In this document: positions 1 to 64,000 of the stretch, one piece after another | Layout of the letters: every line of letters starts with the position of its first letter | Numbering within the stretch: the stretch's first letter is position 1 | NCBI GenBank assembly: GCA_965232815.1 | Contig: OZ247427.1 | Coordinates: forward strand, 2,201,602-2,265,601 | Source: Dehalococcoidia bacterium | GTDB lineage: Bacteria > Chloroflexota > Dehalococcoidia > Lucifugimonadales > UBA3495 | DNA: 64,000 nt | Reading direction: 5' to 3' | Translations under genes and position numbers: made by a program | Notes under the pieces: generated by a model | The model's database searches: none | Told to the model about the DNA's origin: nothing | The model's input: only the letters and a program-made list of their open reading frames with translations

Positions 1-1059
1 GAGATCGGAAAACTGCTCTATCGTGGCTATGACATCCACGATTTGGCCGAAAAGTCCACTTTCGAAGAAATCATTTACCTCGTGCTCTACGGGGAATTGC
101 CCAATAGCGACCAGCTGGCCGAGTTGGACGGTTTCCTGCGCGCCAACCGCCGCATCCCCAACGAGATCATCACGGTCATCGACGCCGTCAAATCTGCGCA
201 TCCCATGGACGTGCTCCAGACTGCGATGATCGGCCTGGCCGCCTTTGACGAGGAATCCGAGGACAACTCCAGGGAAGCCAACGTTCGCAAAGCCCTGCGG
301 CTCACCGCCCAGGCGCCCACCATTGTTACGGCCCACCATCGGGTGCGCAACGGGTTGGAACCGGTCGCTCCCAACCCCGACCTGAACCATGCCGGCAACT
401 TCCTGTACATGCTTTTCAACGAAGTGCCGGACGACGAAACCATCGCCCTGATGGACGTGGACTTCATCCTCCACGCCGAGCATGGCGTCAACGCATCCTC
501 ATTCGCGGCCCGCGTTGCGGCGTCCACCAACTCGACCCTGCACGCCGCAGTGTCCGGGGCCGTGGGAACTCTTAAAGGCCCTGCCCACGGCGGCGCGGCC
601 GAAGAAGTCATGAAGATGTCGATGGAGATCGGCAATCCGGAAAACGCCGAGGAATACGCTCGCCGCAAGTTGGATAACCGAGAGCGCATCATGGGCTTCG
701 GCCATCGTGTGTACCGGGCGGAGGATCCCCGAGCCCGCCACCTGCGCGAACGCTCGCAGGCGTTGGGCGAGAAGCGTGGCGATCCGCGCTGGTTCCAGAT
801 CCTCACCCACCTGTCCGAAGATGTCATGGCTCCGTACCGTGACCGCGGGATTTACGTCAACGTGGACTTCTACGCTGGCTCGATTTATCACCTGCTGGGC
901 ATCGAGTCCGACCTGTTCATACCGATCTTCGCCCTGGGCCGCGTCCCGGGCTGGTCCGCCCAGTGCATCGAGCAGTACGAGAACAACATTCTCCTGCGGC
1001 CGCGACTCCTCTACACCGGCCAGATGGACCGCGAGTACGTTCCCATAGACCAGCGCTAG
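1..1059 (+). CDS. gltA: citrate synthase (5' end outside window)
   Basis: The frame is open from base 1 (EIGKLLYRGYDIHDLAEK precedes the first ATG at 43). It contains GPAHGGAAEEV and the citrate-synthase signature GFGHRVYRAEDPRARHL. Confidence 0.9.
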   Translation, partial: EIGKLLYRGYDIHDLAEKSTFEEIIYLVLYGELPNSDQLAELDGFLRANRRIPNEIITVIDAVKSAHPMDVLQTAMIGLAAFDEESEDNSREANVRKALRLTAQAPTIVTAHHRVRNGLEPVAPNPDLNHAGNFLYMLFNEVPDDETIALMDVDFILHAEHGVNASSFAARVAASTNSTLHAAVSGAVGTLKGPAHGGAAEEVMKMSMEIGNPENAEEYARRKLDNRERIMGFGHRVYRAEDPRARHLRERSQALGEKRGDPRWFQILTHLSEDVMAPYRDRGIYVNVDFYAGSIYHLLGIESDLFIPIFALGRVPGWSAQCIEQYENNILLRPRLLYTGQMDREYVPIDQR

Positions 1060-1086
1060 CCCGGCAAACGGGTCGACCAATGAGTA

Positions 1087-1114
1087 GGGGCGGGTTTCAA
1101 ACCCGCCCCTTTTC
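1087..1114. terminator. GC-rich hairpin between convergent genes (ggggcggg/cccgcccc) followed by TTTT
   Basis: Stem 1087-1094/1102-1109 and a T-run at 1110-1113, located between the gltA stop (1059) and the stop of the minus-strand gene (1133). It is a member of the GTAGGGGCG hairpin family. Confidence 0.6.
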
Positions 1115-1132
1115 GTTGACTGGGTTGGACCC

Positions 1133-2110
1133 TTACCTCGGGTAGACCTCCAGGTTCCCCAGGTGAACTTCCGCCACGATCTCGCTTTCGTCCTCGTGAT
1201 CGTGACCATCGTGGGTATCGTGCCCACCGTGGCCGTGTCCGTCCGATGCAGAGCCCTGACCCACGTCGGGAACAGTTACGGTGATTGTGTCCTCGGCTAC
1301 TCTGCCGTTGTACACCAAGTCCCGGTGATCGTTGGTGTTCAATGAGACCCTGATTTCGTGATCTCCGGGCGGCAGGCTTTCGATGTGATAGCTGGACTCG
1401 AACACTCGGCTCAGTTTCTCTCCGTCCACATAGATGTGGGCATGTCCGGCGCCGGCAGCGTGCGCTTGATCAACCAATTCGGGCGCAAAGCGCATGCCTT
1501 CAGCGGCTATCGCCACATCCACGGAACCCTGCGCATCGACCTCAGCCGTGATTGAGACGCTCACCGGGGCGTCCGAGACAAACGTCTCTGTGGCAGCGCC
1601 ATCGTGTCCGTGCTCGCTGGAGTGGTCAGCGTCCTCCATCTTTCCGGCAGCGAAGACGTGGAAGTTGATGCCGAATGCCCCGGCGCTTTCGGCTTTGAAT
1701 TCCAGTTGCCCCGGGTGTTCCGGTGACACCTCCGCTGTCAGGTCGTATCCGTGCAGGTGTATTTCCCCATGTTCATCCGCGGTGAACTTGAGGCGCACGG
1801 TGTCGCCCTGCGTTACGCGTAGGTCTTCCCGAGTCAATGTGGTGGCGCGGTTGGCGATGGCCAGGTCTATCACCCTGGCGTCATCGCTCGCGGTTGTGCC
1901 GCCCGCACCGTCGCTGGAACGGGATTGAGAGTCATGGGTGTGGCTCTCGCCGGAAGGCGGGCTCGCCGATGCTGTGTCGGCAGCGGGCGCTTCGGGTTCG
2001 GCTTGCGCGGTGGTTCCGCAGGCGGCCAGCACCGGTACCACGACTAATGCGAGCAATAATGCCAGCCAAAACGCCGGCCGGCGCAGTTCTGCGTGATTCA
2101 GTCGCATCAC
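1133..2110 (-). CDS. secreted His-rich lipoprotein, putative metal-binding (cupredoxin-like / DUF4399-like motifs)
   Basis: Signal peptide with lipobox (VVVPVLAAC), motifs EIHLHGYDL and GHAHIYVDGEKL...PPGDHEIRVSL, and a C-terminal tail HGHGGHDTHDGHDHEDE. The family assignment is by motif resemblance only. Confidence 0.6.
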   Translation of the reverse strand: MMRLNHAELRRPAFWLALLLALVVVPVLAACGTTAQAEPEAPAADTASASPPSGESHTHDSQSRSSDGAGGTTASDDARVIDLAIANRATTLTREDLRVTQGDTVRLKFTADEHGEIHLHGYDLTAEVSPEHPGQLEFKAESAGAFGINFHVFAAGKMEDADHSSEHGHDGAATETFVSDAPVSVSITAEVDAQGSVDVAIAAEGMRFAPELVDQAHAAGAGHAHIYVDGEKLSRVFESSYHIESLPPGDHEIRVSLNTNDHRDLVYNGRVAEDTITVTVPDVGQGSASDGHGHGGHDTHDGHDHEDESEIVAEVHLGNLEVYPR

Positions 2111-2155
2111 GAAAATCCTCCGTTGCGTTTAAATCGAAAACGGTTGCGTGAGGAT

Positions 2156-2641
2156 TTACGAGATCGGCGGCGGCAGTGGCGGAGCGACGCTTTGTTCCTC
2201 CGGTTGCCTCATGACGGCAGCGAACGGAGCCAGCGGATTGGACTCTTTTCCAGATGGTGGCGCCGGACGCAACGCCTCCGGTGCGTTGTGCCAGGGTGCG
2301 TTCAAAACTGCCAACAGCATGCCGACGGTGGGGTCGGTCAAATATACCGTCGATCCTGCGCCGTTCCAGCCGCCACCGTCCTTGCCTGCTATCGTCGCGC
2401 TGCCGTGCCGGTGCGCTGTTCTGCTTTCCAGCAGGTGTTGATGTTCTGCAGCCCGGCCGTCCAGATATATATGGGCATGCGCATGCGACCGTTCGGCGAA
2501 GTGGTGGTCGTCCAGCGGGCCCACAATGGGGAGGGCGAGCGCAAGCAATGCGAATGCCAGAAGGAACATCCGCGCCAACGATGGCGGCTCGTACGCTTGG
2601 TGAGGCGGATGGCGTTGTATGACGCTGGCGCGGGTTTTCAT
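2156..2641 (-). CDS. hypothetical membrane-anchored His-rich protein
   Basis: Hydrophobic segment MFLLAFALLALALPIV followed by HAHAHIYLDGRAAEH, which echoes the HAHIYVDG motif of the neighbouring gene. No clear RBS, and the start is uncertain. Confidence 0.4.
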   Translation of the reverse strand: MKTRASVIQRHPPHQAYEPPSLARMFLLAFALLALALPIVGPLDDHHFAERSHAHAHIYLDGRAAEHQHLLESRTAHRHGSATIAGKDGGGWNGAGSTVYLTDPTVGMLLAVLNAPWHNAPEALRPAPPSGKESNPLAPFAAVMRQPEEQSVAPPLPPPIS

Positions 2642-2657
2642 GGCCGGAGTGAGTGCG

Positions 2658-4089
2658 GTAACTGCTCAGAGTTGGGGGGAAGTGAGCAGTTGTCGGCAGG
2701 CGGTGAGGGTGTTGAGGTTTTGGGCCCGCCAAGTGCCGAAGATTGAGGCCAGGGTCATCTTGGTTTGTGTGCCCGTAGGAGAGCGCGTTCCTCCGCTGAT
2801 CTTGCGGCTGATCACAACGGGGCGCAGGCTGCGCTCGGCGGCGTTGTTGTCCGGTGGCACCTCCGGCTCAGCCACGAAGACGAAGAGTTCCTTGATATGG
2901 CTCTCCATGCGTCGGCACAACCTGGCCTGGGCGGCCGATGGGTCATTCAGGTAAGGACGGCAGAGGGCCAGCAGTCGTTGCTCCAGAGTTAGTTGGGCAA
3001 TGCGCCTCTGCTGCGCTGAAGGATGGGTGAGGGCAGTGGCCTGACGATAGAGTTGGTAGACGGCGTCAGCCCACCGGGCCAGGGAGCCATCCTCTGGGTA
3101 GAGGACCCGCAGGTCGTGGATGTCACGCAGCAGGTGTACCCAGCAGCGTTGCTTGGGGCCGTCGTAGTGGTGGTAGGCGGCGTAGAAATCGCTGACCAGC
3201 ACGCCAGCAAACTCCTCACCCAGCACTTCATCCACCACCGCCTTGCCCCGACCCCGCCGCAGGAAGTACCGCAGGCGAGGGGCGCTGAAGGTCCACACGT
3301 AGCCGTTGCGTCCGTCCTCCCGCCAGCCGGTCTCATCGGCGTGGACCACCGGACTGCCCCGGACCCGTTCCAGTATGTCCGCCAGTTCAGCTTGGGCCTT
3401 TTGGGCTACCCTTCGGGTGGCATCCACGATGGCCCCCACGCTGAGATGCAGTCCATGCACGGTGTCCAGGTACCATTGGATGGTGCGCAAGGGCAGCCTG
3501 GCCTCCTCGCGCAACGCGGCAATCAGGCTCACCAGGTTGATGCCCAATCGCTGGCGGTCCAGCACCACGCCCTCCAGTTGCGCTGGTGTCATACAGCAGC
3601 GCTGGCACTGTGGGCAGGTGCGGGCGAGGTAAGCGTGCTCGGTCACCTCCACCGGAACCTGGGGCAAGTCGATGACTTCCCGTGTCCTCTGGGTCCAACC
3701 GCCCGACAACTGGGTTCCGCAGTCGGGACACTGGGCCACCGCATGCTCCACCCGCTGGGTGGGCGTCATGCGCGTACGGGCAAAACCGTGGCGCCGAGGT
3801 TTGCGTGGTTGCTTGGGCTGATCTGGCTTCTGCGCGGCTTTGGGCTTCAGACCGGGCATCCGGCCCGAGCCTTTGGATTTGGCTCGCCCTTCCAGCTGGA
3901 CAATCCGTTTCTCCAGGCTCTCGATGATGGCCTGCTGCCGGACGATGATGCCCATTAGCACATCGCGATCAGCGGTGGACAGGTCATTTCCCGGATCCAT
4001 TCCCGGTATATGACATAACCTCCACTTCCCACGCCAGCCATCCCCAAACGTCTTCCGACCAATTCAACTCACCAAGGTTGAACAGTTGG
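2658..4089 (-). mobile_element. IS66-family insertion sequence (single-ORF type) with 8-bp target-site duplication
   Basis: TGAGTGCG occurs at 2650-2657 and again at 4090-4097. The element ends GTAACTGCTCA (2658-) and the reverse complement of 4079-4089 (CCAACTGTTCA) form an imperfect inverted repeat. Length is about 1432 bp, and the transposase stop lies inside the terminal repeat. Confidence 0.75.
2666..4000 (-). CDS. IS66 family transposase
   Basis: 444 aa with an N-terminal coiled-coil/Lys-Pro-rich region, zinc-finger-like CPDCG...CPQCQ and HADETGWRE, which is typical of the IS66 TnpC-type DDE transposase. Confidence 0.9.
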   Translation of the reverse strand: MDPGNDLSTADRDVLMGIIVRQQAIIESLEKRIVQLEGRAKSKGSGRMPGLKPKAAQKPDQPKQPRKPRRHGFARTRMTPTQRVEHAVAQCPDCGTQLSGGWTQRTREVIDLPQVPVEVTEHAYLARTCPQCQRCCMTPAQLEGVVLDRQRLGINLVSLIAALREEARLPLRTIQWYLDTVHGLHLSVGAIVDATRRVAQKAQAELADILERVRGSPVVHADETGWREDGRNGYVWTFSAPRLRYFLRRGRGKAVVDEVLGEEFAGVLVSDFYAAYHHYDGPKQRCWVHLLRDIHDLRVLYPEDGSLARWADAVYQLYRQATALTHPSAQQRRIAQLTLEQRLLALCRPYLNDPSAAQARLCRRMESHIKELFVFVAEPEVPPDNNAAERSLRPVVISRKISGGTRSPTGTQTKMTLASIFGTWRAQNLNTLTACRQLLTSPQL

Positions 4090-4173
4090 TGAGTGCGAGA
4101 TTTCGTTGACAGTGAAACAAGCATAGCAGATAATGTCCGGCAAAATGTCGAGTACTCTATAGGAGGCTAAAAG

Positions 4174-5577
4174 ATGGCATCTCAGGACATCGCATTGATG
4201 GCCCACCTGATGCGCCGTGCCGGTTTCGGGGCATCCCGCGAAGAACTGGAAGAGCGGGCGGCCAAAGGCTACGAAGCCACGGTCGAGGAACTGCTCAACC
4301 CCGAAAGCCAACCGGCCATTGACCGCTACGAGCTGGTTCGCTTCCAGCCTTGGACCTGGCGCCCGGGCACCATCCAGGGCATGGGTTCAGCCGAATGGCT
4401 CCACTTCATGGTCACCACCAAGCGCCCGCTCGAAGAGAAGATGGCGCTTTTCTGGCATCAGATTTTTGCCACCGGTGTGTCCAAGGTTGACCACTACGAC
4501 GAGATCACGCGCATGGTCGCCCTGTTCCGCGAAAAGGGCATGGGCAATTACAAAGACCTGCTGCTTGAAGTCGCCAAGAACCCGGCGATGATCTATTGGC
4601 TGGACAACTTCGAAAACCACGCCGACGCAGTCAACGAGAACTGGGGCCGCGAGTTGCTGGAGCTGTTCAGCATGGGCGTCGGCACCTACACCGAGGTTGA
4701 CGTTCGCGAAGCCTCCCGCGCCTTCACTGGCTGGACCTTCGAGCCCAAGCTCCCGCGCGGGCCCATCGGCCGCCACGACTGGCAGTTCCAGTACCTGCCG
4801 GAAGATCACGACGACGGCGAGAAGACCTTCCTCGGCGAGTCGGGCAACTTCAACGGCGAAGACATCATCAACATCGTCTGCGAACATCCCGCCACCGCCA
4901 CCTTCGTCGCCCGCCACCTTTACAACTTCTTCGTGGCGGATGAGGCTCAGGTTCCGGCATGGCAGGTGACTCCTCCAAAGGACGAGGACGCCATCGATCT
5001 GCTGGCCGACACCTTCGTGGACTCCGGTTGCGACATGACTGCCGTCCTGCGCGTTCTGTTCAACAGCGACTTCTTCAAGAACGCTCGCTACGCCCGCCTC
5101 AAGAGCCCTGCCGAAGTGGTTGCAGGGACCCTGCGGCTCGTTGGCGGCTTCGACTTCCCCGGGCCCGGCTTGGGCGAAATGGCCCGCCAGCCTACCTACA
5201 TGGGGCAGGACCTGCTCAACCCGCCCAGCGTGGAAGGCTGGCACACCGGCGTCGAGTGGATCAACAGCGGATCCCTGATGCGCCGCATCAACTTCACCGC
5301 CGACATGGTCAGCGACGTCAACCGCCCCGGCATTCGGTCCATGATCAGCCGCATGCAGGCACAGGGCGACCTCACCCCGCAGGCTATGGTGGACAACTGC
5401 CTCGACCTCATGGGCCCCCTGGACGTTGACGATGCCACCAGGCAGGAATTGGTGACCCACGCCGAGACCGCTGGCACCGTTTCCTGGGCTACGGACTCCG
5501 ATGTCAACGCCTCAGAGGAGCGCATCTCCGAAATGCTGCAGCTGATCGTTTCGCTGCGCGACTACCAGTACGCCTGA
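4174..5577 (+). CDS. DUF1800 family protein
   Basis: The N-terminus LMAHLMRRAGFGASREELEE is characteristic of DUF1800. A strong RBS (AGGAGG) lies 7 nt upstream. Confidence 0.85.
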   Translation: MASQDIALMAHLMRRAGFGASREELEERAAKGYEATVEELLNPESQPAIDRYELVRFQPWTWRPGTIQGMGSAEWLHFMVTTKRPLEEKMALFWHQIFATGVSKVDHYDEITRMVALFREKGMGNYKDLLLEVAKNPAMIYWLDNFENHADAVNENWGRELLELFSMGVGTYTEVDVREASRAFTGWTFEPKLPRGPIGRHDWQFQYLPEDHDDGEKTFLGESGNFNGEDIINIVCEHPATATFVARHLYNFFVADEAQVPAWQVTPPKDEDAIDLLADTFVDSGCDMTAVLRVLFNSDFFKNARYARLKSPAEVVAGTLRLVGGFDFPGPGLGEMARQPTYMGQDLLNPPSVEGWHTGVEWINSGSLMRRINFTADMVSDVNRPGIRSMISRMQAQGDLTPQAMVDNCLDLMGPLDVDDATRQELVTHAETAGTVSWATDSDVNASEERISEMLQLIVSLRDYQYA

Positions 5578-5668
5578 CGACCTCAGCGCGGCGTAGCCAC
5601 CACGCCATCGCCGCGCTCACCGTCTCGGAATCCGCGCACGCGGAACGATACTTACAGGAGCAAGCAAC

Positions 5669-6796
5669 ATGACCTCTACGAAGAAAGACCCGGTTCTCGT
5701 AGTCCTGCAGCTCAGCGGCGGCAACGACTACATGAACACCGTCATCCCCCACGCTGAGCCGCTGTACCGTGAAAAGCGGCCCGTGGTTGGCGTGCCCGAT
5801 GAGCGCATCCTCAAGCTGAACGATAGCATCGGTCTCCACCCCGAACTGGCGCCTCTGCGCCGATTCTGGGACTCTGGCGACATGGCTATCATCCACGGCG
5901 TCGGATATGCCAACAGCCCGCGCAGCCATTTCCGCAGCATGGACATCTGGCACACTTGCGAGCCCGACACGCTGGGCACCGAGGGCTGGCTGGGTCGCGT
6001 TACCCGCGACATCGACCCCCACAAGGAAAATGTCGTAACTGCGGTCAGCTTCGGCCCGAGCCTGCCCCGCGCCCTGGCTCTCTCCGGCGTCCCCGTCGCG
6101 TGCGTGGATGACCTGGAAAACTTCGGCATGCTGACCAGCATCCAGGAAGAGATGCAGCGGGAAAAGATCATCGACCGCTTCTCGCGCCTCTACTCCCCCA
6201 CCATCGGCAGCGGCTTCGTCATGGACTACCTGGGCCAGACCGGTTTGGACGGCCTCAAGGCTGCCGACATCCTCAAGGTGGCGCCTGAGCAGTACAGCAG
6301 CTCTGTCGAGTACCCCGACACTCCCATCGCCCGGAAGCTCAAGGGAATCTCCCAGGTGCACCAGGCCGGACTGGGCAGCCGGGTCCTCTACTGCGACCAT
6401 GGCAGCTTCGACAGCCACTCCAACCAGGTTGGCATGCACGATGGGCTGTGGCGCGATGTCTCCGCCGGCGTGTCCAGTTTCTTTGACGACCTGCGGGAAA
6501 ACGATGCCGCCGACAACGTCATCCTGATGATGTTCTCCGAGTTCGGCCGCCGCGTCCACGACAACGGCAGCGGAACCGACCACGGTGCCGCCGGACTGGT
6601 TCTCGTCATGGGCGACCCGATCAAGGGCGGAGAGTACGGTGAATACCCGTCCTCCAAGCCTGAGGACCTGGAACAGGGCGACCTCGTACCCGGCACCGAC
6701 TTCCGCGGCGTCTACTCCACCATCCTGGAAGATTGGATGGGCCTGGACGCCAACCCCATCGTCGGTGGACAGTTCGAAAAGTTGGCCTTCGTCTAA
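5669..6796 (+). CDS. DUF1501 family protein (sulfatase-like fold)
   Basis: LQLSGGNDYMNTV, CDHGSFDSHSNQ and GSGTDHGAAG motifs, with an RBS (GGAG) upstream. It forms the usual pair with DUF1800. Confidence 0.85.
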   Translation: MTSTKKDPVLVVLQLSGGNDYMNTVIPHAEPLYREKRPVVGVPDERILKLNDSIGLHPELAPLRRFWDSGDMAIIHGVGYANSPRSHFRSMDIWHTCEPDTLGTEGWLGRVTRDIDPHKENVVTAVSFGPSLPRALALSGVPVACVDDLENFGMLTSIQEEMQREKIIDRFSRLYSPTIGSGFVMDYLGQTGLDGLKAADILKVAPEQYSSSVEYPDTPIARKLKGISQVHQAGLGSRVLYCDHGSFDSHSNQVGMHDGLWRDVSAGVSSFFDDLRENDAADNVILMMFSEFGRRVHDNGSGTDHGAAGLVLVMGDPIKGGEYGEYPSSKPEDLEQGDLVPGTDFRGVYSTILEDWMGLDANPIVGGQFEKLAFV

Positions 6797-6916
6797 AGGC
6801 GCAAGGGTTCCGGTCTCCGGGACGCGCCGACGGGCAGCAAAGGCCGGGGCCGGCGGGTGCGAATCTGCTGGCCCCGAACATTTGAGACAACACACTAGCA
6901 GCAAGCAGGTAAAACT

Positions 6917-7978
6917 ATGCTTACGCAGATCGCAAAGGGTCGCGTGTACGACTACAGCCATTCGGTCGGACGCGGCGCCGCCTCCGGAATGGGTTTCAGC
7001 CAACCCACTTCAATGGCTTTTGAGGGCAACACGGTATACGTGCTGAACCGGGGCATCGAAGGCATCTCCAACGTGCCGTGGAACAAGCTGGCTTATGGCG
7101 CCCGTGTCAGTATCATCGATTTGGGCGAAAACCCCGGCGACGAAGAGTTCACCGGCGAGTTCGGGAAGTATGGGGACCGCGACGGCGAGTTCATCTGGCC
7201 CTCCGGCATGGTGCTCGCCCCCAACGGCCATCTCTACATCGCTGACGAATGGCTCAACGAAGTCTCGGAGTTCGACAAGGGCGGCACGTTCATCAACAAG
7301 TGGAGCGCGGTCCCGGACGACGGCAAGGAACACGCCACCTCCAGCCTGGCGGTCGACGCTGACGGAAATATCTACTGCACCGATGGTCGCAGCCACCAGG
7401 TCCGCAAGTTCACCGGCGAAGGCAAATTGATCACCAGTTGGGGATCTTTGGGCGACGGCAACGGAGAGTTCAATTCCCCGTGGGGTATCACGGTCGACCA
7501 GAGCGATGGGTCCGTCTACGTGGCCGACCACCGCAATCACCGCGTGCAGAAATTCACCGCGTCCGGCCAGTGGCTGATGCAGTTCGGAGAACCCGGTACC
7601 AAGCGCGGCCAGATGCACCTCCCGGTGAAGGTCACCATCGATCACCAGGGCGATGTGTACGTCGCGGACTGGAGCGACAACGGCATGCACCCGGGCCGTG
7701 TCCATATATTCGACAAGGAAGGCAACTTCATCATCTCCCTAATCGGCGATGCACAGCAGTTGAGCAAGTGGGCCGACATGACGGTGGTTGCCAACGCCGA
7801 CTATCTGAAGCGGCGCCGTGAGGTTTCCACCACCGAGTCCGAGTGGCGGTTCGCCCTGCCCACCGACCTGCATTTCGACGAAGACAGTGGCCGCCTCGTG
7901 GTGCTGGATGCCCAGCGCAGCCGGCTGCAGATCTACAACAAGATGGACAACTACCTGGTTCCTCAGATGAACCTGTGA
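6917..7978 (+). CDS. NHL-repeat beta-propeller protein
   Basis: Repeated units of the form GEFxxPxGxxVDxxGxxYVADxxNHRVQKF. Confidence 0.8.
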   Translation: MLTQIAKGRVYDYSHSVGRGAASGMGFSQPTSMAFEGNTVYVLNRGIEGISNVPWNKLAYGARVSIIDLGENPGDEEFTGEFGKYGDRDGEFIWPSGMVLAPNGHLYIADEWLNEVSEFDKGGTFINKWSAVPDDGKEHATSSLAVDADGNIYCTDGRSHQVRKFTGEGKLITSWGSLGDGNGEFNSPWGITVDQSDGSVYVADHRNHRVQKFTASGQWLMQFGEPGTKRGQMHLPVKVTIDHQGDVYVADWSDNGMHPGRVHIFDKEGNFIISLIGDAQQLSKWADMTVVANADYLKRRREVSTTESEWRFALPTDLHFDEDSGRLVVLDAQRSRLQIYNKMDNYLVPQMNL

Positions 7979-8000
7979 TCCATTCTAACGGATAGCACGT

Positions 8001-8032
8001 GTAGGGGCGAATCAACATTCGCCCCTACTTTT
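8001..8032 (+). terminator. hairpin GTAGGGGCGAAT/ATTCGCCCCTAC followed by TTTTA
   Basis: A perfect 12-bp stem with a 4-nt loop, 23 nt after the NHL gene stop. Same hairpin family as 1087, 43368 and 48735. Confidence 0.6.
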
Positions 8033-8047
8033 ACCCACGCGGCAGAT

Positions 8048-8374
8048 ATGATTACTCAGGCTCAGGAACCCGAATACGTCCAACTGGCGGAGGCGTCCCC
8101 TGCCATGCTGTGCCGCGACGCGCCCCCTGAAATTCTGGAAGCGTGCGCCCTCGACAACGAGCCCACGCCGTTCCTGGAGCAGTTCTTCGAGGCGGGGATT
8201 CGCGCTCATGCTCGTGCGGCCCACGGGCGTGAACTGCCGCAAATGTACGTGAACAACGCCATACTCGTGCTGTGGTTGCGGGCTTGCCGCCTCTACACCA
8301 ACGGTCTCTTGGGCGTTACGGACCCGGACTGGGAGAAGGGATTTTTCTCCAGCGTCGACGTGACACCCAGCTAA
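8048..8374 (+). CDS. hypothetical protein
   Basis: An open frame only, with no recognisable motif and no clear RBS. Confidence 0.3.
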   Translation: MITQAQEPEYVQLAEASPAMLCRDAPPEILEACALDNEPTPFLEQFFEAGIRAHARAAHGRELPQMYVNNAILVLWLRACRLYTNGLLGVTDPDWEKGFFSSVDVTPS

Positions 8375-8493
8375 ATCGGTTATCTCTCTGGTAGCCTTTG
8401 GCTAGGCCTGATGAATCAGTCGAACCTAATGGAGCGGACTAAAACGTCGTGTAATATTTCGGTTATCCGCTTTTTGGCAGGGACGGAGGATAC

Positions 8494-8778
8494 TTGGTGG
8501 ATAGCAACAGAGCCAGTCGATCTAGGGAATTTTGGCGGCACAACATTTTGGAGGCAGTGGATGCTCAAGAAGGAGTGGTATCGTTGGGTAGCATTTACGG
8601 TTGGCTTGAAAACAATGCTAACCTCACGGATGCTGAACTAGATGCCAGCCCTTGGGGTGGCCGCCCTTGGTTTCATCACAGTGTCAGATACAATATCACG
8701 CCCATGGTCCGAGATGGCGCGTTGGTTAGGGTCGGCAGAGGGTTATATCGGTTGCCCGATGACCAACGATTTGTTTGA
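8494..8778 (+). CDS. small winged-helix-like protein (Mrr N-terminal-like)
   Basis: It lies in a visibly more AT-rich stretch (about 8380-8840). The pattern WFHHSVRYNITPMVRDGALVRVGRGLYRL resembles the Mrr_N/wHTH ending in GxYxL. This is a memory-based resemblance. Confidence 0.45.
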   Translation: MVDSNRASRSREFWRHNILEAVDAQEGVVSLGSIYGWLENNANLTDAELDASPWGGRPWFHHSVRYNITPMVRDGALVRVGRGLYRLPDDQRFV

Positions 8779-8843
8779 TGATGTTATTTGTAAGACGTTT
8801 GCGTAACTGTGTTTGTCGCCGCCCATTGCAGGGATAGTCGATT

Positions 8844-9683
8844 ATGACCGCCTCGCTGGACACCAAAGCGGCCGGCGCTCGGCGTTTTGAAGGCCAGGTC
8901 GCCGTCGTAACCGGCGGCGGTCAGGGTATCGGCGCGGCCACCGCACGCCGTCTCGCCCAGGAAGGCGCATCCATCGTTATCGGCGATATGGTGGAGGAAT
9001 CATCGGAGCGGGTGCGCGCCGCCATCCGCGAGTTCGGCGGTTCGTGCGAAATCTCCCTCGGGGATCTTTCGCGTTGGGAAAATGCCGAGGCATTGATGGC
9101 CGCAGCCCACGACGCCTATGGCAGGATCGACGTTCTCGCCAACATCGCCGGCGGCACCATTTGGTTCCAGTCGTTCCAGTACTACACGCCTGACCAGATC
9201 CAGGCGGAGATCGACCGCAGTTTCTGGACCGCGATGTGGTGCTGCCGCGCCGTTCTGCCCTACATGATCGACCAGGGTTCAGGCTCTATCGTCAACATCG
9301 CCACCCACGCGGTCACGGGGCGTTTCCGGGTGCCATACGCCGCCGCCAAGGCCGCGCAAATCGGCCTCACCACATCGTTGGCCCGGGAGGTAGCCCACCT
9401 TGGCATACGCGTCAACTGCGTCGCTCCCAGCGGGACAGCAGCGGACGACCGCATCACGCCGCGGGACCACGGCGTCGACGTTATCCCACCGGAACTGCCC
9501 GCCAGCGAACGGGCCGATCAGGAAGAATATCGCTCCGCCACGCGCAACTCGGAAATCCCCATGGGCCGCCGTGGCGAGGCCGACGAGCAGGCCTCGGCCA
9601 TCGCATTCCTGGCATCCCACGACGCCTCTTACGTCACCGGACAGGTGCTGGCGGCAGGCGGCGGCCAGCCGTACCCGTTCTAG
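8844..9683 (+). CDS. SDR family oxidoreductase
   Basis: VAVVTGGGQGIGAATA Rossmann motif, NIAGG, and catalytic Y-AAK (PYAAAKAA). Confidence 0.85.
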   Translation: MTASLDTKAAGARRFEGQVAVVTGGGQGIGAATARRLAQEGASIVIGDMVEESSERVRAAIREFGGSCEISLGDLSRWENAEALMAAAHDAYGRIDVLANIAGGTIWFQSFQYYTPDQIQAEIDRSFWTAMWCCRAVLPYMIDQGSGSIVNIATHAVTGRFRVPYAAAKAAQIGLTTSLAREVAHLGIRVNCVAPSGTAADDRITPRDHGVDVIPPELPASERADQEEYRSATRNSEIPMGRRGEADEQASAIAFLASHDASYVTGQVLAAGGGQPYPF

Positions 9684-9808
9684 CCGCGATCCACCTGGCG
9701 CTCCCCCGGTGCGGGAAGCGACTGCGCCGAGCACCGTGCGCTCCGTTTCCTTGACCATTCTGCTAATATGGCGGAAATCCACCATGTTTCGAAACGGGGG
9801 CAGCGATT

Positions 9809-11257
9809 ATGGGACTCAAACGCCTTCTGCTAAAACCGCTTTCCGGCTATCCCGGTGGCTACAAGAAAATGCGCCGGGGAACCCAGGGTTTCGACTCGAC
9901 ACCACCTTTCAAGGTCCCTGACAATCCCAGGGACCGGCGCAGCCGCATTCCTCCGACCGGTTTCAAAGAATATTGGTATCCGGCCCCGCCGGAGAAGGAC
10001 GTCAAGAAAGGCGAGCCCGCGATGTTGCGGATGCTGGGAAGCGACGTGGTCTTCTTCAAGGACAAGCAGGGTGAGGTTCAGGCCTTGCTGGACTGGTGCC
10101 CGCATCGTGCGGTTTATCTCTCCATGGGCCGCTGTTATTTCGAAGGGTTCCTGACCTGTCCGTACCACGGCGCCACCTTTGACGGTGATGGCAACTGTGT
10201 CGCATTCCTCACTGAGGGCCCCGACTCCAAGATGGTCGGTGCGCCCGGCATGAAGGCCAGGAAGTTTCCCACCGTGACGCTCAAGGGAATGGTTTTCGTC
10301 TGGATGGGCGAGGGTGAACCCGTGGAGCCGGAGGAAGACATTCCTCCCGAAATGTTCGAAGAGCACAATATCTGTCGTCCGTCATTCGACATGTTCGACT
10401 GCAACTGGGTGCTCGTCCTTGAGAACACCATGGACGCCCACAATGCCTTTATGGTTCACCGGAATGCTCTGCGCATCCTGGGCAGTCGGGTTGGCGGGCG
10501 GCCCCGGACCCCTTTGGGATACCGGGTCAACCTCGTCAACAACAAGAACGTTCACTACCGGCCGGGGAGTGGGAAGTCCTCCGTGGAGAAGTATTATTAC
10601 GATGAGGACGGTAACATCCCCTACCAGATGTACTACCCCGGCGTGGATGGCGTCTGGCCCCTGCACCGTTGGCGTCTCCTCTGGACGTGGTACTTCGATT
10701 GGAAGGCCCGGCGCAAAGGGCAGGACCCCAACTACCGTCGAGCCACGGGCGCCAACACACCCGACCTGAATGAATGGAACGGCACCCGCCTGCCCGGGAT
10801 GTCGCGCACCGGCGGCAACAACCGGTACTTCCGCAGCACACGCTGGCCCGTGCCCGTTGAGGACAATCTCACCCGCATGGTGTACCTCAACGTGGAACGC
10901 TACGAAACACGCCCCGGATTCTTCCGCCGTTTGGTCCGCGGAGCCACTTGGCCCTACCGCAACTGGGAGCTCAATTTCAACTTCCGGAACCAGGACTACG
11001 ACGCCGAGAAATACACCCAGTACGACATGCCCGAGTACCTGTCATCCACCGATTCGGTTGTCGTGGGCATGCGCCGGCTCTTCGCAGACCACAACCGCGA
11101 TGTGATCCGCCAGCGCGAGCGCGAGGAGGTCCTCCCCGAGGTCATCGAAGAGAGCGAAGCCGAACGCATGGTGCGGGAAGGTGACCTCAAGGTAGCATCG
11201 ACGACCGAGGCATTCGATGCTGACCGACTGGAGCAGGAGCTGATGCGCCGCGTCTAA
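9809..11257 (+). CDS. Rieske [2Fe-2S] non-heme iron oxygenase (PAO/Tic55-like alpha subunit)
   Basis: Rieske motif CPHRAVYLSMGRCYFEGFLTCPYHG (CxH-x17-CxxH) and iron-site-like ENTMDAHNAFMVH. The start could be the internal Met at 9869. Confidence 0.85.
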   Translation: MGLKRLLLKPLSGYPGGYKKMRRGTQGFDSTPPFKVPDNPRDRRSRIPPTGFKEYWYPAPPEKDVKKGEPAMLRMLGSDVVFFKDKQGEVQALLDWCPHRAVYLSMGRCYFEGFLTCPYHGATFDGDGNCVAFLTEGPDSKMVGAPGMKARKFPTVTLKGMVFVWMGEGEPVEPEEDIPPEMFEEHNICRPSFDMFDCNWVLVLENTMDAHNAFMVHRNALRILGSRVGGRPRTPLGYRVNLVNNKNVHYRPGSGKSSVEKYYYDEDGNIPYQMYYPGVDGVWPLHRWRLLWTWYFDWKARRKGQDPNYRRATGANTPDLNEWNGTRLPGMSRTGGNNRYFRSTRWPVPVEDNLTRMVYLNVERYETRPGFFRRLVRGATWPYRNWELNFNFRNQDYDAEKYTQYDMPEYLSSTDSVVVGMRRLFADHNRDVIRQREREEVLPEVIEESEAERMVREGDLKVASTTEAFDADRLEQELMRRV

Positions 11258-11931
11258 CCGTCCTCGCCGTCAGGTAATTCGGGGCAGCGTTACCGCGTTG
11301 ATGCGCGGTCGTTGCCCCGATTCATTTGTGAGAACGCGAAAAACTTCGGCGTGGGTGTGACATTCCCTCGTTGCCGCGTGTTGCCATCGATCCCTATACT
11401 GGATTCATCAGGCGAACAATTGTTTATCACCACGACAAAATCCATGCCAGGGTTTCGGGCCTAGCGGCCACCCAGTCAGCAAAAATCGCATAAAAGGGTT
11501 CCTGTCTGCTAACGTCTGCTTAGCGCATCAGCAGCGTGGCCGTCAGTACCCCAGCGTCAGCCACAGCGTTCCGTGCTGTGTGGCGGGCCGTCTGTAGAGG
11601 CGAGCCAGCCATGTGGGCCACGGTAAATACCGAGCAAAACTACCATGCGTACCAAAACGGCCGCGTGCTGACAACGGCCCGCTCGCAAGAGTCCGCCACC
11701 GGCGGGAAACCCTGGCAAAAGCAAATCAAACCGTTCGCCACTCCATCGCCTGATTCGCCACTCCATTCGCCTGAAAGGAGCCAGACCGGAAACATCACAG
11801 ATCAGAGAGATAAGGGCGGCATTCCTGCCTGATATGCCGCCGTTCCTAAACCGCGCACGTGATTACCTGGAGGTGTCGCCAAAGCTTGTCGTGCTTGTCG
11901 TTGCACTGGAGATTCGGAACCCGGGTCTCCT

Positions 11932-11940
11932 TGCTATACT
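11932..11940 (+). promoter_or_regulatory. extended -10 promoter candidate (TGcTATACT) for tRNA-Ser
   Basis: TGCTATACT ends 26 nt upstream of the tRNA 5' end. No good -35 element. Confidence 0.35.
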
Positions 11941-11966
11941 GTATGCGGCCGTCGATCGGCCGACGC

Positions 11967-12054
11967 GGAGGGATGGCAGAGTGGACGAATGCACCGGTCT
12001 TGAAAACCGGCAGGGTTAATACCCTCGTGGGTTCGAATCCCACTCCCTCCGCCA
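11967..12054 (+). tRNA. tRNA-Ser (anticodon UGA), CCA encoded
   Basis: Acceptor stem GGAGGGA/TCCCTCC, anticodon stem CCGGT/ACCGG with loop CTTGAAA, a long variable arm (GGGTTAATACCC), T-arm GTGGGTTCGAATCCCAC, discriminator G and CCA. Confidence 0.95.
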
Positions 12055-12063
12055 CAGCGCTCC

Positions 12064-13503
12064 CTACACCCGATTGCCCCAATCAATGTATTGCGCCGCG
12101 CCGACGTGGCTGATTTGAACGCGTTGGCGGTAGTTGCCCGACTGTGCTTCGTGCGTCGTAACCCATGCCTGTGCTGAGGACTTCGGGTTGTCCGCCAATG
12201 CTTCGTCAAGCACCCTCCCGTCCATCGCTGGTACAACGTCGTCAACTCCCAGCAGTTTCAGGATGGTGGGCGCAAAATCGATATTGCCGGATGGGGTTTC
12301 CACCACGGTGCCGGCGCGGAGGGATGGCCCTTTGGCCAGTCCAACGTTTTGCATTTCGTGCCGGCTCATGCTCCCGTGTTGTCCCTGGCCCGCCCTTCCA
12401 CCTGTTGAGTAAGCGTGCCCTTCGTATCCAACCCCGTTGGGTACGCTGGTCCAAAGGAATGACATGGTCAAATCAGGAGACCTCGGGCCGTCGCATCCGA
12501 TCAGCGATGCCGGCAGGGTGCCACTGGGTTGGCCGACCCTCTCCGATGCGAACAGAGATCCGCACCATTCGTGATTGGTGAGCCATTGAGCCACTGATTC
12601 CGCAGTGTCGTGATCGTTCTCGTGTACGTAAAACAGGGCCGATCCCCCGTTGCCGGCAACCGCCACGCCGCCGGGCTGGTCCACCGTTGGAAAACCTGAC
12701 TCCCGCATCATGCTCTCGATTGGAATGGCCTCGGTGATTGTCGAATACCCGTGGTCGGATGCGATAAGGATATCTGTGCATTCGGATCGCCCGTTGCGCA
12801 TGAGCCAACTGAGTATCTCGCCGAATTCCGCGTCGGCCTCCCGCAACGCCTGTGGCGCCCTGCCCGATCCCACGCCGTCCTCGTGCTGGGTCTTGTCCGG
12901 CTCGGACAACCACAGCAGCGCGACGGCAGGGTCGATCTTCGGCAGCACGTACTCGGTCAGGATCCGTCGGCCATGCGTCAACCGGGCTGTGTTGGGCAGG
13001 ACCTCAGCGGGCCACTCGCCGAAGCGCTCTGCCAGTTCCGCATACAACGGCCTGGGCAGCGTAAATTGCGGATGAATGGTGGCGCCGCCCGAAGTCGCTG
13101 CGTTCGGGTTGTGCACATATGCGTTCCCGCTGGTGCCGGTCCCAATCGCGACGTACTCCATGCCGTGAGCATGGAGCCGATCTGCCAAGGTTGGAGCTAA
13201 CAGTGCGCGGCCCGTGGCATCGACAACGGCCTGCAGGGTCGGTTCCATCGCCGGAATTACCTGGTGTGGATCGTAATCTCGGCACAGGTAAGTGTTTCCG
13301 GCCAGCCCGTGCTGACCGGGCCGGCAGCCTGTAACCAGACTCGATGCGTTGACCCTGGTTACGGTCGGGAATACCGGATGGTGATTGGCGAATGTCACAC
13401 CGGTCCGGGCAAATTCAGCCAGGTTGGGCATCAATTCTTCGGTAATTTGCGCCGGCTGCAGGCCGTCAAACACCACCACGAGAACGCTATTTTTTTCGGG
13501 CAT
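12064..13503 (-). CDS. alkaline-phosphatase superfamily protein (nucleotide pyrophosphatase/phosphodiesterase type)
   Basis: The N-terminus VLVVVFDGLQP and IASDHGYS are typical of type I phosphodiesterase/NPP enzymes. Confidence 0.8.
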   Translation of the reverse strand: MPEKNSVLVVVFDGLQPAQITEELMPNLAEFARTGVTFANHHPVFPTVTRVNASSLVTGCRPGQHGLAGNTYLCRDYDPHQVIPAMEPTLQAVVDATGRALLAPTLADRLHAHGMEYVAIGTGTSGNAYVHNPNAATSGGATIHPQFTLPRPLYAELAERFGEWPAEVLPNTARLTHGRRILTEYVLPKIDPAVALLWLSEPDKTQHEDGVGSGRAPQALREADAEFGEILSWLMRNGRSECTDILIASDHGYSTITEAIPIESMMRESGFPTVDQPGGVAVAGNGGSALFYVHENDHDTAESVAQWLTNHEWCGSLFASERVGQPSGTLPASLIGCDGPRSPDLTMSFLWTSVPNGVGYEGHAYSTGGRAGQGQHGSMSRHEMQNVGLAKGPSLRAGTVVETPSGNIDFAPTILKLLGVDDVVPAMDGRVLDEALADNPKSSAQAWVTTHEAQSGNYRQRVQISHVGAAQYIDWGNRV

Positions 13504-13517
13504 GCTGTATCCCTCGC

Positions 13518-14462
13518 CTACTCCCAGTCCAACAGTTCCTTGATCGCTGCCCAGGCGGCATCGCTGTCAACTCTGCCGGGGGCCGCCACCTGGATCGGCC
13601 CCTGATTGGCATCAACCACCTCGCACTTTCCCCACATCGCAGAGTCATCAGTGTCGTCCGAGTCAACCGCCCTCACGGTTATGCCGTTTAACCCAACCAC
13701 CTGGGGGTGTGTCACCGCAAGCACGGCCAACGGGTCATATAGATAAAACTGCTGGCGGGACGAATCCCTCGCAAACCAGCCCTCCAGCAGTTCAGCCGCC
13801 AGCGTCCCCATTTTGCTGCCGCTGCACACCGTCTCCGCTTGAGCCCGTGAGATCGCTACCCGCTGGCAGGCTGCCAGATCTATCAACGTTATCGGGAGCC
13901 CGGAATCGAAAATTATCTTGGCCGCAGTGGGGTCGCTGTAGAAATTGAACTCCGCGTGGGGACTCGCATTGCCGCGAGCGTTCACTGCGCCGCCCATGAC
14001 CACGATCCTGCCCGCCGCCCGCAGGGCGTCCGGGTTGCTCCTCCACAGCCTCGCCAAGTTGGTCAGGGGTCCCAACGCAATCAGCGTCACCTCGCCCGGG
14101 TGCGCGCTCAGTGTTGCCGTCAGAAAGGGAATCGCTTTGGTGTTGGACGCGCCGATGTCGGGTTCTTTCATCCGCCGCGTCAAACCGGATGCCGAATGAA
14201 CTTGTCGGGCGTAGGCATATCTCCCACGTATGGGCCGCGCGGCTCCACGGTACACCGGTATGTCCGAGCGTCCGATATGTTCCAGCAGCGCCAGCGAATT
14301 GCGGGTCGAGCGAGCCAGGGGGACATTGCCTGCCGTCGTCGTGAATCCCAGAACGTCAAAACTTGGGTCGGACAGGAGCATCAGGATGGCGACGGCGTCA
14401 TCAACCCCGGGATCGGTATCGACGACTACTGGGACCGGCTTATTGTTGTGCCGAGCGTTCAT
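13518..14462 (-). CDS. nucleoside hydrolase (IUNH family)
   Basis: VVVDTDPGVDDAVAILMLL (the DxDxxxDD signature). Confidence 0.85.
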   Translation of the reverse strand: MNARHNNKPVPVVVDTDPGVDDAVAILMLLSDPSFDVLGFTTTAGNVPLARSTRNSLALLEHIGRSDIPVYRGAARPIRGRYAYARQVHSASGLTRRMKEPDIGASNTKAIPFLTATLSAHPGEVTLIALGPLTNLARLWRSNPDALRAAGRIVVMGGAVNARGNASPHAEFNFYSDPTAAKIIFDSGLPITLIDLAACQRVAISRAQAETVCSGSKMGTLAAELLEGWFARDSSRQQFYLYDPLAVLAVTHPQVVGLNGITVRAVDSDDTDDSAMWGKCEVVDANQGPIQVAAPGRVDSDAAWAAIKELLDWE

Positions 14463-15483
14463 ACCGAGTGCTTGGCTCCAGCAGATACGAGTGGCAAAAC
14501 GCTCGAGCGGCCTGTTCCGAGGAGAATTTACTTTTGAAACCTGCCGCTTGCCGCAATTTGGTGTCCGACATTATCAGGGGGTGTTTGGCAAGGTTGAGTT
14601 TTTTGGACACCGCTCGGTTCTGGGGAATACGGGTCTTTTTCGTTCCTGTTTTGCACATGTCCCGGAAGCCTCGCGTGCCTATTACGCCGCTCCCTGCCAC
14701 GTTATAAATCCCGTCGAGTTGATGAGTGATGGCAAATACGACAGCGTTGATCAGGTCGTGTTGGTGGATCAGTTGTATTGGCACGTTTCCGTTTTTTCCC
14801 GATGCCAACGTATTCCACAAAAGTTCATCGGCAACCGGGCTGGACGCCGCGGGACCGACCGACATGGCTGACCGTAGAATCGCAATGTTCAATCCGCCCG
14901 GGCTCTCCGGTTCATGGAAACCCTCCCGCAGTTTGGACTCCGCCTCCAACAGGGCACGGTGTTCCGGTGCAGGCTCTGCCTCGAATCGTTCAGTGACGGG
15001 AACCGGGTTTTGTGATCCCGCGCCGTAAACGCGGATGTCGGAAATATAAACAAACTGCCGCACGCCTCCCAACCGGCACGCCTGTACCCAATGCAGAGAA
15101 TCCTCCAGAAATGCCCGGGAATTGGGGCGGTCATAATGACTGCCCACATGGATGACCGAGTCAACGGATTCCAGGTGAAAAACGTCCGGTGCGTCTGCAA
15201 TGGTCAACCGCCGGTTATCAAGGACCAGGTCCCAGGCTTTCATCTGCATGATCTCCGGGATGTCCTCGATGGTAAGTATCGCTCCCGTGCGGTTGGGTTC
15301 CATGCGGTATGCGGAGACTTGTCTGACTGGGCGGATTAACGGGTGATCATCTATCGCAACCAGTTGGCAGTTGGGCAACGTCGTTTCCAGTTGCGACAAC
15401 ATCAGGGCGCCAAGACTCGACGACGCGCCGACTACGGCAATCACCTTGGGAAACTCGGTCGCTGTTTGATTGGGCGTAGTCAT
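14440..15483 (-). CDS. NAD-dependent epimerase/dehydratase-like protein (atypical SDR)
   Basis: VIAVVGASSSLGALM Rossmann-like N-terminus and overall extended-SDR layout. It overlaps the next gene by 23 nt. Confidence 0.6.
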   Translation of the reverse strand: MTTPNQTATEFPKVIAVVGASSSLGALMLSQLETTLPNCQLVAIDDHPLIRPVRQVSAYRMEPNRTGAILTIEDIPEIMQMKAWDLVLDNRRLTIADAPDVFHLESVDSVIHVGSHYDRPNSRAFLEDSLHWVQACRLGGVRQFVYISDIRVYGAGSQNPVPVTERFEAEPAPEHRALLEAESKLREGFHEPESPGGLNIAILRSAMSVGPAASSPVADELLWNTLASGKNGNVPIQLIHQHDLINAVVFAITHQLDGIYNVAGSGVIGTRGFRDMCKTGTKKTRIPQNRAVSKKLNLAKHPLIMSDTKLRQAAGFKSKFSSEQAARAFCHSYLLEPSTRYERSAQQ

Positions 15484-15537
15484 GTGAGGATGTATGTGGC
15501 TGGCGGCCTACGGTGACTGTTGAACCAGTCGATCCGC

Positions 15538-16200
15538 CTAGTGGCTGGACCGGAACATTTCCAGCTCTGTGGCGATCGCGTCTTCGGGCAAGGTGGTTGC
15601 GGCACGCGGGCCGAAATTACGGGCGTGCACAAAAATTTGCGCCAATCTCTCGACCAGATCGGCCACTTCCAAAGCCTCCCAAATGTCAGGGCCCACGCTC
15701 ACGACCCCATGGTTTCTCAGCAGGGCGGCGTTGCGGTTGCCCAATGCCGCATAGGCCTCCTCGGCCAATTGCTGCGTGCCCGGGAATGCGTATTTGCTGA
15801 CTTTGACTGGACCGCCGATCGTGAGCAGCATCTCGTCGATCAGTGCGGGTATGTCGCGCCCTACTACCGATGCCACCGACGCGTATATCGAATGGGTGTG
15901 GACCACGGCTTGAACGTCGTCGCGATTGCGGTATATCTCCAGGTGGACACGCGTTTCTGACGACGGGGCCATCCCGCCCTCCTCGACGGGTCTACCCTCC
16001 AGGTCAACGACCACCAACTCTTCGGGTTCCAGTCGATAGTACGGATGATGCGTCGGGGTAACCAGCAACAACCCATCTGCGCCCGACCCGGAGAGCCTGA
16101 GGCTGGTATTCCCGGAATACGCTCCGACCAGCCCTCTGCGGTACATCTCCCGAGTTGCTTCGGTCAGTTGCGAGCGCTGTTCAGCCCATTGATCGGACAC
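15538..16200 (-). CDS. class II aldolase/adducin family protein
   Basis: GAYSGNTSLRL and VVHTHSIYASV motifs. The start is placed at GTG 16200 (GGAGA 6 nt upstream) rather than the ORF-track start at 16278. It overlaps the hpnE stop by 20 nt. Confidence 0.75.
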   Translation of the reverse strand: MSDQWAEQRSQLTEATREMYRRGLVGAYSGNTSLRLSGSGADGLLLVTPTHHPYYRLEPEELVVVDLEGRPVEEGGMAPSSETRVHLEIYRNRDDVQAVVHTHSIYASVASVVGRDIPALIDEMLLTIGGPVKVSKYAFPGTQQLAEEAYAALGNRNAALLRNHGVVSVGPDIWEALEVADLVERLAQIFVHARNFGPRAATTLPEDAIATELEMFRSSH

Positions 16201-17623
16201 TGTCACTCTCCGAGCGGACGCCGGTGGCGGCGGACGACATAACCGCGTTGGCAGCATTATAGCCGCTGATAAGTGCACCCTCCATAGTGGACGGCCAACC
16301 TGTGTCAGTCCATTCGCCCGCCAGGAACAGGTTGGGCGCCTCGGTGTGGGGACCGGGGCGGAATCTGTTGGCTCCGGGGGTGCATCTGAACGTCGCGTTG
16401 CGTTGTTTCACCACCACGGCATTGAGCAGCGTCGCATCGCGCGTTTTGGGAAAAGCGCGGGACATCTCGCTGGCTACGATGCTCGCCAAATCGGATCGCT
16501 CCATGTCGATGTAATCCCAGGCCGCGCTGATCGACACTGACAACGACTGGCTTCGCTCATCGCTTTCACCGCCGAAGATACGGGTCGAGTTAAAAACCCA
16601 TTGCAGTGGGTTGTCGAGGAAATAGCAGAAATCGTCTTCCATGACTGCTCGATCGTACCGGAGGTGGACATTGACGATGGGGGACGTTCGGAGGTTGGAC
16701 AGTTTGCCTTCGGTCAATGACTCGGCCAGTGTTCCTGACAAGACGTTAGGCAACGTCCAGAAGGGCACCGCACTTACGTATGCGTCTGCACGCATTACAG
16801 GGCCGTTGCCGATGGTAATGCTGTTCACGACACCTGCAGCGTCGACGTTCACGCAGCGGACTGGATTGCCGGCAATAATATCGACGCCCAGGCTTTCCAG
16901 GTGCCTCTGAGCCGGTTCAACAAGTGCATCCATCAATGGGGCAGCGGGATAGCCCACGTTTGCGGTGTTTTGACCGGCCAGCAACCCATCCTGCACGATC
17001 ATGAGGCCCATGGACGCGCTGACGTCCCTGATGTTGTCATTCAACGTGCCTTCGACCAGCACATTCCAGAGGTTTGAGATAACCCGTTCCGATTGGCCCC
17101 GAGTCCTCAGCCAATCATAGAAAGGCACATCCTCAAGACCAGGGTCGTTCCGTCGAGTCATCATGATCGACACCAGACAACGCGTCGCATTAATCTTGTC
17201 AAGCCAACTCAGGTGAGGGTAAGAAATGAATGATGGCAAAAGGTGGGCGGGAGCAGGGCCGCTGACACCATAGAGACGGCCCAACTGGTACGTACGGTCG
17301 TACACCGTCACGTTCAACCGCGGCTGCAGATGCCAAAGATGGCGAGCGCCTATCGTTTCCAGGAACGCAAGCAAGTTGGTACAGGCGCCGACAATTACGT
17401 GCTGCCCGTTGTCCAGTACTCGGCCGCTCTCGAGGTCCGTGAAGGAAAAGACCCGGCCGCCCAAAGTCGACCGGGCTTCCACCAGGGTTACGTGCCATCC
17501 GGATTCAGCGAGCCTGGCAGATGCCGCAATCCCTGCCAAGCCTCCACCAAATACCAACGCAGTACGACGTTCGGTCTCAGCAGAATTCGCAGCCGAGCGG
17601 CTTGGGGCGGTTACTTCAGCCAT
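16181..17623 (-). CDS. hpnE: hydroxysqualene dehydroxylase (FAD amine-oxidase family)
   Basis: ALVFGGGLAGIAASARLAESGWHVTLVEARSTLGGR dinucleotide-binding motif, positioned after two squalene/phytoene-synthase genes. Confidence 0.85.
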   Translation of the reverse strand: MAEVTAPSRSAANSAETERRTALVFGGGLAGIAASARLAESGWHVTLVEARSTLGGRVFSFTDLESGRVLDNGQHVIVGACTNLLAFLETIGARHLWHLQPRLNVTVYDRTYQLGRLYGVSGPAPAHLLPSFISYPHLSWLDKINATRCLVSIMMTRRNDPGLEDVPFYDWLRTRGQSERVISNLWNVLVEGTLNDNIRDVSASMGLMIVQDGLLAGQNTANVGYPAAPLMDALVEPAQRHLESLGVDIIAGNPVRCVNVDAAGVVNSITIGNGPVMRADAYVSAVPFWTLPNVLSGTLAESLTEGKLSNLRTSPIVNVHLRYDRAVMEDDFCYFLDNPLQWVFNSTRIFGGESDERSQSLSVSISAAWDYIDMERSDLASIVASEMSRAFPKTRDATLLNAVVVKQRNATFRCTPGANRFRPGPHTEAPNLFLAGEWTDTGWPSTMEGALISGYNAANAVMSSAATGVRSESDSVRSMG

Positions 17624-18507
17624 GGACCGATGAGCCAGGCCTTAGTCATTAACGCCAGTTTTGCACCTTTGCTGACCGTAATGCGGTCGTCAAACACGTT
17701 GTATCCGGCGCGCTCGATGCGGTCCAATACGCCACTGTAGATGAACCCCAATGCGGCCGGGCATGCGCGGGAACGTTTGGGGAGGTATGACAACAACCCC
17801 CGCCCACTGACGAAATATTCGCGAGCCCGGTCGATCTGGAACTGGATCAACTGAGCGAAAGAGTCGGTCACCGTGCTGGAGGCAAGGTCCTGTTCCGTCA
17901 CTCCAAAACGTAGCATCTCGTCCTGTGGCAGGTACACTCGGCCGAATTCCCAATCCTCGCGCACGTCTCGGCAGATGTTGGTCAACTGCATCGCCAAGCC
18001 CAGGTCAGTGGCGTGTTGTCGGGCCACTTCCTCTCCTCTGTAGCCGAAAATGTGAATGCAAATGAGACCCACCACTGAGGCGACCTGGTAGCAGTATTGG
18101 CGCAATTCCTCAAAATCTGCATAGCGTGTCTTCACAAGATCCGATTCGACGCCGTTCAACACCTCCTGAAAATATTGCTGAGGGATCCGGTACTTCGCGG
18201 CGACGTCAGCCAGTCCGACGAACAGGGGTTCAGCAGCGCGGCCATCGTAGGTCTCGCTCAGCATGTGGCGCAAACGCGATATGCGGGCCAGTTTCTCCTC
18301 CGGGGTTCCTTCCGCATCGACTGAGTCGTCGCAATAGCGACAGAACGTGTAAGCAACATAAATGGCCTGTCGTTGCTGGGCTGGCAGCGTCAGGAATGCG
18401 AAGTAAAAGTTCTTGGCTTCGCGCCGCGTGATGCGGCGACATTCCGCGTACGCCTCGGCCAAAGCGGCGGGCGAAGCAGGCGGAGTGGCAGACCCGTGCG
18501 TAGCCAT
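17611..18507 (-). CDS. hpnD: presqualene diphosphate synthase (squalene/phytoene synthase family)
   Basis: YCDDSVD and ICRDVREDWEFGRVYLPQDE Asp-rich motifs. It is the second of two tandem paralogues. Confidence 0.85.
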   Translation of the reverse strand: MATHGSATPPASPAALAEAYAECRRITRREAKNFYFAFLTLPAQQRQAIYVAYTFCRYCDDSVDAEGTPEEKLARISRLRHMLSETYDGRAAEPLFVGLADVAAKYRIPQQYFQEVLNGVESDLVKTRYADFEELRQYCYQVASVVGLICIHIFGYRGEEVARQHATDLGLAMQLTNICRDVREDWEFGRVYLPQDEMLRFGVTEQDLASSTVTDSFAQLIQFQIDRAREYFVSGRGLLSYLPKRSRACPAALGFIYSGVLDRIERAGYNVFDDRITVSKGAKLALMTKAWLIGPWLK

Positions 18508-18517
18508 AGGGTCTCCG

Positions 18518-19513
18518 TCAATTGGATGGCAGGCCGTAGCCCAGGCCCATTTTGCTGCGCAGCAGGGCCGAGGCCAACAATCGGGCTTTTTTGGTCTTGG
18601 ACAGGGACGGTCGAGCAGTCAACACATCGTAGGATTGGTTGTGAATCGCGTCCAATACGGCCACGCCGCCGCGGGTGAACAATGCGACTGGCAAGCGCGC
18701 GGCTGGCTCCAACGAATGCACCAGCGGGGCCCCATCCCGGAAGAGTTGCCTGGCATATTCGCACTCATGAGACAGCAACGCCCGGAATTCGTTGCTGGCG
18801 TGTCCGGATGCGATGTCTGACTCGGTGGCGCCGAACCGCGCCATGTCCTGCTGGGGCAAATATATGCGGCCGCGTTCGTGGTAGTCCCGAGAGACGTCCT
18901 GCCAGAAATTGGTCAACTGCAGGGCGGTGCAAGTATTGTCGGCGAGACTCTGCCGTTCCGGATCAGAGTAGCCGAACAAGTACAGGTACAAGTGGCCCAC
19001 CGGATTAGCAGAATAGGTGCAATAGTCCAGGACGTCGTTCAGGGTCGCAAATCTCCCCGCTCCCTGGTCGAGTCGGTTGGCGTGAATGAGACGTCGGAAA
19101 GGTTCTTTCGGTATTTCGAATCGGGCAACCGTATGCTGGATTGCCACGTTTACCGGATGTGTTGGCTGGCCGGAGTAGACGAGGTCCAACTCGGACTCCC
19201 ACCAATCCAAGCGGTCCAATCGATGCTGGGACACAGTGGAATCAATTCGGCCATTGGATACTGGTTGCGTTGGCTCTTGTTCAGGATTGACTTCGTCGCC
19301 GAGGTCGTCGACCATCCGACACCAAGCGTAGATGGCGTGCACGTGAGGCAACTTGTCGCGGGGCGTGATCCATCCACCCACGTTGAAGTTTTCGTAGTGG
19401 CTCCGCGCCGACTGGGCGCAGAACCGGTAGGCGTCGTCCAACCCAATCGTTGGAGCGGTCCGGATCATCGTGGACAGCGGATCTGGGCCCCCGGTGTCGG
19501 TGGTGGTGGGCAT
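18518..19513 (-). CDS. hpnC: hydroxysqualene synthase (squalene/phytoene synthase family)
   Basis: WCRMVDDLGDE and FWQDVSRDYHERGRIYLPQQD. It is the first of the tandem pair. Confidence 0.85.
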   Translation of the reverse strand: MPTTTDTGGPDPLSTMIRTAPTIGLDDAYRFCAQSARSHYENFNVGGWITPRDKLPHVHAIYAWCRMVDDLGDEVNPEQEPTQPVSNGRIDSTVSQHRLDRLDWWESELDLVYSGQPTHPVNVAIQHTVARFEIPKEPFRRLIHANRLDQGAGRFATLNDVLDYCTYSANPVGHLYLYLFGYSDPERQSLADNTCTALQLTNFWQDVSRDYHERGRIYLPQQDMARFGATESDIASGHASNEFRALLSHECEYARQLFRDGAPLVHSLEPAARLPVALFTRGGVAVLDAIHNQSYDVLTARPSLSKTKKARLLASALLRSKMGLGYGLPSN

Positions 19514-19537
19514 GGTGGACCGGGTAGGGTGGGAGGC

Positions 19538-19981
19538 CTATTCACCCATGATTTGAACCATCACCTCCCGCGGTCGCGGGTGGTCGAGTTCAATGAAGAA
19601 GATGCTTTGCCATTGCCCAAAGGGGATCGTGCCATCAACCAAAGGAATGGTTTCGCTACAACCCAACATCAAGTGCTGCAGATGGGCATGACCGTTTGGG
19701 GACTCATCCTCAGTCATGTTCACGGTCCGAATTGAAAAATCGTTATGCCGATAGTAAGCGTCTCGGGGCGCTATGCGCTCAAGGAACTCAGCCATATCCT
19801 CGATCAGCAGCGGTTCGTTTTCATTTATTTTGACCGCGGCCGTGGTGTGCTTGGAGTACACCAGGACGAGCCCATTCCTGATATGAGAGTCAGCAACGCA
19901 ACCTTTGACCCAATCGGTGATATCGATCAGTTGGGGCGCATCTTTGGTATCGACTTTCAGGGAAAAGTTTTTGACTTTCAT
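19538..19981 (-). CDS. yjbQ: YjbQ/UPF0047 family protein (secondary thiamine-phosphate synthase-like)
   Basis: LIDITDWV...VLVYSKHTTAAVKINENE...NGHAHLQHLMLG, typical of YjbQ. Confidence 0.8.
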   Translation of the reverse strand: MKVKNFSLKVDTKDAPQLIDITDWVKGCVADSHIRNGLVLVYSKHTTAAVKINENEPLLIEDMAEFLERIAPRDAYYRHNDFSIRTVNMTEDESPNGHAHLQHLMLGCSETIPLVDGTIPFGQWQSIFFIELDHPRPREVMVQIMGE

Positions 19982-20023
19982 GGTCGACTCATTTGGAATC
20001 CGGGTCGGTGCTATGTGATGTGG

Positions 20024-22120
20024 TCAGTTGGCAGGAGATTTGGATTTTCGGGCTGGAGAATGCCCGTTTTGTCGAGATGGATGTTGTGGCGATTGGGAGT
20101 ATAAGCGATTCCGATAACGACCGAGGGCAAGCAACGGCCAAGTGTTCCGGTACAGATGGTAATTTATCATAAATCCGGCGGACAATTCCTTTCCCTGGAA
20201 ACCGCGTTCGCCCGGACCCGGGATACGCTGGACACGTTCTCCTCTCATGTATCCGGGGAATCCGGTGCCGGTGAAATAAGGCTCATCCCACTGGCCGTCG
20301 GGTCGCTGCGTTTGCAATAGATATTGAACTCCGCGGGAGGTTGCAGGATGGTCGACCTCGCCGGCCGCTATCATCGCCATGATAGCCCATGCGGTCTGGG
20401 ATGCGGTGCTGGGACCGACGCCATGTTGTTCGGGATCAACGTAAGATGCGCACGACTCACCCCAACCGCCGTCTGGATTCTGGTGCTCGACCATCCACTG
20501 TACGGCGCGCCGAACGTACGGTTGACGCATGTTCTCGCCGATCGATTCAAGGGCCGGCAAGACGGCTCCGAGGCCGTAGACATAGTTCACCCCCCAACGA
20601 CCGAACCAACTACCGTCATCCTCCTGCTCTGACCGCAGATAGCGATATGCGGCCTGGATTGAGGCCGAATCCATCCCGCATCCGAGTTTGCCGTACATCT
20701 CAAGCACGTGTGCAGTAACGTCGGCGCTGGAAGGATCCAGAACTTCGCCGAAATCGCTGAACGTCAGAGCGGTCACGTAGCCGTGGTTATTGTTTTTGTC
20801 GAAGGATGCCCAACCGCCGTCCCGGTTCTGCATGCCGGCAACCCATCCGGTGGCGCGTTCGAGGGACTGGCGCCGGAGGTGATCCTCTTCGTCGGGCAGA
20901 CGTCCCAGTCGCAACGCAAGCACCACCTCAGCGGTGTCGTCGATGTCAGGGTAATAGTTGTTGTGGAACTCGAAGGCCCAACCGCCCGGCTGCACCTGGG
21001 GCGCCTGCACCTGCCAATCACCACCCACCAGGATTTGCTTTCCCACCAGCCAACGGGTTGCTTCCACTAGCATAGGGTCGTTTGACGGCAAACCGCTTTC
21101 CGCGAGCGCCTGAACAATGAGGCAGGTGTCCCACACCGGGGATATGCAACCCTGGACGGTCCACTTATCGCCTTTCTGGATACCGAATCCTTCCAAGCCT
21201 TCGAACCCCCTGGCCATGGCGGGATGTTCGTTGTCGAATCCACACACGCTCAGGGCGATCAAGCTGTATACCCATGGCGGTTGGATCCCGCCCCAACTGC
21301 CGTCGGCTTCCTGATGCTCCAGGATCCATCGAATGGCCTTCTTCTCGGCGGCTTTGCGGAATGGATTGAACCGTAGGCGATGGTAGAGGGAGCCGATGGT
21401 CTGTTCGACAAGATGGACCAGGCGCGGCAGGTTGAACCCCGGGGGTTTAGGCAGCGAGTAGTCTGTCCCGTCCTTACCATCGGGCAGCAACTCGTAGATA
21501 GTGTGCTCTGGAGGAATCTCCCTGATTGGATGGCGTGAAAGGACGATCGACAACGGGACGATACAACCGCGAGCCCAGCTGGCGAAACGGTAAATGCTGA
21601 ACGGCGCCCAGTGGGGCAGGAGGATCATCTCGGTGGGCAGGCGAGGAGTGCCTTCCCATTTCCACTGACCAAACAGCGCCAACCAAATCCTGGTGAACAT
21701 ACGGGCCCGGGGAATGCCTCCGCGCTCCAGGATGAACTCGCGGGCGCGGGTCATCGGGTCCGATTCGGGGTCGACGCCGCAGAGTTTCAGCGCGAAGTAG
21801 CATTCCACGGACGTGGACAGGTCGCCGGGAGCGCCGTAGTAAATTGCCCAGGAACCATCATCGTGCTGCTTGCTGAGCAAGTAATTGACGATGTGCTTTT
21901 CCCTTTCCGGAATATGGCGTCCCAGGAAGCGGCAGAGCATGACGTACTCCGCCTCCATGGTGTTGTTGGATTCCAGTTCGCCCCACCAGTAGCCTGACTC
22001 GTCCTGTATGTCCCGAAAATAGGCATGGAGCCTTGAGATCGCGGCGTCCACATCTCCGACGGGAGGCGCAGTCGCTCCTGATCCGTTCAGGGATTTGGTT
22101 TGTATTTGATGCAGCATCAT
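20024..22120 (-). CDS. shc: squalene-hopene cyclase
   Basis: Multiple QW repeats (QHDDGSW, QEADGSWGG, QNRDGGW, QEDDGSW, QNPDGGWGE, QRPDGQW) and the catalytic DIDDTAEV motif. The start is set at the Met at 22120 (MMLHQ), which avoids overlap with hpnA. Confidence 0.95.
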   Translation of the reverse strand: MMLHQIQTKSLNGSGATAPPVGDVDAAISRLHAYFRDIQDESGYWWGELESNNTMEAEYVMLCRFLGRHIPEREKHIVNYLLSKQHDDGSWAIYYGAPGDLSTSVECYFALKLCGVDPESDPMTRAREFILERGGIPRARMFTRIWLALFGQWKWEGTPRLPTEMILLPHWAPFSIYRFASWARGCIVPLSIVLSRHPIREIPPEHTIYELLPDGKDGTDYSLPKPPGFNLPRLVHLVEQTIGSLYHRLRFNPFRKAAEKKAIRWILEHQEADGSWGGIQPPWVYSLIALSVCGFDNEHPAMARGFEGLEGFGIQKGDKWTVQGCISPVWDTCLIVQALAESGLPSNDPMLVEATRWLVGKQILVGGDWQVQAPQVQPGGWAFEFHNNYYPDIDDTAEVVLALRLGRLPDEEDHLRRQSLERATGWVAGMQNRDGGWASFDKNNNHGYVTALTFSDFGEVLDPSSADVTAHVLEMYGKLGCGMDSASIQAAYRYLRSEQEDDGSWFGRWGVNYVYGLGAVLPALESIGENMRQPYVRRAVQWMVEHQNPDGGWGESCASYVDPEQHGVGPSTASQTAWAIMAMIAAGEVDHPATSRGVQYLLQTQRPDGQWDEPYFTGTGFPGYMRGERVQRIPGPGERGFQGKELSAGFMINYHLYRNTWPLLALGRYRNRLYSQSPQHPSRQNGHSPARKSKSPAN

Positions 22121-22145
22121 CGTACGGTTGGTGCAGCCGGCAGTT

Positions 22146-23165
22146 TCAGGAAGGCCGGTTGGGGAGATAACCATAGTCTGAGAACCAGCGTATGGATTTT
22201 TCCAGGGCGGTTTCAACGGGTGTTTGAGGGAGGCCCAGTTCATCGATTGCTTTGGTTGAACTGACGTACATGGGATGGCGAGTTATCTTGATGCCCTCGA
22301 CGGGAATGGAGGGTTCGCGGCGCATCAGATCGCTCTCTAACCATTGGTCACAGTAGGCGACGGCCATGACCAGCCAGTGTGGAAAGCGGATACGGGGCGG
22401 ACGCCGGCCGGTAATCTCGGACAGAATGTTGAACACCTGCAGGAGAGTCAGGTTGCGGTTGCCTAGAATATATCGCTCTCCAGGCTTGCCATGTTCCATC
22501 GCCAGGATGTGGCCCTGGGCGACGTCGGCAACGTCGATCAAATTCATACCTGTGGAGAGGTAGCCGGGGATACGCCCCCGGGCGAAATCGAGTGGGATGC
22601 GCCCGGTGGGGGTCGGTTTGACGTCCCACGTGCCGACCGGTGCGCATGGGTTCACCACCACGACGTGAAAATCCGCGTCACTCTCGGAGAGAGCGAGTTG
22701 TTCCGCCTGGTATTTGGACTGCTTGTAGCTGCCGACGAGGTGGGACGGTTGAGGAGGCATTTCCTCGCTACCCAAGGGCCCGTCGGGGTTTGGGCTGCTG
22801 GAATACGGCAGGCCGATGGTGGAGACCGAACTGGTGAACACCACTTTACGCACGCCGGCGGACCGAGCGGCTTTCAGGAGGTTCTGGGTGCCGCGCACGT
22901 TGGTCTGATAGATGTCATCCCGCTGGCGCGACCAGAACGAGTAGTTGGCGGCGCAGTGGTATACCGTGTCGCAGCCGTCGACAGCTTCGCGGAGAGATTC
23001 AGGAGCGAGCAAATCGCCGATCATCCGCGTGGTCTTGATATCCCGGATGGCCAAATCGTTGGAGGTTTGCCTGACCAGCACCCGGACCTCCTCGTCGCGT
23101 TCAACGAGGGCGCGAGCCAGGTTGCCGCCGACGAATCCGGTAGCGCCGGTCACGAGAGTAGTCAC
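22146..23165 (-). CDS. hpnA: hopanoid-associated NAD-dependent sugar epimerase
   Basis: MTTLVTGATGFVGGNLARAL Rossmann motif, YKQSKYQAE catalytic YxxxK, and genomic context. Confidence 0.75.
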   Translation of the reverse strand: MTTLVTGATGFVGGNLARALVERDEEVRVLVRQTSNDLAIRDIKTTRMIGDLLAPESLREAVDGCDTVYHCAANYSFWSRQRDDIYQTNVRGTQNLLKAARSAGVRKVVFTSSVSTIGLPYSSSPNPDGPLGSEEMPPQPSHLVGSYKQSKYQAEQLALSESDADFHVVVVNPCAPVGTWDVKPTPTGRIPLDFARGRIPGYLSTGMNLIDVADVAQGHILAMEHGKPGERYILGNRNLTLLQVFNILSEITGRRPPRIRFPHWLVMAVAYCDQWLESDLMRREPSIPVEGIKITRHPMYVSSTKAIDELGLPQTPVETALEKSIRWFSDYGYLPNRPS

Positions 23166-23869
23166 TTCGACACCGCCGATAGCGCGGGGAGTTCCAACGA
23201 CAGGGCTTCAATGGCGGCGATCACGCATCGGGAGAGGCTGCTGCTTGCCGTGCGCACCAGTCGTGCCAAGCGTATCAGACCGGTCAGTCGACCCGGATGG
23301 ATCAGCAGGCTCCCCAATATGCGAGCGGGGCCGATTGGATTGGCCGACAAGTAGCGGGGGATCTCGGCGTTGGCGGTGTCCAACACGGCGCGGACCGACG
23401 CGAACGGTACGCCAACGGAACGGGCGGCGCGGGCAACCCAGTAATCTTCCATGTTGACCGATGCAGACCCCGTGGTTTCATGAATGCGCGTTTTGGCGTC
23501 GCGGCCGGCGACGGCGTTGACAGTGGTCGCGGGAACCTCGACCACACGGCTTCCCCCGCTCCTGCCGGCGCATGACAATCGAGCAATTAGCATGGGGTCT
23601 GCGTCGATAGCATCCGACGAATCGGGGTTCAAAAATGACCGTGCGATGTGCAGGTCTCCCGGCGCGAGGGTGGGATCAGCGCCTCCGCAGAATCCAACCA
23701 GGACGATGGCATCGGGTGGGCGATCGAGTATCCCGGCGATGTAACGTTCCGAGGGATCTTTTCCGATCCCGATTACGTCGAACGAAACATCCCGAGCGGG
23801 GGCGTCGGGTACTGACCGCTGGATGGCGGCTAGTTCGATGGCCATGGGGGCAACTATCGCTAACATCAC
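23162..23869 (-). CDS. hpnG: hopanoid-associated nucleoside phosphorylase/nucleosidase
   Basis: PNP/UDP-1-like layout (GFCGGADP, SVNMEDYWVARAA). 4-nt ATGA-type overlap with hpnA. The call relies on context. Confidence 0.6.
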   Translation of the reverse strand: MMLAIVAPMAIELAAIQRSVPDAPARDVSFDVIGIGKDPSERYIAGILDRPPDAIVLVGFCGGADPTLAPGDLHIARSFLNPDSSDAIDADPMLIARLSCAGRSGGSRVVEVPATTVNAVAGRDAKTRIHETTGSASVNMEDYWVARAARSVGVPFASVRAVLDTANAEIPRYLSANPIGPARILGSLLIHPGRLTGLIRLARLVRTASSSLSRCVIAAIEALSLELPALSAVSK

Positions 23870-23980
23870 GCTGAATCGATGGACGATACCTCGTAGACGA
23901 GCTCGGTGGCGAGAGTGTGGCTGACGAACTGGGTGGGCAGGCGATTACGTGCTTGGTCGTCCCGGTTGGGACCGGGCAAA

Positions 23981-25072
23981 CTAGCCCACGCTGATACCTC
24001 CCTTGTGAGCCGCTCCAGACTTAACTAATGTCACCCATTCCCGGGGTTTTCCGATCGCGTTAAAGATGGTTGCGGATTCGAACCCGCAGTGCATCATGCA
24101 GTTGCTGCATCGAGGGTCGCGACCGACGCCGTACTGTTCTTCCCAGAGGCGCGGTTGGTAGAGGTCGTCAAGTTCCTCGGTGTGTTCATCCGCCAATGGA
24201 TAGCAGGGTTTGCGCCAACCCATAACCGTGTAGGTTGGATTGGACCAAGCGGTGCACTGGTATTCCCGGTCGCCGCGGAGGAAATTGAGGTAGAGGGGAT
24301 TGTTGTAGAAACGCATTCCCTCCATGCGTGTGGGGTCGAGCAGGTTCCGGAACACGTTGCGGGATTCCTGGCGGGTGAGGAAAAGGTCCTGATCCGGCGC
24401 ATCCTCGAAGTCATAGCCAGGGGAGATCATGGAGCCTTCGACGCCGAGATCGCTGACGTAGCGGAACATTTCGCGCAGGTCTTCCACGTCGCTGTTGCGG
24501 AATACCGTGGTGTTGGTGCAAACGCGGTAACCGCGGTCGATGGCCATCCGGATGCCCTCGATGGCCCGCTTGAACACGCCCTGCCGAGCCACGGACTCGT
24601 CGTGCTTATCTTCCATGCCGTCCATGTGGATGACCCAGCAGAAATACTTGGAGGGCGGGATTTTGTCCAACATGCGGGGCAGCAAAAGGGCGTTGGTACA
24701 GCAGTAGACGAAGTACTTTTCGGAGATGAGGGTATTGATGATCTCGTCAATGTGGGGGTGGATCGTGGGTTCTCCCCCGGCGATGGACACGATGGGAGCG
24801 CCTGAACGGTGCACCGCGTCCAACGCTTCGGACACCGGCATCATCTTGTCCAGCACACCGCGGTATTCGCGGATGCGGCCGCAACCCACGCAGGCGAGGT
24901 TGCACATTTCCAATGGCTCCAGCATCGTCACCAGGGGGAATCGCCGTCGCCCACGCAAGCGGTTTTTGAGGATGTACCATCCCATGCGCACGCCCAGTTC
25001 CATGGGGCGTTTGGCAGGAGCGTGGTTGGGGGCCTGGATTTCGCTGGGTGGATCAGTATTGGTTTGAACCAT
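23981..25072 (-). CDS. hpnH: adenosyl-hopene transferase (radical SAM)
   Basis: The CNLACVGCG radical-SAM cluster motif and a C-terminal Cys-rich region. The start is set at the Met at 25072 (MVQTNT, GGAGAC upstream) instead of 25186. Confidence 0.85.
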   Translation of the reverse strand: MVQTNTDPPSEIQAPNHAPAKRPMELGVRMGWYILKNRLRGRRRFPLVTMLEPLEMCNLACVGCGRIREYRGVLDKMMPVSEALDAVHRSGAPIVSIAGGEPTIHPHIDEIINTLISEKYFVYCCTNALLLPRMLDKIPPSKYFCWVIHMDGMEDKHDESVARQGVFKRAIEGIRMAIDRGYRVCTNTTVFRNSDVEDLREMFRYVSDLGVEGSMISPGYDFEDAPDQDLFLTRQESRNVFRNLLDPTRMEGMRFYNNPLYLNFLRGDREYQCTAWSNPTYTVMGWRKPCYPLADEHTEELDDLYQPRLWEEQYGVGRDPRCSNCMMHCGFESATIFNAIGKPREWVTLVKSGAAHKGGISVG

Positions 25073-25142
25073 GAATATTGTCTCCGGTGGCTTGGGCGCG
25101 TTCTGATGGGTCAGAGCATATTTGGGTCGTAGCGACGTCAGG

Positions 25143-26252
25143 TCAGAACAACCGGTTGGCCATGAAGTCGATGAGATTCTCAGCATCTGTTTGCGCCCAC
25201 TGGGGCATTTCCAGAACGGCCAGAGCCGTCCTGGCTTCTTCAGCAGTCGATTCGGTGAGGGCGTCGGTCTGGACGGCGGCGCCGATGTCTTCCAAAATAT
25301 CCAAAACGCGATCTACGTCGGGTTCGTCGAGAGTTTCCTGTGCGTAGAGCCTCGTCAACTCGGTGCGGTTGGAACCGCTGGACTCCTGGAACGCGTACAC
25401 GATGGGATAGCTTTTCTTGCGCTGGACGATGTCGCTGTCGGTGGATTTGCCGGTGATGGCATCATCGCCCCAGATGCCCAAATAGTCGTCGCGGATCTGG
25501 AAGAGACGACCGATGGCGCGTCCGAATCTCGCGACACCGTCGATGGTTCCAGAGTCCTCGGTAGCCAGAGCGGCACCGATGACGAGGCTGCTACGAATCA
25601 GGGCGCCGGTTTTCAGGGCGATCATGTCGAGATATTCGTCGGTTCTGATAGTTTCGCGCTGCTCGAACTGCAAATCCCGGCATTGGCCTTCGATCATCTC
25701 CAGATAACTCTCGGTGATCAGACCGGACACCCGGATTGCGGTCGTGGGGGAAACTGAGTCGGTGGCGAGGATGGACGTGTGGTCGCCGAGCGATTGCATG
25801 GAGTCTCCGGCCACCAGGGCGGGAGAGGTTCCCCAAACGGCCCAAACCGTTGGTTGGTGTCGCCGTTCGTAGCCACGATCCTGAATGTCGTCATGGATCA
25901 GGGAGAAGTTGTGGATCAGCTCGAGGGCGGCAGCGGCGGGAGCGGCATCGGTCAACTGGCCGTCGAATGCCTCGCAGGCGAACATGCAGAGGGTGGGCCG
26001 GAGGGCTTTCCCCTGGGAGGCGGGAGTGGGTGAGGGGACGCCGTGCTGGTCGGACCAGCCCAGGTGGTAACGCAACAAGGCGTTGATAGGGTGTAGGTCG
26101 AGCGGAGGGACGGCATTCGCCATGGCGTCCTCCAGATACAGCCGGTACCGATCAAACATAGACGGGAGACTCGGTCCGGAGCTGGCCGGTGCACCGTTGG
26201 CGGCATTACCCGCGAGTTGGACATCCGCAGAGGCGGTTGGTGTTGTGCCCAT
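25143..26252 (-). CDS. polyprenyl diphosphate synthase (FPP/GGPP synthase type)
   Basis: First and second Asp-rich motifs LIHDDIQD and FQIRDDYLG. Confidence 0.85.
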   Translation of the reverse strand: MGTTPTASADVQLAGNAANGAPASSGPSLPSMFDRYRLYLEDAMANAVPPLDLHPINALLRYHLGWSDQHGVPSPTPASQGKALRPTLCMFACEAFDGQLTDAAPAAAALELIHNFSLIHDDIQDRGYERRHQPTVWAVWGTSPALVAGDSMQSLGDHTSILATDSVSPTTAIRVSGLITESYLEMIEGQCRDLQFEQRETIRTDEYLDMIALKTGALIRSSLVIGAALATEDSGTIDGVARFGRAIGRLFQIRDDYLGIWGDDAITGKSTDSDIVQRKKSYPIVYAFQESSGSNRTELTRLYAQETLDEPDVDRVLDILEDIGAAVQTDALTESTAEEARTALAVLEMPQWAQTDAENLIDFMANRLF

Positions 26253-26394
26253 GTTTGGTAGCCTGCCGAGCGATGGGAATGAGAGGGTTAGCGCGGCGCG
26301 CCATTCATAGAACCGGGGCGATTCGTTCCAACGGCGAAAATCTAACGGACTGTCGCCACCCTGTCAAGCGGACGTGGGACAGATGTACCGGAGG

Positions 26395-26410
26395 AATCAA
26401 AATTTTGATT
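26395..26410. promoter_or_regulatory. perfect AT-rich 16-bp palindrome AATCAAAATTTTGATT upstream of the hopanoid operon
   Basis: The palindrome was read directly from the sequence. It lies about 145 nt upstream of the polyprenyl synthase start, in an otherwise GC-rich intergenic region. Confidence 0.3.
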
Positions 26411-26613
26411 TACAAAAACACGTGCTTTAAGTAGGGGTCCAAGGCGCGCGCGGCGGAACGGAGGGCAACCAGCCGAACGATTTGGGTCCTCCGAATCGCC
26501 GGAAACGGATTTTATGGAACCTGCTGCTGACTTGGTTAGTGTCTGCTGGCGGCGTGGGTTGGGTCGGACAGGAGCGCAGTTTCCGGGCACGGTGGCCGGC
26601 GCACAACGCCGAA

Positions 26614-27717
26614 TTACTCTGCGGCGACCAGAGCCTCACATACACGGGCGCCATCGAAGATTTCGCTGAGGTTGGCGGTTTCCCTGGTGGTGTGGAAATC
26701 GCGGACGCCGATTCCGACGGGGAGTGCGGCAATGCCGTGTTCGAAAAATACGTTGGCGTCGGAGCCGCCTCCGGTGGTTTCGGTGGAGGGAGTCAGGCCA
26801 GAGGCATCGACGCAGCGGGAAATGAGCGTCAATGAGGGATGGTCCTGGGGGACACTGTAGGCGCGATACTGACTCCAGATGTTGAGATCGATGCTCGCCA
26901 ACGGGTACATGGATGCCACCTGGTCGAAGGCGCGTTCGAACTCGGCGGTGTAATTGTCAAGCTTGGCCTGGTTGCGGGAGCGGAGTTCGCCGTCCAGATA
27001 TGCGTGCTCGGGGATGATGTTGCGCTTGAGGCCGCCCTGGAGCAAGCCGATGTTGCTGGTGGTTTCCTCGTCGATGCGCCCCAGGGGCAAACGGGTGAGG
27101 ATGTTGGCGGCGACTAGCAGAGCCGACACACCGTTTTCCGGCTCCAGGCCGGCGTGGGCGGCGACACCGGTGATGTTGGCCTGCACGATGTTCTGGGCGG
27201 GGGCGCCGACGCAGATGCGGCTGACGGGTCCCTCGCCGTCGAATACGATGCCGGTTTCGGCGTGCACCAGGGAGAAGTCCAGGTTGCGAGCGCCATTGAG
27301 TCCGCCTTCCTCGGCGCGGGAGAATACAACCTGCACGGGACGGCGAGGAGTGCCAGCTTCAACCGCCGAGGTCAAACCTTCCATGACGATGGCGAGGCCT
27401 GCCTTGCAGTCGCCTCCCAGGATGGTAGTGCCGTCCGAGCGGAGGGTTTCGCCGTCGGGGTCCAGGATGGGTTTGATTCCGCGGCCGGGCTCGACGGTGT
27501 CCATGTGAGCGGACAGCATCACCGGGGGCTGGCTGGCGGAGCCATCACTTCCGGCGAGGGTGGCGACCAGGTTGCCATAATCGTCGTGCCGCACGACTGC
27601 GCCCAGGTTCGCCAGCAGGTTGGACAGGTGGGCGTCGATGGCGTCCTCCTCTCCGGTCGGGCTATCAATCCGGATGAGTTCCATGAGGGTCTGGGTCAGG
27701 CGCTGTCGGTCGGGCAT
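26614..27717 (-). CDS. M20/M42 family metallopeptidase (peptidase T-like)
   Basis: LMELIRIDSPTGEE, MLSAHMDTVEPG and FSRAEEGGLNGA motifs. Confidence 0.8.
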   Translation of the reverse strand: MPDRQRLTQTLMELIRIDSPTGEEDAIDAHLSNLLANLGAVVRHDDYGNLVATLAGSDGSASQPPVMLSAHMDTVEPGRGIKPILDPDGETLRSDGTTILGGDCKAGLAIVMEGLTSAVEAGTPRRPVQVVFSRAEEGGLNGARNLDFSLVHAETGIVFDGEGPVSRICVGAPAQNIVQANITGVAAHAGLEPENGVSALLVAANILTRLPLGRIDEETTSNIGLLQGGLKRNIIPEHAYLDGELRSRNQAKLDNYTAEFERAFDQVASMYPLASIDLNIWSQYRAYSVPQDHPSLTLISRCVDASGLTPSTETTGGGSDANVFFEHGIAALPVGIGVRDFHTTRETANLSEIFDGARVCEALVAAE

Positions 27718-27837
27718 GGGTCGCCTCCTGGCGGGATCGGTGTGACGATGGCATTATGCGCGATGGGCGGAAAATGCGCCAGTGAGCCGGCCGAGCGGCA
27801 ACTGTTCACACTTACCGAGCGATCTCCGCGTCCAACT

Positions 27838-27868
27838 CGTCATTCCGGACTTGATCCGGAATCCAGAA
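27838..27868 (+). repeat. hairpin repeat CGTCATTCCGGACTTGATCCGGAATCCAGAA (family 2)
   Basis: Stem ATTCCGGA/TCCGGAAT. An exact 31-nt reverse-complement copy lies at 55727-55757. Confidence 0.9.
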
Positions 27869-27880
27869 AATCCTGGCCCA

Positions 27881-27972
27881 CTCACGGTTGCCTGTCGTCA
27901 GGTCTCACGGTTGCCTGTCGTCAGGTCTCACGGTTGCCTGTCGTCAGGTCTCACGGTTGCCTGTCGCCAGGT
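27881..27972. repeat. tandem repeat, 23 bp x 4 (CTCACGGTTGCCTGTCGTCAGGT)
   Basis: Copies at 27881, 27904, 27927 and 27950. The last copy has one T>C change. There are no spacers. Confidence 0.95.
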
Positions 27973-27979
27973 CTTTCAG

Positions 27980-28259
27980 ATACCGACTTTCGCCGGTATG
28001 ACGGTTTGGGTTCTTGACGGTTTCCTCAAGTCTGAACAGTCACGCGCGACCGGCCGGCAAATGTCCTGCGCTCCACCGGCGTTCGACAGACACCGTTGCT
28101 CGACAGACAGCTTGCTCGCCGAACCGCGTCCCAGTCGCCGAACCACATCCTGACTTAATGAAATGGCCTCGGTGCGGGTAGGGGAGGACGATCTGCGGTA
28201 ACAGTTTAGAGTTGGCGGCAGCCGCGTCATGTAGGCGTCATTCCCGCGGAAGCGGGAAT
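27980..28259. repeat. further family-2 hairpins (ATACCGACTTTCGCCGGTAT at 27980-27999; ATTCCCGCGGAAGCGGGAAT at 28240-28259)
   Basis: Short perfect stems with GTCAT / CCAGAA-type flanks in both orientations. Together with 27838 they form a REP/BIME-like cluster. Confidence 0.7.
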
Positions 28260-28439
28260 CCAGAAGCCCGCGTATCACCGAGCGTGAGTAGTGCCAGCAA
28301 CTCATGGCTACCAGTCCTCGCCGGTATGATCGTTTTGGTTTGAGGCGACCATTTCAACTCTGAACTGTTGCGCAAGATGGTAACTGTTCACGTTTGAGGG
28401 GATGGAGGCGATCTCCAACGGACATTTTGTCCTGGACTG

Positions 28440-28970
28440 ACCTCCCGGAACAGGCCAATATCGCTGCGGATCCCATCATGCCTGAACAGATACACAAAAT
28501 AATCTGGAAGGAGAAATATGATGCTGGATGAACTCCTGAACGCAGCGGGTGCGTTACCTGACCGCGAGTGGGGCCACCGGTTCGGCTGCCCGCCTGCCGG
28601 TTCGGCTGCCCGCCTGAAGGCTGCCACCTCAAAGACAAGACTGGCGTCACCCGGTACTGCAAAGACCAGCGCTACGAGAAGCCCCAAGGCAAGTTGTTGC
28701 GGATAGTGGGCCTGCTGCCCCGCTGCTCAGACGAGTGGAAAACCGAGTACAAAAAGCGGACGACGGACGATGGAGCGGCACTTCAGCAGCGTGAAGCATA
28801 GTCGGCTGATGAACCAGCGCCGCAACTTCAACATCATTCAAAGGTTTTCTACTCATGCCATCAGCGTAACCGACGTCCCATCCTCACCCCAGGAACCATC
28901 CCCGCACGTTTGGCCCGTTGTCACACACCCTCTAAGCCAGCTACTGTGGCAAAATGCCGTCCATGAGTAA
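28440..28970 (+). pseudogene. C-terminal remnant of a DDE transposase, multiply frameshifted
   Basis: Pieces in three frames: ...GHRFGCPP(E)GCHLKDKTGVTRYCKDQRYEKPQGKLLRIVGLLPRCSDEWKTEYKKRTT, then (M)ERHFSSVKHSRLMNQRRNFNII. This resembles the conserved C-terminus (YxKRxxxERxFSxxK) of IS4/IS5-superfamily transposases. No N-terminal half is present. Confidence 0.5.
28577..28616. repeat. perfect 20-bp tandem duplication (CCGGTTCGGCTGCCCGCCTG x2)
   Basis: Copies at 28577-28596 and 28597-28616. Removing one copy fuses ORFs 28518.. and 28568.. into one frame. Confidence 0.95.
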
Positions 28971-31900
28971 GCCGAGCTTCAAGCAAATCACCGAGGACTA
29001 CTTCACGACGCTGCAGCAAGTCGGACGCTCTGGCGGCGCGACCGGTGAGCGTTCTCTGTATGGCCCCCTCGCCAACCTGCTGAACGCAGTAGGAAGCACG
29101 CTGAGACCAAAGGTCTTCTGCGTCCAGGAACTCGCCGACCAGGGCGCAGGTCATCCCGACTTTGGCCTGTACACGACGCGGCAGGTGCAAAAGGGCACTC
29201 CGAAATCGGGGCAAAAGCCGGAACGCGGGGTGATAGAAGTCAAATCAGTCGAGGACGACGCACGGCTAACTGCCCAGAGTGACCAGGTCGCCGGCTACTG
29301 GCTGGGTTACCGGCAGGTGCTGGTGACCAACGCGCGCGACTTCGTGCTGGTGGGCGAGGACGCCGCCGGCAACCCGGTCCGCCTGGAATCCCTGCGGCTG
29401 GCGGATTCGGCGGCGCAGTTCGACGCGAAGCTGGAACATCCGATGGCCTTCGCCAACGAGGTCGGCCCCGGGCTGGGCGAGTACCTGACCCGCGTGCTGT
29501 CCCACGCCGCGTCGCTGTCCGAGCCGAAGGACGTGGCGTGGCTGCTGGCGTCCTACGCCCGCGACGGGTTGGCAAGGGTTGAACATGCCGGCGATGCCAC
29601 GTCGCTGGCCACATTGCGGCAGGCGCTTGAAGATTCGCTGGGGGTGCAGTTCGACGGCGATCAGGGCGCGGCTGTCTTCCGGTCCACACTGGTGCAGACC
29701 CTCTTCTACGGCGTCTTCTCCGCCTGGGTGCTGTGGGCGCGGCAGACACCCAAACCGGACGGCCTCTTCAACTGGCACGACGCGGTCTGGCATCTGCGGG
29801 CGCCGGTGCTGCGCGCGTTGTTCCAGCAGCTATCCGACCCCGGGAAGTTGCAGCCGCTGGGACTGGTGGAGGTGCTGGACTGGACCGCCGCCGCGCTCAA
29901 CCGGGTGGAACGGGACGCCTTCTTTGCGAAGTTCAGCGAGGGCGAGGCCGTGCCCTACTTCTACGAACCCTTCCTGCAGGCATTCGACCCCGACCTGCGC
30001 AAGCAGCTTGGCGTCTGGTACACGCCCGCCGAGGTGGTGCGCTACATGGTGGCGCGAGTGGACAAGGCGCTGAAAGACGACCTTGGCATCCCCGACGGGC
30101 TGGCCGGCGAGAACGTGTACGTGCTTGATCCCTGCTGCGGCACCGGCGCGTACCTGGCCGAGGTTCTCCGCCGCATCGCCGCCAACCTGCGGGACAAGGG
30201 ACTCGGCGCGCTCACCGGCGCGCAGGTCAAACAGGCGGCCACCCAGCGCGTCTTCGGCTTCGAGATCATGCCGGCCCCCTTCGTGGTGGCGCACCTGCAG
30301 GTCGGCCTCGCCATGCAGGAATTGGACGCCCCGCTGTCCGACGACGGCGACGAACGGGCCGGCGTCTTCCTCACCAACGCGCTGACGGGCTGGGAGCCCA
30401 CGGTGCAGAAGCCCCTGCCCTTTCCCGAACTGGAGCAGGAACGAGAGCGCGCCGAACGGGTCAAGCAGGACACGCCGGTGCTGGTCATCCTGGGCAACCC
30501 GCCCTACAACGGCTTTGCCGGCATGGCCGTAGACGAGGAACGCGAACTGTCCCAGGCCTACCGCACCACCAGGCAGGTACGGCGTCCCGAAGGCCAGGGG
30601 CTGAATGACCTCTACGTGCGCTTCTTCCGCATGGCCGAGCGACGCATCGCGGAGAAGACCGGCCAGGGCGTGGTGTGCTTCATCTCCAACTACTCTTGGC
30701 TGGACGGTCTCTCCTTCACCGGCATGCGCGAACGCTACCTGGAGGCCTTCGACGCCATCCGCATCGACAATCTGCACGGCGACCGCATCATTTCAGAGTA
30801 CGCGCCTGACGGGCACACCAGCGAAACGGTCTTCGCATTGCAGGGGCAATCTCCCGGCATCAAGGTCGGCACGAGCATCACGCTGCTATCCAAGTCATCG
30901 GCGGCCGAATCAAAGGACAAACGCATCCTGTACCGTGACTTCCATCAGGCGCGGGCGGACGAAAGGCGTATGGCTTTGCTGCGAAGTCTTGAGGCCCCCG
31001 ACATTGATTCAGGCTATTCGCCAATGAACTGCAACCTTTCCCTGGGTTTGCCGTTCAAACCCATGGCGGTCAGCGACGGTTGGCAGGACTGGCCATCGCT
31101 GCCGGATTTGTTCCCGACGTCATTCCCGGGCGTGAAAACCAGCCGCGACGGTTTCTTGGTCGACGTTGACCTCGACCACCTGCAGCATCGAGTCGCTGAC
31201 TACTTCAACGCCGACCTGGGCCACGAAGAGATCACGCGCCGCTATCCCGGCGTGATGAAGCCCACCGCACGGTTCAACGCCCGCACCGTCCGCGACCAGT
31301 TGGTTAAGTGCGGCGGGCCGGCCGAGGACGGTTTCGTCCGCTATGCCTACCGTCCGTTCGACAACCGCTGGCTCTACTGGGACGCCGATGGCACGCTGCT
31401 GGATCGCCCCCGCGCCGATTACAAGCCGCACGTTTTCGAGGGGAACTTGTGGCTGGTGGCCCAGCATAAACCGCGTAGGGAATGGGGATCAGCGCAAGTC
31501 ATCACCCATATGGGTTGCATTGACCTGATGGACCGCAGCGCCACCTGCACCCCAATGTGGCTTTTGGACGACGGCCTCGACATCGACGGTACTGACTCGC
31601 AACACCGCCCCAACCTGTCGCTCGCCGCGCAACACTATCTGGGACGCCTGGGGTTGGGCGCTGAGGACCTGTTCCACCACGTCATCGCCACGCTGCACGA
31701 TCCCGAGTACCGCACCACCAACGCCGGCGCCCTGCGCATGGAGTGGCCACGCATCCCGCTGCCCGGCTGGCCCGACGGCGACGCTCACGGCGCGGCTGAT
31801 GCACTGGCGGAATCGGCGGCGCGAGGCCGGCAGTTGGCCGCCCTGCTGGACTCCGATACCCCCGTCGCCGGCGTGACCACCGGCGCGCTGCGTCCCGAAC

Positions 31901-32316
31901 TCGCCGCCATCGCCGTGCCCACGACGACGGACGGCGGCAACATGGCGGGCGAGGACTTCGTGGTGTCCGCCGGCTGGGGACACTTCGGCACGGGCGATGC
32001 CGTCATGCCTGGCCAGGGCAGAATCGTGGAACGCGACTACACGGACAAGGAACGAGCCGAGCTGACCGACGCCATCCCGACGCTGCACGACACCACCTAC
32101 GACGTGTATCTGAACGACCGTGCCTACTGGCGCAACGTCCCCGCCGCCGTCTGGAACTACCAGCTCGGGGGCTACCAGGTTCTCAAGAAGTGGCTGTCCT
32201 ACCGCGAGAGCAAGGTGCTGAGCCGCCCTTTGTTGCCGGAAGAAGTTCAACACTTTACGGACACGGCGCGACGGATCGCTGCGATCCTAAAGGTGACGAA
32301 ACAGCTTCAGAACTGA
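28954..32316 (+). CDS. single-chain restriction-modification-like enzyme: N-terminal PD-ExK nuclease-like domain + gamma-class N6-adenine DNA methyltransferase + Type-ISP-like C-terminal specificity domain
   Basis: HPD(69)F...GVIE(95)VK(97)S, WYTPAEVVRYMV, motif I VLDPCCGTGAYL, motif IV ILGNPPYNGF, and the C-terminal YRPFDNRWLYWD and VWNYQLGGYQVLKKWLSYRE. No helicase domain. Confidence 0.8.
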   Translation: MPSMSKPSFKQITEDYFTTLQQVGRSGGATGERSLYGPLANLLNAVGSTLRPKVFCVQELADQGAGHPDFGLYTTRQVQKGTPKSGQKPERGVIEVKSVEDDARLTAQSDQVAGYWLGYRQVLVTNARDFVLVGEDAAGNPVRLESLRLADSAAQFDAKLEHPMAFANEVGPGLGEYLTRVLSHAASLSEPKDVAWLLASYARDGLARVEHAGDATSLATLRQALEDSLGVQFDGDQGAAVFRSTLVQTLFYGVFSAWVLWARQTPKPDGLFNWHDAVWHLRAPVLRALFQQLSDPGKLQPLGLVEVLDWTAAALNRVERDAFFAKFSEGEAVPYFYEPFLQAFDPDLRKQLGVWYTPAEVVRYMVARVDKALKDDLGIPDGLAGENVYVLDPCCGTGAYLAEVLRRIAANLRDKGLGALTGAQVKQAATQRVFGFEIMPAPFVVAHLQVGLAMQELDAPLSDDGDERAGVFLTNALTGWEPTVQKPLPFPELEQERERAERVKQDTPVLVILGNPPYNGFAGMAVDEERELSQAYRTTRQVRRPEGQGLNDLYVRFFRMAERRIAEKTGQGVVCFISNYSWLDGLSFTGMRERYLEAFDAIRIDNLHGDRIISEYAPDGHTSETVFALQGQSPGIKVGTSITLLSKSSAAESKDKRILYRDFHQARADERRMALLRSLEAPDIDSGYSPMNCNLSLGLPFKPMAVSDGWQDWPSLPDLFPTSFPGVKTSRDGFLVDVDLDHLQHRVADYFNADLGHEEITRRYPGVMKPTARFNARTVRDQLVKCGGPAEDGFVRYAYRPFDNRWLYWDADGTLLDRPRADYKPHVFEGNLWLVAQHKPRREWGSAQVITHMGCIDLMDRSATCTPMWLLDDGLDIDGTDSQHRPNLSLAAQHYLGRLGLGAEDLFHHVIATLHDPEYRTTNAGALRMEWPRIPLPGWPDGDAHGAADALAESAARGRQLAALLDSDTPVAGVTTGALRPELAAIAVPTTTDGGNMAGEDFVVSAGWGHFGTGDAVMPGQGRIVERDYTDKERAELTDAIPTLHDTTYDVYLNDRAYWRNVPAAVWNYQLGGYQVLKKWLSYRESKVLSRPLLPEEVQHFTDTARRIAAILKVTKQLQN

Positions 32317-32329
32317 GGACGGCTCAAGA

Positions 32330-33003
32330 ATGATCTACGATGTACAGAGACTGGTGAAGAACTGTCTCACGGCGTTGCCCGTGGCCTGTGAAGGCGTTTC
32401 AATCGAGGCTTTGGAAAACCGCATACCGACAGACCTCCTCGGAGGGCGTCAGCCTACTTTTCGTTTAGAGGGTGTTCTCCGGCCGGCTGGTTGGTACCAG
32501 CGCCACCATGGACTACTGGGTGGTGGATTGGAGCTTCAGGCCAGAAGGTGCTACTGCACCGCGGAAGCCAGACAGGGGAAGCCAGACAGGCTTGTCAGGA
32601 TCGCAAGAGCATCCCTGCATCGAGTGCGTTGCCGGAAATCACCACAGACTACGAAACCAACCTGCAGGCGGCCTTCTGGAATTGGGTATGCAATCGGCAG
32701 GCGGGCGACAACCCACGAGGCGACTTCATTCGGGACACCAGGGATCTGCTGAGGGTAGGCAGAGATTCACCGGACGAAGTGCTCGAGAGCGCCTGCGCAA
32801 AGGCAATCGAAAAGTACCTCACCCTCCGCACCCGCTGGGCGGCTGAGGTTGGTGTCCATCCCTGGGACTGTACCCCGCTTGACGGCAAAGCGAAGATCAA
32901 GGGATCTGGATGGTACTACTGCTGCTCGCAGTGCGACAACTGCGACTGCGACGGCGTGAGCGGGTGCAATTGTGGCTGCAATAACTGCTCAACTGAAGAA
33001 TGA
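32330..33003 (+). pseudogene. Cys-rich-tailed small protein gene split by a 14-bp tandem duplication
   Basis: The ATG is 13 nt after the RM stop. The frame changes at the duplication, and the downstream frame runs to the stop at 33001-33003 and ends GSGWYYCCSQCDNCDCDGVSGCNCGCNNCSTEE. Removing one repeat copy gives one 219-aa ORF. Alternatively, only the distal part is a real gene. Confidence 0.45.
32563..32590. repeat. perfect 14-bp tandem duplication (GGAAGCCAGACAGG x2)
   Basis: Copies at 32563-32576 and 32577-32590, read directly from the sequence. Confidence 0.95.
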
Positions 33004-33057
33004 ATCAACCCACCTTGAAGAGAACGACGCGGACCACTCGGATACGCGCGAGGCTTC

Positions 33058-33809
33058 ATGCAATATCACCTGGACCTGTTTACTCCTGAGACATGGCAGG
33101 CCTTCACAGAAGCTGGAGCAGCATGCACAGGCGCGGAGCCCGACTACGACGCGTAGCCCGACTACGACGCGTAGCCAACGAACGAGTCAAACCGGGAGAC
33201 ATCCTCCTCTGCTACATGACGCGCGTATCCCGCTGGTGCGGTGTGCTGGAAGTCGAATCCGGACCTTTCGAAGACGATACTCCGAAGTTTGGCGCCACTG
33301 ACCCGTACCCAATCCGGTTCAACGTCAAACCAGTCGTCATCTTGAACACGGAGTCGGCGGTACCCATACGAGACCCACAGGTCTGGCCGGCTTTAACCAT
33401 CACCAACCGGCTCGAGCCTGGCAACCCTTACTGGACAGGATTCTTCAGGCAATCCCTGAATACCTTCGACGACGACGACGGGAGTTTCCTGGTGGATCTT
33501 CTCAAAAGACAGCAGTCAGGCCCGGAAGCGTACCCGCTCACCGACCAAGACCGGCGTCGGCTCAACCGGAGGCAGAGAGTCCGTACACTGACAGGAGAGG
33601 TTGATGTCAGCATCCCAGACGCTGAGGATGAAGAACTCTCACCTGAATCGAGAAACGCAGAATCGGACCAACGGACCAACTACCAGGAATCCATCCAATA
33701 CCAAGCGAAAGTAGCCCAAATCGGCGTCGAAATGGGATTCCATGTCTGGGTGCCGAGAAGCGACAAAGTGCGGGTCATGGAACTCCTCCAGCCGGCAGCA
33801 CATGAATAG
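33058..33809 (+). pseudogene. PUA/EVE-like domain protein with the beginning of a restriction-endonuclease-like domain; frameshifted and 3'-truncated
   Basis: MQYHLDLFTPETWQAFTEAGAACTG (frame of 33058, stop at 33154-33156) continues logically as ...RLRRVANERVKPGDILLCYMTRVSRWCGVLEV in the frame of ORF 33093. The ORF ends at ...IQYQAKVAQIGVEMGFHVWVPRSDK, before any D...ExK core. Confidence 0.5.
33137..33172. repeat. perfect 18-bp tandem duplication (AGCCCGACTACGACGCGT x2)
   Basis: Copies at 33137-33154 and 33155-33172. It encodes ARLRRV twice in the 33093 frame. Confidence 0.95.
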
Positions 33810-33831
33810 AGCCTACGGTGGCAATCTCGTT

Positions 33832-33888
33832 GGCCCGGCATCAACGCTCGTTGCGAAAAACCCGTTGTCGTCCACCCCCCGAAAAACC
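33832..33888 (+). repeat. left copy of a 57-nt imperfect direct repeat bounding the XRE-ImmA/TIR cassette
   Basis: GGCCCGGCATCAACGCTCGTTGCGAAAAACCCGTTGTCGTCCACCCCCCGAAAAACC aligned by hand against 38088-38144 gives 52 of 57 identical positions. Confidence 0.8.
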
Positions 33889-34404
33889 GGCTTTGCCTAA
33901 AAAGTCTGCGCGACGGGTCAGTTTTCGGACAAGTTTGAGACTTTTTGGGCAGAGGCAATCTTCGTGAACTCGACTGTGAGACCGAGACTGTAGATCGACC
34001 GTATCAGAACATACAAATTGTTCGCGAGAAGTTTGCAGAGCACCGCGTTGGCCTGACTTGACGGACGAGCCGGGAAACAGGGCAGGGATGTGTTGGTGAT
34101 GCCTGAGGTGGCGGAGGACCAAAAACGGTAAAGCCCCACCCCTGACATTGTTACCCTGCGTCGGGGAGACCTGCTCAACCGCGGGTCTCCCCGATTTGCT
34201 GTGAGAGCCACCGAGGTTCTCAAAATCGCGGATTCGTCGGGTTTCAGGAACCGTCTCACGTTGGGAGCGAGAATCGCTCAGTGCCATCTGCCCACGGAAG
34301 GGACTGGTTGGTCACACCCATACGGCCTATGGGCCCCGGTCGGTCTTCTCAATGGCAGATGGCGTACTCCATTGTATTGCGATCGTCCACAATCGTTTTG
34401 CCTG

Positions 34405-34433
34405 TTGACGAAGAGGTCGCCCCGGCATAGAAT
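34405..34433 (+). promoter_or_regulatory. sigma70-type promoter (TTGACG - 17 nt - TAGAAT)
   Basis: -35 at 34405-34410 and -10 at 34428-34433, 68 nt upstream of the ATG at 34501. Confidence 0.55.
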
Positions 34434-34460
34434 TGGGCATAATATTGTTGCTCTTGGTAA

Positions 34461-34480
34461 AGCCTTGAACTCTCAAGGCT
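34461..34480 (+). promoter_or_regulatory. perfect 8-4-8 palindrome AGCCTTGAactcTCAAGGCT between promoter and RBS (candidate operator)
   Basis: Read directly from the sequence. It lies in the 5' UTR of the operon that encodes an XRE-type HTH protein. Confidence 0.45.
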
Positions 34481-34500
34481 GACGCATAACGGAGTGGTTT

Positions 34501-35082
34501 ATGGTACCAGCCCGAATTGAAATCGAGATGGACGACGCCTGCGCGATTTTGGACCCGTTCCTGCCGCGGTGCGTGGACATCCTATTGGACTTTATGGATA
34601 AGGTTAACTCCCCACAAATGGCCTCCCTGCGCGGTTCCATGGGACGCCGCACGTTCTGCTCGTTGCTGGCCGATGATTTTTATTCCCAAATGGAGCAGGC
34701 ACCAGAGCACGGAGTCCGTTTCGAGCGTCGTCAAGACAAAGGCCAGCATTTCATTGTGTTTCAGGATCTTCTGGCCCTTCGAGTCAAACAGATTGGCAGG
34801 CAATATCTTTCATGGAATCTGCCGACCACCCATTCGCTGCGGTGGAACCTCGGGTTGCCGTCTCCAGAGATCGGCCCGCTTCCTACGCTGGAATTGGGGT
34901 ACCATCTGGACGCCCTGATGAATGGCTACCGCGGCATCCACCTCTTGCAGCGGTTCGAGAAAGTCGTGGATTGGCGTCAGCAGATTTACGGTGTCCAAAC
35001 CGATGCCTTCGACACCGAGCAACCGCGACTGCATGGCTTGGGCGGCAGCCGTAAGGTATACCGGTATAGACCGATCCGCTAA
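34501..35082 (+). CDS. hypothetical protein (193 aa), first gene of the cassette operon
   Basis: GGAG RBS about 9 nt upstream, and the stop is 11 nt before the next ATG. No motif recognised. Confidence 0.6.
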   Translation: MVPARIEIEMDDACAILDPFLPRCVDILLDFMDKVNSPQMASLRGSMGRRTFCSLLADDFYSQMEQAPEHGVRFERRQDKGQHFIVFQDLLALRVKQIGRQYLSWNLPTTHSLRWNLGLPSPEIGPLPTLELGYHLDALMNGYRGIHLLQRFEKVVDWRQQIYGVQTDAFDTEQPRLHGLGGSRKVYRYRPIR

Positions 35083-35093
35083 CACTGGATGCG

Positions 35094-36455
35094 ATGATGA
35101 CTTCGAAAAGCGTCAACCCTCAACTGATCCAATTGGCTCGACAATCGCGTGGCCTGACCCAAACCGCGCTCGCTGCAGGTATTGCGGTGGGCCAGTCCAT
35201 GATCGCCAGGTACGAATCTGGCGTGAAGGATGTGCCGCTCGACCACCTCAACAGGTTGTCCGAGGTTCTGGATTATCCGGTTCGTTTTTTCACTCGCCCG
35301 ATGGGCCGGGCCGGGTCTGGAAGTGAGATATTCCACCGCAAGCGAGCCCGGGTCCCCGCCAATGTCCTGGGGCGCAACTACGCAGACGCCACGATCCGGC
35401 GGATGGAGATCGACGCCCTGAGAGAATCTCTGGATGGGGTGTTCCCCTTCCCACCTTTTCCTTTCTATCCAATCGAGGAATTCGAGTACGACGCCGAGAA
35501 AATCGCCCGAACAGTCCGCGCTGCGTGGCGACTGCCGGACGGTCCGGTCTTCAACGTCACCAGGACGGTTGAGGAAAATGGCGGCATCGTTGTGGCTCAC
35601 AAGTTCGACTCACGTATCGACGGCTTCGGCTGCCGCACGCTGGGGCTTCCACCGGTCTTTCACCTCAACCGCGACCTCCCGCCAGACCGTTGGCGTTGGA
35701 CGCTGGCCCACGAGATCGGCCACATGGTGATGCACGTCGAAGCGGGCCAGCCCCATAATGAGGCGGAAGACCAAGCGCACCGGTTCGCGGCAGAGTTTCT
35801 TTGCCCTGCATACCAGATAGAGCCGCAATTACGGGGGCTGAACATGGGAAAGTTGGCCCCATTGAAAATGCAGTGGAAAGTATCCATGGCAGCGTTGGTC
35901 AAAAGAGCCAACGACGTGGGAACCATCGACGCCAAGCAGTACAAATCGCTGATGGTGCGGTTATCCCAACAAGGGTACCGAACCCGGGAGCCCTCCAATC
36001 TGGACCCACCAGAAGAACGCCCTACCTTACTGTTCGATCTGGCTCAGTATTTTGAGCAAAGCATGGAGTTCTCTCGCTCTGAAGTGCTGGCGCTGCTCAA
36101 CATCGGCGAGACCGATTTCTGGACCTACTACCGGGACCCGGACGACATTTTCGGCGACATTATGGGGCAACCGTCCCAAGGACAAGGAGACAACGACGTG
36201 TCCGAACAGGTAGCGCATTTGCGCCTGCACGCAGGAGCCCCACCGGTTCACCGCCAACTGGGATGCGCTCCTGAGGATGTGGGACGAGACCAAAAGTTGC
36301 TGGACGCTCTCCATCTTTTGCAGATGGAGAACATATTACCGGAGCGGTTGGTGGAAGCCAGCGAGGAACGGGTACGCTCCAGAATTGAGACCACCCATAA
36401 TAGGCAACGTTTCACCGACGACCTGGATAGGCTCTACGGTTCCGATTATCAGTGA
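35094..36455 (+). CDS. fused XRE-family HTH / ImmA-IrrE (M78, COG2856) zinc metallopeptidase with about 100-aa C-terminal extension
   Basis: The HTH QLIQLARQSRGLTQTALAAGIAVGQSMIARYESG, followed by the HExxH site LAHEIGHMVMH and EDQAHRFAAEFLCP. Confidence 0.85.
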   Translation: MMTSKSVNPQLIQLARQSRGLTQTALAAGIAVGQSMIARYESGVKDVPLDHLNRLSEVLDYPVRFFTRPMGRAGSGSEIFHRKRARVPANVLGRNYADATIRRMEIDALRESLDGVFPFPPFPFYPIEEFEYDAEKIARTVRAAWRLPDGPVFNVTRTVEENGGIVVAHKFDSRIDGFGCRTLGLPPVFHLNRDLPPDRWRWTLAHEIGHMVMHVEAGQPHNEAEDQAHRFAAEFLCPAYQIEPQLRGLNMGKLAPLKMQWKVSMAALVKRANDVGTIDAKQYKSLMVRLSQQGYRTREPSNLDPPEERPTLLFDLAQYFEQSMEFSRSEVLALLNIGETDFWTYYRDPDDIFGDIMGQPSQGQGDNDVSEQVAHLRLHAGAPPVHRQLGCAPEDVGRDQKLLDALHLLQMENILPERLVEASEERVRSRIETTHNRQRFTDDLDRLYGSDYQ

Positions 36456-36720
36456 TAAGGCAGACGTCACCCCGCCGTCATAATCGGTCCCAAATCGGTG
36501 GAGGCGGGCCTTCAACCGACTGGGACCAAGCCTTGGTTACAGCGAGAACGGAAACCATGTTGAGTGATTGAAGGCGGAACTATCTGCCCGCACTGCATAC
36601 GCAATTTTCAATTGCCATCCTCGCCGAGGACCCTCTTGGAGTTATGGATGAGTCGCCACCGTGAGGCGCGGGATCCGTCGGTGACCGACCGTAGGGCTGC
36701 TGTTTCATGAGAGAGGTGTT

Positions 36721-37638
36721 ATGTACAACCTTTTGGTGGTGAACTACGACGACGCCCCCAACTACTGGGAGAACAATGCCACGCGATGGGTACGGGCATT
36801 GCCACAGGGATGGGGACTCAATCGCATGCCGGGACGAGAGCGATGGGACGAGCTACGGAAACGTCCCTGTCTCTTTACATACGAACTCAAACCGCCCGCG
36901 GTTGTAGGGCATATCGGCGAAATCGTAGATGTGGACTTTCCAGATATCAAGTACGAATTGGAAGACAGTATTGAAATCAGTCGCGACTGTCTCCGCGACC
37001 TTGGCTTCAAAACCGGTGATGAACATAGAACGCAATGGATCGAGAAAGAGGATGTTGACCTGTACAAAGTCGTAACCAAATGGCGACGGGAGGAATGTAA
37101 CGTCCGCCCCTTGCCCACAGAAGCAGAAAAGAGGCGGGTATGGGGGAACGATTACCTGTGGAAGCCTCGGTTGTTTTTGAGCCACCGTGCAGCATATCGC
37201 AGCAAAGTTTCGCAAGTGAAAGTGCTGCTGGAGCATGCAGGAGGCGCCTGCTTCGTCGCTCACGATGACATTGAGCCCGGCTCCATCTGGCATGACGAGA
37301 TCATCCACGCCTTGGATACCATGCAGGTATTCATCGGATTCATAACCGACGATTTCCATACAGGAGGTTGGCCCGACCAAGAAGTCGGGTATGCACACCA
37401 GAGGGGAATCCCGAAAGTCTTCCTGAAGTTAGGACAATGCGATCCTAGAGGCGCGGTGGCTATTGAACAGGCATTGTCTGCGAACTGGAATAACGCAGTT
37501 GCTAAACTGATCCTACATTTGCGCGAGAGCGGACTCATGCCCAAACAAGGGCCAGCATGGCCTTTGCCGAAAGACGAGGATCGCCTGCCGTGGGAACCCT
37601 ATATTGACGAGCACGGGTCCTTCCACCCTCCTGCATAG
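36721..37638 (+). CDS. TIR-like domain protein with unknown about 150-aa N-terminal domain
   Basis: The C-terminal half RLFLSHRAAYRSKVSQVKVLLEHAGGACFVAHDDIEPGSIWHDEIIHALDTMQVFIGFITDDFHTGGWPDQEVGYA follows the bacterial TIR pattern (FLSH...K..., W..eI..al, S.W..qE.g.a). RBS GAGAGAGG. Confidence 0.65.
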   Translation: MYNLLVVNYDDAPNYWENNATRWVRALPQGWGLNRMPGRERWDELRKRPCLFTYELKPPAVVGHIGEIVDVDFPDIKYELEDSIEISRDCLRDLGFKTGDEHRTQWIEKEDVDLYKVVTKWRREECNVRPLPTEAEKRRVWGNDYLWKPRLFLSHRAAYRSKVSQVKVLLEHAGGACFVAHDDIEPGSIWHDEIIHALDTMQVFIGFITDDFHTGGWPDQEVGYAHQRGIPKVFLKLGQCDPRGAVAIEQALSANWNNAVAKLILHLRESGLMPKQGPAWPLPKDEDRLPWEPYIDEHGSFHPPA

Positions 37639-37899
37639 AACGACGACTACTGCCTGATGGTTACGCCTAGACCAACATCCGAAGTGCGGCGTGCGGATGG
37701 CCGGCGACCAACCTGCGGCGATCTAATCGGCCCGCTCGCAACTCGACGGCCGATGATGTTGTGGGTCATCGTCACCCTGTCCCCAAATCGGGTGAACTGT
37801 CCGAAAATTGCTATTACGGGACAAAGCCTGTGAGCGCACGATTTCTGATATGAAAGACCTGCGGTACTTTTTGGGCAGAACGAGACTTTATAGGCAAGG

Positions 37900-38296
37900 C
37901 CTGAAAAACCCCCTTCGAGGCCCTCAAAACGCCGGTTGAGGCCCCGAAAAACGCCGGTTGAGATCGCCCAAATCCGCGATTTCGTCGTCTGTCCCGGCGC
38001 TGGACATCGCGCTCATCCGGGCGACTGGCGGCAGGTGGTCCGATCCTCTTCACTCCAATCCTCCTCATCTTTGACCGGGTACCGGTGGGCCCGGCGTCAA
38101 CGCTCGTTGCCCAAAATCCGTCGTCGTCCACCCCCCGAAAAACCCCCGTCGAGGCCCTGAAAACGCCGGTCGAGACCCTGAAAAACGCCGGTTGAGATCG
38201 CCCAAGTCCGCGATTATTGTCGTCTGTCCCGGCGCTGGACATCGCGCTCACCCGGGCGAGTTGCGGCCGCTGGTCCGGTTTTCCTCATCTCCAATG
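37900..38296. repeat. two tandem copies (period about 234 bp) of a unit that opens with three 21-22-nt iteron-like subrepeats (CCCYSAAAA(A)CGCCGGTYGAGR)
   Basis: Subrepeats at 37900-37920, 37921-37941, 37942-37963 and at 38133-38154, 38155-38175, 38176-38197. Each set is followed by the conserved TCGCCCAARTCCGCGATT...GTCTGTCCCGGCGCTGGACATCGCGCTCA. Confidence 0.85.
38088..38144 (+). repeat. right copy of the 57-nt direct repeat
   Basis: GGCCCGGCGTCAACGCTCGTTGCCCAAAATCCGTCGTCGTCCACCCCCCGAAAAACC; see 33832-33888. Confidence 0.8.
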
Positions 38297-38383
38297 AAAC
38301 GGGAATCCGGTCAGTCCCAATCGCAGCATGCCTCACCCCTGCGCCTGCCGGTGGCGGCGCCGAAACGAATCATCCCCGCGCGC

Positions 38384-38411
38384 GTAGGGGCAAATAATCA
38401 TTCGCCCTTAC
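38384..38411. repeat. GTAGGGGC...GCCCTTAC hairpin (family 1, degenerate copy)
   Basis: gtaggggcaaataatcattcgcccttac, upstream of moaD. Confidence 0.6.
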
Positions 38412-38533
38412 ACCGTCGCCAATACAATGTCCGGCGTGCCAAGCGCCGGAAACGCCAAATACCTACCCCTGACAGCCCCGAGGTTTGCCGTCGCATTGAC
38501 ACCGTGGTACCGCCAGCACATAATCTAGCCGCC

Positions 38534-38785
38534 ATGCGTTTTGATGTTCGATTGTTTGCCCTGTATCGTGAGCGGGCCGGGGCGTCGTTGGTGACGGTGG
38601 ATTTGCCCGACGGCGCATCGGTTGGAGACCTCACGTCGGCAGTGCGGGTTGACTATCCGCGGCTGGCGCCGCCTGAGGTTCGGATCGTGGTGGCAGTGAA
38701 CGCAGAATACGCGGATGATGACCAGTTGCTTCAACCGGGCGACGAGGTTTGCCTGATCCCTCCCGTAAGCGGAGGACGCGGTTAG
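38534..38785 (+). CDS. moaD: MoaD/ThiS family sulfur carrier (molybdopterin synthase small subunit)
   Basis: The internal ATG at 38534 gives an 83-aa protein (MRFDVRLFALYRERAG...CLIPPVSGGRG) with the near-C-terminal GG. The upstream part of ORF 38192 is a translated repeat. Confidence 0.8.
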   Translation: MRFDVRLFALYRERAGASLVTVDLPDGASVGDLTSAVRVDYPRLAPPEVRIVVAVNAEYADDDQLLQPGDEVCLIPPVSGGRG

Positions 38786-38791
38786 CGGAGG

Positions 38792-39280
38792 TTGCTAACG
38801 ATGATTATCCTTACGGACGAACCGCTGGACCCGGCGGCGGTCACCGACTCGGTGCGACGGGACGGCAACGGAGCGGTGGTCACATTTCTGGGGACAACCC
38901 GGGACAATTTCGGGGGGAAGACCGTCACGCGGCTGGAATACGAAGCGTATGACGCGATGGCGATCAAGAAAATGCACGAGGTGAGGGACAGCCTGCGCGC
39001 GGACTATGGCATCGAGGATATCGCCATCGCGCACCGGACGGGCCGGGTGGACGTTGGGCACATCAGCCTGGTGGTGGCCGTGGCGTCGCCGCACCGGGTG
39101 AAGGCGTTTGAGGCGTGCCATGAGGCGGTCAACCGCATCAAGACGATCGTGCCGATATGGAAGAAGGAGTGGTTCGCCGACGGTTCACGCTGGGTGGCTT
39201 GCGAGGACCACGAATTCGCCGACGAGGCGGAGCACCGACATGCCCACGCCGAACGGCACGCGGTGACTACCGGAGACTGA
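38792..39280 (+). CDS. moaE: molybdopterin synthase catalytic subunit
   Basis: GAVVTFLGTTRD, IAIAHRTGRVDVG, VVAVASPHR and PIWKKE motifs. Confidence 0.85.
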   Translation: MLTMIILTDEPLDPAAVTDSVRRDGNGAVVTFLGTTRDNFGGKTVTRLEYEAYDAMAIKKMHEVRDSLRADYGIEDIAIAHRTGRVDVGHISLVVAVASPHRVKAFEACHEAVNRIKTIVPIWKKEWFADGSRWVACEDHEFADEAEHRHAHAERHAVTTGD

Positions 39281-39334
39281 CCGCGGCCAAATATGTGGAA
39301 CCGTGCCCTTGAATCCGCCGGTTCGAGGGCTTTT

Positions 39335-39973
39335 TTATCGCAGGCCGTCGAGCAGGTGGACGAGGATCGTGCCTGATTCGAGGTCGATGCGCTGGATGAC
39401 CTGGGAGATCGCGGGCAACAGGATCTCGGGGCCGGATTCGCTTTTGACCACGTAGACGTCGTTGCTCCCGGTGACGAGGATTTCGCGGACGGCGCCGAGG
39501 TCCTCTCCCTTGTCGGTCAGGACGGACAGGCCGATCAACTGGTAGTGATAGTATTCGCCGGGCAGCAGATCGTCGGTGGGTCCGACGGGGGCAAAAATCC
39601 ATTCGCCGGCCAGTGATTGGGCTGCGGATGGGTTCAAATCACGCAAACCCAAGAGCGCCTGGCCGTTGGGCATGGCCTGGTGGGAATCGATAACCCTGGA
39701 TGCGTCGCCGACGGTGATCGATTCACCAACGGTGAACCGGTTCGGGTTGTCGGACAGGGATTGGATCCTCAGGATCCCATCGAGGCCGTGGGGACGCAGC
39801 ACCCTGCCGACGAGGACACAGCCTGCGGGGGCCTCGGGCTCCGGTGAGGCCGAGGGCGGATTCCCAGGAGGCTTGTTGCCCCGGGAAGCCGGCCGGCGTC
39901 CGCGACGTCGGGGCTGACGGGGGCTAGACAATCTCCAAGACGGCGCGGGTTCCGTCCTTGACCGCGGCGACAC
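39335..39973 (-). CDS. rimM: 16S rRNA processing protein RimM (with Pro/Arg-rich N-terminal extension)
   Basis: GRVLRPHGLDGILRIQSLSDNPNRF and the PRC-barrel part GEYYHYQLIGLSV...SNDVYVV. The GTG start overlaps the KH gene by 50 nt, and no in-frame alternative start was found downstream. Confidence 0.8.
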   Translation of the reverse strand: MSPRSRTEPAPSWRLSSPRQPRRRGRRPASRGNKPPGNPPSASPEPEAPAGCVLVGRVLRPHGLDGILRIQSLSDNPNRFTVGESITVGDASRVIDSHQAMPNGQALLGLRDLNPSAAQSLAGEWIFAPVGPTDDLLPGEYYHYQLIGLSVLTDKGEDLGAVREILVTGSNDVYVVKSESGPEILLPAISQVIQRIDLESGTILVHLLDGLR

Positions 39974-40151
39974 GGAGGAGGACGCGCATTGCCTGAGCGA
40001 CCCTGCCCTGGCGGCCGATCACTTTGCCCTTGTCTTCAGGGGCTACTTCCAGGCGGATCACGATCTGGTCGCCTTCGTCGGATTCTGTGACACGCACCGC
40101 TTCGGGGTTAGAGGTCAGAGACTGGGCTATAAACTCAATCAGTTCTTTCAT
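39924..40151 (-). CDS. KH-domain RNA-binding protein (YlqC/UPF0109)
   Basis: EDKGKVIGRQGRVAQAMRVLL (GxxG KH loop), located between rpsP and rimM as usual. Confidence 0.85.
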   Translation of the reverse strand: MKELIEFIAQSLTSNPEAVRVTESDEGDQIVIRLEVAPEDKGKVIGRQGRVAQAMRVLLRVAAVKDGTRAVLEIV

Positions 40152-40404
40152 CGGCGTGTACCTTGTCGAAAATGCCGTTGAAATCGAAGATGCGACGCAC
40201 CGGGTCGGAGGGTTGAGCGCCTTTGCGCAGCCAATCGACTGCCCGATCTTCGTCGAGGGTTACCGCCGGGGGGTCTGCCATTGGGTCGTAGTGGCCAATG
40301 CCGTCGATATAGGCGCCGTCGCGGGGGTTGCGCTGGTCGGTGACGACGATTCGATAGTAGGGGCGGCCTTTCTTTCCTATTCTCCGCAGGCGAATCCGTA
40401 GCAT
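40135..40404 (-). CDS. rpsP: 30S ribosomal protein S16
   Basis: MLRIRLRRIGKKGRPYYRIVVTDQRNPRDG. Confidence 0.95.
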   Translation of the reverse strand: MLRIRLRRIGKKGRPYYRIVVTDQRNPRDGAYIDGIGHYDPMADPPAVTLDEDRAVDWLRKGAQPSDPVRRIFDFNGIFDKVHADERTD

Positions 40405-40815
40405 TTGAACTCCGTGGCTGAAATTACGAATGGGGTATCTTTCAATGTATGATTAGCCGACGGATTTGTCAAACAGCCTGAGCATGTTGAGCAAGTTCGC
40501 ACGGGTATCGGTTCGGGGCGGCCAATCGTGGGGATCTACGGCGGCCGTTAAAAGGGTATCGGGCCCAGACTGGACCTTTGGCTTGCCGCCCGATGCTCCC
40601 AAAAACCTTGGGGCGACGGTAGACACTGGTCTGGGCCCGACTGACGGGCTAATTGCCGTTTTAGAAAAGCGATGACGCTAAGAGGCGCTCACCCCGTCGT
40701 GTCCAGACTGGTGCCTACCATCGCCCCAGCATGTTAAACTTACTTCCATTCGCATCACCTCCTTTCTAAATTTTCCGCACAGCGGTTAGTGGGAATTTAC
40801 TACCAGGTCGAATAG

Positions 40816-41799
40816 TTGTCAAGCCGTTTGGAAAGAGATTTTCGGGATCAATCGCGAGGCGAAAAATCGCTTCGCGCGGTGTTCATGGGCACGCCGAGTT
40901 TCGCGGTGCCGGTGCTGGACGCTTTGTACGAATGCCGGGAGGTTGAGGTGGCAGCGGTGTACACGCCGCCGGACCGCAAACGGGGGAGAGGGCAGACACT
41001 GGAGGCGTGCCCGGTAAAGGCTCGCGGAGAGGAACTGGGAATTCCGGTCGTCCAGCCGGGCACGTTCCGCAATGCTGAGGCGGTGTCCGAGCTGGAATCG
41101 TACCGGCCGGACGTGATCGTGGTTGCGGCGTACGGACGACTGCTGCCCGCCGATGTGCTTGCGATACCGCGGTTGGGGTGCCTGAACCTGCATCCGTCGC
41201 TGCTGCCCAAGCACCGCGGGCCGGCGCCGGTGGCCGGGGCGATCCTGGCTGGCGACGCCGTGACGGGCGTGTCGCTAATGCTGCTGGACGAAGGGATGGA
41301 CACGGGTCCCATTGTCGCTCAATGGGAACGGCGGATTGATGAAATAGACGACGCGGCGACGCTCACGGAGACGCTGTTCGCTGATGGAGCGGCGCTGTTG
41401 ATTGAAACGCTGCCGGGGTGGGCCGAAGGGTCGGTGTCGGCGGAGGCGCAGGACGACGTGCGAGCGACCTACACCAGCAAACTGGAACGGGCCGACGGGT
41501 TGGCGGACTGGGGGTTGAGCGCGGAGGTTCTGGCCAGACGGCAGCGGGCTTACACGCCGTGGCCGGGACTGTATACGACCTGGGAAGGGAGTGAGCTGAA
41601 GCTGCTGGAGGTTGCCGCGGTTTCGGGTGTGAACGCGGAGCCGGGCCGAGTTAGCAGCACGTCTGATTATGAGGTTGCGGTAGGAACCGGGGATGGACTG
41701 CTGGCGGTCAGGCGGTTGCAGTTGGCAGGACGCCGGTCCAGCAGCGGTGAGGATTTTTTGCGGGGATACCCCGAATTTCCGGGATCGATGCTGGTGTGA
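40816..41799 (+). CDS. fmt: methionyl-tRNA formyltransferase
   Basis: VFMGTPSFAVPVLDAL, NLHPSLLPKHRGPAP. The TTG start from the ORF track is uncertain, and GTG 40879 is an alternative. Confidence 0.9.
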   Translation: MSSRLERDFRDQSRGEKSLRAVFMGTPSFAVPVLDALYECREVEVAAVYTPPDRKRGRGQTLEACPVKARGEELGIPVVQPGTFRNAEAVSELESYRPDVIVVAAYGRLLPADVLAIPRLGCLNLHPSLLPKHRGPAPVAGAILAGDAVTGVSLMLLDEGMDTGPIVAQWERRIDEIDDAATLTETLFADGAALLIETLPGWAEGSVSAEAQDDVRATYTSKLERADGLADWGLSAEVLARRQRAYTPWPGLYTTWEGSELKLLEVAAVSGVNAEPGRVSSTSDYEVAVGTGDGLLAVRRLQLAGRRSSSGEDFLRGYPEFPGSMLV

Positions 41800-41829
41800 T
41801 GTCGAGCTGGGGGAGGCGGTCGCATGAGG

Positions 41830-42012
41830 CTAGCGACCGACTCCCTGGTGGAATTTCCTGGTGCCGCAGCGAACGCAATACCCGATGGTGGCGGGCATGC
41901 CGTTGCGCATGGTGATTATCTCGGGGTCTCGGGTTGCGGTGTTGGCGTTACAGCGCGCGCAGTAGATGATGGGTTCCCTAGGCTCCCTAGGTTCCCGCGG
42001 ATTTGGGGCCAT
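41830..42012 (-). CDS. small zinc-ribbon protein (DUF5679-like)
   Basis: CARC...x24...CVRCGTRKF, with the ITMRNGMPATIGYC core as I recall for DUF5679. The N-terminus carries PREPREPREP, encoded by a 9-bp x3 repeat. Confidence 0.65.
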   Translation of the reverse strand: MAPNPREPREPREPIIYCARCNANTATRDPEIITMRNGMPATIGYCVRCGTRKFHQGVGR

Positions 42013-42374
42013 GAGTTGTCTCCCTTATGCCGGGTTGGTTACCGCGTCGAAACGGGCGTGTCATGGCTGGCACGCGACCCCGGTGGCCCGGTATGAACCG
42101 GGCACGCGGGTGTTTCATCAGCAGCGCTTCACATTGGAAGCTCGCTGTTTTACCAACGTCGCCCGTGCTATGTGCACGTGGTGGGCGTATGGTGCTGGCA
42201 TCTTTAATTACGCCGGGTGAAGCGTGGCGGTTTGCAGGGGGTGGTGGCGACTCCCGGAATTTGCCGACACGGTGACGGGCCGGGTCGACGGTGCGCTGAC
42301 GTGCGTCAATCTCCGGCGTAAGTCAATTCTGGTTGGTGTAGAATTCCGGCAACTCAGCCGGCCCTGACCGGCAG

Positions 42375-43343
42375 ATGGCAACGGAGGGACTTATGGCGTT
42401 CGCGGGAGTGCCCACAGAGGCGCAAGTGTTGGAGTGGTACCGGAGCGAGAACAACTGGGGGCGATGGGGTCAGCAGGACCAACTGGGTGCGCTGAACCTG
42501 ATCACCCAGGCCAAGAGGACGCAGGCAGCAGGGCTGGTGCAGACGGGGGAGACGGTAAGCTGCGCGCGGCCGATCACCACGGATATGGCTCCGGACATCA
42601 GCCACCAGGTGCAGCGGTTCATGGTGGATAGTGGCGAGGGTCGGGACACTGACCCGCTGGAGCGGCGCAATTCGCGACGAGGAGCCGCCGAGTTCATCGG
42701 GATGGTGTTTCACGGGCAGACGATCACGCACATCGATGCGCTGTCGCACTATTCCCACGACGGGTTAATGTACAACGGGGTGCCGGCGGCGGTGGTGACG
42801 GCGCGCGAGGGGGCGCAGAGCCATGCCATCGACCTGACGGCGCAGGGACTGGTGAGCCGGGGAGTGCTGCTGGATATACCCAAGATCCGAGGAGTTGACT
42901 GGCTGCCGCCGGACGCGCCGGTAGTGCCCGAGGACCTGGACGCGGCCGAGCGCGACCACGGGTTGACCGTGGAGTCCGGAGATATTCTGCTGGTGCGGGC
43001 GGGCAACTACCGCAGGCGGCTGGTGGAGGGACCGTTGCCTCCGACGGAACCGAGCGTGGCGTGCCACGTGGCGTGCGCGCCGTGGTTCAAGGAGCGGGGG
43101 ATCGCGATGCTGGGGACGGACACGTCGAACGACATCCGGCCCAATGAGTACCCGAACATCGTGTCGCCGCTGCACATTTCGTGCCTGGTGTACCTGGGTG
43201 TGTGGCTGATCGACAACGCGAACCTTGAGGAAGTGGCGGAGGTGGCGGCGCGGCACAACCGTTACGAGTTCATGTTGTCGATAGGGGCGTTGCGTTTGAG
43301 GAATGTTACGGGGAGCCCGGTGAACCCGATCGCGATTTTCTAG
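42375..43343 (+). CDS. cyclase family protein (kynurenine formamidase-like)
   Basis: FHGQTITHIDALSHY and MLGTDTSNDI motifs. Confidence 0.8.
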   Translation: MATEGLMAFAGVPTEAQVLEWYRSENNWGRWGQQDQLGALNLITQAKRTQAAGLVQTGETVSCARPITTDMAPDISHQVQRFMVDSGEGRDTDPLERRNSRRGAAEFIGMVFHGQTITHIDALSHYSHDGLMYNGVPAAVVTAREGAQSHAIDLTAQGLVSRGVLLDIPKIRGVDWLPPDAPVVPEDLDAAERDHGLTVESGDILLVRAGNYRRRLVEGPLPPTEPSVACHVACAPWFKERGIAMLGTDTSNDIRPNEYPNIVSPLHISCLVYLGVWLIDNANLEEVAEVAARHNRYEFMLSIGALRLRNVTGSPVNPIAIF

Positions 43344-43367
43344 CCGGGTCAGAGGTGGTTGTTGAAC

Positions 43368-43396
43368 GTAGGGGCGGGTCTCAGACCCGCCCCTAT
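43368..43396. terminator. GTAGGGGCGGGTCTCAGACCCGCCCCTAT hairpin between convergent genes
   Basis: Located between the cyclase stop (43343) and the htpX stop (43425). There is no strong T-run, so terminator function is inferred from position. Confidence 0.5.
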
Positions 43397-43424
43397 CTCA
43401 TTGGGTAGGTGGATTAGGTATCGG

Positions 43425-44396
43425 TCAGAAGTTGGGGCGGTCGCTGCTGTCGGGGATTTCGTAGTTTGGTTGGTCGTTCCTGGTGGGCGTCTCGATGCCG
43501 GATGTGTCGATACTCGATGTGTCGACGTCGTCGAACCTGGGGCGGACGTTCATGGCACGGAGGCGGCGGCAGCGTTCTTCGATGGGAGGGTGAGTGGAGA
43601 ACAGGCGCGCCATGGACTTGCCGCTGAGGGGGTTGACGATGAAGAGGTGAGAGGCGGCCTCGTTGACCTTCATGGGGCGGATTTCGGAGCCGAGTTCCAG
43701 CTTTTCGAGGGCGCGAGCCAGGGCATCCGGATCGCCGCAGTTGTGGGCGCCGGTCTGGTCGGCCTGATACTCACGGGCGCGGGAGATGGCGAGGCGGATG
43801 ATGGTGGCGGCGATGGGCATGATGATGGCGATGATGAGGAGGGTGATGATGTTGCCGCCGCCGCCTTCGTCGTCGTCGCTGTGGCCGCCGAAGCTGCCGA
43901 ATATGGCGGCGAACTGGGCCATGAAGGCGAGCATGGAGATGGCGCCGGCGATGGTGGCGACGGTGGCCATGATGAGGGTGTCGCGATTGCCGACGTGGGC
44001 CATCTCGTGGGCCATGACGCCGGCGAGTTCGTCACGGGTCAGGATGCGGCGGATGCCGGTGGTGGCGGCGACGGCGGCGTTCTGGGGATTGCGGCCGGTG
44101 GCGAAGGCGTTGGGGGAATCAGAATCGATCTCGTAGACCCGGGGCATGGGCATGTCGGCCCGGCGGGCCTGCTCTTCGACGAGGTCGTAGAAGTCGGGGT
44201 CGTCCTCGCGGGTAATTTCCTTGGCGTGGGCCATGCTGAGGGCGATCTTGTCGCTGAACCAGTAGGCGCCGAAGTTCATCGCCAGGGCGAATACCAACGC
44301 TATGACAAGGCCGGCCTGGCCGCCGATGGCGGCGCCGATCAGCAAGAGCATGCCCGTCAAGACCATCAGGAGGAAGAAGGTTTTGAGAGTGTTCAT
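43425..44396 (-). CDS. htpX: zinc metalloprotease HtpX (M48)
   Basis: HEMAHVGNRD and ISRAREYQAD. The start is set at the Met at 44396 (MNTLKTFFLLMVL) instead of 44525. Confidence 0.9.
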   Translation of the reverse strand: MNTLKTFFLLMVLTGMLLLIGAAIGGQAGLVIALVFALAMNFGAYWFSDKIALSMAHAKEITREDDPDFYDLVEEQARRADMPMPRVYEIDSDSPNAFATGRNPQNAAVAATTGIRRILTRDELAGVMAHEMAHVGNRDTLIMATVATIAGAISMLAFMAQFAAIFGSFGGHSDDDEGGGGNIITLLIIAIIMPIAATIIRLAISRAREYQADQTGAHNCGDPDALARALEKLELGSEIRPMKVNEAASHLFIVNPLSGKSMARLFSTHPPIEERCRRLRAMNVRPRFDDVDTSSIDTSGIETPTRNDQPNYEIPDSSDRPNF

Positions 44397-44545
44397 GACG
44401 TCCTCGTGGATTGTCGCGTGCGTGTGGCGTGACTCTGATTGAATTGTACCAAAGGTTGTATCGGGGCCGAGGCACGGTTTGGGCACTCCCGGAAGGTGGA
44501 GCGGGTATAATTCATGCGATTCCAAAATGAGAGAGGCGGCAACAG

Positions 44546-45649
44546 ATGCGCATCACCAACGTGGAGGCGGACATCGTTCGCATCCCTTTGAGTACCAGGT
44601 TCAGCGGCAGCGTTTACCAGATCGAATCACGTTGCACCGTCGTAGTGCGCGTACACACGGACGAGGGGCTGGTGAGCGAAATCTATTCGGGGGATGAGCG
44701 GACCGGTTATGAGTTGCTGAAGGACCTGGTGGTGGGTCCGATGGCGGAGGCGGTGAAAGGCGAGGACCCGATGGCGATCGAGCGGTGCTGGCAGAAGATG
44801 TTCGCGCTGACGCCACACATTGGGAACAAGGCCATCGCGATGCGGGCGATTGCCGCAATCGACATCGCGTTATGGGACATTGCGGGAAAGGCGCTGGGAG
44901 TGCCGGTGCGAACGATGCTGGGAGGGTACGCCGAAAGGTCGCCGGTGGTGCGGTTCGCGTACTACGTGCAGGGGCGGGACACGGCGTTCATGGTGGAGGA
45001 CCTGGTGCATCAACGGGAGCGCGGCATCGGAGGCGTGAAGCTGAAGGTTGGCGGCGTCGCGGTGGCAGACGATCTGCTGCGGGTGAGGGCGATTCGGGAC
45101 ACGCTGGGCGATGATTTCATCATCGTGTGCGACGCCAACCAGGCCTGGACGCTGGAGGAAGCGCTGGAGTTTGCGGGGCCGGCCAAAGAGATGGGACTGG
45201 CATGGCTGGAAGAGCCGTGCCGGTGGCAGGACGCGGACAACGACATGCGGCAGGTGCGTCTGCGTACCGGGATTCCGGTGGCTGCCGGGCAGGGCGAGAG
45301 CAGTTCGTGGGGCGGGCAGCGGCTGATGGATACCGAGGCGGTGGACATCCTGAACATCGACGCGGCGATCTGCGGCGGGATATCGGAATGGCGACGGGTG
45401 GCCGGTGCGGCGCAGATGCGTGGCATCCGGATGGCGCACCACGAGGAGCCGCAGTTGGCGGTGCAGTTGCTGCCGGCGCACGCGCACGGGCTGTTCGTGG
45501 AGGTTTTCGAGGAGGAGCGGGACCCGGTGTACTACCAGCTGAACAATGTGCTGCCGGAGTGGGACAATGGTCAGATTGTTGCTCCGGACGAGCCGGGGAT
45601 GGGGCTGCACTTGGATGCTGCGGTGCTGGAGGAGTACAAGGTTTATTAG
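44546..45649 (+). CDS. mandelate racemase/muconate lactonizing enzyme family (enolase superfamily)
   Basis: MRITNVEADIVRIPL, KLKVGG, CDANQAW and LEEPC motifs. Confidence 0.85.
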   Translation: MRITNVEADIVRIPLSTRFSGSVYQIESRCTVVVRVHTDEGLVSEIYSGDERTGYELLKDLVVGPMAEAVKGEDPMAIERCWQKMFALTPHIGNKAIAMRAIAAIDIALWDIAGKALGVPVRTMLGGYAERSPVVRFAYYVQGRDTAFMVEDLVHQRERGIGGVKLKVGGVAVADDLLRVRAIRDTLGDDFIIVCDANQAWTLEEALEFAGPAKEMGLAWLEEPCRWQDADNDMRQVRLRTGIPVAAGQGESSSWGGQRLMDTEAVDILNIDAAICGGISEWRRVAGAAQMRGIRMAHHEEPQLAVQLLPAHAHGLFVEVFEEERDPVYYQLNNVLPEWDNGQIVAPDEPGMGLHLDAAVLEEYKVY

Positions 45650-45670
45650 GTCGTGAGAGGTTTGACAAGC

Positions 45671-46024
45671 ATGGGCACTTTCAGCGTTGACCTTTGGGTT
45701 GGGAATATATTTACGGACGCTGGCACGACGGTTTCTGCGCTGGTGGATACCGGCGCCACCAACTCGATGCTGCCGGCCAGTTTCCTCCGTGAATTGGGGA
45801 TCGAGCCCGTTGAATCCCGAACTGCTCGGGTCGCCGATGGTCGGCGGGTTGAGTTTCAGACGGCGTGGGCGAGGTTTTCTGCCCAGGGACGAAATGCGGT
45901 GGCGCGGGTGGCGTTTGGGCCCGAGGATGAATGCTTGCTTGGTGCGACGACGCTGGAGGATTTGGGGATGGTGGTGGATCCGGTGGATCAGCGGTTGATT
46001 GTGCAGGACGACTTGCTGATGTAG
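45671..46024 (+). CDS. retropepsin-like (clan AA) aspartic protease
   Basis: ALVDTGATNSMLP catalytic DTG motif. The ATG at 45671 has GAGG upstream. Confidence 0.7.
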   Translation: MGTFSVDLWVGNIFTDAGTTVSALVDTGATNSMLPASFLRELGIEPVESRTARVADGRRVEFQTAWARFSAQGRNAVARVAFGPEDECLLGATTLEDLGMVVDPVDQRLIVQDDLLM

Positions 46025-46057
46025 TGGCGCTCGATCGCTAAAAGGATATCGACTGAT

Positions 46058-47017
46058 ATGGTGAATCTCGGCAATATTGAACAGGTTGACTTGCGGGACG
46101 TCTGGCAGCACGAGGCGCAAGATTTCACACCGTGGTTGGCAGGAAATTTAGACAAACTAGGGGAAGCTCTAGGTCTGGATTTAGAACTTCAAACTGCTGA
46201 GGCTGCAGTGGGGTCCTTTTCGCTCGACGTGTTGGCTCACGACATAGGTAGTAATCGGCCAGTAATCATAGAAAATCAATTGGAGTCGACCAACCATGAC
46301 CATCTTGGTAAGTTGCTAACCTATGCAGCCGGTTATGACGCTTATGCCGTAGTGTGGTTGACCAAAGAATTCAGGGATGAACATCGGCAAGCTTTGGACT
46401 GGCTGAACCAAAGGACGGACGAGGATACGCAGTTTTTCGGTGTGGTTGTTGAAGCTTGGAAGATCGACAATTCAAGGCCTGCGCCCCACTTTCGTCCCGT
46501 AGCATTCCCCAATGATTGGAAGAAACAAAATGTAGGAAAGGATGCAACCAGCGGTGGCGCCAAGGTGTCTGAACGAGGTGAACGTTATCGGGCGTTTTTC
46601 CAAGATTTGATCGACACGTTGCGCGAGGAGCACCGATTCACCAACGCCAGAAAAGGGCAGCCACAGAGTTGGTACAACTTCAGCTCAGGAACGCGGGGGG
46701 TTAGTTACAATCCGTCATTCAGCCCGCCTCGTAGGATTGCTAGGGTAGAGGTTTACATTGATCGCGGTGACCACGATTTAAACAAACAACCGTTTGATGA
46801 ACTCGAAAACCGGAAGGAGGTAATCGAATCCGAGATCCCCGGTTAATGGGAATGGGAACGCCTAGATAACAGGAGAGCATGTCGGGTTTCTGCCGTGCGA
46901 ACTGCTAGCATTGATGATGACCGGGAAGCCTTAGCAGATTTGCAGGGGTGGATGGTAGACCGACTGCTTGCTTTCAAACGGGTTTTTGGGCCGCATTTGG
47001 CGGAGTTGGTGGAGTAA
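46058..47017 (+). pseudogene. DUF4268-type nuclease-like protein interrupted by an in-frame TAA
   Basis: The ORF stops at TAA 46844-46846, but the same frame continues WEWERLDNRRACRVSAVRTASIDDDREALADLQGWMVDRLLAFKRVFGPHLAELVE to TAA 47015-47017. The N-terminus (DLRDVWQHEAQDFTPWL...VIIENQLESTNHDHLGKLLTY) is PD-(D/E)xK-like. The stretch is visibly AT-richer. Confidence 0.7.
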
Positions 47018-47023
47018 CGGAGC

Positions 47024-48061
47024 ATGACGTTGGTTGCTGAAAACACTTACGAGGAGGCGCAGGCGCTGGCGTTTGAGGCGGGGTGGACGGATGGGTTGCC
47101 GGTGGTGCCGCCTACGGTGGAGCGGGTGCGGGAGTTTGTGGATGCGTCGGGGCGGTCGGCGCTGGAGGTTGTGGGTGAGATTGCGCCGCGTGGGGGACGC
47201 GCCACGGTGGAGAAGCTGGCGGCCAACGCGGTGATGGCGGGGTGTTTGCCGGGGTATTTTCCGGTGGTGATCGCGGCGATTGAAGCGCTGCTGCTGCCCC
47301 GGTTCAACCTGGCGTCGGTGCAGTGCTCGACGCACATCGCGACGCCGCTGGTGGTGGTGAACGGGCCGGCTGCCACTGACCTGGGTATGAACTCGGGTGG
47401 CAACTGCTTCGGGCAGGGGAACCGGGCGAATGCGACCATCGGGCGGGCGGTGAAATTGGCGTTGACGAACTTAGGTGGAGCGTTGCCGGGGGACGAGGAC
47501 CGCGCCACCTTTGGTCATCCGGGAAAGTTCACGTACTGTATCGCCGAAAACGAAGAGGCGAATCCGTGGGAGCCGTACCACGTGGAGCGGGGGTATGCCG
47601 CCGGGCAGTCGGTGGTGACGGTGCATCCGGCGGAAGCGCCGCACAATTTGAACAACCACGGTGCGGATAATCCGTGGGACCTGCTGACGACGTTCGCGGT
47701 GTCGATGGCGATACCGGGGTGCAACAACATCAACGTGATGGGAGACGTTCTGCTGGTGCTAGGGCCGGAGCACGCGGAGATCATCGCGGGCGCGGGTTGG
47801 AGCAAGAACGACGTGCGGTCGTATCTGTACGAACTGGCGCGGCAACCGCTGTCGCTGCTGAAGCTGGGAGGGATTCATGGGCGGCACACGCACCGGAACA
47901 CGCTGTGGCCACGCTGGATTGACCGGAACGACGACGACGCGATGGTGCCGGTGGTGCGGCGGCCGGAAGACATACATATAATGGTGGCCGGCGGAGCGGG
48001 ACGCCACTCGGTGTACATACCGGGATGGGGTTCGCGGATCACGTCGGCGGCAGTGCAGTGA
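47024..48061 (+). CDS. conserved hypothetical protein (TDGLPVVPPT...NAVMAGC family), upstream partner of the UGSC gene
   Basis: 345 aa with an RBS (GGAG) 4 nt upstream. No family name recalled. Confidence 0.75.
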   Translation: MTLVAENTYEEAQALAFEAGWTDGLPVVPPTVERVREFVDASGRSALEVVGEIAPRGGRATVEKLAANAVMAGCLPGYFPVVIAAIEALLLPRFNLASVQCSTHIATPLVVVNGPAATDLGMNSGGNCFGQGNRANATIGRAVKLALTNLGGALPGDEDRATFGHPGKFTYCIAENEEANPWEPYHVERGYAAGQSVVTVHPAEAPHNLNNHGADNPWDLLTTFAVSMAIPGCNNINVMGDVLLVLGPEHAEIIAGAGWSKNDVRSYLYELARQPLSLLKLGGIHGRHTHRNTLWPRWIDRNDDDAMVPVVRRPEDIHIMVAGGAGRHSVYIPGWGSRITSAAVQ

Positions 48062-48086
48062 CCTACCTATCACATCGATTCAGAGG

Positions 48087-48677
48087 ATGATCAGGATCAT
48101 GACGATCGCAAACGAGCAAGCCAGTCTGCAATCGCGCATCGCCGCGTTGGGTTTGGTTGATCCAACCGACCGGCAGGAAGAACCGGAGCGGAGGCCCACG
48201 ACGCCGTTGGAAACGCTGGAAGGATTGACCGGCGGTTTCCTGGACAACCGGAAGGGGAACGCGGACACCATCCTGGAGGCGATCCGGCGACGGTTGGCGG
48301 ATGAGTACGGGATGGGCGAGTCGCTGGTGCGGTCGAAGTGGGTATTTTCGGCGCCGGCCGCGCCGGAGATCATTGAGGAGTTGTCGGCGTGCGATTTTGT
48401 GGTGACGGCGGTGGGAGATTGAGGAAGCTGCGTGGCGCGCAGTTTGCGCGATGCAGTGGAGCTGGAGGATCGGGGAGTGCGGACGGTGGTGGTGCATACG
48501 CAGGCATTCCATTCGGCGGCGGAGCAGCACATCGTGTCGCTGGGACGGCCCGACTATGCGGGGTCGGTGTACCTGCAGCATCCGGTGGCGGCGTTGGATC
48601 CGGCCTGCATAGAGAGTCGGGTTGATGCGGTGATGCCTGAGATTGTGGCGGCGTTGCAGGGTCACACGGAGCGGTAG
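48087..48677 (+). CDS. UGSC-motif protein, candidate selenoprotein (in-frame UGA at 48420-48422)
   Basis: ORFs 48087..48422 and 48432..48677 are in the same frame. Read-through gives ...VTAVGD-U-GSC-VARSLRDAVELEDRG.... GC-rich hairpins lie directly 3' of the UGA. Confidence 0.6.
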
Positions 48678-48734
48678 AAAGCGCGTTCGAACCGGAGTTC
48701 GGCGCGAGAGGCCGTCGCATAGTCGTTGATTGAA

Positions 48735-48830
48735 GGGGCGAATGATTATTCGCCCCTACGTTGGGCACGAGACCAATAGCTTTCGTTGGTGTTGTATTCG
48801 CGGGCGGTGGGGCGAGGTATGCCTCGCCCC
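48735..48830. repeat. two family-1 hairpins (GGGGCGAAT gatt ATTCGCCCC at 48735-48756; GGGGCGAGG tatg CCTCGCCCC at 48809-48830)
   Basis: Perfect 9-bp stems located between the convergent UGSC gene and tgt. Confidence 0.8.
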
Positions 48831-48843
48831 TACGGACGTTCGC

Positions 48844-50307
<1,464 letters not shown>

Positions 50308-50308
50308 C

Positions 50309-51403
50309 ATGTATTTTCCCATAGCTGAGGTCACGGTTTCTCCGCTGCTGCTGGCGCTTTTGGGAATTGTGGTCGGTACGATGACTGGGTTTTTTGGCGT
50401 GGGCGGAGGATTCCTGATCACCGGCGGGCTGCTGGTGTTGGGCGTGCCGACGATCTACGCGGTGGGGACCGGGCTGTTGATGGTGATGGGGACGGCGATC
50501 ACGAGCACGCTGAGGCATCGGAGGCTGGGGAACGTTGACGTCCGCCTGGCGGTGCTGATCGTGTGTGGGACGATTCCCGGGGTGTTTTTGGGTGAGCGGG
50601 TGAACAGCGCGCTGGAGGAGGCGGGCATTTCGGGGCCAGTGGTTGGCGCGGTGTATTTCGTGCTGCTGCTGACGTTGGGATCGCTGATGGTGGGCAACTG
50701 GCTGCGGAGGCTCAAATACCGCCCGGCCCGGCAGGATCTGGGCATGTTTCCGCGGTGGTTCCAGGGCGTGCGACTGGGACCGAGTCGGATCGCGGTGCCG
50801 GGGGTTGGCAGCGTCAACCTGCGGCCGGGGTTCGCCAACGCGGGGATTGCGGAGATGTCGGCGCTGGTGCCGGTGCTGACGGGCCTGGTGATCGGGTTTA
50901 TCGCCGCGCTGCTGGGCGCAGGCGGCGGGTTCCTGCTGATGCCGTTCCTGGTGTATGGGTTGGGCATACCGCCGGCGGTGGCGATCGGCACGGACCTGTT
51001 CCAGATCATTATCACAGGCACGCTGGGGTCGTTCCTCTACTCGTTGAGCGGCAACGTTGATCCGATGATTGCGGTCATCATGTTCACGGCGGCGTCGGTG
51101 GGCACGCAGATTGGCGCACTGGCGACGCGGTTCGTGAACTCGGCGCGGATCCTGGGGTTGTTCGGACTGACGGTGCTGAACGCGGGCGTGGCGGTGGGGA
51201 TTGGTCAACTGGCGCGGCTGATAGAGTCGGACGGTCTGACGCTGATCGGCCAGTTGATGCTGCTGGGAGTCTCGGGGCTGGTGGCGCTGACGATAGTTCT
51301 GCTGCTGGTGATTGCGGCGGCCGCGCAGATGCGACGCGGGCGACGCCTGGCGCGGCTTCGGGAGATACGCAGCGCGGGGAGAGTGGCGGCAGGCGGCGAC
51401 TAG
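50309..51403 (+). CDS. sulfite exporter TauE/SafE family membrane protein
   Basis: Polytopic, with repeated GVGGGFL / GAGGGFLLMP motifs. Confidence 0.85.
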   Translation: MYFPIAEVTVSPLLLALLGIVVGTMTGFFGVGGGFLITGGLLVLGVPTIYAVGTGLLMVMGTAITSTLRHRRLGNVDVRLAVLIVCGTIPGVFLGERVNSALEEAGISGPVVGAVYFVLLLTLGSLMVGNWLRRLKYRPARQDLGMFPRWFQGVRLGPSRIAVPGVGSVNLRPGFANAGIAEMSALVPVLTGLVIGFIAALLGAGGGFLLMPFLVYGLGIPPAVAIGTDLFQIIITGTLGSFLYSLSGNVDPMIAVIMFTAASVGTQIGALATRFVNSARILGLFGLTVLNAGVAVGIGQLARLIESDGLTLIGQLMLLGVSGLVALTIVLLLVIAAAAQMRRGRRLARLREIRSAGRVAAGGD

Positions 51404-51408
51404 CCGGG

Positions 51409-52509
51409 TCAGTCGGTTAGCCAGGCGAGGGTGTCGTCGACGATTTCAGTGGGGATGTCGCGTCGGACGGTGGCTCTGCCGACGTCTTCCAGGAGCACCC
51501 ACCGGTTGGCGCCGCCGACGGTCTTTTTATCGAGAGACATTGCGCCACGGATGGCGTTGATGTCGACGCCTTGGGCGGTGATCGGCAGGTCGAACCGCTG
51601 GAGCAGGACGCGCTGGCGGTCGAGGATGTCGTCGCCGATCATGCCCATCTCGCGGGCGATGCGGCCGGCGCCCATCATGCCGACGGAGACGCCCTCGCCG
51701 TGCATGAAGCGGCCGTATTCGGTGGAGGCTTCGAGGGCGTGGCCGATGGTGTGGCCGTAATTGAGGAGGATGCGGATGTCGAGGGTCTCGCGCTCGTCCT
51801 GGCTGACGATGTCGGCCTTGATGGCCATGCTGCGGCGGATGACCTCGGTGGAGATTTCGGGTTCGACGTCCATGAGGGCTTCGGCGTGTTCTTCGAATAC
51901 GTCTACGAGGGACGGATCGAGGATGAGGCCGTGCTTGATGGCTTCGGCCCAACCCTCGGAGAGTTCGCGCTTGCCCAGGGTGGCGAGGGTCTGGACGTCG
52001 GCGAGGACGGCGCGGGGCTGATAGAAAGCGCCGACCATGTTCTTGGCCTGGGGCAGGTTGACGGCGACCTTGCCGCCGATGGAGGCGTCGACCATGGCGG
52101 CCATGCTGGTGGGCACCTGCACGAAGGGCACGCCACGCAGGAAGGTGCTGGCGATGAACCCGCCGAGGTCGCCGGAGACGCCGCCGCCGATGGCGATGAT
52201 GGGCTGGCCGCGCTCGGCTTTGAGGCCGACGAGCCACTCGTATATTTCCTGGGCCTGCTGGAATGATTTGCTGGTCTCGCCGGCGGGGATGACGAAGCAG
52301 TGGGCGGCGATGCCGGCGCGCTGGAGGGCCCACTGGGCGTTGCGTCCGTAGGGTCGCATGACGTTTTCGTCGGTAATGATGTAGGCGGTGTTGCCGAGGC
52401 CCAGTTCCTTGATGTGGTCGCCGAGGCGATCGATGAGACCCCAACCGGCGATTACGGGGTAGGTGCCGCCGGAGTGGTGGACGGTTGCGGCCTGGTCGGG
52501 GTTGGTCAT
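51409..52509 (-). CDS. aroB: 3-dehydroquinate synthase
   Basis: IAIGGGVSGDLGGF, NYGHTIGHALE. The start is at the Met at 52509 (GGAGGA RBS), not 52779. Confidence 0.9.
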   Translation of the reverse strand: MTNPDQAATVHHSGGTYPVIAGWGLIDRLGDHIKELGLGNTAYIITDENVMRPYGRNAQWALQRAGIAAHCFVIPAGETSKSFQQAQEIYEWLVGLKAERGQPIIAIGGGVSGDLGGFIASTFLRGVPFVQVPTSMAAMVDASIGGKVAVNLPQAKNMVGAFYQPRAVLADVQTLATLGKRELSEGWAEAIKHGLILDPSLVDVFEEHAEALMDVEPEISTEVIRRSMAIKADIVSQDERETLDIRILLNYGHTIGHALEASTEYGRFMHGEGVSVGMMGAGRIAREMGMIGDDILDRQRVLLQRFDLPITAQGVDINAIRGAMSLDKKTVGGANRWVLLEDVGRATVRRDIPTEIVDDTLAWLTD

Positions 52510-53078
52510 TGGGTTCCTCCGGGAGATTGGGCGGGAGAGGGTCTCGGGTTTTGGACGTGCGACTCGTAGATTTCGAGGATGGCATCGGCGACCTGTTCGG
52601 GGGTTTGGTCGTCGGTGGGGACGGCGTAGTGGGCGTAGGCGTAGGCGTCGGCGCGTTCGTCCAGAAGTTCGCGGATACGCACGAGGGGGTCGCCGTCGCC
52701 CAGCATGGGGCGGACGGCGGCATTGGGGCTGCCACGGGTGATGCGGTGGTGGATGGTCTCCGGGAGGGCGGTCAGGCAAAACACAGTGCCACTTTCGAGG
52801 AGGACCTGGCGGGTGAGTTCCTGGGCGAAAGCGCCGCCGCCGGCGGAGATCACCTTGTTACCGCCGTCGCACAAGCTGAACGTGGCGTGGCGTTCCATGG
52901 CGCGGAAAACCGCCTCGCCGTCCTCGCTGAATATCCTGTGGATTGGCTTGCGGGCGCGGCGGACGATTTCCTCGTCGATGTCGGCGGCGCGACGGCCGGT
53001 CAGGCGCGCGATGATCCGGCCGACGTGGCTTTTGCCGGTGGCCATGAACCCGACGAGGATGATGTTGTCAGCGGGCAT
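52506..53078 (-). CDS. aroK: shikimate kinase
   Basis: The P-loop LVGFMATGKSHVGR. The start is at the Met at 53078. ATGA overlap with aroB. Confidence 0.9.
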   Translation of the reverse strand: MPADNIILVGFMATGKSHVGRIIARLTGRRAADIDEEIVRRARKPIHRIFSEDGEAVFRAMERHATFSLCDGGNKVISAGGGAFAQELTRQVLLESGTVFCLTALPETIHHRITRGSPNAAVRPMLGDGDPLVRIRELLDERADAYAYAHYAVPTDDQTPEQVADAILEIYESHVQNPRPSPAQSPGGTQ

Positions 53079-53154
53079 AGGACTAAAGGAGAAAGTGACG
53101 GGTTGGGGTTCACCCTCACCCTGGCGCTCTCCCATCAAGGGAGAGGGAACATTT

Positions 53155-53556
53155 TTAGGCGGGGCGAGGTGGAGCGGGGGCGTAGCCGGATGCAGTGCAG
53201 AACTCGACGCTGTTGCCGTCGGGGTCTTCGATGAAGAAGTAGGCTTGGCCATCGTAGCGGACGCCACCGCGCAATGCTTCGAACCCGTTGCTTTCCAGGG
53301 TTTCGCGAGTTGCTTCGAGGTCGTCGACCTGGAAGGCGTGGTGGATGTTGCCGGGTTTGGCAGGCGCCTCGGCGGTTTCGATCAGGTGGACCATTACGCC
53401 GTTCTCGAGTTGGAGCCAGGTAATGGCCGGGTTGTCCACCTGGCTCTGGATCTGCTTGATGCCGAGGAGATTGTTGTAGAACTCCATGGCTCGGGCGGTG
53501 TCCTTAACCATGGTGGTGACGTGATTGATCTGGCGGATCTCGATTTTGCCGGCCAT
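53155..53556 (-). CDS. VOC/glyoxalase family protein
   Basis: INHVTTMVKDTARAMEFY...HHAFQVDD...YFFIEDPDGNSVEF. Confidence 0.85.
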   Translation of the reverse strand: MAGKIEIRQINHVTTMVKDTARAMEFYNNLLGIKQIQSQVDNPAITWLQLENGVMVHLIETAEAPAKPGNIHHAFQVDDLEATRETLESNGFEALRGGVRYDGQAYFFIEDPDGNSVEFCTASGYAPAPPRPA

Positions 53557-53775
53557 TTAGGTTCCTCCTTGCCCCGATCCCGTGCGGGTGTCGTTCAGTG
53601 GCTGGCGGGTATTATGCCATACGGCACAAAGGCGTGCCGAGTGCGCCGCCGTCAGGGCCAGGGCCTTGCGATTATCGGTCTGAACCGGCCAAGGCGTCAT
53701 TCCCAAGAGGCGCAGGCCGGTATCCAGAAGGCGCCGGCATTCCTGAACGTTGGCGGCAGCATGACGTTCCCGGTT

Positions 53776-53792
53776 TCCGGATCAAATCCGGG
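53776..53792. repeat. family-2 hairpin TCCGGATCAAATCCGGA
   Basis: It lies within a composite repeat patch (53695-53800) that also carries the CGTCATTCCC...CCAGAAGG flanks. Confidence 0.6.
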
Positions 53793-53812
53793 ATGTAAGG
53801 TTGTGGGCATGG

Positions 53813-54145
53813 CTAGCGTGCCGGGGCGGGGAGGTCCCAACGAAGGAGTTCGCTGTAGCGGTCTTTGCTGGCCCAGGGGAGGAGGCTGAGGACGATGGCG
53901 CCAGGATCGGGGACGTCCCCCTGGCGTTGGGTGTCGTTGAGGTAGCGGCCGAGGTTGGCGAATGTGGGCAGGCGGAAGCCGGCTTTGGCGATGCGCTCGA
54001 TGACGTCGGAGGGCTCGGGGGGTTGGTCGGGAGTCCAGTCGTCGGCGACGGCTTCGGCGAGGCGGCGGAGTTTGATGATGGTGAGTTCTGGTGCGAACCT
54101 ACGCTTGAGGGCGGCGACGCGGCGGCGGAGTTGGGAGATGGTCAT
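53813..54145 (-). CDS. hypothetical protein
   Basis: 110-aa ORF with GAGG 5 nt upstream of the ATG. No motif recognised. Confidence 0.45.
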   Translation of the reverse strand: MTISQLRRRVAALKRRFAPELTIIKLRRLAEAVADDWTPDQPPEPSDVIERIAKAGFRLPTFANLGRYLNDTQRQGDVPDPGAIVLSLLPWASKDRYSELLRWDLPAPAR

Positions 54146-54774
54146 GGGATTGCCTCGGCGGGGGAGAATTCACATGGATGAACAGGATGAACGGGATGGA
54201 CAGGATTAGGAATTGGACTAGGATGGCGGCGATTTTTTGAATATCCCGCTCATTTCCGCTCATTTGAGTAGGGCCAGGACGTGGGACGTGAGGATAAACG
54301 AGGGCGGATCAGGCGGATTTGGGGGCGATATTGATGGTATTGGCGGGCCGGTGGGAGGGTTTGGCGGAGCGGGGTTGGAATGGTTCGTGGTTGTCGGGAT
54401 CGGGATTACCAAGGTTGGAGGATTTTCAGGATTGCGGATGCCGCTTTTGAGTTGGGCGCCGGGATGGAGTCGGGCGGTTGGACAGTTAGATGGTAAGGAT
54501 ATGGGGATGGCAGGGGCAATGGGGAAGTGTCAGTGAATCAGGGCTGTTAGTTGGTTTGGGCGAGGGTAGGGGCGCGAAAGTATTCGCGTGTACGAGGTTC
54601 GAGTGGGAGGCGCATCCTTCGACAGGCTCAGGATGAGCGGACTGTGTTGCGACGAGACGATATGCGACAGGCTTCCGGCAGAGGCGGACCTGCGGCTGTT
54701 CCCGCCACCGGCGGACGTTCCGCGCCATGAGCGGACTGAGTCGGCAGCATGTAAATAATCGAAAGGCCCTGCCG

Positions 54775-55467
54775 TCAGGGTTCCACGGCTGGCAACAAGG
54801 GCAAGCCGTCCCAGAAATCCTCCGGCCATGCCTCCGGTCCCAAAAGGGGCACGAACCGGCACTCGGTGAGCCGGCGAGTGACGCGGCGGTTGCCGGAGAT
54901 TTGAACGAGGGTGAGCATTTGGCCCAAGCGATCTCCGATGGGGATGACCAGGCGGCCGTTGGGCTTGAGTTGCGCGATGAGGGATGGGGGTACGGACGGC
55001 GCGCCGGCGGACACGAGAATTGCGTCGTAGGGGCCGTGGTCGGGAGCGCCCAATATGTCGGAGGCGTCGACGACGTCCACGTTTTCGATTCCGCAGGCTG
55101 CCAGGTTGCGGCGGGCGAAAGCGACCAGATCGGGAACACGTTCAACGGCTACGACGTGGCCGAATGGCAAAAGTTCGCCCAGGATCGCGGCCTGATAGCC
55201 CGAGCCGGCGCCGATTTCGAGAACACGCTCATCACCGCGCAACGTCAAAGCCAGGGTCATACGGGCGACCATGGTGGGTTGCGAAATGGTCTGACCGTGG
55301 CCGATGGACAGCGGCCGGTTGTCGTAGGCGTGATGCCGCAATTCGGGGGACACGAACAATTCACGGGGGACTGCCCGCATGGCGTGCAATACCGGACTGT
55401 CGTCCATTGCCGACGCGAGTTGGGCGAACAGGTGTTGGCTCGGATTTTCCAAGGAGGTGGTCATCAA
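54775..55467 (-). CDS. pcm: protein-L-isoaspartate O-methyltransferase
   Basis: GQTISQPTMVARM and VLEIGAGSGYQAA. Confidence 0.9.
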   Translation of the reverse strand: MMTTSLENPSQHLFAQLASAMDDSPVLHAMRAVPRELFVSPELRHHAYDNRPLSIGHGQTISQPTMVARMTLALTLRGDERVLEIGAGSGYQAAILGELLPFGHVVAVERVPDLVAFARRNLAACGIENVDVVDASDILGAPDHGPYDAILVSAGAPSVPPSLIAQLKPNGRLVIPIGDRLGQMLTLVQISGNRRVTRRLTECRFVPLLGPEAWPEDFWDGLPLLPAVEP

Positions 55468-55572
55468 GCAGCATTGTAGGCCGATTTGACGTTGATGTGC
55501 GGAGGACGGCAGGGTGATTCGATTGTCACAAACCCGGGGAAATGTGTAGCGCAGGACGTTTGTGCCAACATC

Positions 55573-55609
55573 GTCGGCTCGTGGTTCGACTGGCTCACCG
55601 TGAGCGGAC
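55573..55609. repeat. family-3 hairpin repeat GTCGGCTCGTGGTTCGACTGGCTCACCGTGAGCGGAC
   Basis: Near-identical to 63096-63132. Partial copies lie at 54618-54643, 54725-54737 and 60753-60778. Confidence 0.85.
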
Positions 55610-55726
55610 TACGGGGAATGCAACCGTTCGTAGCGGATGGGTATGTTCGCTGGGAATTGGTGACATGCGCTCGAGTGGGACGCCAGAGAGCGTTCACGAT
55701 CGGCCAACGCGGATAAGGCACGGAGG

Positions 55727-55757
55727 TTCTGGATTCCGGATCAAGTCCGGAATGACG
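55727..55757 (-). repeat. family-2 hairpin, exact reverse-complement copy of 27838-27868
   Basis: ttctggattccggatcaagtccggaatgacg. Confidence 0.9.
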
Positions 55758-55994
55758 GAACAAAGGCGTTCAAACCTCATCGGCTCCGGACAGTCTCGTG
55801 GTATTGGCTGCATTACCACCGGGCTTGAGGTTTGTAGTACAGTACGGCCATATATGGTGATGCAGCCGCTCGCGGTGGACAGTGCCGCCTTTCGTGGGTT
55901 GTCCTGTCCTACACCCGGAACCGCCGTGTGGTCGGGTGGTCGGCGGCTGAGATTCCGGCTTGAAATCTTGAAAACTCGAAAAGAGGAATGAGAA

Positions 55995-56837
55995 ATGAAC
56001 ACGACAGGAAAACCGGTCGCCGTGGTGATTGGGGCGACGTCCAAATGGCAGGCAGACGGCCGGAACACGCACCTGGTTCACGGCGGTGACATCGACGACA
56101 GCGAATTGCCGGTTGGGGTGCGCTGGGGAGTGGGAGGAGCCATCGCGCAAAAGTTTGCGCAGGAGGGCTTCTACACGGTGTTGACCACCAGGAGCGCCGC
56201 CAACGCAGAGTCGCTGAATGCAGCGATACGGGAACAGGGCGGCGACAGTGCGATAGTGGAGTTGGATCTCTCGATACGGGAATCCATAACGAATGCGTTC
56301 GCCCAGATACGGGAGGAGGCGGGAGACCCCGAGGTGCTGGTGTACAACGCCGGATACATCGACGGGCGCGACCTGCCGCCAGAAATGGAATTGCTGGAGA
56401 ACGTGCCATACGAGGTGCTCGAAACGGCGCAGCACATATCGGTCAGCGGGCCGTTCCTGGTGGCGCAGGAAGTGCTGCCGGCGATGAGAGAGCGAGGCGA
56501 GGGCACGATCCTGTTTTCGAATAACGCAGCGGGGTTGCGGGGCCACAAGCGTTACACCGGGCAATCGCTGTACTACCCGCGGGTGATGATGCGGACGCTG
56601 TCGCAGGCGCTGACGGAGGAATATTCGGAGCACGGGGTGCACGTTGCCAACGTGGTGATCGACGGGACGATCGACTCGCCGGGGACGCGGGCGACGCCGC
56701 GGGCGCAGCAGAATCCTGACCTGCTGATCAATCCGGTCAAGATTGCGGAAGCGTTTTACTATCTGTACACACAGGACAAGTCGTGCTGGACGCACGAACT
56801 GCAGTTGACGCCGCATCCCGTCAAGCCGAGTTTCTAG
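55995..56837 (+). CDS. SDR family oxidoreductase (divergent)
   Basis: VAVVIGATSKW...GVGGAIAQKFAQEG, NAGYI, YTGQS...Y. There is an insertion in the glycine-rich loop. Confidence 0.65.
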   Translation: MNTTGKPVAVVIGATSKWQADGRNTHLVHGGDIDDSELPVGVRWGVGGAIAQKFAQEGFYTVLTTRSAANAESLNAAIREQGGDSAIVELDLSIRESITNAFAQIREEAGDPEVLVYNAGYIDGRDLPPEMELLENVPYEVLETAQHISVSGPFLVAQEVLPAMRERGEGTILFSNNAAGLRGHKRYTGQSLYYPRVMMRTLSQALTEEYSEHGVHVANVVIDGTIDSPGTRATPRAQQNPDLLINPVKIAEAFYYLYTQDKSCWTHELQLTPHPVKPSF

Positions 56838-56891
56838 TACCGGTCGAGAGAGGTCGGGTGAAAACCCGAGGAAATACGAAGGAGTGATCGA

Positions 56892-57956
56892 ATGGACGTG
56901 GGAATGATGATGATCTTTTCCAGCTACGGCTGGGAGAGCGGATCGGACGGCCAGATGTGGGAGGAGGAATTGCGCCTGGCTGAAATGGCGGCCGATTCCG
57001 GATTCGATTGTCTGTGGTCTGCCGAACACCATTTCAACGACTACTCCTTCGTGCCGGACAACTTGCAACTGATGACCCACATAGCGGCCAAGCATCCGCA
57101 GATCGATGTCGGCACGGCGGCCGTGATATTGCCGTGGCACAACCCGTTGCGGGTGGCTGAAAACGCAGCGGTGCTGGACCTGCTGAGTGGCGGGCGGCTG
57201 CGGCTGGGGTTTGGACGCGGCCTGGCGCGTCGTGAATTCGCGACCTTCGGGATCAGCATGGACGAGTCGCGGGAGCGGTTTGACGAAGCGGCGCCGATGA
57301 TTGTGGACGCTCTGAACACCGGCTTCATCGAGGGGGACGGGAAGTTTTATCAGCAGCTACGGACGGAGATCCGACCACGTCCACAGCATTCGTTCGACGG
57401 GCGGATCTATGCCGTCGCCGCGAGCGATGAATCAGTGCTGTCCGCTGCCAAGCTGGGCGCGCATATCATCATGTTCGCGGACCGGCCGTGGGAGATGCGG
57501 ATGCCGGGGATCGAGCGCGGACGCGCCCTGCACCGGGAGTTTCACGGGACGGAGCCGCCAGCGCTGATGCTGTCGGAATTTGTGATTTGCGGAACCGACC
57601 TGGCGCAGTGCGAGGAAGAAGCACGGCAGTACCAGGGCAAGTTTGTGGAGAGCAACTTCTATCACTACGAGTTCCTAGGGGACCACTTCAGCTCGGTGAA
57701 AGGCTACGACGCTTACCAGCAAAAGGCGGAAATCGCGCGTTCCGCAGGGCTGGAGGGCGCGGTTGAGGGATTCATGAAGGCCGCCAGTTGGGGGACGCCG
57801 GACAAGATCCTGAGAGGGCTGGAGGACCGGCGGGCCCTGCTGGGAGACTTTGAGCTGAACGTCGCGTTCCGTTTCGGTGGTACGCCGATGGACGTCGCAG
57901 AGCGGGGGTTGAAGCTCTTCGCCGACGAGGTGCTGCCGGTCCTCAAATCCTGGTAG
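56892..57956 (+). CDS. LLM-class flavin-dependent oxidoreductase (luciferase-like monooxygenase)
   Basis: FDCLWSAEHHFNDYS, RLRLGFGRG. Confidence 0.85.
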   Translation: MDVGMMMIFSSYGWESGSDGQMWEEELRLAEMAADSGFDCLWSAEHHFNDYSFVPDNLQLMTHIAAKHPQIDVGTAAVILPWHNPLRVAENAAVLDLLSGGRLRLGFGRGLARREFATFGISMDESRERFDEAAPMIVDALNTGFIEGDGKFYQQLRTEIRPRPQHSFDGRIYAVAASDESVLSAAKLGAHIIMFADRPWEMRMPGIERGRALHREFHGTEPPALMLSEFVICGTDLAQCEEEARQYQGKFVESNFYHYEFLGDHFSSVKGYDAYQQKAEIARSAGLEGAVEGFMKAASWGTPDKILRGLEDRRALLGDFELNVAFRFGGTPMDVAERGLKLFADEVLPVLKSW

Positions 57957-57974
57957 GGACCGGCGCCGCTGAAT

Positions 57975-59342
57975 TTAGTGGCGCTGGAGGTCTTCGAGGT
58001 CGTCGACGAGGCCCCGCATGGACTCGGGGTCGGGATCGCCGGCGTCGGGGCCGTAGTGGTAGCTCTGGAAACCGCGGACTATGCGTTCGACGGGTGGATC
58101 GGGCAACGCCTGACTGGCTTCCCTGCGATGTTCTTGGGGGGTTTGGGAGTTGCGGCGGGCGAATCCGACAGCGCGTGCGACGTCGAGCATCCGGTGATAT
58201 ACCTCGCGCGGATTGACGGGCGGCGGACGGCGGCGGCGCAAGTTGGAGGCCCGATTGAGCCAACCGGAAAGGGCGTCGGCGATGTCCTGACCGGCGGTTT
58301 GGAGCGTGAACGTCGACTCGCGGGTCTCGACGTCGGCGTAATTTCCGCCAGTTAGCCGACGGCGGCGGAACATGCGGAAAAGGACCCAACCGGCCAGCGA
58401 AACCGCCAGCAGGAAGGCCAACCATTTGATGATGGTCAGGATGATGCTGGGCGGGCCGTCCCCCTCGACCTCGCGCAGACTTTCGTGAAATTCCTCGATC
58501 TGGAGGCGCGCGAGTTCCAGGCCAGTGAGGTCTCCCCCGCCGAAAAAGCTGGACACCCAATTGCCGATGGCCACCAAGCCGGCGGCCAGCAGACCCAGCA
58601 TCAAGAGGATGGGTCGGAGGGTCCAAAGGCCCATGAAGGCGACACCGCGCACGATGGCCTTGGCGACCTCGTCCAATCCTCCGACTCCGAGGGCGCCCAG
58701 TATCAGGGAGATCAACAAGACCGAGGCGATGCTGACTACGATGGCGGTGAGCCAGCCACGACTGATGTGTCCGATGCCGCTGTCGATGGCGAAACGGCTG
58801 AGAGCCATGCCGCCGAGTCCGATGGCGAAGAAAATGAAAAGAACGGGCAAGCGGATGATATCGGCCGGCAGGATGGCGTCGGCGGCGACGGCCACCATGA
58901 CGATGACCACGCCGCGAACGAACGCGTTGCGCACGACATCGAGAGTAACGTCATCGCGAGCGACGGCGGTGCCACGCCACCATAACAGTAGCAACAGGGT
59001 GGCGCTGATGGTTAGGGCGGCCACGGCGTGCAAATCGCCGGAGAATACCAGGCCGATGGGGAACCATCCGGCTCCCATGCTGATGCCGGCCAGGACGAGG
59101 ACCGAGAGGGCGCTGACGATCAAGCCGATTACACCCCGGAGATTCAGGGAGAACCGGATGTTTTGCACATACCAGGACAGGAGGAATGACCACCCGATGG
59201 CTATCATGGCGATGCCCAATGGGATGCTTGCCTCAGGCAGGCGGACGGCGCTGGATAACAGGCGCCCCAAAAGGTAGATGGCGAACCCTTCGAGGAACAG
59301 GGTGACGCCCGTTACTAAAGCGGAGCGGGCGAAGTTAGTCAT
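57975..59342 (-). CDS. polytopic membrane protein with C-terminal DUF4129-like domain
   Basis: About 9 hydrophobic helices, then ...REVYHRMLDVARAVGFARRNSQTPQEH. The start is at the Met at 59342, giving an ATGA overlap with the DUF58 stop. Confidence 0.7.
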   Translation of the reverse strand: MTNFARSALVTGVTLFLEGFAIYLLGRLLSSAVRLPEASIPLGIAMIAIGWSFLLSWYVQNIRFSLNLRGVIGLIVSALSVLVLAGISMGAGWFPIGLVFSGDLHAVAALTISATLLLLLWWRGTAVARDDVTLDVVRNAFVRGVVIVMVAVAADAILPADIIRLPVLFIFFAIGLGGMALSRFAIDSGIGHISRGWLTAIVVSIASVLLISLILGALGVGGLDEVAKAIVRGVAFMGLWTLRPILLMLGLLAAGLVAIGNWVSSFFGGGDLTGLELARLQIEEFHESLREVEGDGPPSIILTIIKWLAFLLAVSLAGWVLFRMFRRRRLTGGNYADVETRESTFTLQTAGQDIADALSGWLNRASNLRRRRPPPVNPREVYHRMLDVARAVGFARRNSQTPQEHRREASQALPDPPVERIVRGFQSYHYGPDAGDPDPESMRGLVDDLEDLQRH

Positions 59343-60616
59343 CCCGGCTCTCCCACCGGAACGGTACGCACGGTTTCGTCGTCCAGCCAGTCCTCGCGCC
59401 ACATTTCTTCGAGTCCGGCGAGGGATGGTCCAGCCAGGTACAAGGGGACTTCGGGAGGAAGTTGCTGGGCAGCGGGACCCGGTTCGCCGTCTCCGGCGTA
59501 GAAGATAATCATGCGGTGGCCGCGGCGTCGGATTTCCTCAGTTTCCAGCACCACGGCGCGGGAGATCAGCGCGGTTACCAGCACCACGGTCGATCCGGAC
59601 GTGAGCGATTCGGACTCAGTGCGGAGAACCGAGGACAACTCGGTGACCCAGAAGGGGCCGGCCATAGCCAGGGATTCCAACACGGATTCCAGTTGCAGGT
59701 TCCCGGAGCCCGGCGGCACTGACATCCACTTGCTGGAATAAGATGCGATGGCGTTGCTGACCAAGCCGAAGGTGTAGTCCTCGTTCCGCGCGTATTCGGC
59801 TACGGACGCGGCGACGGTGACCGCACGTTCGAAGAGTCGACGGTTGCTGCCCTGCCAGGCGGCGTCGCCGGTGCGAGCGTTGAGGGCGATGAGCATGTAT
59901 CGAGTGGCGGCGGGTTCGAAGATGCGGGACTCCAATCTGCCGTGCCGGGCGGTGGCTTTCCAGTCGATGTGCTTGAGCGGGTCAGTGGGCAGGTATTCGC
60001 GGAGGCCGACGAAACGGCTGGGATCGTCCTGGATGAATCTGCGCCCGCGTCCAGACCCGAGGGGGCGTTCCCAGAGGTTCAGCATGCGCCGCAGATCGAC
60101 GATGCGGGGATAGACAAGGAGGTAATCGACGTCGGGCACATTTTTCTCTGCGGAGGTTAGGCCGAACATGTCGCCGCTGCGCAAGCGGGCCGGTCCGATT
60201 CGGTGATAACCGCGGGCGCGACAGCGGACCCGATATTTCCAGGTCACGCGTTGATACGGCAGCAGGGAGGTTGTGATGCGGTGGTCGAGTTCGGCTTCGG
60301 CTCCCACGCCGCGCCGGTGGGTGCCCCCGGTCTGGAGGCCCAGGGGGAAGGTGTCAGAGATGTCCAACCAGATCATCGGCAACAGTTTGTCGTTATTGAC
60401 GGTGATGTGATAGTCGAGGACATCGCCGATGAAGGCGCGGCGGCGCTCCAGGCGGCGGGAGTAGGAGAGGCGGCGGAAGGCGTAGCGGGGCCAGTGTTTG
60501 CCCGTGATCCAGATGAGCAGGACCAAGACGCCGACAACGATCAACAGCGCCTGACTGGCGAGCAGGCCCGCGATGATGGCGATGGTCGCGGCGATGACCC
60601 AAAGATCGCTGATCAT
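59339..60616 (-). CDS. DUF58 domain protein
   Basis: LREYLPTDPLKHIDWKATARHGRLESRIFEP. The start is set at the Met at 60616. Confidence 0.8.
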   Translation of the reverse strand: MISDLWVIAATIAIIAGLLASQALLIVVGVLVLLIWITGKHWPRYAFRRLSYSRRLERRRAFIGDVLDYHITVNNDKLLPMIWLDISDTFPLGLQTGGTHRRGVGAEAELDHRITTSLLPYQRVTWKYRVRCRARGYHRIGPARLRSGDMFGLTSAEKNVPDVDYLLVYPRIVDLRRMLNLWERPLGSGRGRRFIQDDPSRFVGLREYLPTDPLKHIDWKATARHGRLESRIFEPAATRYMLIALNARTGDAAWQGSNRRLFERAVTVAASVAEYARNEDYTFGLVSNAIASYSSKWMSVPPGSGNLQLESVLESLAMAGPFWVTELSSVLRTESESLTSGSTVVLVTALISRAVVLETEEIRRRGHRMIIFYAGDGEPGPAAQQLPPEVPLYLAGPSLAGLEEMWREDWLDDETVRTVPVGEPG

Positions 60617-61072
60617 GTGGGCAGGATAACCGATTTGGGGGCTGAGAGCACGAAGGCGAAAGAATTGGCAGTTCTTGCAGGGCGGTTCGATGGTCGCCAA
60701 ACCGACAAGATGCGCAGCGCAGCACGATTCTTGAAACACTGTCTAGTGGTTGTTTGACTGGCTCGCCATGAGCGGACTATGACGGCGCACGAAAACAATT
60801 GAGAAGCCCTGGGAGGTGGTGGTCGTTGTGGAGGCGGCTTGGGTCGTTGGGGGCATGGAGACGGATGGGATGTCTGGCTGATTGCAGGAATGGGTGGTTC
60901 ATCGGAGGGAGTTCGGGTGGTGTAAGCAGATTTGGGGTGCTTACGATGCGCGGAGTTGCGGCGGACCGGTCGGGGGCAAGGACGGCGGAATTTGGGAATG
61001 GCGACGTCGCCGAGCGGGCGAGAGATGGGTGTCCGACCGTGTGATATGCTGATTTGAATCCACCGGGAGGGA

Positions 61073-61627
61073 ATGACAATGGCGCGGGTCCCCTACGTTG
61101 CTCGTGAAGAGCTTGATGCTGACGGACAGACAATTTACGACCGGATCCGGGAAGACCGAGGGGCGGCCGAGGTGGGACTGCAATTCCGGGCGCTGTTGCA
61201 TAGCCCGGAGGCCGCGGGGCACCTGACGTCGATGGGGGCGACGCTGCGGTTCAAGTCGGCGATGCCGGAGGACCTCAAGGAACTGGCGATCATCCTGGTG
61301 GCGCGGGAATGGGACTCGGGCATTGAGTGGACGGGACACTCGGTGGCGGCGGCGCGGGCCGGCATATCGGATGACGCGATCGAGGGAATCCGCACGGGCA
61401 AGGCTCCGGGTTGCCTGGACGGGGTGCAGGCGGACATCGCGCGCTTCGTGCAGCAGATGACCAGGGAGAAAGACGTTTCGGACGAGAACTTCGAAGCGGT
61501 GCGCGCGGCGCTGGGGGACAGGGGCGTGGTGGACCTGACTATGACGGTCTCCTATTACACCGCGTTGGCGCTAGCGCAGATTGCGCTGCGGCCCGAGATG
61601 GGCGGAGACCGGGTTTCGACGCTGTGA
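61073..61627 (+). CDS. carboxymuconolactone decarboxylase (AhpD-like) family protein
   Basis: Overall CMD layout (ELAIILVAREWDSGIEWTGH). RBS GGAGGGA upstream. Confidence 0.8.
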   Translation: MTMARVPYVAREELDADGQTIYDRIREDRGAAEVGLQFRALLHSPEAAGHLTSMGATLRFKSAMPEDLKELAIILVAREWDSGIEWTGHSVAAARAGISDDAIEGIRTGKAPGCLDGVQADIARFVQQMTREKDVSDENFEAVRAALGDRGVVDLTMTVSYYTALALAQIALRPEMGGDRVSTL

Positions 61628-61737
61628 CGGTGTCGCGGCGTTAGGGATACATGCCGGGGGCGCCGCGGTAATTGATCTGATCGCCGCGGCCTGGACGATA
61701 TTTTCTGCCCTCGTATTGAGGGGTGTGTTGAACTGTT

Positions 61738-62922
61738 ATGAACGGTCAAGTTGAAGACAGGTTGCTGGGCAGGTTGGCAGGCCTGCTGGAATGGCAGGGA
61801 CTGGGCACGGCGGTGCTGACGCCACGGCCTCGCGGGGGACGGCTGCACGGGGAAGACGCTGAGGAAGTAGCGTCGCTGTTGGAGCAGTTGGCGGAAGTTG
61901 ATGCGGGATTACCAGCGGGGCGCAGGCCGCGCAGCCTGATATTCGGCAATGGATGTTTTGCCATCGGAAGGTACGCGGAAGCGTTGGCGGTGTACCAGGC
62001 GTTGGCGGGTGAGCGTCCGGATGATTTCGCGGTGCATTTCAACCTGGGTGTGACTCACCTGCGGAGGCGACAGCCCGGCGATGCAACGAAGGCTCTCACG
62101 CGGGCGTTGGAACTGGACGCGCTTTCGGCGCCGGCGTATTACCAGCGAGGCAATGCCAGGGACGACATGGGGGATGGCGACGGGGCGCTGGAAGACTATG
62201 CCATGGCAATTGGGCTGAACCCTGATTATCTCCAAGCACACTACAACCGGGGGATCGTGCTGAACAACCTGGCCAGATACGCTGAGGCCATCGAGGCGTT
62301 CGACCAGGTGATGGAACTCAGACCGGACATATCCAACGCCTATTTGAACCGGGGGGTTGCGCGCGACGAACTGGGGGACACCGGCGCGGCGATCTCAGAC
62401 TACGACATGGCGCTGCAGTACAACCCGGACAATGCCGACGCCCGTTTCAACAGGGCAAGGGTCAGGTATCGTTTGGGCCGGTATCGCGAGGCGGTGGCTG
62501 ACTACACGGCGGCGATTGAATTGCGCCCGGACGATGTGGAGGCGATCAACAACCGGGGTTTGGCTCACGATGCGCTCGGGCAATATGAGGAAGCGATCGC
62601 GGACTACGACTCTGCACTGCGTTTGCAGCCGGATTTTGCTGAAGTGCTGAGCAACCGAGGAGCGGCGCTGGAAAGCCTGGGGGACCTCGACGCGGCTTTG
62701 AACAACTATCTCGAGGCGCAAAAGTATGTGCCGGAGTTTGCTGCCGCGTACTACAACGCCGCCAGATTGTACGCGGACCGTGGGGATATTCCCGGCTGTG
62801 CAGAGCAGTTGGCCGAGGCGGTGCGGCTACAACCGGGGTTGTATGCGGAGGCGGAGTCGGACGAGGTGCTCGGATGGGTGCTGGATCTGTCGCGGATGCG
62901 GGACGAGCGGCGTGAGAGGTAG
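61738..62922 (+). CDS. tetratricopeptide-repeat protein
   Basis: At least 8 consecutive 34-aa TPR units (A..Y..A..L.P....A..NRG). Confidence 0.85.
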   Translation: MNGQVEDRLLGRLAGLLEWQGLGTAVLTPRPRGGRLHGEDAEEVASLLEQLAEVDAGLPAGRRPRSLIFGNGCFAIGRYAEALAVYQALAGERPDDFAVHFNLGVTHLRRRQPGDATKALTRALELDALSAPAYYQRGNARDDMGDGDGALEDYAMAIGLNPDYLQAHYNRGIVLNNLARYAEAIEAFDQVMELRPDISNAYLNRGVARDELGDTGAAISDYDMALQYNPDNADARFNRARVRYRLGRYREAVADYTAAIELRPDDVEAINNRGLAHDALGQYEEAIADYDSALRLQPDFAEVLSNRGAALESLGDLDAALNNYLEAQKYVPEFAAAYYNAARLYADRGDIPGCAEQLAEAVRLQPGLYAEAESDEVLGWVLDLSRMRDERRER

Positions 62923-63095
62923 GGCTCGAGCCATTTCCTCAGCAACGAAGGATCAGTGATCCCAGACGGGTCGTCCAAACCGGGAGAAGTCCGGACATCC
63001 GGACATTTGGAACAGTGATCGCCCTACCGGTACAGAGTCATTCGATTAGCACGTGACAAGGGGACGCCCGCTACCGGGCTGTGTCCTTGCCGACC

Positions 63096-63132
63096 GTCCG
63101 CTCGTGGTTCGACTGGCTCACGATGAGCGGAC
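63096..63132. repeat. family-3 hairpin repeat GTCCGCTCGTGGTTCGACTGGCTCACGATGAGCGGAC
   Basis: 8-bp terminal stem GTCCGCTC/GAGCGGAC. Located 36 nt downstream of the plsY stop. Confidence 0.85.
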
Positions 63133-63167
63133 TACGTTACCGTAGGGCGACCATCTAAGCGCCCTGT

Positions 63168-63920
63168 CTAGCGGGAAGGCTGGTTGGATTCACCCTCGTC
63201 ATCCTGGGGGATGACCTGTCGCAGGATGGCCTCTTCGCTGAGTTCGGCGGCTTCGCTGTGGACCTCCGGGATTTCGACGATCAGGAGGTCGGGGTCGATT
63301 TCCGCCGGGACGGTTTCCGGCCTGTGGTCGGCGTTGGTCAGGATGTTGTGGGTGACGACGACGAGAGCCAAGGCGGTCAGGCCGAGCATATATTCCCAGC
63401 CGCGGTGGGACAACAACTGATTGGCCGCAAGCATCAAGCCGAAACCGCCGAATATTCCGATGGATGACCGGAACACGGAGCGCCGGAACAGCAGGACGGA
63501 TACGATTCCAGCGATGATGCCGATGAAGACGAACCAGTTCAGGTAGGCGAGAGACACCCCGACGAGGACCACCATGCCGTCGCCGCCCTTGAATCCGGTA
63601 AAAATGCTCTTCCAATGGCCGGCGATGGCAGCGCCGCCGGCGATGAGTCCGAGGAGCTCGTGGTGGCCAAACATCCAGGCGACGTAGACGGCGGCCGCGC
63701 CTTTCAGCACGTCGCAGGCGAATACCATCATCCCGCGCCGGCGTCCGACGTGCCAGAAGACGTTGGCAGTGCCAGCTCGTCGGCTGCCCGTCTCGAAGAT
63801 GTCGATGCCCTTCAACCGGGCCACCAGGTAAGCGAAGGGGATGCTCCCCAACAGGTAACCGACCAGGGCCGCAGCCAGGATACGGGTGACCAGAGGGGCG
63901 AAGTCAACGAGGAACATCAA
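63168..63920 (-). CDS. plsY: glycerol-3-phosphate acyltransferase PlsY (with acidic C-terminal extension)
   Basis: GYLLGSIPFAYLVARLKGIDIFETGSRRAGTANVFW. Polytopic. Confidence 0.85.
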   Translation of the reverse strand: MMFLVDFAPLVTRILAAALVGYLLGSIPFAYLVARLKGIDIFETGSRRAGTANVFWHVGRRRGMMVFACDVLKGAAAVYVAWMFGHHELLGLIAGGAAIAGHWKSIFTGFKGGDGMVVLVGVSLAYLNWFVFIGIIAGIVSVLLFRRSVFRSSIGIFGGFGLMLAANQLLSHRGWEYMLGLTALALVVVTHNILTNADHRPETVPAEIDPDLLIVEIPEVHSEAAELSEEAILRQVIPQDDEGESNQPSR

Positions 63921-64000
63921 GGCAACAACCGACGGTGGTTTTTTGAAAAAGGGATAATCATGATAGCACGGGGGTCGGTTTACCGGTTATGCAAGGTTGC

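What the first reader, a model, noticed from the sequence alone, without database searches (positions are those of the whole stretch)
28440..38296. Accessory defence-like island wedged between an M20 peptidase gene and moaDE
Seen: about 10 kb with no housekeeping genes. It is entered through a REP/tandem-repeat patch (27838-28332) and a transposase remnant, and exited through iteron-like arrays (37900-38296). It contains an intact 1120-aa RM-like fusion enzyme, two adjacent decayed genes, and a cassette bounded by 57-nt direct repeats with an unknown ORF, an XRE-ImmA fusion and a TIR-like protein. Codon and base composition look AT-richer by eye than the flanks. Established: RM enzymes, PUA/EVE-nuclease fusions, TIR effectors and XRE/ImmA regulators all recur in bacterial defence islands. 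Inference: this is a layered immunity locus in which an older module (RM + Cys-rich + PUA-nuclease) is partly decaying and a newer cassette has landed in it. The particular gene combination does not match any named system I know.
Basis: partly seen in the sequence, partly recalled or inferred. Interest (0 to 1): 0.75.

Follow-up and report, generated by a model that had tools for sequence, protein, structure and literature searches.

The report
Defence hotspot with transposon-borne RosmerTA-like cargo
The 10.8 kb between the peptidase gene and moaD is a real strain-variable anti-phage island in a Dehalococcoidia genome, and its newest layer is a 4-kb transposon that has lost its transposase and carries a RosmerTA-type toxin-antitoxin pair with an undescribed toxin candidate plus a lone TIR protein.

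Summary
The rimM-moaE-moaD-[gap]-M20-polyprenyl order is conserved in related Dehalococcoidia. The gap is about 100-300 bp in nine relatives, holds a Septu (PtuA/PtuB) pair in the one 2.1-2.2-kb relative examined (four more have a gap of that size), and is 10.75 kb here (27741-38492).

Contents:
- An intact Type IIG restriction-modification enzyme.
- A Cys-rich ORF frameshifted at a 14-nt tandem duplication.
- An EVE/NmeDI_C restriction-enzyme gene that has lost its nuclease domain.
- A 4,013-bp insert (33889-37901).

A strain 96-97% identical (L090) lacks exactly this insert. The insert has 19-bp terminal inverted repeats (17/19), subterminal repeats, an 8-9-bp target duplication and a remnant of an IS5-family SWIM-DDE transposase. 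It is therefore a transposase-less transposon.

Its cargo is a conserved two-gene module plus a solo TIR protein. The module is a 193-aa protein followed by an HTH-M78 RmrA (PADLOC 1.9e-57). The 193-aa family has about 310 clusters, no Pfam, PADLOC or PDB match, and a confident model (pLDDT 92) without a significant fold match. A full-length transposon of the same end type (L132) carries a remote homologue of the same pair.

The island is not uniformly AT-rich: the IIG gene is 65% GC.

The parts
26614..27717 (-). M20 peptidase gene, left conserved flank of the slot
   Evidence: Pfam Peptidase_M20 and M20_dimer. Relatives L001-L025 share 76-87% aa identity and the same neighbours.
27840..28263 (+). 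Repeat patch: REP-like hairpins (27840-27866 and 28238-28263), 23-nt x4.1 tandem repeat (27881-27974), 17-nt x2.2 repeat (28083-28118)
   Evidence: The hairpin motif has a third copy at 55729 and many copies in L021.
28518..28860 (+). Possible C-terminal remnant of an IS1182/IS5-type transposase, frameshifted at a 20-nt tandem duplication (28577-28616)
   Evidence: The reconstructed peptide gives DDE_Tnp_1_6 at E 0.007, below the cut-off. Support is weak.
28954..32316 (+). Intact Type IIG restriction-modification fusion enzyme (1120 aa): N-terminal nuclease region with D69...E95-x-K97, gamma-class N6-adenine MTase (DPCCGTG, NPPY), Type ISP-like C-terminal specificity domain
   Evidence: PADLOC REase_MTase_IIG 2.8e-96 and 1.2e-77. 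Pfam Type_ISP_C 1.5e-43, N6_Mtase, Eco57I, MmeI_Mtase. Motifs were read from the translation. GC is 65.4%.
32330..33003 (+). Gene A: Cys-rich ORF of unknown family, split into two frames at a 14-nt tandem duplication (32563-32590)
   Evidence: Removing one copy of the duplication gives one 219-aa ORF. No Pfam, PADLOC or NCBIfam hit. Its 3' end is also present in L090.
33058..33809 (+). Gene B': decayed EVE + NmeDI_C restriction endonuclease gene. The C-terminal nuclease domain (about residues 240-375 of the family) is missing, and there is a 17-nt insertion with an 18-nt tandem repeat (33132-33185) near the 5' end.
   Evidence: 159 homologues, mostly 375 aa, with PF27126 (NmeDI_C) and some with PF01878 (EVE). 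Full-length relative P0126 matches PADLOC REase_II at 1.8e-14 over residues 205-333. The truncation point is shared with L090, while the 17-nt insertion is specific to the window.
33829..33888 (+). It holds the left target-site copy CGAAAAACC at 33880-33888.
33889..37901 (+). 4,013-bp transposase-less transposon (IS5-family type, IS903-like ends), inserted relative to strain L090
   Evidence: The L090 empty site reads CCCCGAAAAACCCCCGTCG. The ends GGCTTTGCCTAAAAAGTCT (33889-33907) and GGCCTTGCCTATAAAGTCT (37883-37901, -) match 17/19, with none expected by chance. The same end architecture occurs in 16 of 57 metagenome hits.
33938..33956 (-). Subterminal copy of the end repeat at the left end. 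A corresponding copy lies at the right end, 37865-37877 (-).
33966..34061 (-). Remnant of the C-terminus of a SWIM + DDE_Tnp_1 (IS5-family) transposase
   Evidence: 50% identity over 32 aa to residues 369-400 of the L132 transposase (tblastn E 6.5e-5; BLASTP 8e-8). The L132 protein gives DDE_Tnp_1 at 1.2e-20, SWIM, and NCBIfam IS5 family at 1.8e-37.
34405..34433 (+). Promoter-like site of the two-gene module (TTGACG-17-TAGAAT). Conserved CATAA motifs follow it.
   Evidence: Homology to other copies of the module starts at 34423.
34501..35082 (+). 193-aa protein, candidate toxin (RmrT position) of an uncharacterised family
   Evidence: 12 close homologues and 310 cluster representatives by profile search. 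None of 80 members hits Pfam, PADLOC or PDB sequences. The AF2 model has pLDDT 92 and pTM 0.88, with no significant fold match. It is always followed directly by an RmrA-like gene.
35094..36455 (+). RmrA-type antitoxin/regulator: XRE HTH + M78 (ImmA/IrrE) zinc peptidase with HEIGH motif, plus a C-terminal extension of about 110 aa
   Evidence: PADLOC gives 14 RmrA models, the best at 1.9e-57 (residues 7-342). Pfam gives HTH_3 at 2.5e-10 and Peptidase_M78 at 5.2e-13. NCBIfam gives spr1629 family repressor/antitoxin at 3.8e-23, below its cut-off.
36721..37638 (+). 305-aa protein with a conserved unknown N-terminal domain and a TIR domain (residues about 150-240). The candidate catalytic Glu221 is invariant.
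   Evidence: Pfam TIR_2 at 1.5e-8. 111 homologues, most about 291 aa. W217, D219, Q220 and E221 are invariant. The profile aligns the WpDQE motif to the WCWDE motif of Cat1 TIR. It is a solo gene with different neighbours in five other genomes.
37902..38295 (+). Rest of repeat unit 1 and all of unit 2 (units of about 234 nt with 22-nt sub-repeats). The right target-site copy TGAAAAACC is at 37902-37910.
   Evidence: The same two units are contiguous in L090 1102-1543. Similar sub-repeats occur in L081.
38496..39280 (+). moaD promoter-like site (38496-38524), moaD (38534-38785) and moaE (38792-39280): right conserved flank
   Evidence: Pfam ThiS and MoaE. Promoter scan 11/12. Homology to relatives resumes at 38493-38496.

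Best explanation
The divergent intergenic slot between the M20 peptidase gene and moaD is a hotspot where this Dehalococcoidia lineage gains and loses anti-phage genes.

This genome shows at least three layers:
1. An intact Type IIG restriction-modification enzyme. By family knowledge it cuts unmethylated foreign DNA and methylates its own.
2. An older pair of genes that is now dead. One is a Cys-rich ORF. The other is an EVE-NmeDI_C nuclease, which in its intact form is a single-gene EVE-REase, probably a modification-dependent restriction enzyme.
3. The most recent layer, a 4,013-bp transposon of an IS5-family type. It has IS903-like ends, subterminal repeats and an 8-9-bp target duplication. 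It inserted into a repeat unit upstream of moaD and has lost all but the last ~32 codons of its transposase, so it can now move only if a related transposase acts on its ends in trans.

The transposon carries two independent units. The first is a RosmerTA-type operon, with the 193-aa protein as the toxin candidate and the HTH-M78 protein RmrA as its antitoxin and autorepressor. In the inferred mechanism RmrA keeps the toxin silent until infection perturbs it, and the released toxin then aborts the infection. The same module could also stabilise the transposon as an addiction cassette. The second unit is a stand-alone TIR protein with an intact catalytic glutamate. It is inferred to be an NAD+-consuming effector whose unknown N-terminal domain senses the trigger.

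Shown here: the synteny, the insertion boundaries, the domain assignments and the gene pairing. Inferred: toxicity, the triggers and the defence phenotype.
For: Hotspot:
- The rimM-moaE-moaD-gap-M20 order is conserved. The gap is about 100-300 bp in L002, L005, L006, L010, L011, L014, L016, L018 and L046, and 2.1-2.2 kb in L024, L025, L001, L003 and L012.
- In L024 the gap holds PtuA (5.6e-44) and PtuB (1.7e-28).
- None of the window's island proteins occurs in any of the 80 related loci.

Insertion:
- L090 is 96-97% identical on both sides and lacks 33889-37901 exactly.
- The 19-bp inverted ends match 17/19 and are flanked by GAAAAACC on both sides.
- A transposase remnant lies just inside the left end.
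- Elements with the same ends in L092 (both ends, 9-bp duplication CAATGTTTT) and L132 carry the homologous SWIM-DDE_Tnp_1 transposase.
- The IS903B ends GGCTTTGTTGAATAAATC and its 9-bp duplication (PMC10569121) resemble these ends (13/18 by my count).

Two-gene module:
- The 193-aa gene is followed 11-15 nt later by the 453-aa RmrA gene in L081, L082, L084 and L085. In L086 the two ORFs overlap, and the RmrA gene is split into two ORFs there.
- DNA homology to these copies is limited to 34423-36455.
- The ORF upstream of the L132 RmrA-like gene (36% identity to the window's RmrA) is a remote member of the 193-aa family (hhalign 95.5%, E 1.4e-8; hmmsearch 6.3e-11).

Literature: RosmerTA is a Zn-peptidase antitoxin plus a toxin of unknown function, and the rmrA deletion mutant could not be obtained by transformation, possibly because of toxicity (10.1101/2022.05.11.491447). 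The ImmA/Rosmer antitoxin node swaps partners widely, and 58% of its pairs are toxin-first (PMC10440598).

TIR protein. In four of five other contexts, known defence genes lie within 5 kb (CBASS twice, a Septu-like pair, Cas9).
Against: - No experiment bears on this. Toxicity of the 193-aa protein, neutralisation by RmrA and any anti-phage effect are all inferred.
- The 193-aa family matches no PADLOC model, so none of its RmrT models, and no known toxin fold. It could be a non-toxic partner.
- HTH-M78 proteins also serve as ImmA/ImmR-like regulators of mobile elements and as CapP-type regulators. capP also hits, at 2.6e-12.
- The transposase remnant is short (32 aa).
- Only 16 of 57 metagenome hits to the end sequence show the subterminal repeats. 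The rest may be chance matches.
- The target duplication is exact over 8 bp, but the 9th position differs.
- Whether the IIG enzyme is active cannot be judged from sequence.
Confidence: 0.72

Rival explanations
1. The cassette is an integrative element or prophage remnant that entered by site-specific recombination, with the 57-60-nt direct repeats as attL and attR.
For: A 60-nt direct repeat at 90% identity flanks roughly the right region (33829-33888 and 38085-38144).
Against: L090 lacks the cassette yet has both repeat copies, as parts of two tandem 234-nt units. The indel against L090 ends at 33888/33889 and 37901/37902, not at the second repeat. No integrase or phage gene lies inside. The borders carry inverted repeats and a target duplication.
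Confidence: 0.04
2. The HTH-M78 protein is a regulator of the mobile element, of the ImmR/ImmA or CapH/CapP type, rather than an antitoxin. In this reading it would control the element or the downstream TIR gene, and the 193-aa protein would be an accessory factor rather than a toxin.
For: M78 + HTH proteins are also repressor/anti-repressor modules. capP matches at 2.6e-12 and NCBIfam names it 'repressor/antitoxin'. The module sits inside a transposon here and in L132. The TIR gene lies 266 nt downstream on the same strand.
Against: 14 RmrA profiles match at 1e-23 to 1e-57 over almost the full profile length, far better than capP. The 193-aa/RmrA pairing is conserved in five other loci that lack the TIR gene and the transposon ends. 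TIR homologues occur without an adjacent RmrA-type (HTH + M78) partner gene; one locus, L088, has a CBASS-cluster M78 gene two genes away on the other strand.
Confidence: 0.15
3. The region is ancestral and relatives have lost it. In this reading it is a decaying native region rather than an acquired island.
For: L090 shares gene A, the truncated gene B and the repeat units, so part of the content predates the split of these two strains.
Against: All 80 related loci lack every island protein. One examined relative carries an unrelated system (Septu) at the same slot, four more have a 2.1-2.2-kb gap whose content was not examined, and nine have about 100-300 bp. Composition is a mosaic, from 65% GC in the IIG gene to 54-58% in the transposon genes. 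Transposase remnants and a target duplication are present.
Confidence: 0.05
4. The TIR protein is a host-interaction (eukaryote-like) factor of a symbiont rather than an anti-phage effector.
For: The relatives are uncultured Dehalococcoidia/Chloroflexota MAGs, some probably host-associated (record titles; the host association is from my own knowledge only). One homologue sits beside a giant cadherin/fn3 protein (L089).
Against: Four of five other contexts have CBASS, Cas9 or a Septu-like pair within 5 kb. Here it rides with a RosmerTA-type pair. The catalytic Glu is conserved. The closest family hits are anti-phage TIR proteins: ThcB4, retron-TIR and Cat1.
Confidence: 0.07

Closest known systems
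RosmerTA (RmrT/RmrA) toxin-antitoxin defence system (Millman et al. 2022; Ernits et al. 2023)
   Same: It is a two-gene operon. The second gene is an XRE-HTH + M78 zinc peptidase that matches 14 RmrA profiles (best 1.9e-57). The order is toxin-first, as in 58% of ImmA/Rosmer pairs, and it sits in a defence context.
   Different: The first gene belongs to a family that matches no PADLOC, Pfam or PDB entry. RmrA carries an extra C-terminal region of about 110 aa. Neither toxicity nor defence has been tested. The organism is a Dehalococcoidia bacterium.
IS903 / IS5-family insertion sequences, and transposase-less derivatives with passenger genes (mobile insertion cassettes, 'transporter' IS)
   Same: The ends start GGCTTTG and share 13/18 positions with IS903B. 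The target duplication is 8-9 bp (IS903B: 9 bp, PMC10569121). The related full elements encode a DDE_Tnp_1 transposase that scores on the NCBIfam IS5 model (129 bits against a cut-off of 140).
   Different: The transposase has an N-terminal SWIM zinc finger and is about 400 aa. The ends carry one to three extra subterminal repeats and the two ends differ in layout. The elements carry cargo genes. The window copy has lost the transposase.
MmeI-like Type IIG / Type ISP-related restriction-modification enzymes
   Same: It is a single polypeptide with an N-terminal PD-ExK-type motif (D69, E95, K97), a gamma-class N6-adenine MTase (NPPY) and a Type_ISP_C specificity domain. PADLOC gives REase_MTase_IIG at 2.8e-96.
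   Different: It has no helicase/translocase domain, so it is not Type ISP proper. The specificity and the cut site are unknown.
EVE/PUA-nuclease fusions (modification-dependent Type IV restriction enzymes) and the NmeDI_C family
   Same: Gene B belongs to a 375-aa family with an EVE-like N-terminus and an NmeDI_C nuclease domain.
   Different: The window copy lacks the nuclease domain and is frameshifted, so it is a pseudogene.
Septu (PtuA/PtuB)
   Same: It occupies the same chromosomal slot in L024. Four more relatives (L025, L001, L003, L012) have a gap of the same size that was not examined.
   Different: It is absent from the window. It is relevant only as evidence that the slot is a defence hotspot.

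Membership tests
RosmerTA | Antitoxin RmrA: XRE-type HTH fused to an M78 (ImmA/IrrE) zinc peptidase | tested here: met
   PADLOC RmrA models, best 1.9e-57 over residues 7-342. Pfam HTH_3 and Peptidase_M78. The HEIGH motif is present.
RosmerTA | Adjacent, co-oriented partner gene that is conserved with RmrA as a two-gene unit | tested here: met
   The 193-aa gene ends 11 nt before rmrA. The same pair is found in L081, L082, L084, L085 and L086 with unrelated flanks, and a remote version in L132.
RosmerTA | Partner matches a described RmrT toxin family | tested here: not met
   None of 80 family members hits any PADLOC model at E <= 0.01 apart from one stray MTase hit. There are no Pfam hits. 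RmrT families are diverse by definition, so this lowers the claim of membership in a known subtype, not the claim that it works like RosmerTA.
RosmerTA | Partner is toxic, RmrA neutralises it, and the operon protects against phage | not testable with these tools
   This needs expression and plaque assays.
IS5 family (IS903-like) transposon | Terminal inverted repeats at the borders of the inserted segment | tested here: met
   19 bp matching 17/19, located exactly at the indel borders against L090.
IS5 family (IS903-like) transposon | Target-site duplication of fixed length | tested here: met
   GAAAAACC on both sides (9 bp with one mismatch). The single copy is seen in the L090 empty site. 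The L092 element has a 9-bp duplication, CAATGTTTT.
IS5 family (IS903-like) transposon | DDE_Tnp_1 transposase of the IS5 family | tested here: inconclusive
   The window holds only a 32-aa C-terminal remnant. The full-length relatives in L132, L092 and L106 give DDE_Tnp_1 at 1.2e-20 and NCBIfam transpos_IS5_2 at 1.8e-37, which is 129 bits against a cut-off of 140.
Type IIG restriction-modification | Nuclease, methyltransferase and specificity domains in one polypeptide | tested here: met
   PADLOC REase_MTase_IIG covers residues 20-937. Type_ISP_C covers 718-1091. The D69/E95/K97, DPCCGTG and NPPY motifs were read directly.
Type IIG restriction-modification | Cleavage and methylation activity | not testable with these tools
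   This needs enzyme assays or methylome data.
TIR-domain NADase effectors | TIR fold with the conserved catalytic glutamate | tested here: met
   TIR_2 at 1.5e-8. E221 is invariant in 27 sequences and aligns with the Glu of the WCWDE motif of Cat1 TIR.
Thoeris / CBASS / retron TIR systems | Conserved partner gene (ThsA-type effector, cyclase or reverse transcriptase) | tested here: not met
   Five homologues have five different neighbourhoods, and no partner gene is shared. NCBIfam ThcB4 and retron-TIR hits are far below their cut-offs.
Defence island at a chromosomal hotspot | Conserved flanks with variable, defence-rich content between strains | tested here: met
   The slot is empty in nine relatives, holds Septu in L024 (four more relatives have a gap of that size), and holds this island here and partly in L090.

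The most novel reading that the evidence does not exclude
A family of IS903-like transposons has a SWIM-DDE transposase and asymmetric ends with several repeats. It habitually carries a RosmerTA-type pair whose toxin belongs to an undescribed protein family of about 200 residues (about 310 clusters) with a new fold. The pair would act both as mobile anti-phage immunity and as an addiction module that keeps the transposon in place. The window holds a transposase-less, defence-loaded derivative of that family.
Probability: 0.4. Interest if true: 0.6.

Novelty: new variant of a known kind. Interest (0 to 1): 0.48.

Why it matters
1. It gives a clean natural before-and-after pair (window against L090) for how a defence island grows. 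A small transposon dropped two immune units into a non-coding repeat beside an older, decaying layer.
2. It points to an uncharacterised partner family for RmrA-type antitoxins. The family is large, has a confident predicted structure and resembles no known fold. It is directly testable as a new abortive-infection toxin.
3. It links RosmerTA-type modules to a particular IS5-like transposon family in two independent elements. This suggests a route by which such modules spread in uncultured Chloroflexota.

None of these points overturns current views. Defence genes on mobile elements and partner swapping in RosmerTA are both established.

Tried and rejected
- An exact-sequence look-up of the window's RmrA found nothing on record.
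- Rfam found no RNA family in 27000-39000 at E <= 0.1.
- The ORFs at 28354-28801 and 33841-34482 have no Pfam or NCBIfam hit as they stand.
- The first structure model of the 193-aa protein, from 12 close sequences, was poor (pLDDT 55). It was replaced by a model from 80 sequences.
- Fold searches of that model against PDB and BFVD gave nothing significant. The best results were E 0.07 and 0.13, with TM-scores of 0.33 or less in the 50 best matches listed from each library. Several weak hits were PD-(D/E)xK nucleases, but I do not treat that as evidence.
- A PDB sequence search with the family profile found nothing.
- The exact 19-nt end pattern is absent from the 90 loci held at that point, so other copies of the RmrA pair and of the TIR gene do not sit in this transposon.
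- The IS256-type element of L090 has unrelated ends, so it is not the mobiliser.
- I considered treating the TIR gene as the toxin partner of RmrA and rejected it, because its homologues occur alone.
- A literature search for defence cargo on mobile insertion cassettes found nothing specific.

Full report
**What is at the coordinates**

The window is about 61% GC. By its closest relatives it comes from an uncultured Dehalococcoidia (Chloroflexota) genome. Between the M20 peptidase gene (26614-27717, minus strand) and moaD (38534-38785) there are no housekeeping genes.

The main ORFs are as follows.

| ORF | Size | Assignment |
|---|---|---|
| 28954-32316 | 1120 aa | Type IIG REase-MTase: PADLOC 2.8e-96; Pfam Type_ISP_C 1.5e-43, N6_Mtase, Eco57I |
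| 32330-33003 | two overlapping frames | no family hit |
| 33093-33809 | 238 aa | only a weak EVE-like hit |
| 34501-35082 | 193 aa | no hit |
| 35094-36455 | 453 aa | HTH_3 + Peptidase_M78; matches 14 PADLOC RmrA models, best 1.9e-57 |
| 36721-37638 | 305 aa | TIR_2 domain, 1.5e-8 |

- A 23-nt x4.1 tandem array at 27881-27974.
- REP-like hairpins at 27840 and 28238, with a third copy at 55729.
- A 60-nt direct repeat, 33829-33888 and 38085-38144, at 90% identity.
- A duplicated segment of about 153 nt, 37900-38052 and 38134-38287, with 22-nt sub-repeats.

**Is it an accessory island?**

Yes. I fetched 80 loci around relatives of the M20 peptidase and mapped the window's proteins onto them. 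The order rimM-moaE-moaD-gap-M20-polyprenyl synthase is conserved.

- The gap between the divergent moaD and M20 start codons is about 100-300 bp in L002, L005, L006, L010, L011, L014, L016, L018 and L046.
- It is 2.1-2.2 kb in L024, L025, L001, L003 and L012.
- It is 10.8 kb in the window.

None of the island proteins occurs in any of these loci. In L024 the gap holds a 432-aa ATPase and a 221-aa HNH protein. These match PtuA (5.6e-44) and PtuB (1.7e-28), which together make a Septu system. DNA homology to relatives stops at 27740 and resumes at 38493-38496, just before a promoter-like site for moaD. The slot is therefore a hotspot with alternative defence contents.

Composition is a mosaic rather than uniformly AT-rich. 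The island as a whole is 59.7% GC, against 60.3-62.4% outside. The IIG gene is 65.4% GC (GC3 83%). The 33889-37901 segment is 55.9%, and the TIR gene is 53.5%.

**The decayed genes**

Gene A (32330-33003) is split between two frames exactly at a 14-nt tandem duplication (32563-32590). Deleting one copy gives a single 219-aa ORF with a Cys-rich tail. No family matches it.

Gene B belongs to a family of 159 retrieved homologues, most of them 375 aa. They carry PF27126 (NmeDI_C) and in some cases PF01878 (EVE). A full-length relative matches a PADLOC Type II REase model over residues 205-333. In other genomes the gene stands alone among varied neighbours.

The window copy stops at about residue 238, so it lacks the nuclease domain. 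Near its 5' end it also carries a 17-nt insertion that forms an 18-nt tandem repeat and shifts the frame. The real start is the ATG at 33058 (MQYHLDLF...).

**The key comparison: strain L090**

The closest homologue of gene B (97% identity) lies on contig_9985 of ENA sample ERZ19489075, fetched as L090. L090 is 96-97% identical to the window on both sides:
- L090 1-1161 matches window 32711-33888. This stretch holds the gene A 3' end, gene B with the same truncation, and the 60-nt repeat.
- L090 1151-1543 matches window 37900-38292.
- L090 2929-11325 matches window 38274-46668, which holds moaD, moaE, rimM and the genes beyond.

L090 has an IS256-type element (Transposase_mut, 5e-137) that is not in the window. 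It lacks window 33889-37901.

Both copies of the 60-nt repeat are present in L090, as the heads of two tandem units of about 234 nt. These repeats therefore predate the cassette and are not its borders.

At the junctions:
- L090 reads ...CCCCGAAAAACCCCCGTCG...
- The window's left junction reads ...CCCCGAAAAACC|GGCTTTGCCTAAAAAGTCT...
- The window's right junction reads ...AGACTTTATAGGCAAGGCC|TGAAAAACCCCCTTCG...

The insert is thus 4,013 bp. It has 19-bp terminal inverted repeats matching 17/19, with no chance match in shuffles. It is flanked by a duplicated GAAAAACC, or 9 bp with one mismatch. Extra copies of the end motif lie just inside both ends: 33938-33956 (inverted) and 37865-37877.

**What kind of element is it?**

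Scanning metagenome contigs for the 19-nt end gave 57 hits. In 16 of them at least one further TGCCCAAAAAGTC-like copy lies within 100 nt inside the end, against 4% of random 100-nt stretches of the same contigs. Both layouts seen at the window's left and right ends recur.

- In L132 the end is followed by a 263-aa ORF, a 357-aa HTH-M78 protein (PADLOC RmrA 1.2e-41) and a 406-aa protein. The last has a SWIM zinc finger and DDE_Tnp_1 (1.2e-20), and its best NCBIfam model is IS5 family (1.8e-37; 129 bits against a cut-off of 140).
- L092 has both ends, a 9-bp target duplication (CAATGTTTT) and a frameshifted copy of the same transposase.
- L106 has a 57% identical transposase.
- Just inside the window's left end, on the minus strand (33966-34061), 32 codons match the C-terminus of this transposase at 50% identity (tblastn E 6.5e-5, BLASTP 8e-8). 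L109 shows a similar remnant at the same kind of end.

The published IS903B ends (GGCTTTGTTGAATAAATC...) and its 9-bp duplication (PMC10569121) resemble these. By my own count the ends share 13 of 18 positions.

I conclude that the insert is a derivative of an IS5-family, IS903-like transposon. It has lost its transposase and keeps its cargo. It is comparable to a mobile insertion cassette.

**The cargo: a RosmerTA-type pair**

The 193-aa ORF is a real gene, with 12 close homologues at 57-100% identity. In L081, L082, L084, L085 and L086 it is directly followed by the HTH-M78 gene, while the surrounding genes differ. These neighbours include Type I and MmeI-type restriction genes, HamA and transposases.

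DNA similarity to the window covers only 34423-36455, from a promoter-like site to the rmrA stop codon. The antitoxin-like gene is better conserved (78-91% aa) than the 193-aa gene (66-71%).

A profile search over 1.84 billion cluster representatives found 310 relatives, mostly 190-210 aa. None of 80 aligned members hits PADLOC, Pfam or PDB sequences. With that alignment AlphaFold gives a confident model (pLDDT 92, pTM 0.88). It has four N-terminal helices and a beta-sheet core. There is no significant match in PDB or BFVD.

The 263-aa ORF upstream of the L132 RmrA-like gene is a remote member of the same family (hhalign 95.5%, E 1.4e-8; hmmsearch 6.3e-11). The two RmrA proteins share only 36% identity. 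The pairing is therefore old and recurrent, and it occurs in two independent transposons with this end type.

Published work defines RosmerTA as a Zn-peptidase antitoxin with a toxin of unknown function. The rmrA deletion mutant could not be transformed, possibly because of toxicity (10.1101/2022.05.11.491447). The ImmA/Rosmer antitoxin node swaps partners widely, and 58% of its pairs are toxin-first (PMC10440598). The window's pair fits that description. Its toxin family is not among those modelled in PADLOC 2.0.

**The cargo: a TIR protein**

The 305-aa protein has 111 retrieved homologues, most about 291 aa, which share both the N-terminal domain and the TIR domain. W217, D219, Q220 and E221 are invariant. 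A profile search of PDB sequences aligns this WpDQE motif with WCWDE of the Cat1 TIR domain (E 0.0014). This supports E221 as the catalytic glutamate.

In five other genomes the gene has five different neighbourhoods:
- an integrase fragment and IS copies (L087);
- CBASS (L088 and L089);
- a Septu-like pair 2.6 kb away (L153);
- Cas9-Cas1-Cas2 (L154).

I read it as a single-gene unit, not as part of the RmrA operon.

**How it most likely works**

Shown here:
- The slot is a hotspot.
- The IIG gene is intact.
- Genes A and B are dead.
- The 4-kb element is a recent transposon insertion that can no longer move by itself.
- The 193-aa/RmrA pair is a conserved unit.

Inferred from family knowledge:
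- The IIG enzyme restricts unmethylated DNA.
- RmrA represses its operon and holds the 193-aa toxin in check until infection releases it.
- The TIR protein depletes NAD+ or makes a signal when its N-terminal domain is triggered.
- The TA pair may also stabilise the transposon.

**Novelty and verdict**

The parts are members or variants of known kinds. The points of interest are the clean insertion event, the uncharacterised toxin-candidate family and its repeated link to one transposon family. I rate this a new variant of a known kind, with interest about 0.5.

Noticed in passing
window 28577-28616, 32563-32590, 33132-33185: All three decayed ORFs of the island carry a short tandem duplication (20, 14 and 18 nt) at or near the frameshift. 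Removing one 14-nt copy restores gene A. This may be a shared slippage-type mutational signature, or it may need read-level checking.
   Followed up: partly
window 27840-27866, 28238-28263, 55729-55755 (-); L021, many copies: A REP-like hairpin element, TCATTCC-(loop)-GGAATCCAG, is dispersed in this genome and in related Dehalococcoidia.
   Followed up: partly
window 37900-38295; L090 1102-1543; L081 13619-14045: The 234-nt units with 22-nt 'iteron-like' sub-repeats are tandem in both strains. Similar sub-repeats recur in another genome 3.7 kb from its copy of the 193-aa/RmrA pair. Their nature is unexplained.
   Followed up: partly
L092 1354-1540 and 5290-5320; L106 1500-1560; L120 1020-1130: Two transposon ends abut head to tail. 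In L092 they are separated by the same 9 nt (CAATGTTTT) that flanks the far end. This suggests tandem copies or a circle-junction-like arrangement.
   Followed up: partly
L092 4273-4845 (-): By eye, the cargo of this related transposon includes a 190-aa ORF that looks like a dCTP deaminase. It has no PADLOC hit.
   Followed up: no
L090 1544-2928: The sister strain has an IS256-type element (Transposase_mut, 5e-137) inserted just upstream of moaD. The window has none there.
   Followed up: yes
window 46058-46846: A low-GC stretch (0.505) holds a 262-aa ORF. The equivalent gene in L090 is marked DUF4268. It may be another small accessory gene.
   Followed up: no
window 41000-64000: GC skew rises to +0.15 to +0.34 in most 1-kb bins from about 41 kb onward, after being near zero before. 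The cause was not examined.
   Followed up: no
window 34424-34500; L081, L084, L085 upstream regions: Three conserved CATAA-containing motifs lie around the -10 region and the ribosome-binding site of the 193-aa/RmrA operon. They are a candidate operator for the HTH domain.
   Followed up: no

What the first reader, a model, noticed from the sequence alone, without database searches (positions are those of the whole stretch)
32330..33003. Cys-rich-tailed gene split by a perfect 14-bp tandem duplication; removing one copy restores a 219-aa ORF
Seen: GGAAGCCAGACAGG occurs twice in tandem (32563-32576, 32577-32590). The ORF starting at 32330 (13 nt after the RM stop) reads ...CTAEARQ through copy 1. 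The frame that reaches the stop at 33001-33003 reads EARQACQDRK... from copy 2. Deleting 14 bp joins them exactly. The product would end GSGWYYCCSQCDNCDCDGVSGCNCGCNNCSTEE (9 Cys in 33 residues). The segment AFWNWVCNRQAGDNPRGDFIRDTRD faintly recalls YozE/SAM-like small domains, but this memory-based match is weak. Inference: this is either a very recent inactivation or a reversible slippage switch of an RM-linked accessory gene. The Cys-dense tail could be a metal cluster, a metallothionein-like segment or a RiPP-like segment. I know of no described RM partner of this kind.
Basis: partly seen in the sequence, partly recalled or inferred. Interest (0 to 1): 0.6.

Follow-up and report, generated by a model that had tools for sequence, protein, structure and literature searches.

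The report
Fixed frameshift pseudogene beside restriction enzyme
A 14-base tandem duplication really does break a small gene next to a restriction-modification enzyme, but the break is old, is present in every sampled strain and is decaying neutrally, so it is an ordinary dead gene of an uncharacterised family and not a recent event or an on/off switch.

Summary
GGAAGCCAGACAGG occurs twice in perfect tandem (32563-32590). Removing one copy gives a 219-aa ORF. Intact 215-236-aa homologues (53-63% identity) align across the junction without a gap.

Seven DNA loci (five haplotypes), three further database proteins and one JGI contig of this SAR202 (Chloroflexota) lineage carry the lesion. Ten have two copies and one has three. 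None has one. In one haplotype the copies have begun to diverge. Two sequences carry further 1-nt frameshifts. Invariant residues have been replaced.

pN/pS is 1.0 in both halves, against 0.05-0.21 in neighbouring genes. Intact homologues give dN/dS 0.13-0.22. This is therefore a fixed, neutrally decaying pseudogene.

The upstream Type IIG enzyme is intact and under purifying selection, so it does not need this partner.

The intact family has three parts: a weakly supported winged-helix-like N-domain, an unannotated four-helix "FWxWV...PRGDFIRDTR" domain, and a Cys/Asp-rich tail. The four-helix domain occurs in about 200 small proteins from many phyla, in mobile and defence islands. The YozE resemblance failed three tests.

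The parts
28954..32316 (+). Upstream 1120-aa Type IIG restriction-modification enzyme. It is intact and under purifying selection. It is context, not part of the pseudogene.
   Evidence: PADLOC REase_MTase_IIG, 2.8e-96. Pfam N6_Mtase, Eco57I and Type_ISP_C. pN/pS is 0.07 for the 5' part and 0.21 for the 3' part. It is 75-76% identical to the enzymes that precede intact partners in L019 and L024.
32330..32562 (+). Proximal part of the pseudogene (codons 1-78). It encodes the N-terminal domain with a helix-helix-helix-strand-strand pattern, which is winged-helix-like.
   Evidence: It aligns to residues 1-78 of the intact homologues. AF2 secondary structure, pLDDT about 60-72. The best Foldseek hits are winged-helix proteins but are not significant. 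Polymorphisms: 7 nonsynonymous, 2 synonymous.
32563..32576 (+). Copy 1 of the 14-bp unit GGAAGCCAGACAGG.
   Evidence: Copy 1 carries a G-to-A change in haplotype L027/L028/L029.
32577..32590 (+). Copy 2 of the 14-bp unit. This is the extra copy that shifts the frame by +14 nt.
   Evidence: A third copy is present in L026.
32591..33003 (+). Distal part of the pseudogene, read in the frame whose codons start at 32590, with stop at 33001-33003. It contains the conserved four-helix domain and the Cys/Asp-rich tail.
   Evidence: It aligns to residues 83-219 of the homologues. Polymorphisms: 10 nonsynonymous, 3 synonymous, including W165L and Y191C at conserved columns.
32641..32859 (+). The 'FWxWV...PRGDFIRDTR' four-helix domain (residues 100-172 of the restored protein). 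It is not annotated in any library searched.
   Evidence: Profile search found 185 representative proteins at E<=1e-3, mostly 60-100 aa stand-alone. A second search found 201 proteins. AF2 pLDDT 83, four helices. No match in Pfam, NCBIfam, PADLOC, PDB or BFVD.
32902..33000 (+). Cys/Asp-rich tail (residues 187-219; 9 Cys in 33 residues).
   Evidence: The tail is conserved in 10 of 12 full-length homologues. It is different in P0011 and nearly Cys-free in P0012. AF2 pLDDT is below 50.

Best explanation
The locus is a fixed, neutrally decaying pseudogene.

Shown: in an ancestor of this sponge-associated SAR202 (Chloroflexota) population, a 14-bp tandem duplication arose in the poorly conserved linker between the N-terminal domain and the central domain of a 219-aa protein. 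It shifted the reading frame.

Shown: every sampled strain carries the lesion. Since it arose, both halves have accumulated substitutions at the neutral ratio (pN/pS about 1). Further damage has followed: extra 1-nt frameshifts, replacement of invariant residues, a third repeat copy in one contig, and divergence between the two copies in one haplotype.

Shown: the upstream Type IIG restriction-modification gene stays intact and under purifying selection. Inferred: it works without this partner.

Inferred: in lineages where the family is intact and under purifying selection, the protein is most likely a nucleic-acid-binding accessory factor carried on mobile defence cassettes. It combines a winged-helix-like head, a new four-helix module and a possibly metal-binding tail. 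In one clade it is translationally coupled to the Type IIG gene. That function is not tested here.
For: - Intact homologues of 215-236 aa cover 93-100% of the restored protein and cross the junction without a gap.
- In all, 11 sequences carry the lesion. Seven are DNA loci forming five haplotypes (window, L005, L026, L027=L028=L029, L030). Three are further database proteins (P0015, P0018, P0020). One is a JGI contig. Ten have two copies and L026 has three. None has one.
- No protein more than 63% identical with a single copy exists among 5.8 billion clusters.
- Substitutions: 7 nonsynonymous to 2 synonymous proximally and 10 to 3 distally. Combined pN/pS is 1.00. Controls give 0.05 (M20 peptidase), 0.07 (Type IIG 5' part) and 0.21 (Type IIG 3' part). 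Fisher p values are 6e-8, 1.6e-7 and 1.5e-3.
- Intact family members give dN/dS 0.13-0.22.
- Secondary lesions: a 1-nt deletion in L030, another frameshift in P0020, W165L in L026, Y191C in L027, and a G-to-A change in copy 1 of L027.
- No canonical -1 slippery heptamer lies in the proximal frame.
Against: - The counts are small (22 variable sites). At low divergence (pS 0.035), pN/pS is known to be inflated.
- Both half-frames are still open in most haplotypes.
- The repeat is copy-number polymorphic (2 against 3 copies), so slippage does occur, and reversion to one copy is mechanistically possible.
A minority one-copy subpopulation is therefore not excluded.
- Contig collapse by assemblers could hide rare alleles.
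Confidence: 0.85

Rival explanations
1. It is a slow contingency (phase-variable) locus. The 14-mer tract gains and loses copies by slippage. One copy or four copies would be ON, and two or three copies OFF. This would switch an accessory factor of the Type IIG system.
For: Copy number differs between assemblies: two copies in most and three in L026. RM-associated genes are classic phase-variable loci (general knowledge; review PMC11868660 listed, not read here). Both half-frames are still open in the window.
Against: No ON allele occurs among 11 sequences or in the protein and metagenome collections. pN/pS is 1.0. Secondary frameshifts and loss of invariant residues are present. The copies are diverging in L027, which reduces slippage. 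A 14-nt unit at two copies is far from known SSR switches.
Confidence: 0.06
2. The gene is still used in split or recoded form. Either the distal ORF (the 151-170-aa call, holding the four-helix domain and tail) is expressed on its own, as the stand-alone 60-100-aa homologues are. Or a -1 ribosomal frameshift in the GGGG at the copy junction makes a full-length protein with a 5-aa insertion.
For: Stand-alone versions of the central domain are common. The distal 330 nt are identical between the window and L005. The required shift is -1, and the copy junction creates CAG GGG AAG (inference).
Against: Distal pN/pS is 0.92, with W165L and Y191C at conserved columns. The GTG start of the 151-aa call has no spaced Shine-Dalgarno sequence (by inspection). 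No canonical X XXY YYZ heptamer is present. The proximal half has a further frameshift in L030. Given the low overall divergence, a 330-nt identical stretch is only marginally unusual (about 0.02 by my own rough estimate from the differences).
Confidence: 0.07
3. The duplication is an assembly or sequencing artefact and the real gene is intact.
For: Short tandem duplications can be produced by some long-read consensus errors (general knowledge).
Against: The same duplication occurs in independent assemblies from different projects and collections (NCBI GCA_026710825.1, GCA_001753035.1/MKWU01, JGI, and several ENA ERZ samples). Linked substitutions differ between them.
Confidence: 0.01

Closest known systems
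Ordinary frameshift pseudogene created by a short tandem duplication (replication slippage)
   Same: A perfect head-to-tail duplication whose length is not a multiple of three. Collinear intact orthologues exist. Evolution is neutral after the lesion and secondary lesions have accumulated.
   Different: The lesion has persisted, and apparently travelled with a recombining defence cassette, across strains whose core genes differ at pS of about 0.19. The tract has since expanded to three copies in one contig.
Simple-sequence-repeat phase-variable genes of RM systems (for example Type III mod and Type I hsd genes of Haemophilus, Neisseria and Mycoplasma)
   Same: A repeat inside the coding sequence of a gene in an RM operon. 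Copy-number change alters the frame. Copy number is polymorphic.
   Different: The unit is 14 nt with only 2-3 copies. No ON allele is seen. Purifying selection is absent. The affected gene is not the methyltransferase or the specificity subunit.
YozE_SAM_like (PF06855) small helical proteins
   Same: A small all-helical domain of about 65 aa that begins with an aromatic-x-x-aromatic-V pattern. It often occurs as a stand-alone protein in mobile elements. This resemblance is recalled from memory only.
   Different: No HMM match in 90 members or in the six-frame genome search. No Foldseek match to any PDB entry. The PRGDFIRDTR motif is specific to the new family.
Controller (C) proteins and other small DNA-binding partners of RM systems
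   Same: A small protein with a predicted DNA-binding-type fold, encoded in the same operon as a restriction enzyme.
   Different: It lies downstream, not upstream. It is about 219 aa with two extra domains. It shows no sequence similarity to HTH_3-type C proteins. It also occurs outside RM contexts.

Membership tests
Frameshift pseudogene by tandem duplication | Intact orthologues are collinear across the lesion once one repeat copy is removed. | tested here: met
   Twelve homologues show no gap at the junction.
Frameshift pseudogene by tandem duplication | The lesion is real, meaning it occurs in independent assemblies. | tested here: met
   Eleven sequences from NCBI, JGI and ENA carry two or more copies.
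Frameshift pseudogene by tandem duplication | Relaxed selection after the lesion. | tested here: met
   pN/pS is 1.00, against 0.05-0.21 in neighbouring genes and 0.13-0.22 in intact homologues.
Frameshift pseudogene by tandem duplication | Secondary inactivating changes. | tested here: met
   A 1-nt deletion in L030, an extra frameshift in P0020, W165L, and Y191C.
SSR-type phase-variable (contingency) gene | Repeat copy number is polymorphic within the population. | tested here: met
   Two copies in ten sequences and three copies in L026.
SSR-type phase-variable (contingency) gene | Both in-frame (ON) and out-of-frame (OFF) alleles exist. | tested here: not met
   No one-copy or four-copy allele was found in the protein database, the loci or the JGI scan. 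Reads could not be tested.
SSR-type phase-variable (contingency) gene | The coding sequence is maintained by purifying selection. | tested here: not met
   pN/pS is 1.0 in both halves.
Programmed -1 ribosomal frameshift gene | A canonical X XXY YYZ slippery heptamer in the overlap of the two frames. | tested here: not met
   None occurs in the proximal frame between 32330 and 32752.
YozE_SAM_like (PF06855) | A match to the family HMM. | tested here: not met
   No hit at E<=10 for the restored protein, none at E<=1 for 90 domain members, and none in the six-frame search of the genome. The B. subtilis and L. lactis controls did ring.
YozE_SAM_like (PF06855) | Structural similarity to solved YozE-type structures. 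| tested here: not met
   Foldseek of the pLDDT-83 domain model against PDB gave no hit with E<=0.001 and a best TM-score of 0.41.
Type IIG RM enzyme (upstream gene) | A single chain with a nuclease region, a gamma-class N6-adenine methyltransferase and a target-recognition domain. | tested here: met
   PADLOC REase_MTase_IIG at 2.8e-96 and 1.2e-77, covering residues 20-937. Pfam N6_Mtase, Eco57I and Type_ISP_C.
RiPP precursor peptide | A short precursor with an adjacent maturase (radical SAM, cyclodehydratase, lanthionine synthetase or similar). | tested here: not met
   The protein is 219 aa. The neighbours scanned in the window and in six homologue loci are RM, DndB, integrase, transposase and unknown genes. 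No maturase family was found.
Metallothionein-like or zinc-binding tail | A conserved Cys pattern that binds metal. | tested here: inconclusive
   The tail pattern (consensus CCSECxNCDCDGxGCxCGCxxC) is kept in 10 of 12 homologues. It is rearranged in P0011 and nearly lost in P0012. pLDDT is below 50. Metal binding cannot be tested here.
Winged-helix DNA-binding domain (N-terminal part) | H-(S)-H-H-S-S topology and structural similarity to wHTH proteins. | tested here: inconclusive
   The secondary structure fits. The top Foldseek hits are PadR, Cdt1-WHD and LOTUS, but with E of 0.16-2 and a model pLDDT of 54.

The most novel reading that the evidence does not exclude
The intact relatives of this dead gene define a new accessory component of a Type IIG restriction-modification clade. 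Its central 'FWxWV...PRGDFIRDTR' four-helix module is a so far undescribed defence-island and mobile-element domain. The module occurs stand-alone, fused to TIR, fused to zinc ribbons, and embedded in a Type I RM operon next to a HicB-like gene. It may act as a sensor or as a nucleic-acid-binding adaptor, and it appears to spread horizontally among many bacterial phyla.
Probability: 0.3. Interest if true: 0.5.

Novelty: new member of a known kind. Interest (0 to 1): 0.28.

Why it matters
For this genome, the result is a correct annotation. The two ORF fragments are one dead gene, not a switch, a RiPP or a metalloprotein in use. The Type IIG enzyme is autonomous.

More generally, the locus points to a small unannotated protein domain. 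It has about 200 known members and no Pfam, NCBIfam, PADLOC, PDB or BFVD counterpart. It recurs in defence and mobile islands of several phyla, many from the same set of metagenome samples. It is also part of a conserved two-gene module with a Type IIG enzyme. That domain could be worth an experimental look.

The island also shows that short tandem duplications are the main type of indel here: 4 of the genome's 70 near-perfect repeats fall within 5.3 kb.

Tried and rejected
- Pfam, NCBIfam, PADLOC and PHROGs scans of the restored protein and of stand-alone domain proteins gave nothing. The only exception was a weak phrog_8600 match (E 0.01-0.05, function unknown).
- A PDB sequence-profile search gave only noise.
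- Foldseek of the domain model against PDB and BFVD gave no significant match.
- The full-length AF2 model was poor (pLDDT 54), so the tail structure and the arrangement of the domains are unknown.
- The YozE idea was rejected.
- The RiPP idea was rejected because of the protein's size and the lack of a maturase.
- -1 PRF was rejected because there is no slippery site and pN/pS is 1.
- Literature searches for a described Type IIG accessory protein of this kind found nothing relevant.
- The identical distal 330 nt between the window and L005 first looked like constraint. It is explained by the low overall divergence of this segment (pS 0.035).

Full report
**Observation**

The window contains GGAAGCCAGACAGG at 32563-32576 and again at 32577-32590. 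The repeat is perfect and exactly two copies long, and the bases on either side differ. A perfect 14-bp tandem pair is expected 2.4e-4 times by chance in 64 kb, so this is a real mutational event.

As it stands, the ORF from ATG 32330 runs on out of frame to 32752 (140 aa). The ATG lies 13 nt after the stop of the upstream gene. The frame ending at 33001-33003 is open from 32491.

**Is the restored gene real?**

Yes. A search of 5.8 billion protein clusters found 11 homologues of 215-236 aa, plus a truncated one of 175 aa (53-63% identity, 93-100% coverage for the full-length ones). They align across the junction without any gap. The restored ...CYCTAEARQACQDRKSIPASS matches the family consensus ...CYCxTESxExCExRKSIPASS.

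Among intact members dN/dS is 0.13-0.22, which indicates a protein under purifying selection.

**Is the lesion recent, or an artefact?**

It is neither. The only close relatives in the database (one 90% cluster of nine members, from NCBI, JGI and ENA assemblies) are all calls of the distal fragment (151-169 aa). All carry the duplication signature GSQTG-EARQ.

I fetched DNA for six related loci (L005, L026-L030) and aligned them with the window. The window, L005, L027=L028=L029 and L030 have two copies. L026 has three copies, which is still out of frame (+28 nt).

A gapped-pattern scan of the JGI metagenome collection would have caught one, two or three copies. It returned two contigs, both with two copies.

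No one-copy allele exists in any collection searched. The haplotypes differ by linked substitutions, and they come from different projects and collections, so an assembly artefact is excluded.

In L027 copy 1 has already mutated (GGAAGCCAAACAGG). In L026 the third copy differs by one base. L030 carries a further 1-nt deletion in the proximal half, and P0020 a further frameshift.

**Selection**

Across the five haplotypes, the proximal half has 7 nonsynonymous and 2 synonymous variable sites (pN/pS 1.15). The distal half has 10 and 3 (pN/pS 0.92). Combined pN/pS is 1.00.

The same genomes give much lower values for the neighbouring genes:

| Gene | pN/pS | Fisher p against the pseudogene |
|---|---|---|
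| M20 peptidase | 0.05 | 6e-8 |
| Type IIG, 5' part | 0.07 | 1.6e-7 |
| Type IIG, 3' target-recognition part | 0.21 | 1.5e-3 |

The replacements include W165L at an invariant column and Y191C at a nearly invariant one. Both halves therefore evolve neutrally.

This argues against three alternatives: a maintained ON/OFF switch, a functional distal mini-protein, and programmed frameshifting. The required shift would be -1, and no canonical slippery heptamer exists in the proximal frame.

One caveat applies. There are only 22 variable sites, and divergence is low.

Silent divergence of the pseudogene segment (0.035) is five- to nine-fold lower than that of the flanking genes (0.17-0.30). The change is sharp at the Type IIG stop codon. 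I read this as a sign that the segment already carrying the lesion was exchanged among strains by recombination more recently than their core genomes split. This is an inference.

**Context**

The genome is a single 3.74-Mb contig. The closest named relatives are SAR202 and Chloroflexi MAGs, one of them from a shotgun assembly that probably belongs to the Aplysina aerophoba sponge study (PMC5649159, seen as an abstract; this link is my inference).

The gene lies in a variable defence island between an M20 peptidase gene and moaDE. The window carries:
- a Type IIG RM gene (PADLOC 2.8e-96);
- this pseudogene;
- a second decayed gene;
- a RosmerTA-like HTH-M78 gene;
- a TIR gene.

In L005 the 5' two-thirds of the Type IIG gene is replaced by a Type III RM system, and the Rosmer/TIR cassette is absent.

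Four of the genome's 70 near-perfect tandem repeats with period >=10 lie within 27881-33176.

**Link to the RM gene**

In the lineages of P0001 and P0006, an intact 218-aa gene follows an 1117-aa Type IIG gene by 20 and 8 nt respectively. That Type IIG gene is 75-76% identical to the window's. A conserved two-gene module therefore exists.

Other members sit after a DndB gene (P0009), after unannotated genes (P0007), or without any large methyltransferase upstream (L006, a SAR202 bin). The association is therefore real in one clade but not obligatory.

In the window, L027 and L030 the Type IIG gene is full-length and constrained while the partner is dead. From this I infer that the enzyme does not depend on the partner.

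**What the intact protein is**

No Pfam, NCBIfam or PADLOC family matches it. The full-length AF2 model is poor (pLDDT 54).

Its N-terminal 75 residues show an H-H-H-S-S pattern. The best Foldseek hits are winged-helix proteins (PadR, Cdt1 WHD, LOTUS), but they are not significant.

A profile search of 1.84 billion representative proteins found 185 hits. Nearly all are to residues about 100-170 only, mostly as stand-alone 60-100-aa proteins. A second search found 201.

With 90 of these as the alignment, the domain folds confidently (pLDDT 83) into four helices. It has no significant match in PDB or BFVD, and none of the 90 members hits any Pfam family.

The YozE_SAM_like model finds nothing in the genome in six frames, although it rings in B. 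subtilis and L. lactis controls.

The domain occurs in MAGs of several phyla:
- Acidobacteriota (Terriglobia, Bryobacterales, Vicinamibacterales)
- Acidimicrobiales
- Gammaproteobacteria (including Arenicellales)
- Dehalococcoidia
- Mesorhizobium

Its contexts and fusions are as follows:
- inside a Type I RM operon after a HicB-like gene (L011);
- near a Type III Res gene (L007);
- next to a Phd antitoxin, transposases, integrases and a Cas6e-type gene;
- fused to a TIR domain (L013), to zinc-ribbon-like ends (P0087, P0144), and to another unannotated motif (LPYxxY...NRxYxPLW).

Among 41 genomes of the genus and order, only two carry the domain. It behaves as a mobile, defence-island-associated module of unknown biochemical function.

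The Cys/Asp-rich tail is conserved in most full-length members but is rearranged or nearly lost in two. A metal-binding role is plausible but untested. A RiPP role is unlikely, because the protein is 219 aa and no maturase lies nearby.

**Verdict**

The disruption is old and fixed. The locus is an ordinary pseudogene and not a recent event or a working switch (confidence about 0.85).

The residual interest lies in the intact family and its undescribed four-helix domain.

Noticed in passing
window 33059-33809 (compare L005 8552-9529): The next gene downstream is also broken in the window. Its start (MQYHLDLFTPETWQAF...) gives a weak EVE/PUA-like NCBIfam PRK00809 hit. Relative to the intact 325-aa gene of L005, the window has a net +17 nt at 33135-33151, made of an 18-bp tandem duplication plus a 1-nt loss. 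Homology to L005 ends at about 33888, so the 3' end is also replaced.
   Followed up: partly
L005 8461-8500 and L030 (just after the stop codon equivalent to window 33003): Two related strains carry a 20-bp tandem duplication (AATGAATCAACCCACCTTGA) that starts at the stop codon of the pseudogene. The window lacks it. Short tandem duplications are the dominant indel type in this island.
   Followed up: partly
window 27881-27974, 28083-28118, 28577-28616: A 23-bp x 4.1 array, a 17-bp x 2.2 repeat and a perfect 20-bp duplication lie in the non-coding stretch upstream of the Type IIG gene. Together with the two in-gene duplications, 4 of the genome's 70 near-perfect repeats with period >=10 fall within 5.3 kb.
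   Followed up: no
window 31566-33003 versus L005, L027 and L030: Silent divergence drops sharply at the Type IIG stop codon. pS is 0.30 in the 3' target-recognition part and 0.17-0.19 in the 5' part and the M20 gene, but 0.035 in the pseudogene. This suggests mosaic recombination with a breakpoint at the gene boundary, and faster turnover of the specificity domain.
   Followed up: partly
window 28229-31565 and 33889-37899 versus L005 1451-7033 and 9366-9823: The island is mosaic between strains. L005 has a Type III RM system (N6_N4_Mtase plus ResIII/RE_endonuc) in place of the 5' two-thirds of the Type IIG gene. It lacks the window's RosmerTA-like and TIR cassette.
   Followed up: partly
L011 5511-12651: In an Acidimicrobiales MAG, the stand-alone four-helix-domain gene (7958-8230) overlaps the end of a HicB-like gene. 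Both are embedded between hsdM and hsdS-hsdR of a Type I RM operon.
   Followed up: partly
L013 7005-8702; L014 7641-8243; L016 7971-8636; P0046, P0051, P0144: A second unannotated motif (LPY[CV]xY...NRxYxPLW) accompanies the PRGDFIRDTR domain on either side in several proteins. L013 additionally carries an N-terminal TIR domain (TIR_2, 1e-13).
   Followed up: no

Follow-up and report, generated by a model that had tools for sequence, protein, structure and literature searches.

What does the two-gene operon between positions 34405 and 36455 of the window (the whole 64,000-nt stretch analysed here, from contig OZ247427.1 of a Dehalococcoidia bacterium) do: does it regulate its neighbours, or is it a module with an effector of its own? 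A sequence-only reading had described a 193-aa ORF (ORF-A) followed by a fused XRE-HTH/ImmA-like metallopeptidase (ORF-B), and had proposed that they may control a TIR gene further downstream. We come to a different answer, namely that the segment is probably an autonomous, horizontally mobile two-gene toxin-antitoxin (TA) or abortive-infection module of the RosmerTA type, toxicity and defence being properties that we infer. RosmerTA is a validated anti-phage system whose mechanism is little understood and whose toxins are a mix of unrelated proteins; the locus would add one toxin family to it, and would extend a known combinatorial TA network without overturning current understanding.

Organisation and limits of the module

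The features of the locus are collected in Table 1. ORF-A and ORF-B are separated by 11 nt, as read in the sequence. At the nucleotide level, homology with orthologous loci is restricted to positions 34423-36457, which defines a compact unit of ~ 2 kb; it ends at the module edges, the stop codon of ORF-B being the downstream end, and the flanks of the orthologous modules are different each time (restriction-modification systems, transposases, HamA, integrases). In the window, the module is adjoined by a type IIG restriction-modification gene and by the TIR gene, and GC is low across 32-38 kb, features which together point to a defence island.

Table 1. Position of the features of the ORF-A/ORF-B locus in the window.
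Feature	Position	Strand	Basis or remark
Sigma-70-like promoter, TTGACG / TAGAAT, 17-nt spacer	34405-34410 / 34428-34433	+	function inferred
Tandem direct repeat GGCATAGAATTG / GGCATAATATTG, period 12, overlapping the -10 box	34424-34447	+	candidate operator for the ORF-B HTH
Perfect 8-bp inverted repeat AGCCTTGA-actc-TCAAGGCT, 4-nt spacer	34461-34480	+	~ +21 to +40 of the predicted transcript (5' UTR)
Conserved block ACGCATAACGGAG	34482-34494	+	ends in Shine-Dalgarno GGAG
ORF-A, 193 aa	34501-35082	+	predicted toxin/effector, RmrT-like by position
ORF-B, 453 aa	35094-36455	+	RmrA-type antitoxin/repressor (RmrA models, Pfam domains)
XRE-type HTH domain, aa 12-65	35127-35288	+	Pfam HTH_3, 2.5e-10
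Linker motif F80-H81-R82-K83, candidate autocleavage/regulatory site	35331-35342	+	invariant in 18 diverse homologues
M78/COG2856 metallopeptidase core, aa 185-272	35646-35909	+	Pfam Peptidase_M78, 5.2e-13
HEIGH, aa 206-210	35709-35723	+	read in translation
Clade-specific C-terminal extension, aa ~350-453	36141-36452	+	homologue alignment
Module LxLxxGAPPxHxQLGCxPEDVxxxQxxLDALxLL, aa 376-409	36219-36320	+	conserved in the C-terminal extension
TIR_2-domain ORF	36721-37638	same as the pair	Pfam TIR_2, 1.5e-8

ORF-B is a fused XRE-M78 protein of the RmrA type

The description of the second gene product as a protein with an XRE HTH, a HEIGH zinc site and an extra C-terminal region was confirmed. 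ORF-B matches all 14 PADLOC RmrA models, the best at 1.9e-57 over residues 7-342, and gives weak scores against the capP (2.6e-12) and capH (7e-4) HMMs of the same collection. At E<=1e-10 there are 603 homologues, and none of the PDB sequences matches at E<=0.01. The protein is ordered as XRE HTH, linker, M78 Zn-peptidase, helical region and clade-specific C-terminal extension. Residues H206, E207, H210 and E234 are invariant in 18 homologues, and the metallopeptidase site, made of HExxH and the downstream Glu, is intact. DdrO is cleaved at L106/R107 in a basic loop (PMC6868357) and, by likeness to this position, the F-HRK linker of ORF-B might be a cleavage site, a suggestion drawn by analogy.

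At its C-terminus ORF-B exceeds the RmrA models by ~ 100 aa. The module conserved in this extension is found in one copy in homologues of 446-458 aa and in two copies in those of 521-523 aa, and is absent from ORF-B-like partners of 348-365 aa, which still pair with the same putative toxin family.

The ORF-A/ORF-B pair is conserved across phyla and mobile elements

A member of the ORF-A family is located directly upstream of an RmrA-like gene in all loci examined. These amount to ~ 16 independent loci and come from Chloroflexota, Firmicutes, Proteobacteria, phages and one plasmid; in every locus looked up the ORF-A homologue and the HTH+M78 gene share a strand and are spaced by -17 to +41 nt. 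The same pair is present in Acinetobacter phage ABMM1, an A. baumannii replicon, the Polaromonas plasmid pH1NP1 and Gordonia phage Howe. Across loci, the divergence of ORF-A is correlated with that of ORF-B (r=0.86). A related-locus search with one alignment retrieved only four Dehalococcoidia MAG loci, and when ORF-A, P0217 and P0270 were used as tblastn queries, neither the phage nor the plasmid collections gave a match; the annotated phage and plasmid records were reached only through the more distant family members P0181 and P0202.

These results bear on several proposals of the sequence-only reading. Homologues of the 193-aa ORF were found with XRE-ImmA genes in every locus examined, and the idea of a novel partner was borne out, the family being real, conserved, unannotated and linked each time. 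From the suggested co-occurrence of three genes, the ORF-A/ORF-B part stood, since the two are always together, and the TIR part did not, this gene being beside the pair in 0 of the ~ 16 independent loci. Furthermore, the assignment of the pair to Xre-COG2856 (ImmA-like) modules of the toxin-antitoxin type is supported by both the RmrA models and the conserved linkage.

Such a linkage could also be explained if ORF-B were an immunity or switch regulator of mobile elements, either a fused ImmR/ImmA or a LexA-like self-cleaving repressor, and ORF-A a non-toxic sensor, anti-repressor, protease substrate or co-factor. Indeed, relatives have an integrase or recombinase gene as neighbour in Gordonia phage Howe and in the Polaromonas plasmid, in phage ABMM1 one lies near an antirepressor gene, and the fold predicted for ORF-A has no toxin-like match. 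It has also been argued that Xre-COG2856 may be a generic regulator (Makarova et al. 2009, PMC2701414), and over-expression of COG2856 was not toxic in S. pneumoniae (PMC4257102). However, the pneumococcal result bears on the protease and not on its partner protein, and experiments have placed the RmrA family among the antitoxins. Moreover, the window and most loci show no integrase, excisionase or phage gene set to regulate (in the window, none among the ten ORFs scanned from 28.9 to 40 kb), the conserved unit consists of two genes only, and the promoter and candidate operator precede the pair, as is typical for the autoregulated operons of type II TA systems. We consider this explanation quite improbable and retain that of a toxin-antitoxin module.

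The TIR gene belongs to a separate cassette

The TIR gene begins 265 nt downstream of ORF-B on the same strand and no terminator-like site was found between them, so that read-through is possible. ORF-B could hence be imagined as a CapH/CapP-like sensor of damage or infection that represses the TIR gene, with ORF-A as an accessory partner; the weak capP and capH scores would fit such a role, as would the half-site AAGCCTTG of the upstream palindrome, which recurs within a second palindrome, ACCAAGcCTTGGT, at 36525-36537. The homology blocks nevertheless tell against it. That of the TIR gene is confined to a 1.1-kb cassette (36665-37773), 95.5% identical in two contigs, L023 and L024, in which the TIR gene itself is 94% identical to that of the window and ORF-A and ORF-B are absent, whereas homology of the module stops at the ORF-B stop codon; no repeats flank the cassette. 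Neither conserved unit includes the second palindrome, whose 6-bp arms are common by chance, and for the half-site AGCCTTGA the window has 4 occurrences where 1.3 would be expected. Allowing 3 mismatches, neither operator candidate has a copy in the 36456-36720 interval upstream of the TIR gene. In addition, HTH and protease are fused in ORF-B, unlike in CapH/CapP.

Together with the TIR-free pair loci, these observations make regulation of the TIR gene by ORF-B a very remote prospect, and the earlier proposal of TIR control is given up. The TIR gene is a separate cassette, and its control by ORF-B is largely refuted by sequence comparison. This corrects the tempting reading of an XRE protein and protease that control a TIR effector, which is of relevance to the annotation of defence islands.

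A tandem repeat at the promoter is the best operator candidate

The promoter, palindrome and ribosome binding site reported upstream of ORF-A are all present at the positions given for them. The predicted promoter scores 10/12 matches in a promoter scan in which promoter-like sites of the region were not above the shuffled-sequence level, and a second -10-like element, CATAAT, is located at 34438-34443. Alignment of 8 orthologous upstream regions shows an invariant TTGAC at -35 and a conserved CATAnAAT at -10. Further downstream, GCGCATAnCGGAG is nearly invariant in two alignments of upstream regions and the GGAG (34491-34494) is positioned 6 nt upstream of the ATG.

The tandem direct repeat at the -10 box had been missed by the sequence-only reading. 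Its pattern CATARAA-N5-CATAAT occurs once in the window, for 0.03 expected, and in ~ 230 kb of fetched loci it appears only just upstream of toxin-like genes. With up to 2 mismatches, this pattern is found in 9 of 16 independent loci compared to 0.4% of random windows, and the summed period-12 repeat score reaches 111, shuffled sequences giving 94.1 +/- 2.7 (maximum 103). The repeat is also kept at the -10 box in loci whose flanking DNA no longer aligns. In viral contigs, the exact motif GTCATAAAANNNGTCATAAT gave 22 hits, 0 of them adjoining a module; these represent chance occurrences, hence the motif alone is no predictor of the system. Taken as a whole, this conservation designates the tandem repeat, to which ORF-B is predicted to bind, as the best operator candidate, a better one than the palindrome. 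The repeat could also simply correspond to two overlapping -10 boxes. The usual targets of XRE HTH proteins and dimers are inverted repeats and not direct repeats.

The palindrome, which had been proposed as the operator, could act as a roadblock past the transcription start or, as a hairpin at the 5' end of the RNA, stabilise the mRNA. It is a normal type of XRE dimer target, is perfect over 8+8 bp, and stays unique in the window when up to 3 mismatches are tolerated. The hairpin into which it folds leaves the Shine-Dalgarno free. Within the close Dehalococcoidia clade some inverted repeat is retained at this position; the orthologous locus L001 differs from the window by two compensatory changes, and the imperfect positions in the clade are T-G, that is, wobble-compatible. 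However, it is perfect in this window only, being imperfect or register-shifted in orthologues, and the distant loci which keep the tandem repeat lack it. In covariation counts 57-64% of cells pair, and neither register exceeds shuffled or slid controls; RNAalifold predicts nothing on the 5' UTR (one sequence being mis-registered in the alignment), and the fold z-score is only -1.66. By our own estimate, ~ 10 perfect 8-bp inverted repeats with a short loop are expected by chance in 64 kb. Either function is unlikely in our opinion; the palindrome may be a 5' hairpin, a secondary operator or a chance occurrence.

Comparison with known systems and proposed mechanism

Among known systems, the locus comes closest to RosmerTA (Millman et al. 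2022; Ernits et al. 2023, NetFlax node D25), which the sequence-only reading did not name; the analogues it put forward instead (CapH/CapP, ImmR/ImmA and DdrO/IrrE) are right as to the Xre-COG2856 module but match less closely. [quoted passage not shown] Many unrelated toxins are partners of the RmrA/ImmA hub, with a toxin-first order for 58% of them, and one system has been validated both as TA and as phage defence (PMC10440598). As in our locus, the antitoxin is an XRE HTH fused to an ImmA/IrrE-type M78 Zn-peptidase with a ~ 350-aa core, the operon has two co-directional genes with the toxin first and without known domain in the latter, and the systems sit in defence islands, prophages and plasmids. 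The present locus differs from RosmerTA by the extra ~ 100 aa of ORF-B with their repeatable HxQLGCxPEDV module, by a 12-nt tandem direct repeat as candidate operator, and by the features of ORF-A described below.

CapH/CapP, ImmR/ImmA of ICEBs1 and DdrO/IrrE of Deinococcus share with our locus an XRE repressor and a COG2856/M78 metalloprotease, as well as the likely logic of a repressor inactivated by the protease upon a stress or infection signal. In those systems, however, two separate proteins regulate other genes (CBASS, ICE excision, DNA repair), whereas here there is one fused polypeptide, the conserved unit is the pair only with no conserved linked effector operon, and the capP score is far below that of RmrA. 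The Xre-COG2856 modules with PIN or RelE (Makarova, Wolf and Koonin 2009; Matelska et al. 2017) are likewise mobile two-gene modules in which the fusion lies beside a toxin gene, and are predicted TA systems with a protease layer, but ORF-A is neither PIN nor RelE.

On these grounds, the XRE HTH of ORF-B would most likely repress the promoter of its own operon through the 12-nt tandem repeat over the -10 box, and the remainder of the protein (M78 core and C-terminal regions) would keep ORF-A harmless. ORF-A would be the effector, a toxin with a presumed biochemical target. A trigger such as phage infection would lead to inactivation of the antitoxin, probably by its own protease domain and possibly by a cut at the invariant F-HRK linker; the operon would then be de-repressed and the toxin freed, resulting in cell arrest. 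The literature searched contained no mechanistic work on neutralisation by RmrA. The conserved cis-element and the linker motif make regulation and triggering directly testable.

ORF-A defines a distinct family of predicted toxins

The ORF-A family is widespread, with ~ 310 clusters at 50% identity (E<=1e-3) and members of ~ 190-210 aa, and carries no existing annotation. In agreement with the earlier description of an ORF without recognisable motifs, ORF-A has no match in Pfam, NCBIfam, PADLOC or PDB; its sole database match is PHROG 15813 (function unknown), and the family profile retrieved nothing but apolipoprotein noise from PDB. The RmrT models of PADLOC match neither ORF-A nor 105 family members nor the phage and plasmid members, even at E<=10, while as a positive control the partners of phage RmrA do match them. 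RefSeq accessions of family members were not found in the searched part of the NetFlax supplement. Since RmrT is heterogeneous by definition, the missing match points to a new toxin family and is compatible with the RosmerTA type. The ORF-A family would thus represent a distinct toxin family outside all RmrT models, as judged from profile searches. Remote homology to the Tritos-type RmrT was also considered and rejected, with an hhalign probability of 0.1% and no profile-profile similarity.

Structure prediction and search of the 193-aa protein, which the sequence-only reading had called for, yielded a confident model (pLDDT 93.3 with a 105-sequence alignment) that replaced a first one based on 12 close homologues (pLDDT 54.6). 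The protein is predicted to be soluble, in contrast to the membrane-depolarising RmrT(D5) of phage Kita, and to consist of an N-terminal four-helix bundle and, after it, a six-stranded beta domain. Foldseek found no significant structural match; the best hits were ThaI, PvuII, NlaIV, FokI, Cas4-like, TSEN, Hjc and VRR-NUC, with E>=0.2 and TM<=0.34. Membership of the PD-(D/E)xK nuclease superfamily was rejected on account of the absent catalytic motif: the beta-strand motif is R94-x-K96, D89 is D/E in 70/105 members, at position 137 there are 77 members with D and 22 with N, and the 105 members have no invariant acidic residue and lack the PD-(D/E)xK metal-binding motif.

Across the 105 members, the conserved residues are R94, K96, N106, T109, Q118, G133, Y134 and W158, a list short enough for mutation, and on the model a conserved polar patch is formed by R94-x-K96, N106, T109, Q118, Y134, D/N137 and W158. 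As a tentative and rather doubtful proposal when taken in full, the family would be a toxin with an unseen fold and a new biochemical activity around this R-x-K/N-x-x-T/Q/Y/W patch, its RmrA partner an XRE repressor that reads the 12-bp tandem direct repeat and not the palindrome, and the repeatable C-terminal HxQLGCxPEDV module an infection-sensing or toxin-docking element. The ORF-A of the window has G118 at a position occupied by Q in 98/105 family members, and this copy may accordingly be attenuated, as far as the residue alignment indicates.

Organisation of the locus

All elements described in the sequence-only reading were found in place by direct sequence reading. A repeat search revealed, in addition, a 12-nt tandem direct repeat absent from that reading. 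On a promoter scan the site at 34405-34433 scores 10/12, and promoter-like sites in the 4-kb region show no excess over shuffled sequence.

Features of the region from the ORF-A promoter to the TIR gene
Feature	Position	Description	Basis
Promoter -35	34405-34410	TTGACG, followed by a 17-nt spacer	Sequence reading
Promoter -10	34428-34433	TAGAAT	Sequence reading
Palindrome	34461-34480	AGCCTTGA-actc-TCAAGGCT, perfect inverted repeat	Sequence reading, repeat search
Tandem direct repeat	34424-34447	12 nt, GGCATAGAATTG/GGCATAATATTG; overlaps -10 box	Repeat search
GGAG		6 nt ahead of the ORF-A ATG	
ORF-A	34501-35082	193 aa; no Pfam match	
ORF-B	35094-36455	453 aa; starts 11 nt past ORF-A; HTH_3 (aa 12-65), Peptidase_M78 (aa 185-272)	Pfam
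TIR ORF	36721-37638	Next ORF after ORF-B; TIR_2 domain	Pfam

Linkage of ORF-A and ORF-B homologues

At every locus inspected, the ORF-A homologue directly precedes an HTH_3 + Peptidase_M78 gene on the same strand, with a gap of -17 to +41 nt, so the co-occurrence with XRE-ImmA genes on which the sequence-only reading depended is borne out. Among the loci fetched from other sources (L-numbers), this layout is kept in the close Dehalococcoidia loci (L001/2, L004, L005/6), in those found via antitoxins ~ 50% identical to ORF-B (L007, L009, L011), where the upstream ORFs share 23-29% identity with ORF-A (pairwise E 2e-13 to 2e-21), and in those found via distant toxin-family members (L016, L017, L019, L021; profile E 1e-19 to 1e-5). 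It is also present in Acinetobacter phage vB_AbaM_ABMM1, an A. baumannii replicon, the mobilizable Polaromonas plasmid pH1NP1 and Gordonia phage Howe, with a partner that is RmrA-like by PADLOC in all four. The identities of predicted toxin and antitoxin core correlate (Pearson 0.86, 14 loci), and the predicted toxin evolves faster, its nearest relative showing 72% identity against 92% for the antitoxin core.

In annotated records the pair is found as gp35/gp34 of Howe (L052), gp30/gp31 of ABMM1 (L025) and in pH1NP1 (L027), where the two proteins bear no label beyond 'hypothetical protein' and 'XRE/HTH DNA-binding protein'; these records appear to be without RosmerTA-type annotation. The pair adjoins a tyrosine integrase/recombinase in Howe and pH1NP1.

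ORF-B is an RmrA-type protein

All 14 PADLOC models of RmrA, the antitoxin of the RosmerTA system, were matched by ORF-B (best 1.9e-57, aa 7-342 on a 363-position model), while the capP (2.6e-12) and capH (7e-4) matches were far weaker. A fused Xre-COG2856 protein beside a toxin was predicted as a TA-like module already in 2009 (PMC2701414). The ImmA/Rosmer antitoxin hub (node D25) partners many unrelated toxins, 58% toxin-first, and one phage-borne system was validated both as a TA and as phage defence (Ernits et al., PMC10440598). The NCBIfam spr1629 antitoxin model scored far under its cut-off on ORF-B, and no sequence relative was found in the PDB at E<=0.01. Across 18 aligned homologues H206, E207, H210 and E234 do not vary, so the metallopeptidase site is intact; the linker motif F80-H81-R82-K83 is likewise invariant there.

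Residues ~ 350-453 lie outside the reach of the RmrA models and hold a conserved module, LxLxxGAPPxHxQLGCxPEDVxxxQxxLDALxLL (aa 376-409), present once in 446-458-aa homologues and twice in the 521-523-aa homologous proteins P0052 and P0076. RmrA-like partners of 348-365 aa are devoid of this module, yet are paired with the same toxin family; hence it is accessory, clade-specific and unnecessary for pairing. In P0052 and P0076 the HxQLGCxPEDV...LDAL stretch is duplicated in tandem and thus behaves as a repeatable unit. In L006 (8573-9920) the ORF-B orthologue is broken into 303-aa and 157-aa ORFs behind an intact toxin-like gene, which reflects either a real frameshift towards the C-terminus or an assembly indel at 10x long-read coverage.

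ORF-A family and predicted fold

A word-indexed search returned only 11 close homologues of ORF-A (57-88% identity), with neither names nor domains. A profile search against 1.84 billion cluster representatives put the family at 310 clusters (E<=0.001), almost all with lengths of 180-215 aa. Public sources list the proteins as 'hypothetical'. W158 is invariant across 105 aligned sequences; R94, K96, N106, T109, Q118, G133 and Y134 are conserved at >=90%, and either D or N occupies position 137. No family member matched Pfam, NCBIfam or PADLOC (the latter even at E<=10) and the family profile has no relative among PDB sequences, the sole library match being PHROG 15813, of unknown function (40/105 members). 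The PADLOC RmrT models recovered their positive controls, phiCD27 orf71 (PDLC03930, 1e-78) and Escherichia phage Tritos gp40 (PDLC03933, 7.5e-10), and membership of the Tritos-type RmrT family was rejected by profile-profile comparison (0.1% probability). ORF-A is therefore considered a predicted toxin family separate from the modelled RmrT families. Furthermore, ORF-A has no hydrophobic segment, and is thus unlike the membrane-depolarising RmrT(D5) of phage Kita.

AlphaFold2 with a deep alignment gave a confident model (pLDDT 93.3, pTM 0.88) with a four-helix bundle at the N-terminus (aa 10-65) and, after it, a beta domain that includes one helix (aa 74-164). Foldseek found nothing significant for it in the PDB (best E 0.2, TM 0.31) or BFVD (best E 0.22). 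The weak top matches lean towards PD-(D/E)xK-type nucleases (ThaI, PvuII, NlaIV, FokI, Cas4-like, TSEN, Hjc, VRR-NUC). ORF-A is nevertheless not assigned to the nucleases, since R-x-K stands in place of (D/E)-x-K and the family has no invariant acidic residue. Given the conserved R-x-K/N/T/Q/Y/W patch on the modelled beta sheet and these weak, nuclease-like fold matches, our best guess, of low confidence, would be a nucleic-acid-directed, metal-independent activity.

Residue 118 (34852-34854) is G in the window and Q in 98/105 family members, so this copy may encode an attenuated toxin. P0006, an 88%-identical fragment, has the same change, for which two nucleotide substitutions are needed.

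Candidate operator

The palindrome, proposed as operator by the sequence-only reading, is perfect only in the window. It is kept in L001, where two changes are compensatory and a single position is T-G. L013, L014 and L015 have an inverted repeat in shifted register, and L004 and L005 pair at only 5/8 positions. Its pair counts (57-64% of cells paired) did not beat shuffled and slid controls. On this comparison the palindrome is not a conserved element, and its role as the operator is not supported. As RNA, it is predicted to fold into a hairpin in the 5' UTR, with the Shine-Dalgarno remaining free.

Conservation support is much better for the tandem repeat, which is thus the more likely candidate operator. 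Aligned upstream regions of the close clade conserve -35 TTGAC, -10 CATAnAAT and the block GCGCATAnCGGAG. CATA(A/G)AA-N5-CATAAT occurs once in the window (0.03 expected) and, across the ~ 230 kb of loci fetched, is confined to positions just ahead of toxin-like genes. With <=2 mismatches the repeat is found in 9/16 independent loci, compared to 0.4% of 150-nt windows drawn at random. Among the nine are L007, L009, L011 and L016, where the surrounding DNA no longer aligns. In more distant loci other tandem repeats of 11-12 nt are found, such as GGAATAAttttt-GGAATAA in L019. The direct-repeat score summed over 15 loci is 111, compared to 94.1 +/- 2.7 (max 103) for dinucleotide shuffles, and a period of exactly 12 nt scores best in 10/15. 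Alternatively, the tandem repeat could represent two overlapping -10 boxes. Scanning viral contigs for the exact motif gave chance matches only.

In L011 (4364-4415) a ~ 26-nt unit, GTGCATAAAATAyrGCATAATTGCCA, stands twice in tandem, giving four half-repeats, and in L013 and L015 one repeat was lost by a short deletion; the copy number of the candidate operator thus differs between lineages.

Comparison with known systems and proposed mechanism

ORF-B matches the antitoxin side of RosmerTA and the operon architecture also fits, but the ORF-A family falls outside current RmrT models. In CapH/CapP, ImmR/ImmA and DdrO/IrrE, repressor and protease are separate proteins and are linked to a regulated operon; the ORF-A/ORF-B pair has neither feature, both domains being fused in ORF-B. 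Judged from sequence, the pair would work like RosmerTA, and it is a solid, testable addition to the known combinatorial TA/defence network.

The ORF-B HTH would probably repress its own operon at the tandem repeat, ORF-B itself probably holding ORF-A inactive. On phage infection or another trigger, ORF-B would be inactivated by way of its M78 domain. IrrE cleaves DdrO within a basic loop, at L106/R107 (PMC6868357), and by analogy the cut in ORF-B may fall in the F-HRK linker, which is invariant and hydrophobic-basic. ORF-A, once freed, would cause growth arrest.

Module boundaries, TIR gene and island

Orthologous loci resemble the window at the nucleotide level from 34423-34483 up to 36451-36457, at the ORF-B stop codon, and the flanks differ at each locus (HsdR, MmeI-type RM, transposases, HamA, rpsO-pnp, SufBD). 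In L007/L008, from a large genome, a Rieske-protein gene and rpsO-pnp flank the inserted pair, and three tandem PaREP1-family paralogues lie nearby (9926-11341).

Two metagenome contigs (L023, L024) encode a TIR protein 94% identical to that of the window. Their similarity to the window is limited to 36665-37773 (95.5% nucleotide identity) with unrelated flanks, and neither carries ORF-A or ORF-B. These separate homology blocks show that the module and the TIR gene, the latter on a 1.1-kb cassette (36665-37773), are independent cassettes, neighbours by chance. No repeats were found flanking the TIR cassette. Upstream of the TIR gene no degenerate copy of either the palindrome or the tandem repeat was found, and the second palindrome (36525-36537) is inside a 210-nt junction outside both cassettes. 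The proposed control of the TIR gene by ORF-B is therefore corrected here, as nothing supports a specific control. Read-through transcription from ORF-B is possible, since the scan found no terminator-like site between the two genes. The N-terminal ~ 150 aa of the TIR protein have no domain match; in NCBIfam the protein has only weak similarity, to TIR regions in Thoeris ThcB4 and in a retron-TIR protein.

Both cassettes lie in a GC dip at ~ 32-38 kb (0.53-0.59 versus 0.61-0.68 in the flanks) that marks an acquired island. The same island carries, directly upstream, the gene for an RM enzyme of type IIG (28954-32316). It is a large restriction-methyltransferase fusion, type IIG / type ISP-like (PADLOC REase_MTase_IIG 2.8e-96; Type_ISP_C 1.5e-43). 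The island ORFs 32330-32752, 33093-33809 and 33841-34287 (minus strand) have no family match. The island ends before moaD/moaE (38192-39280), followed by rimM (39335-39973, minus strand).
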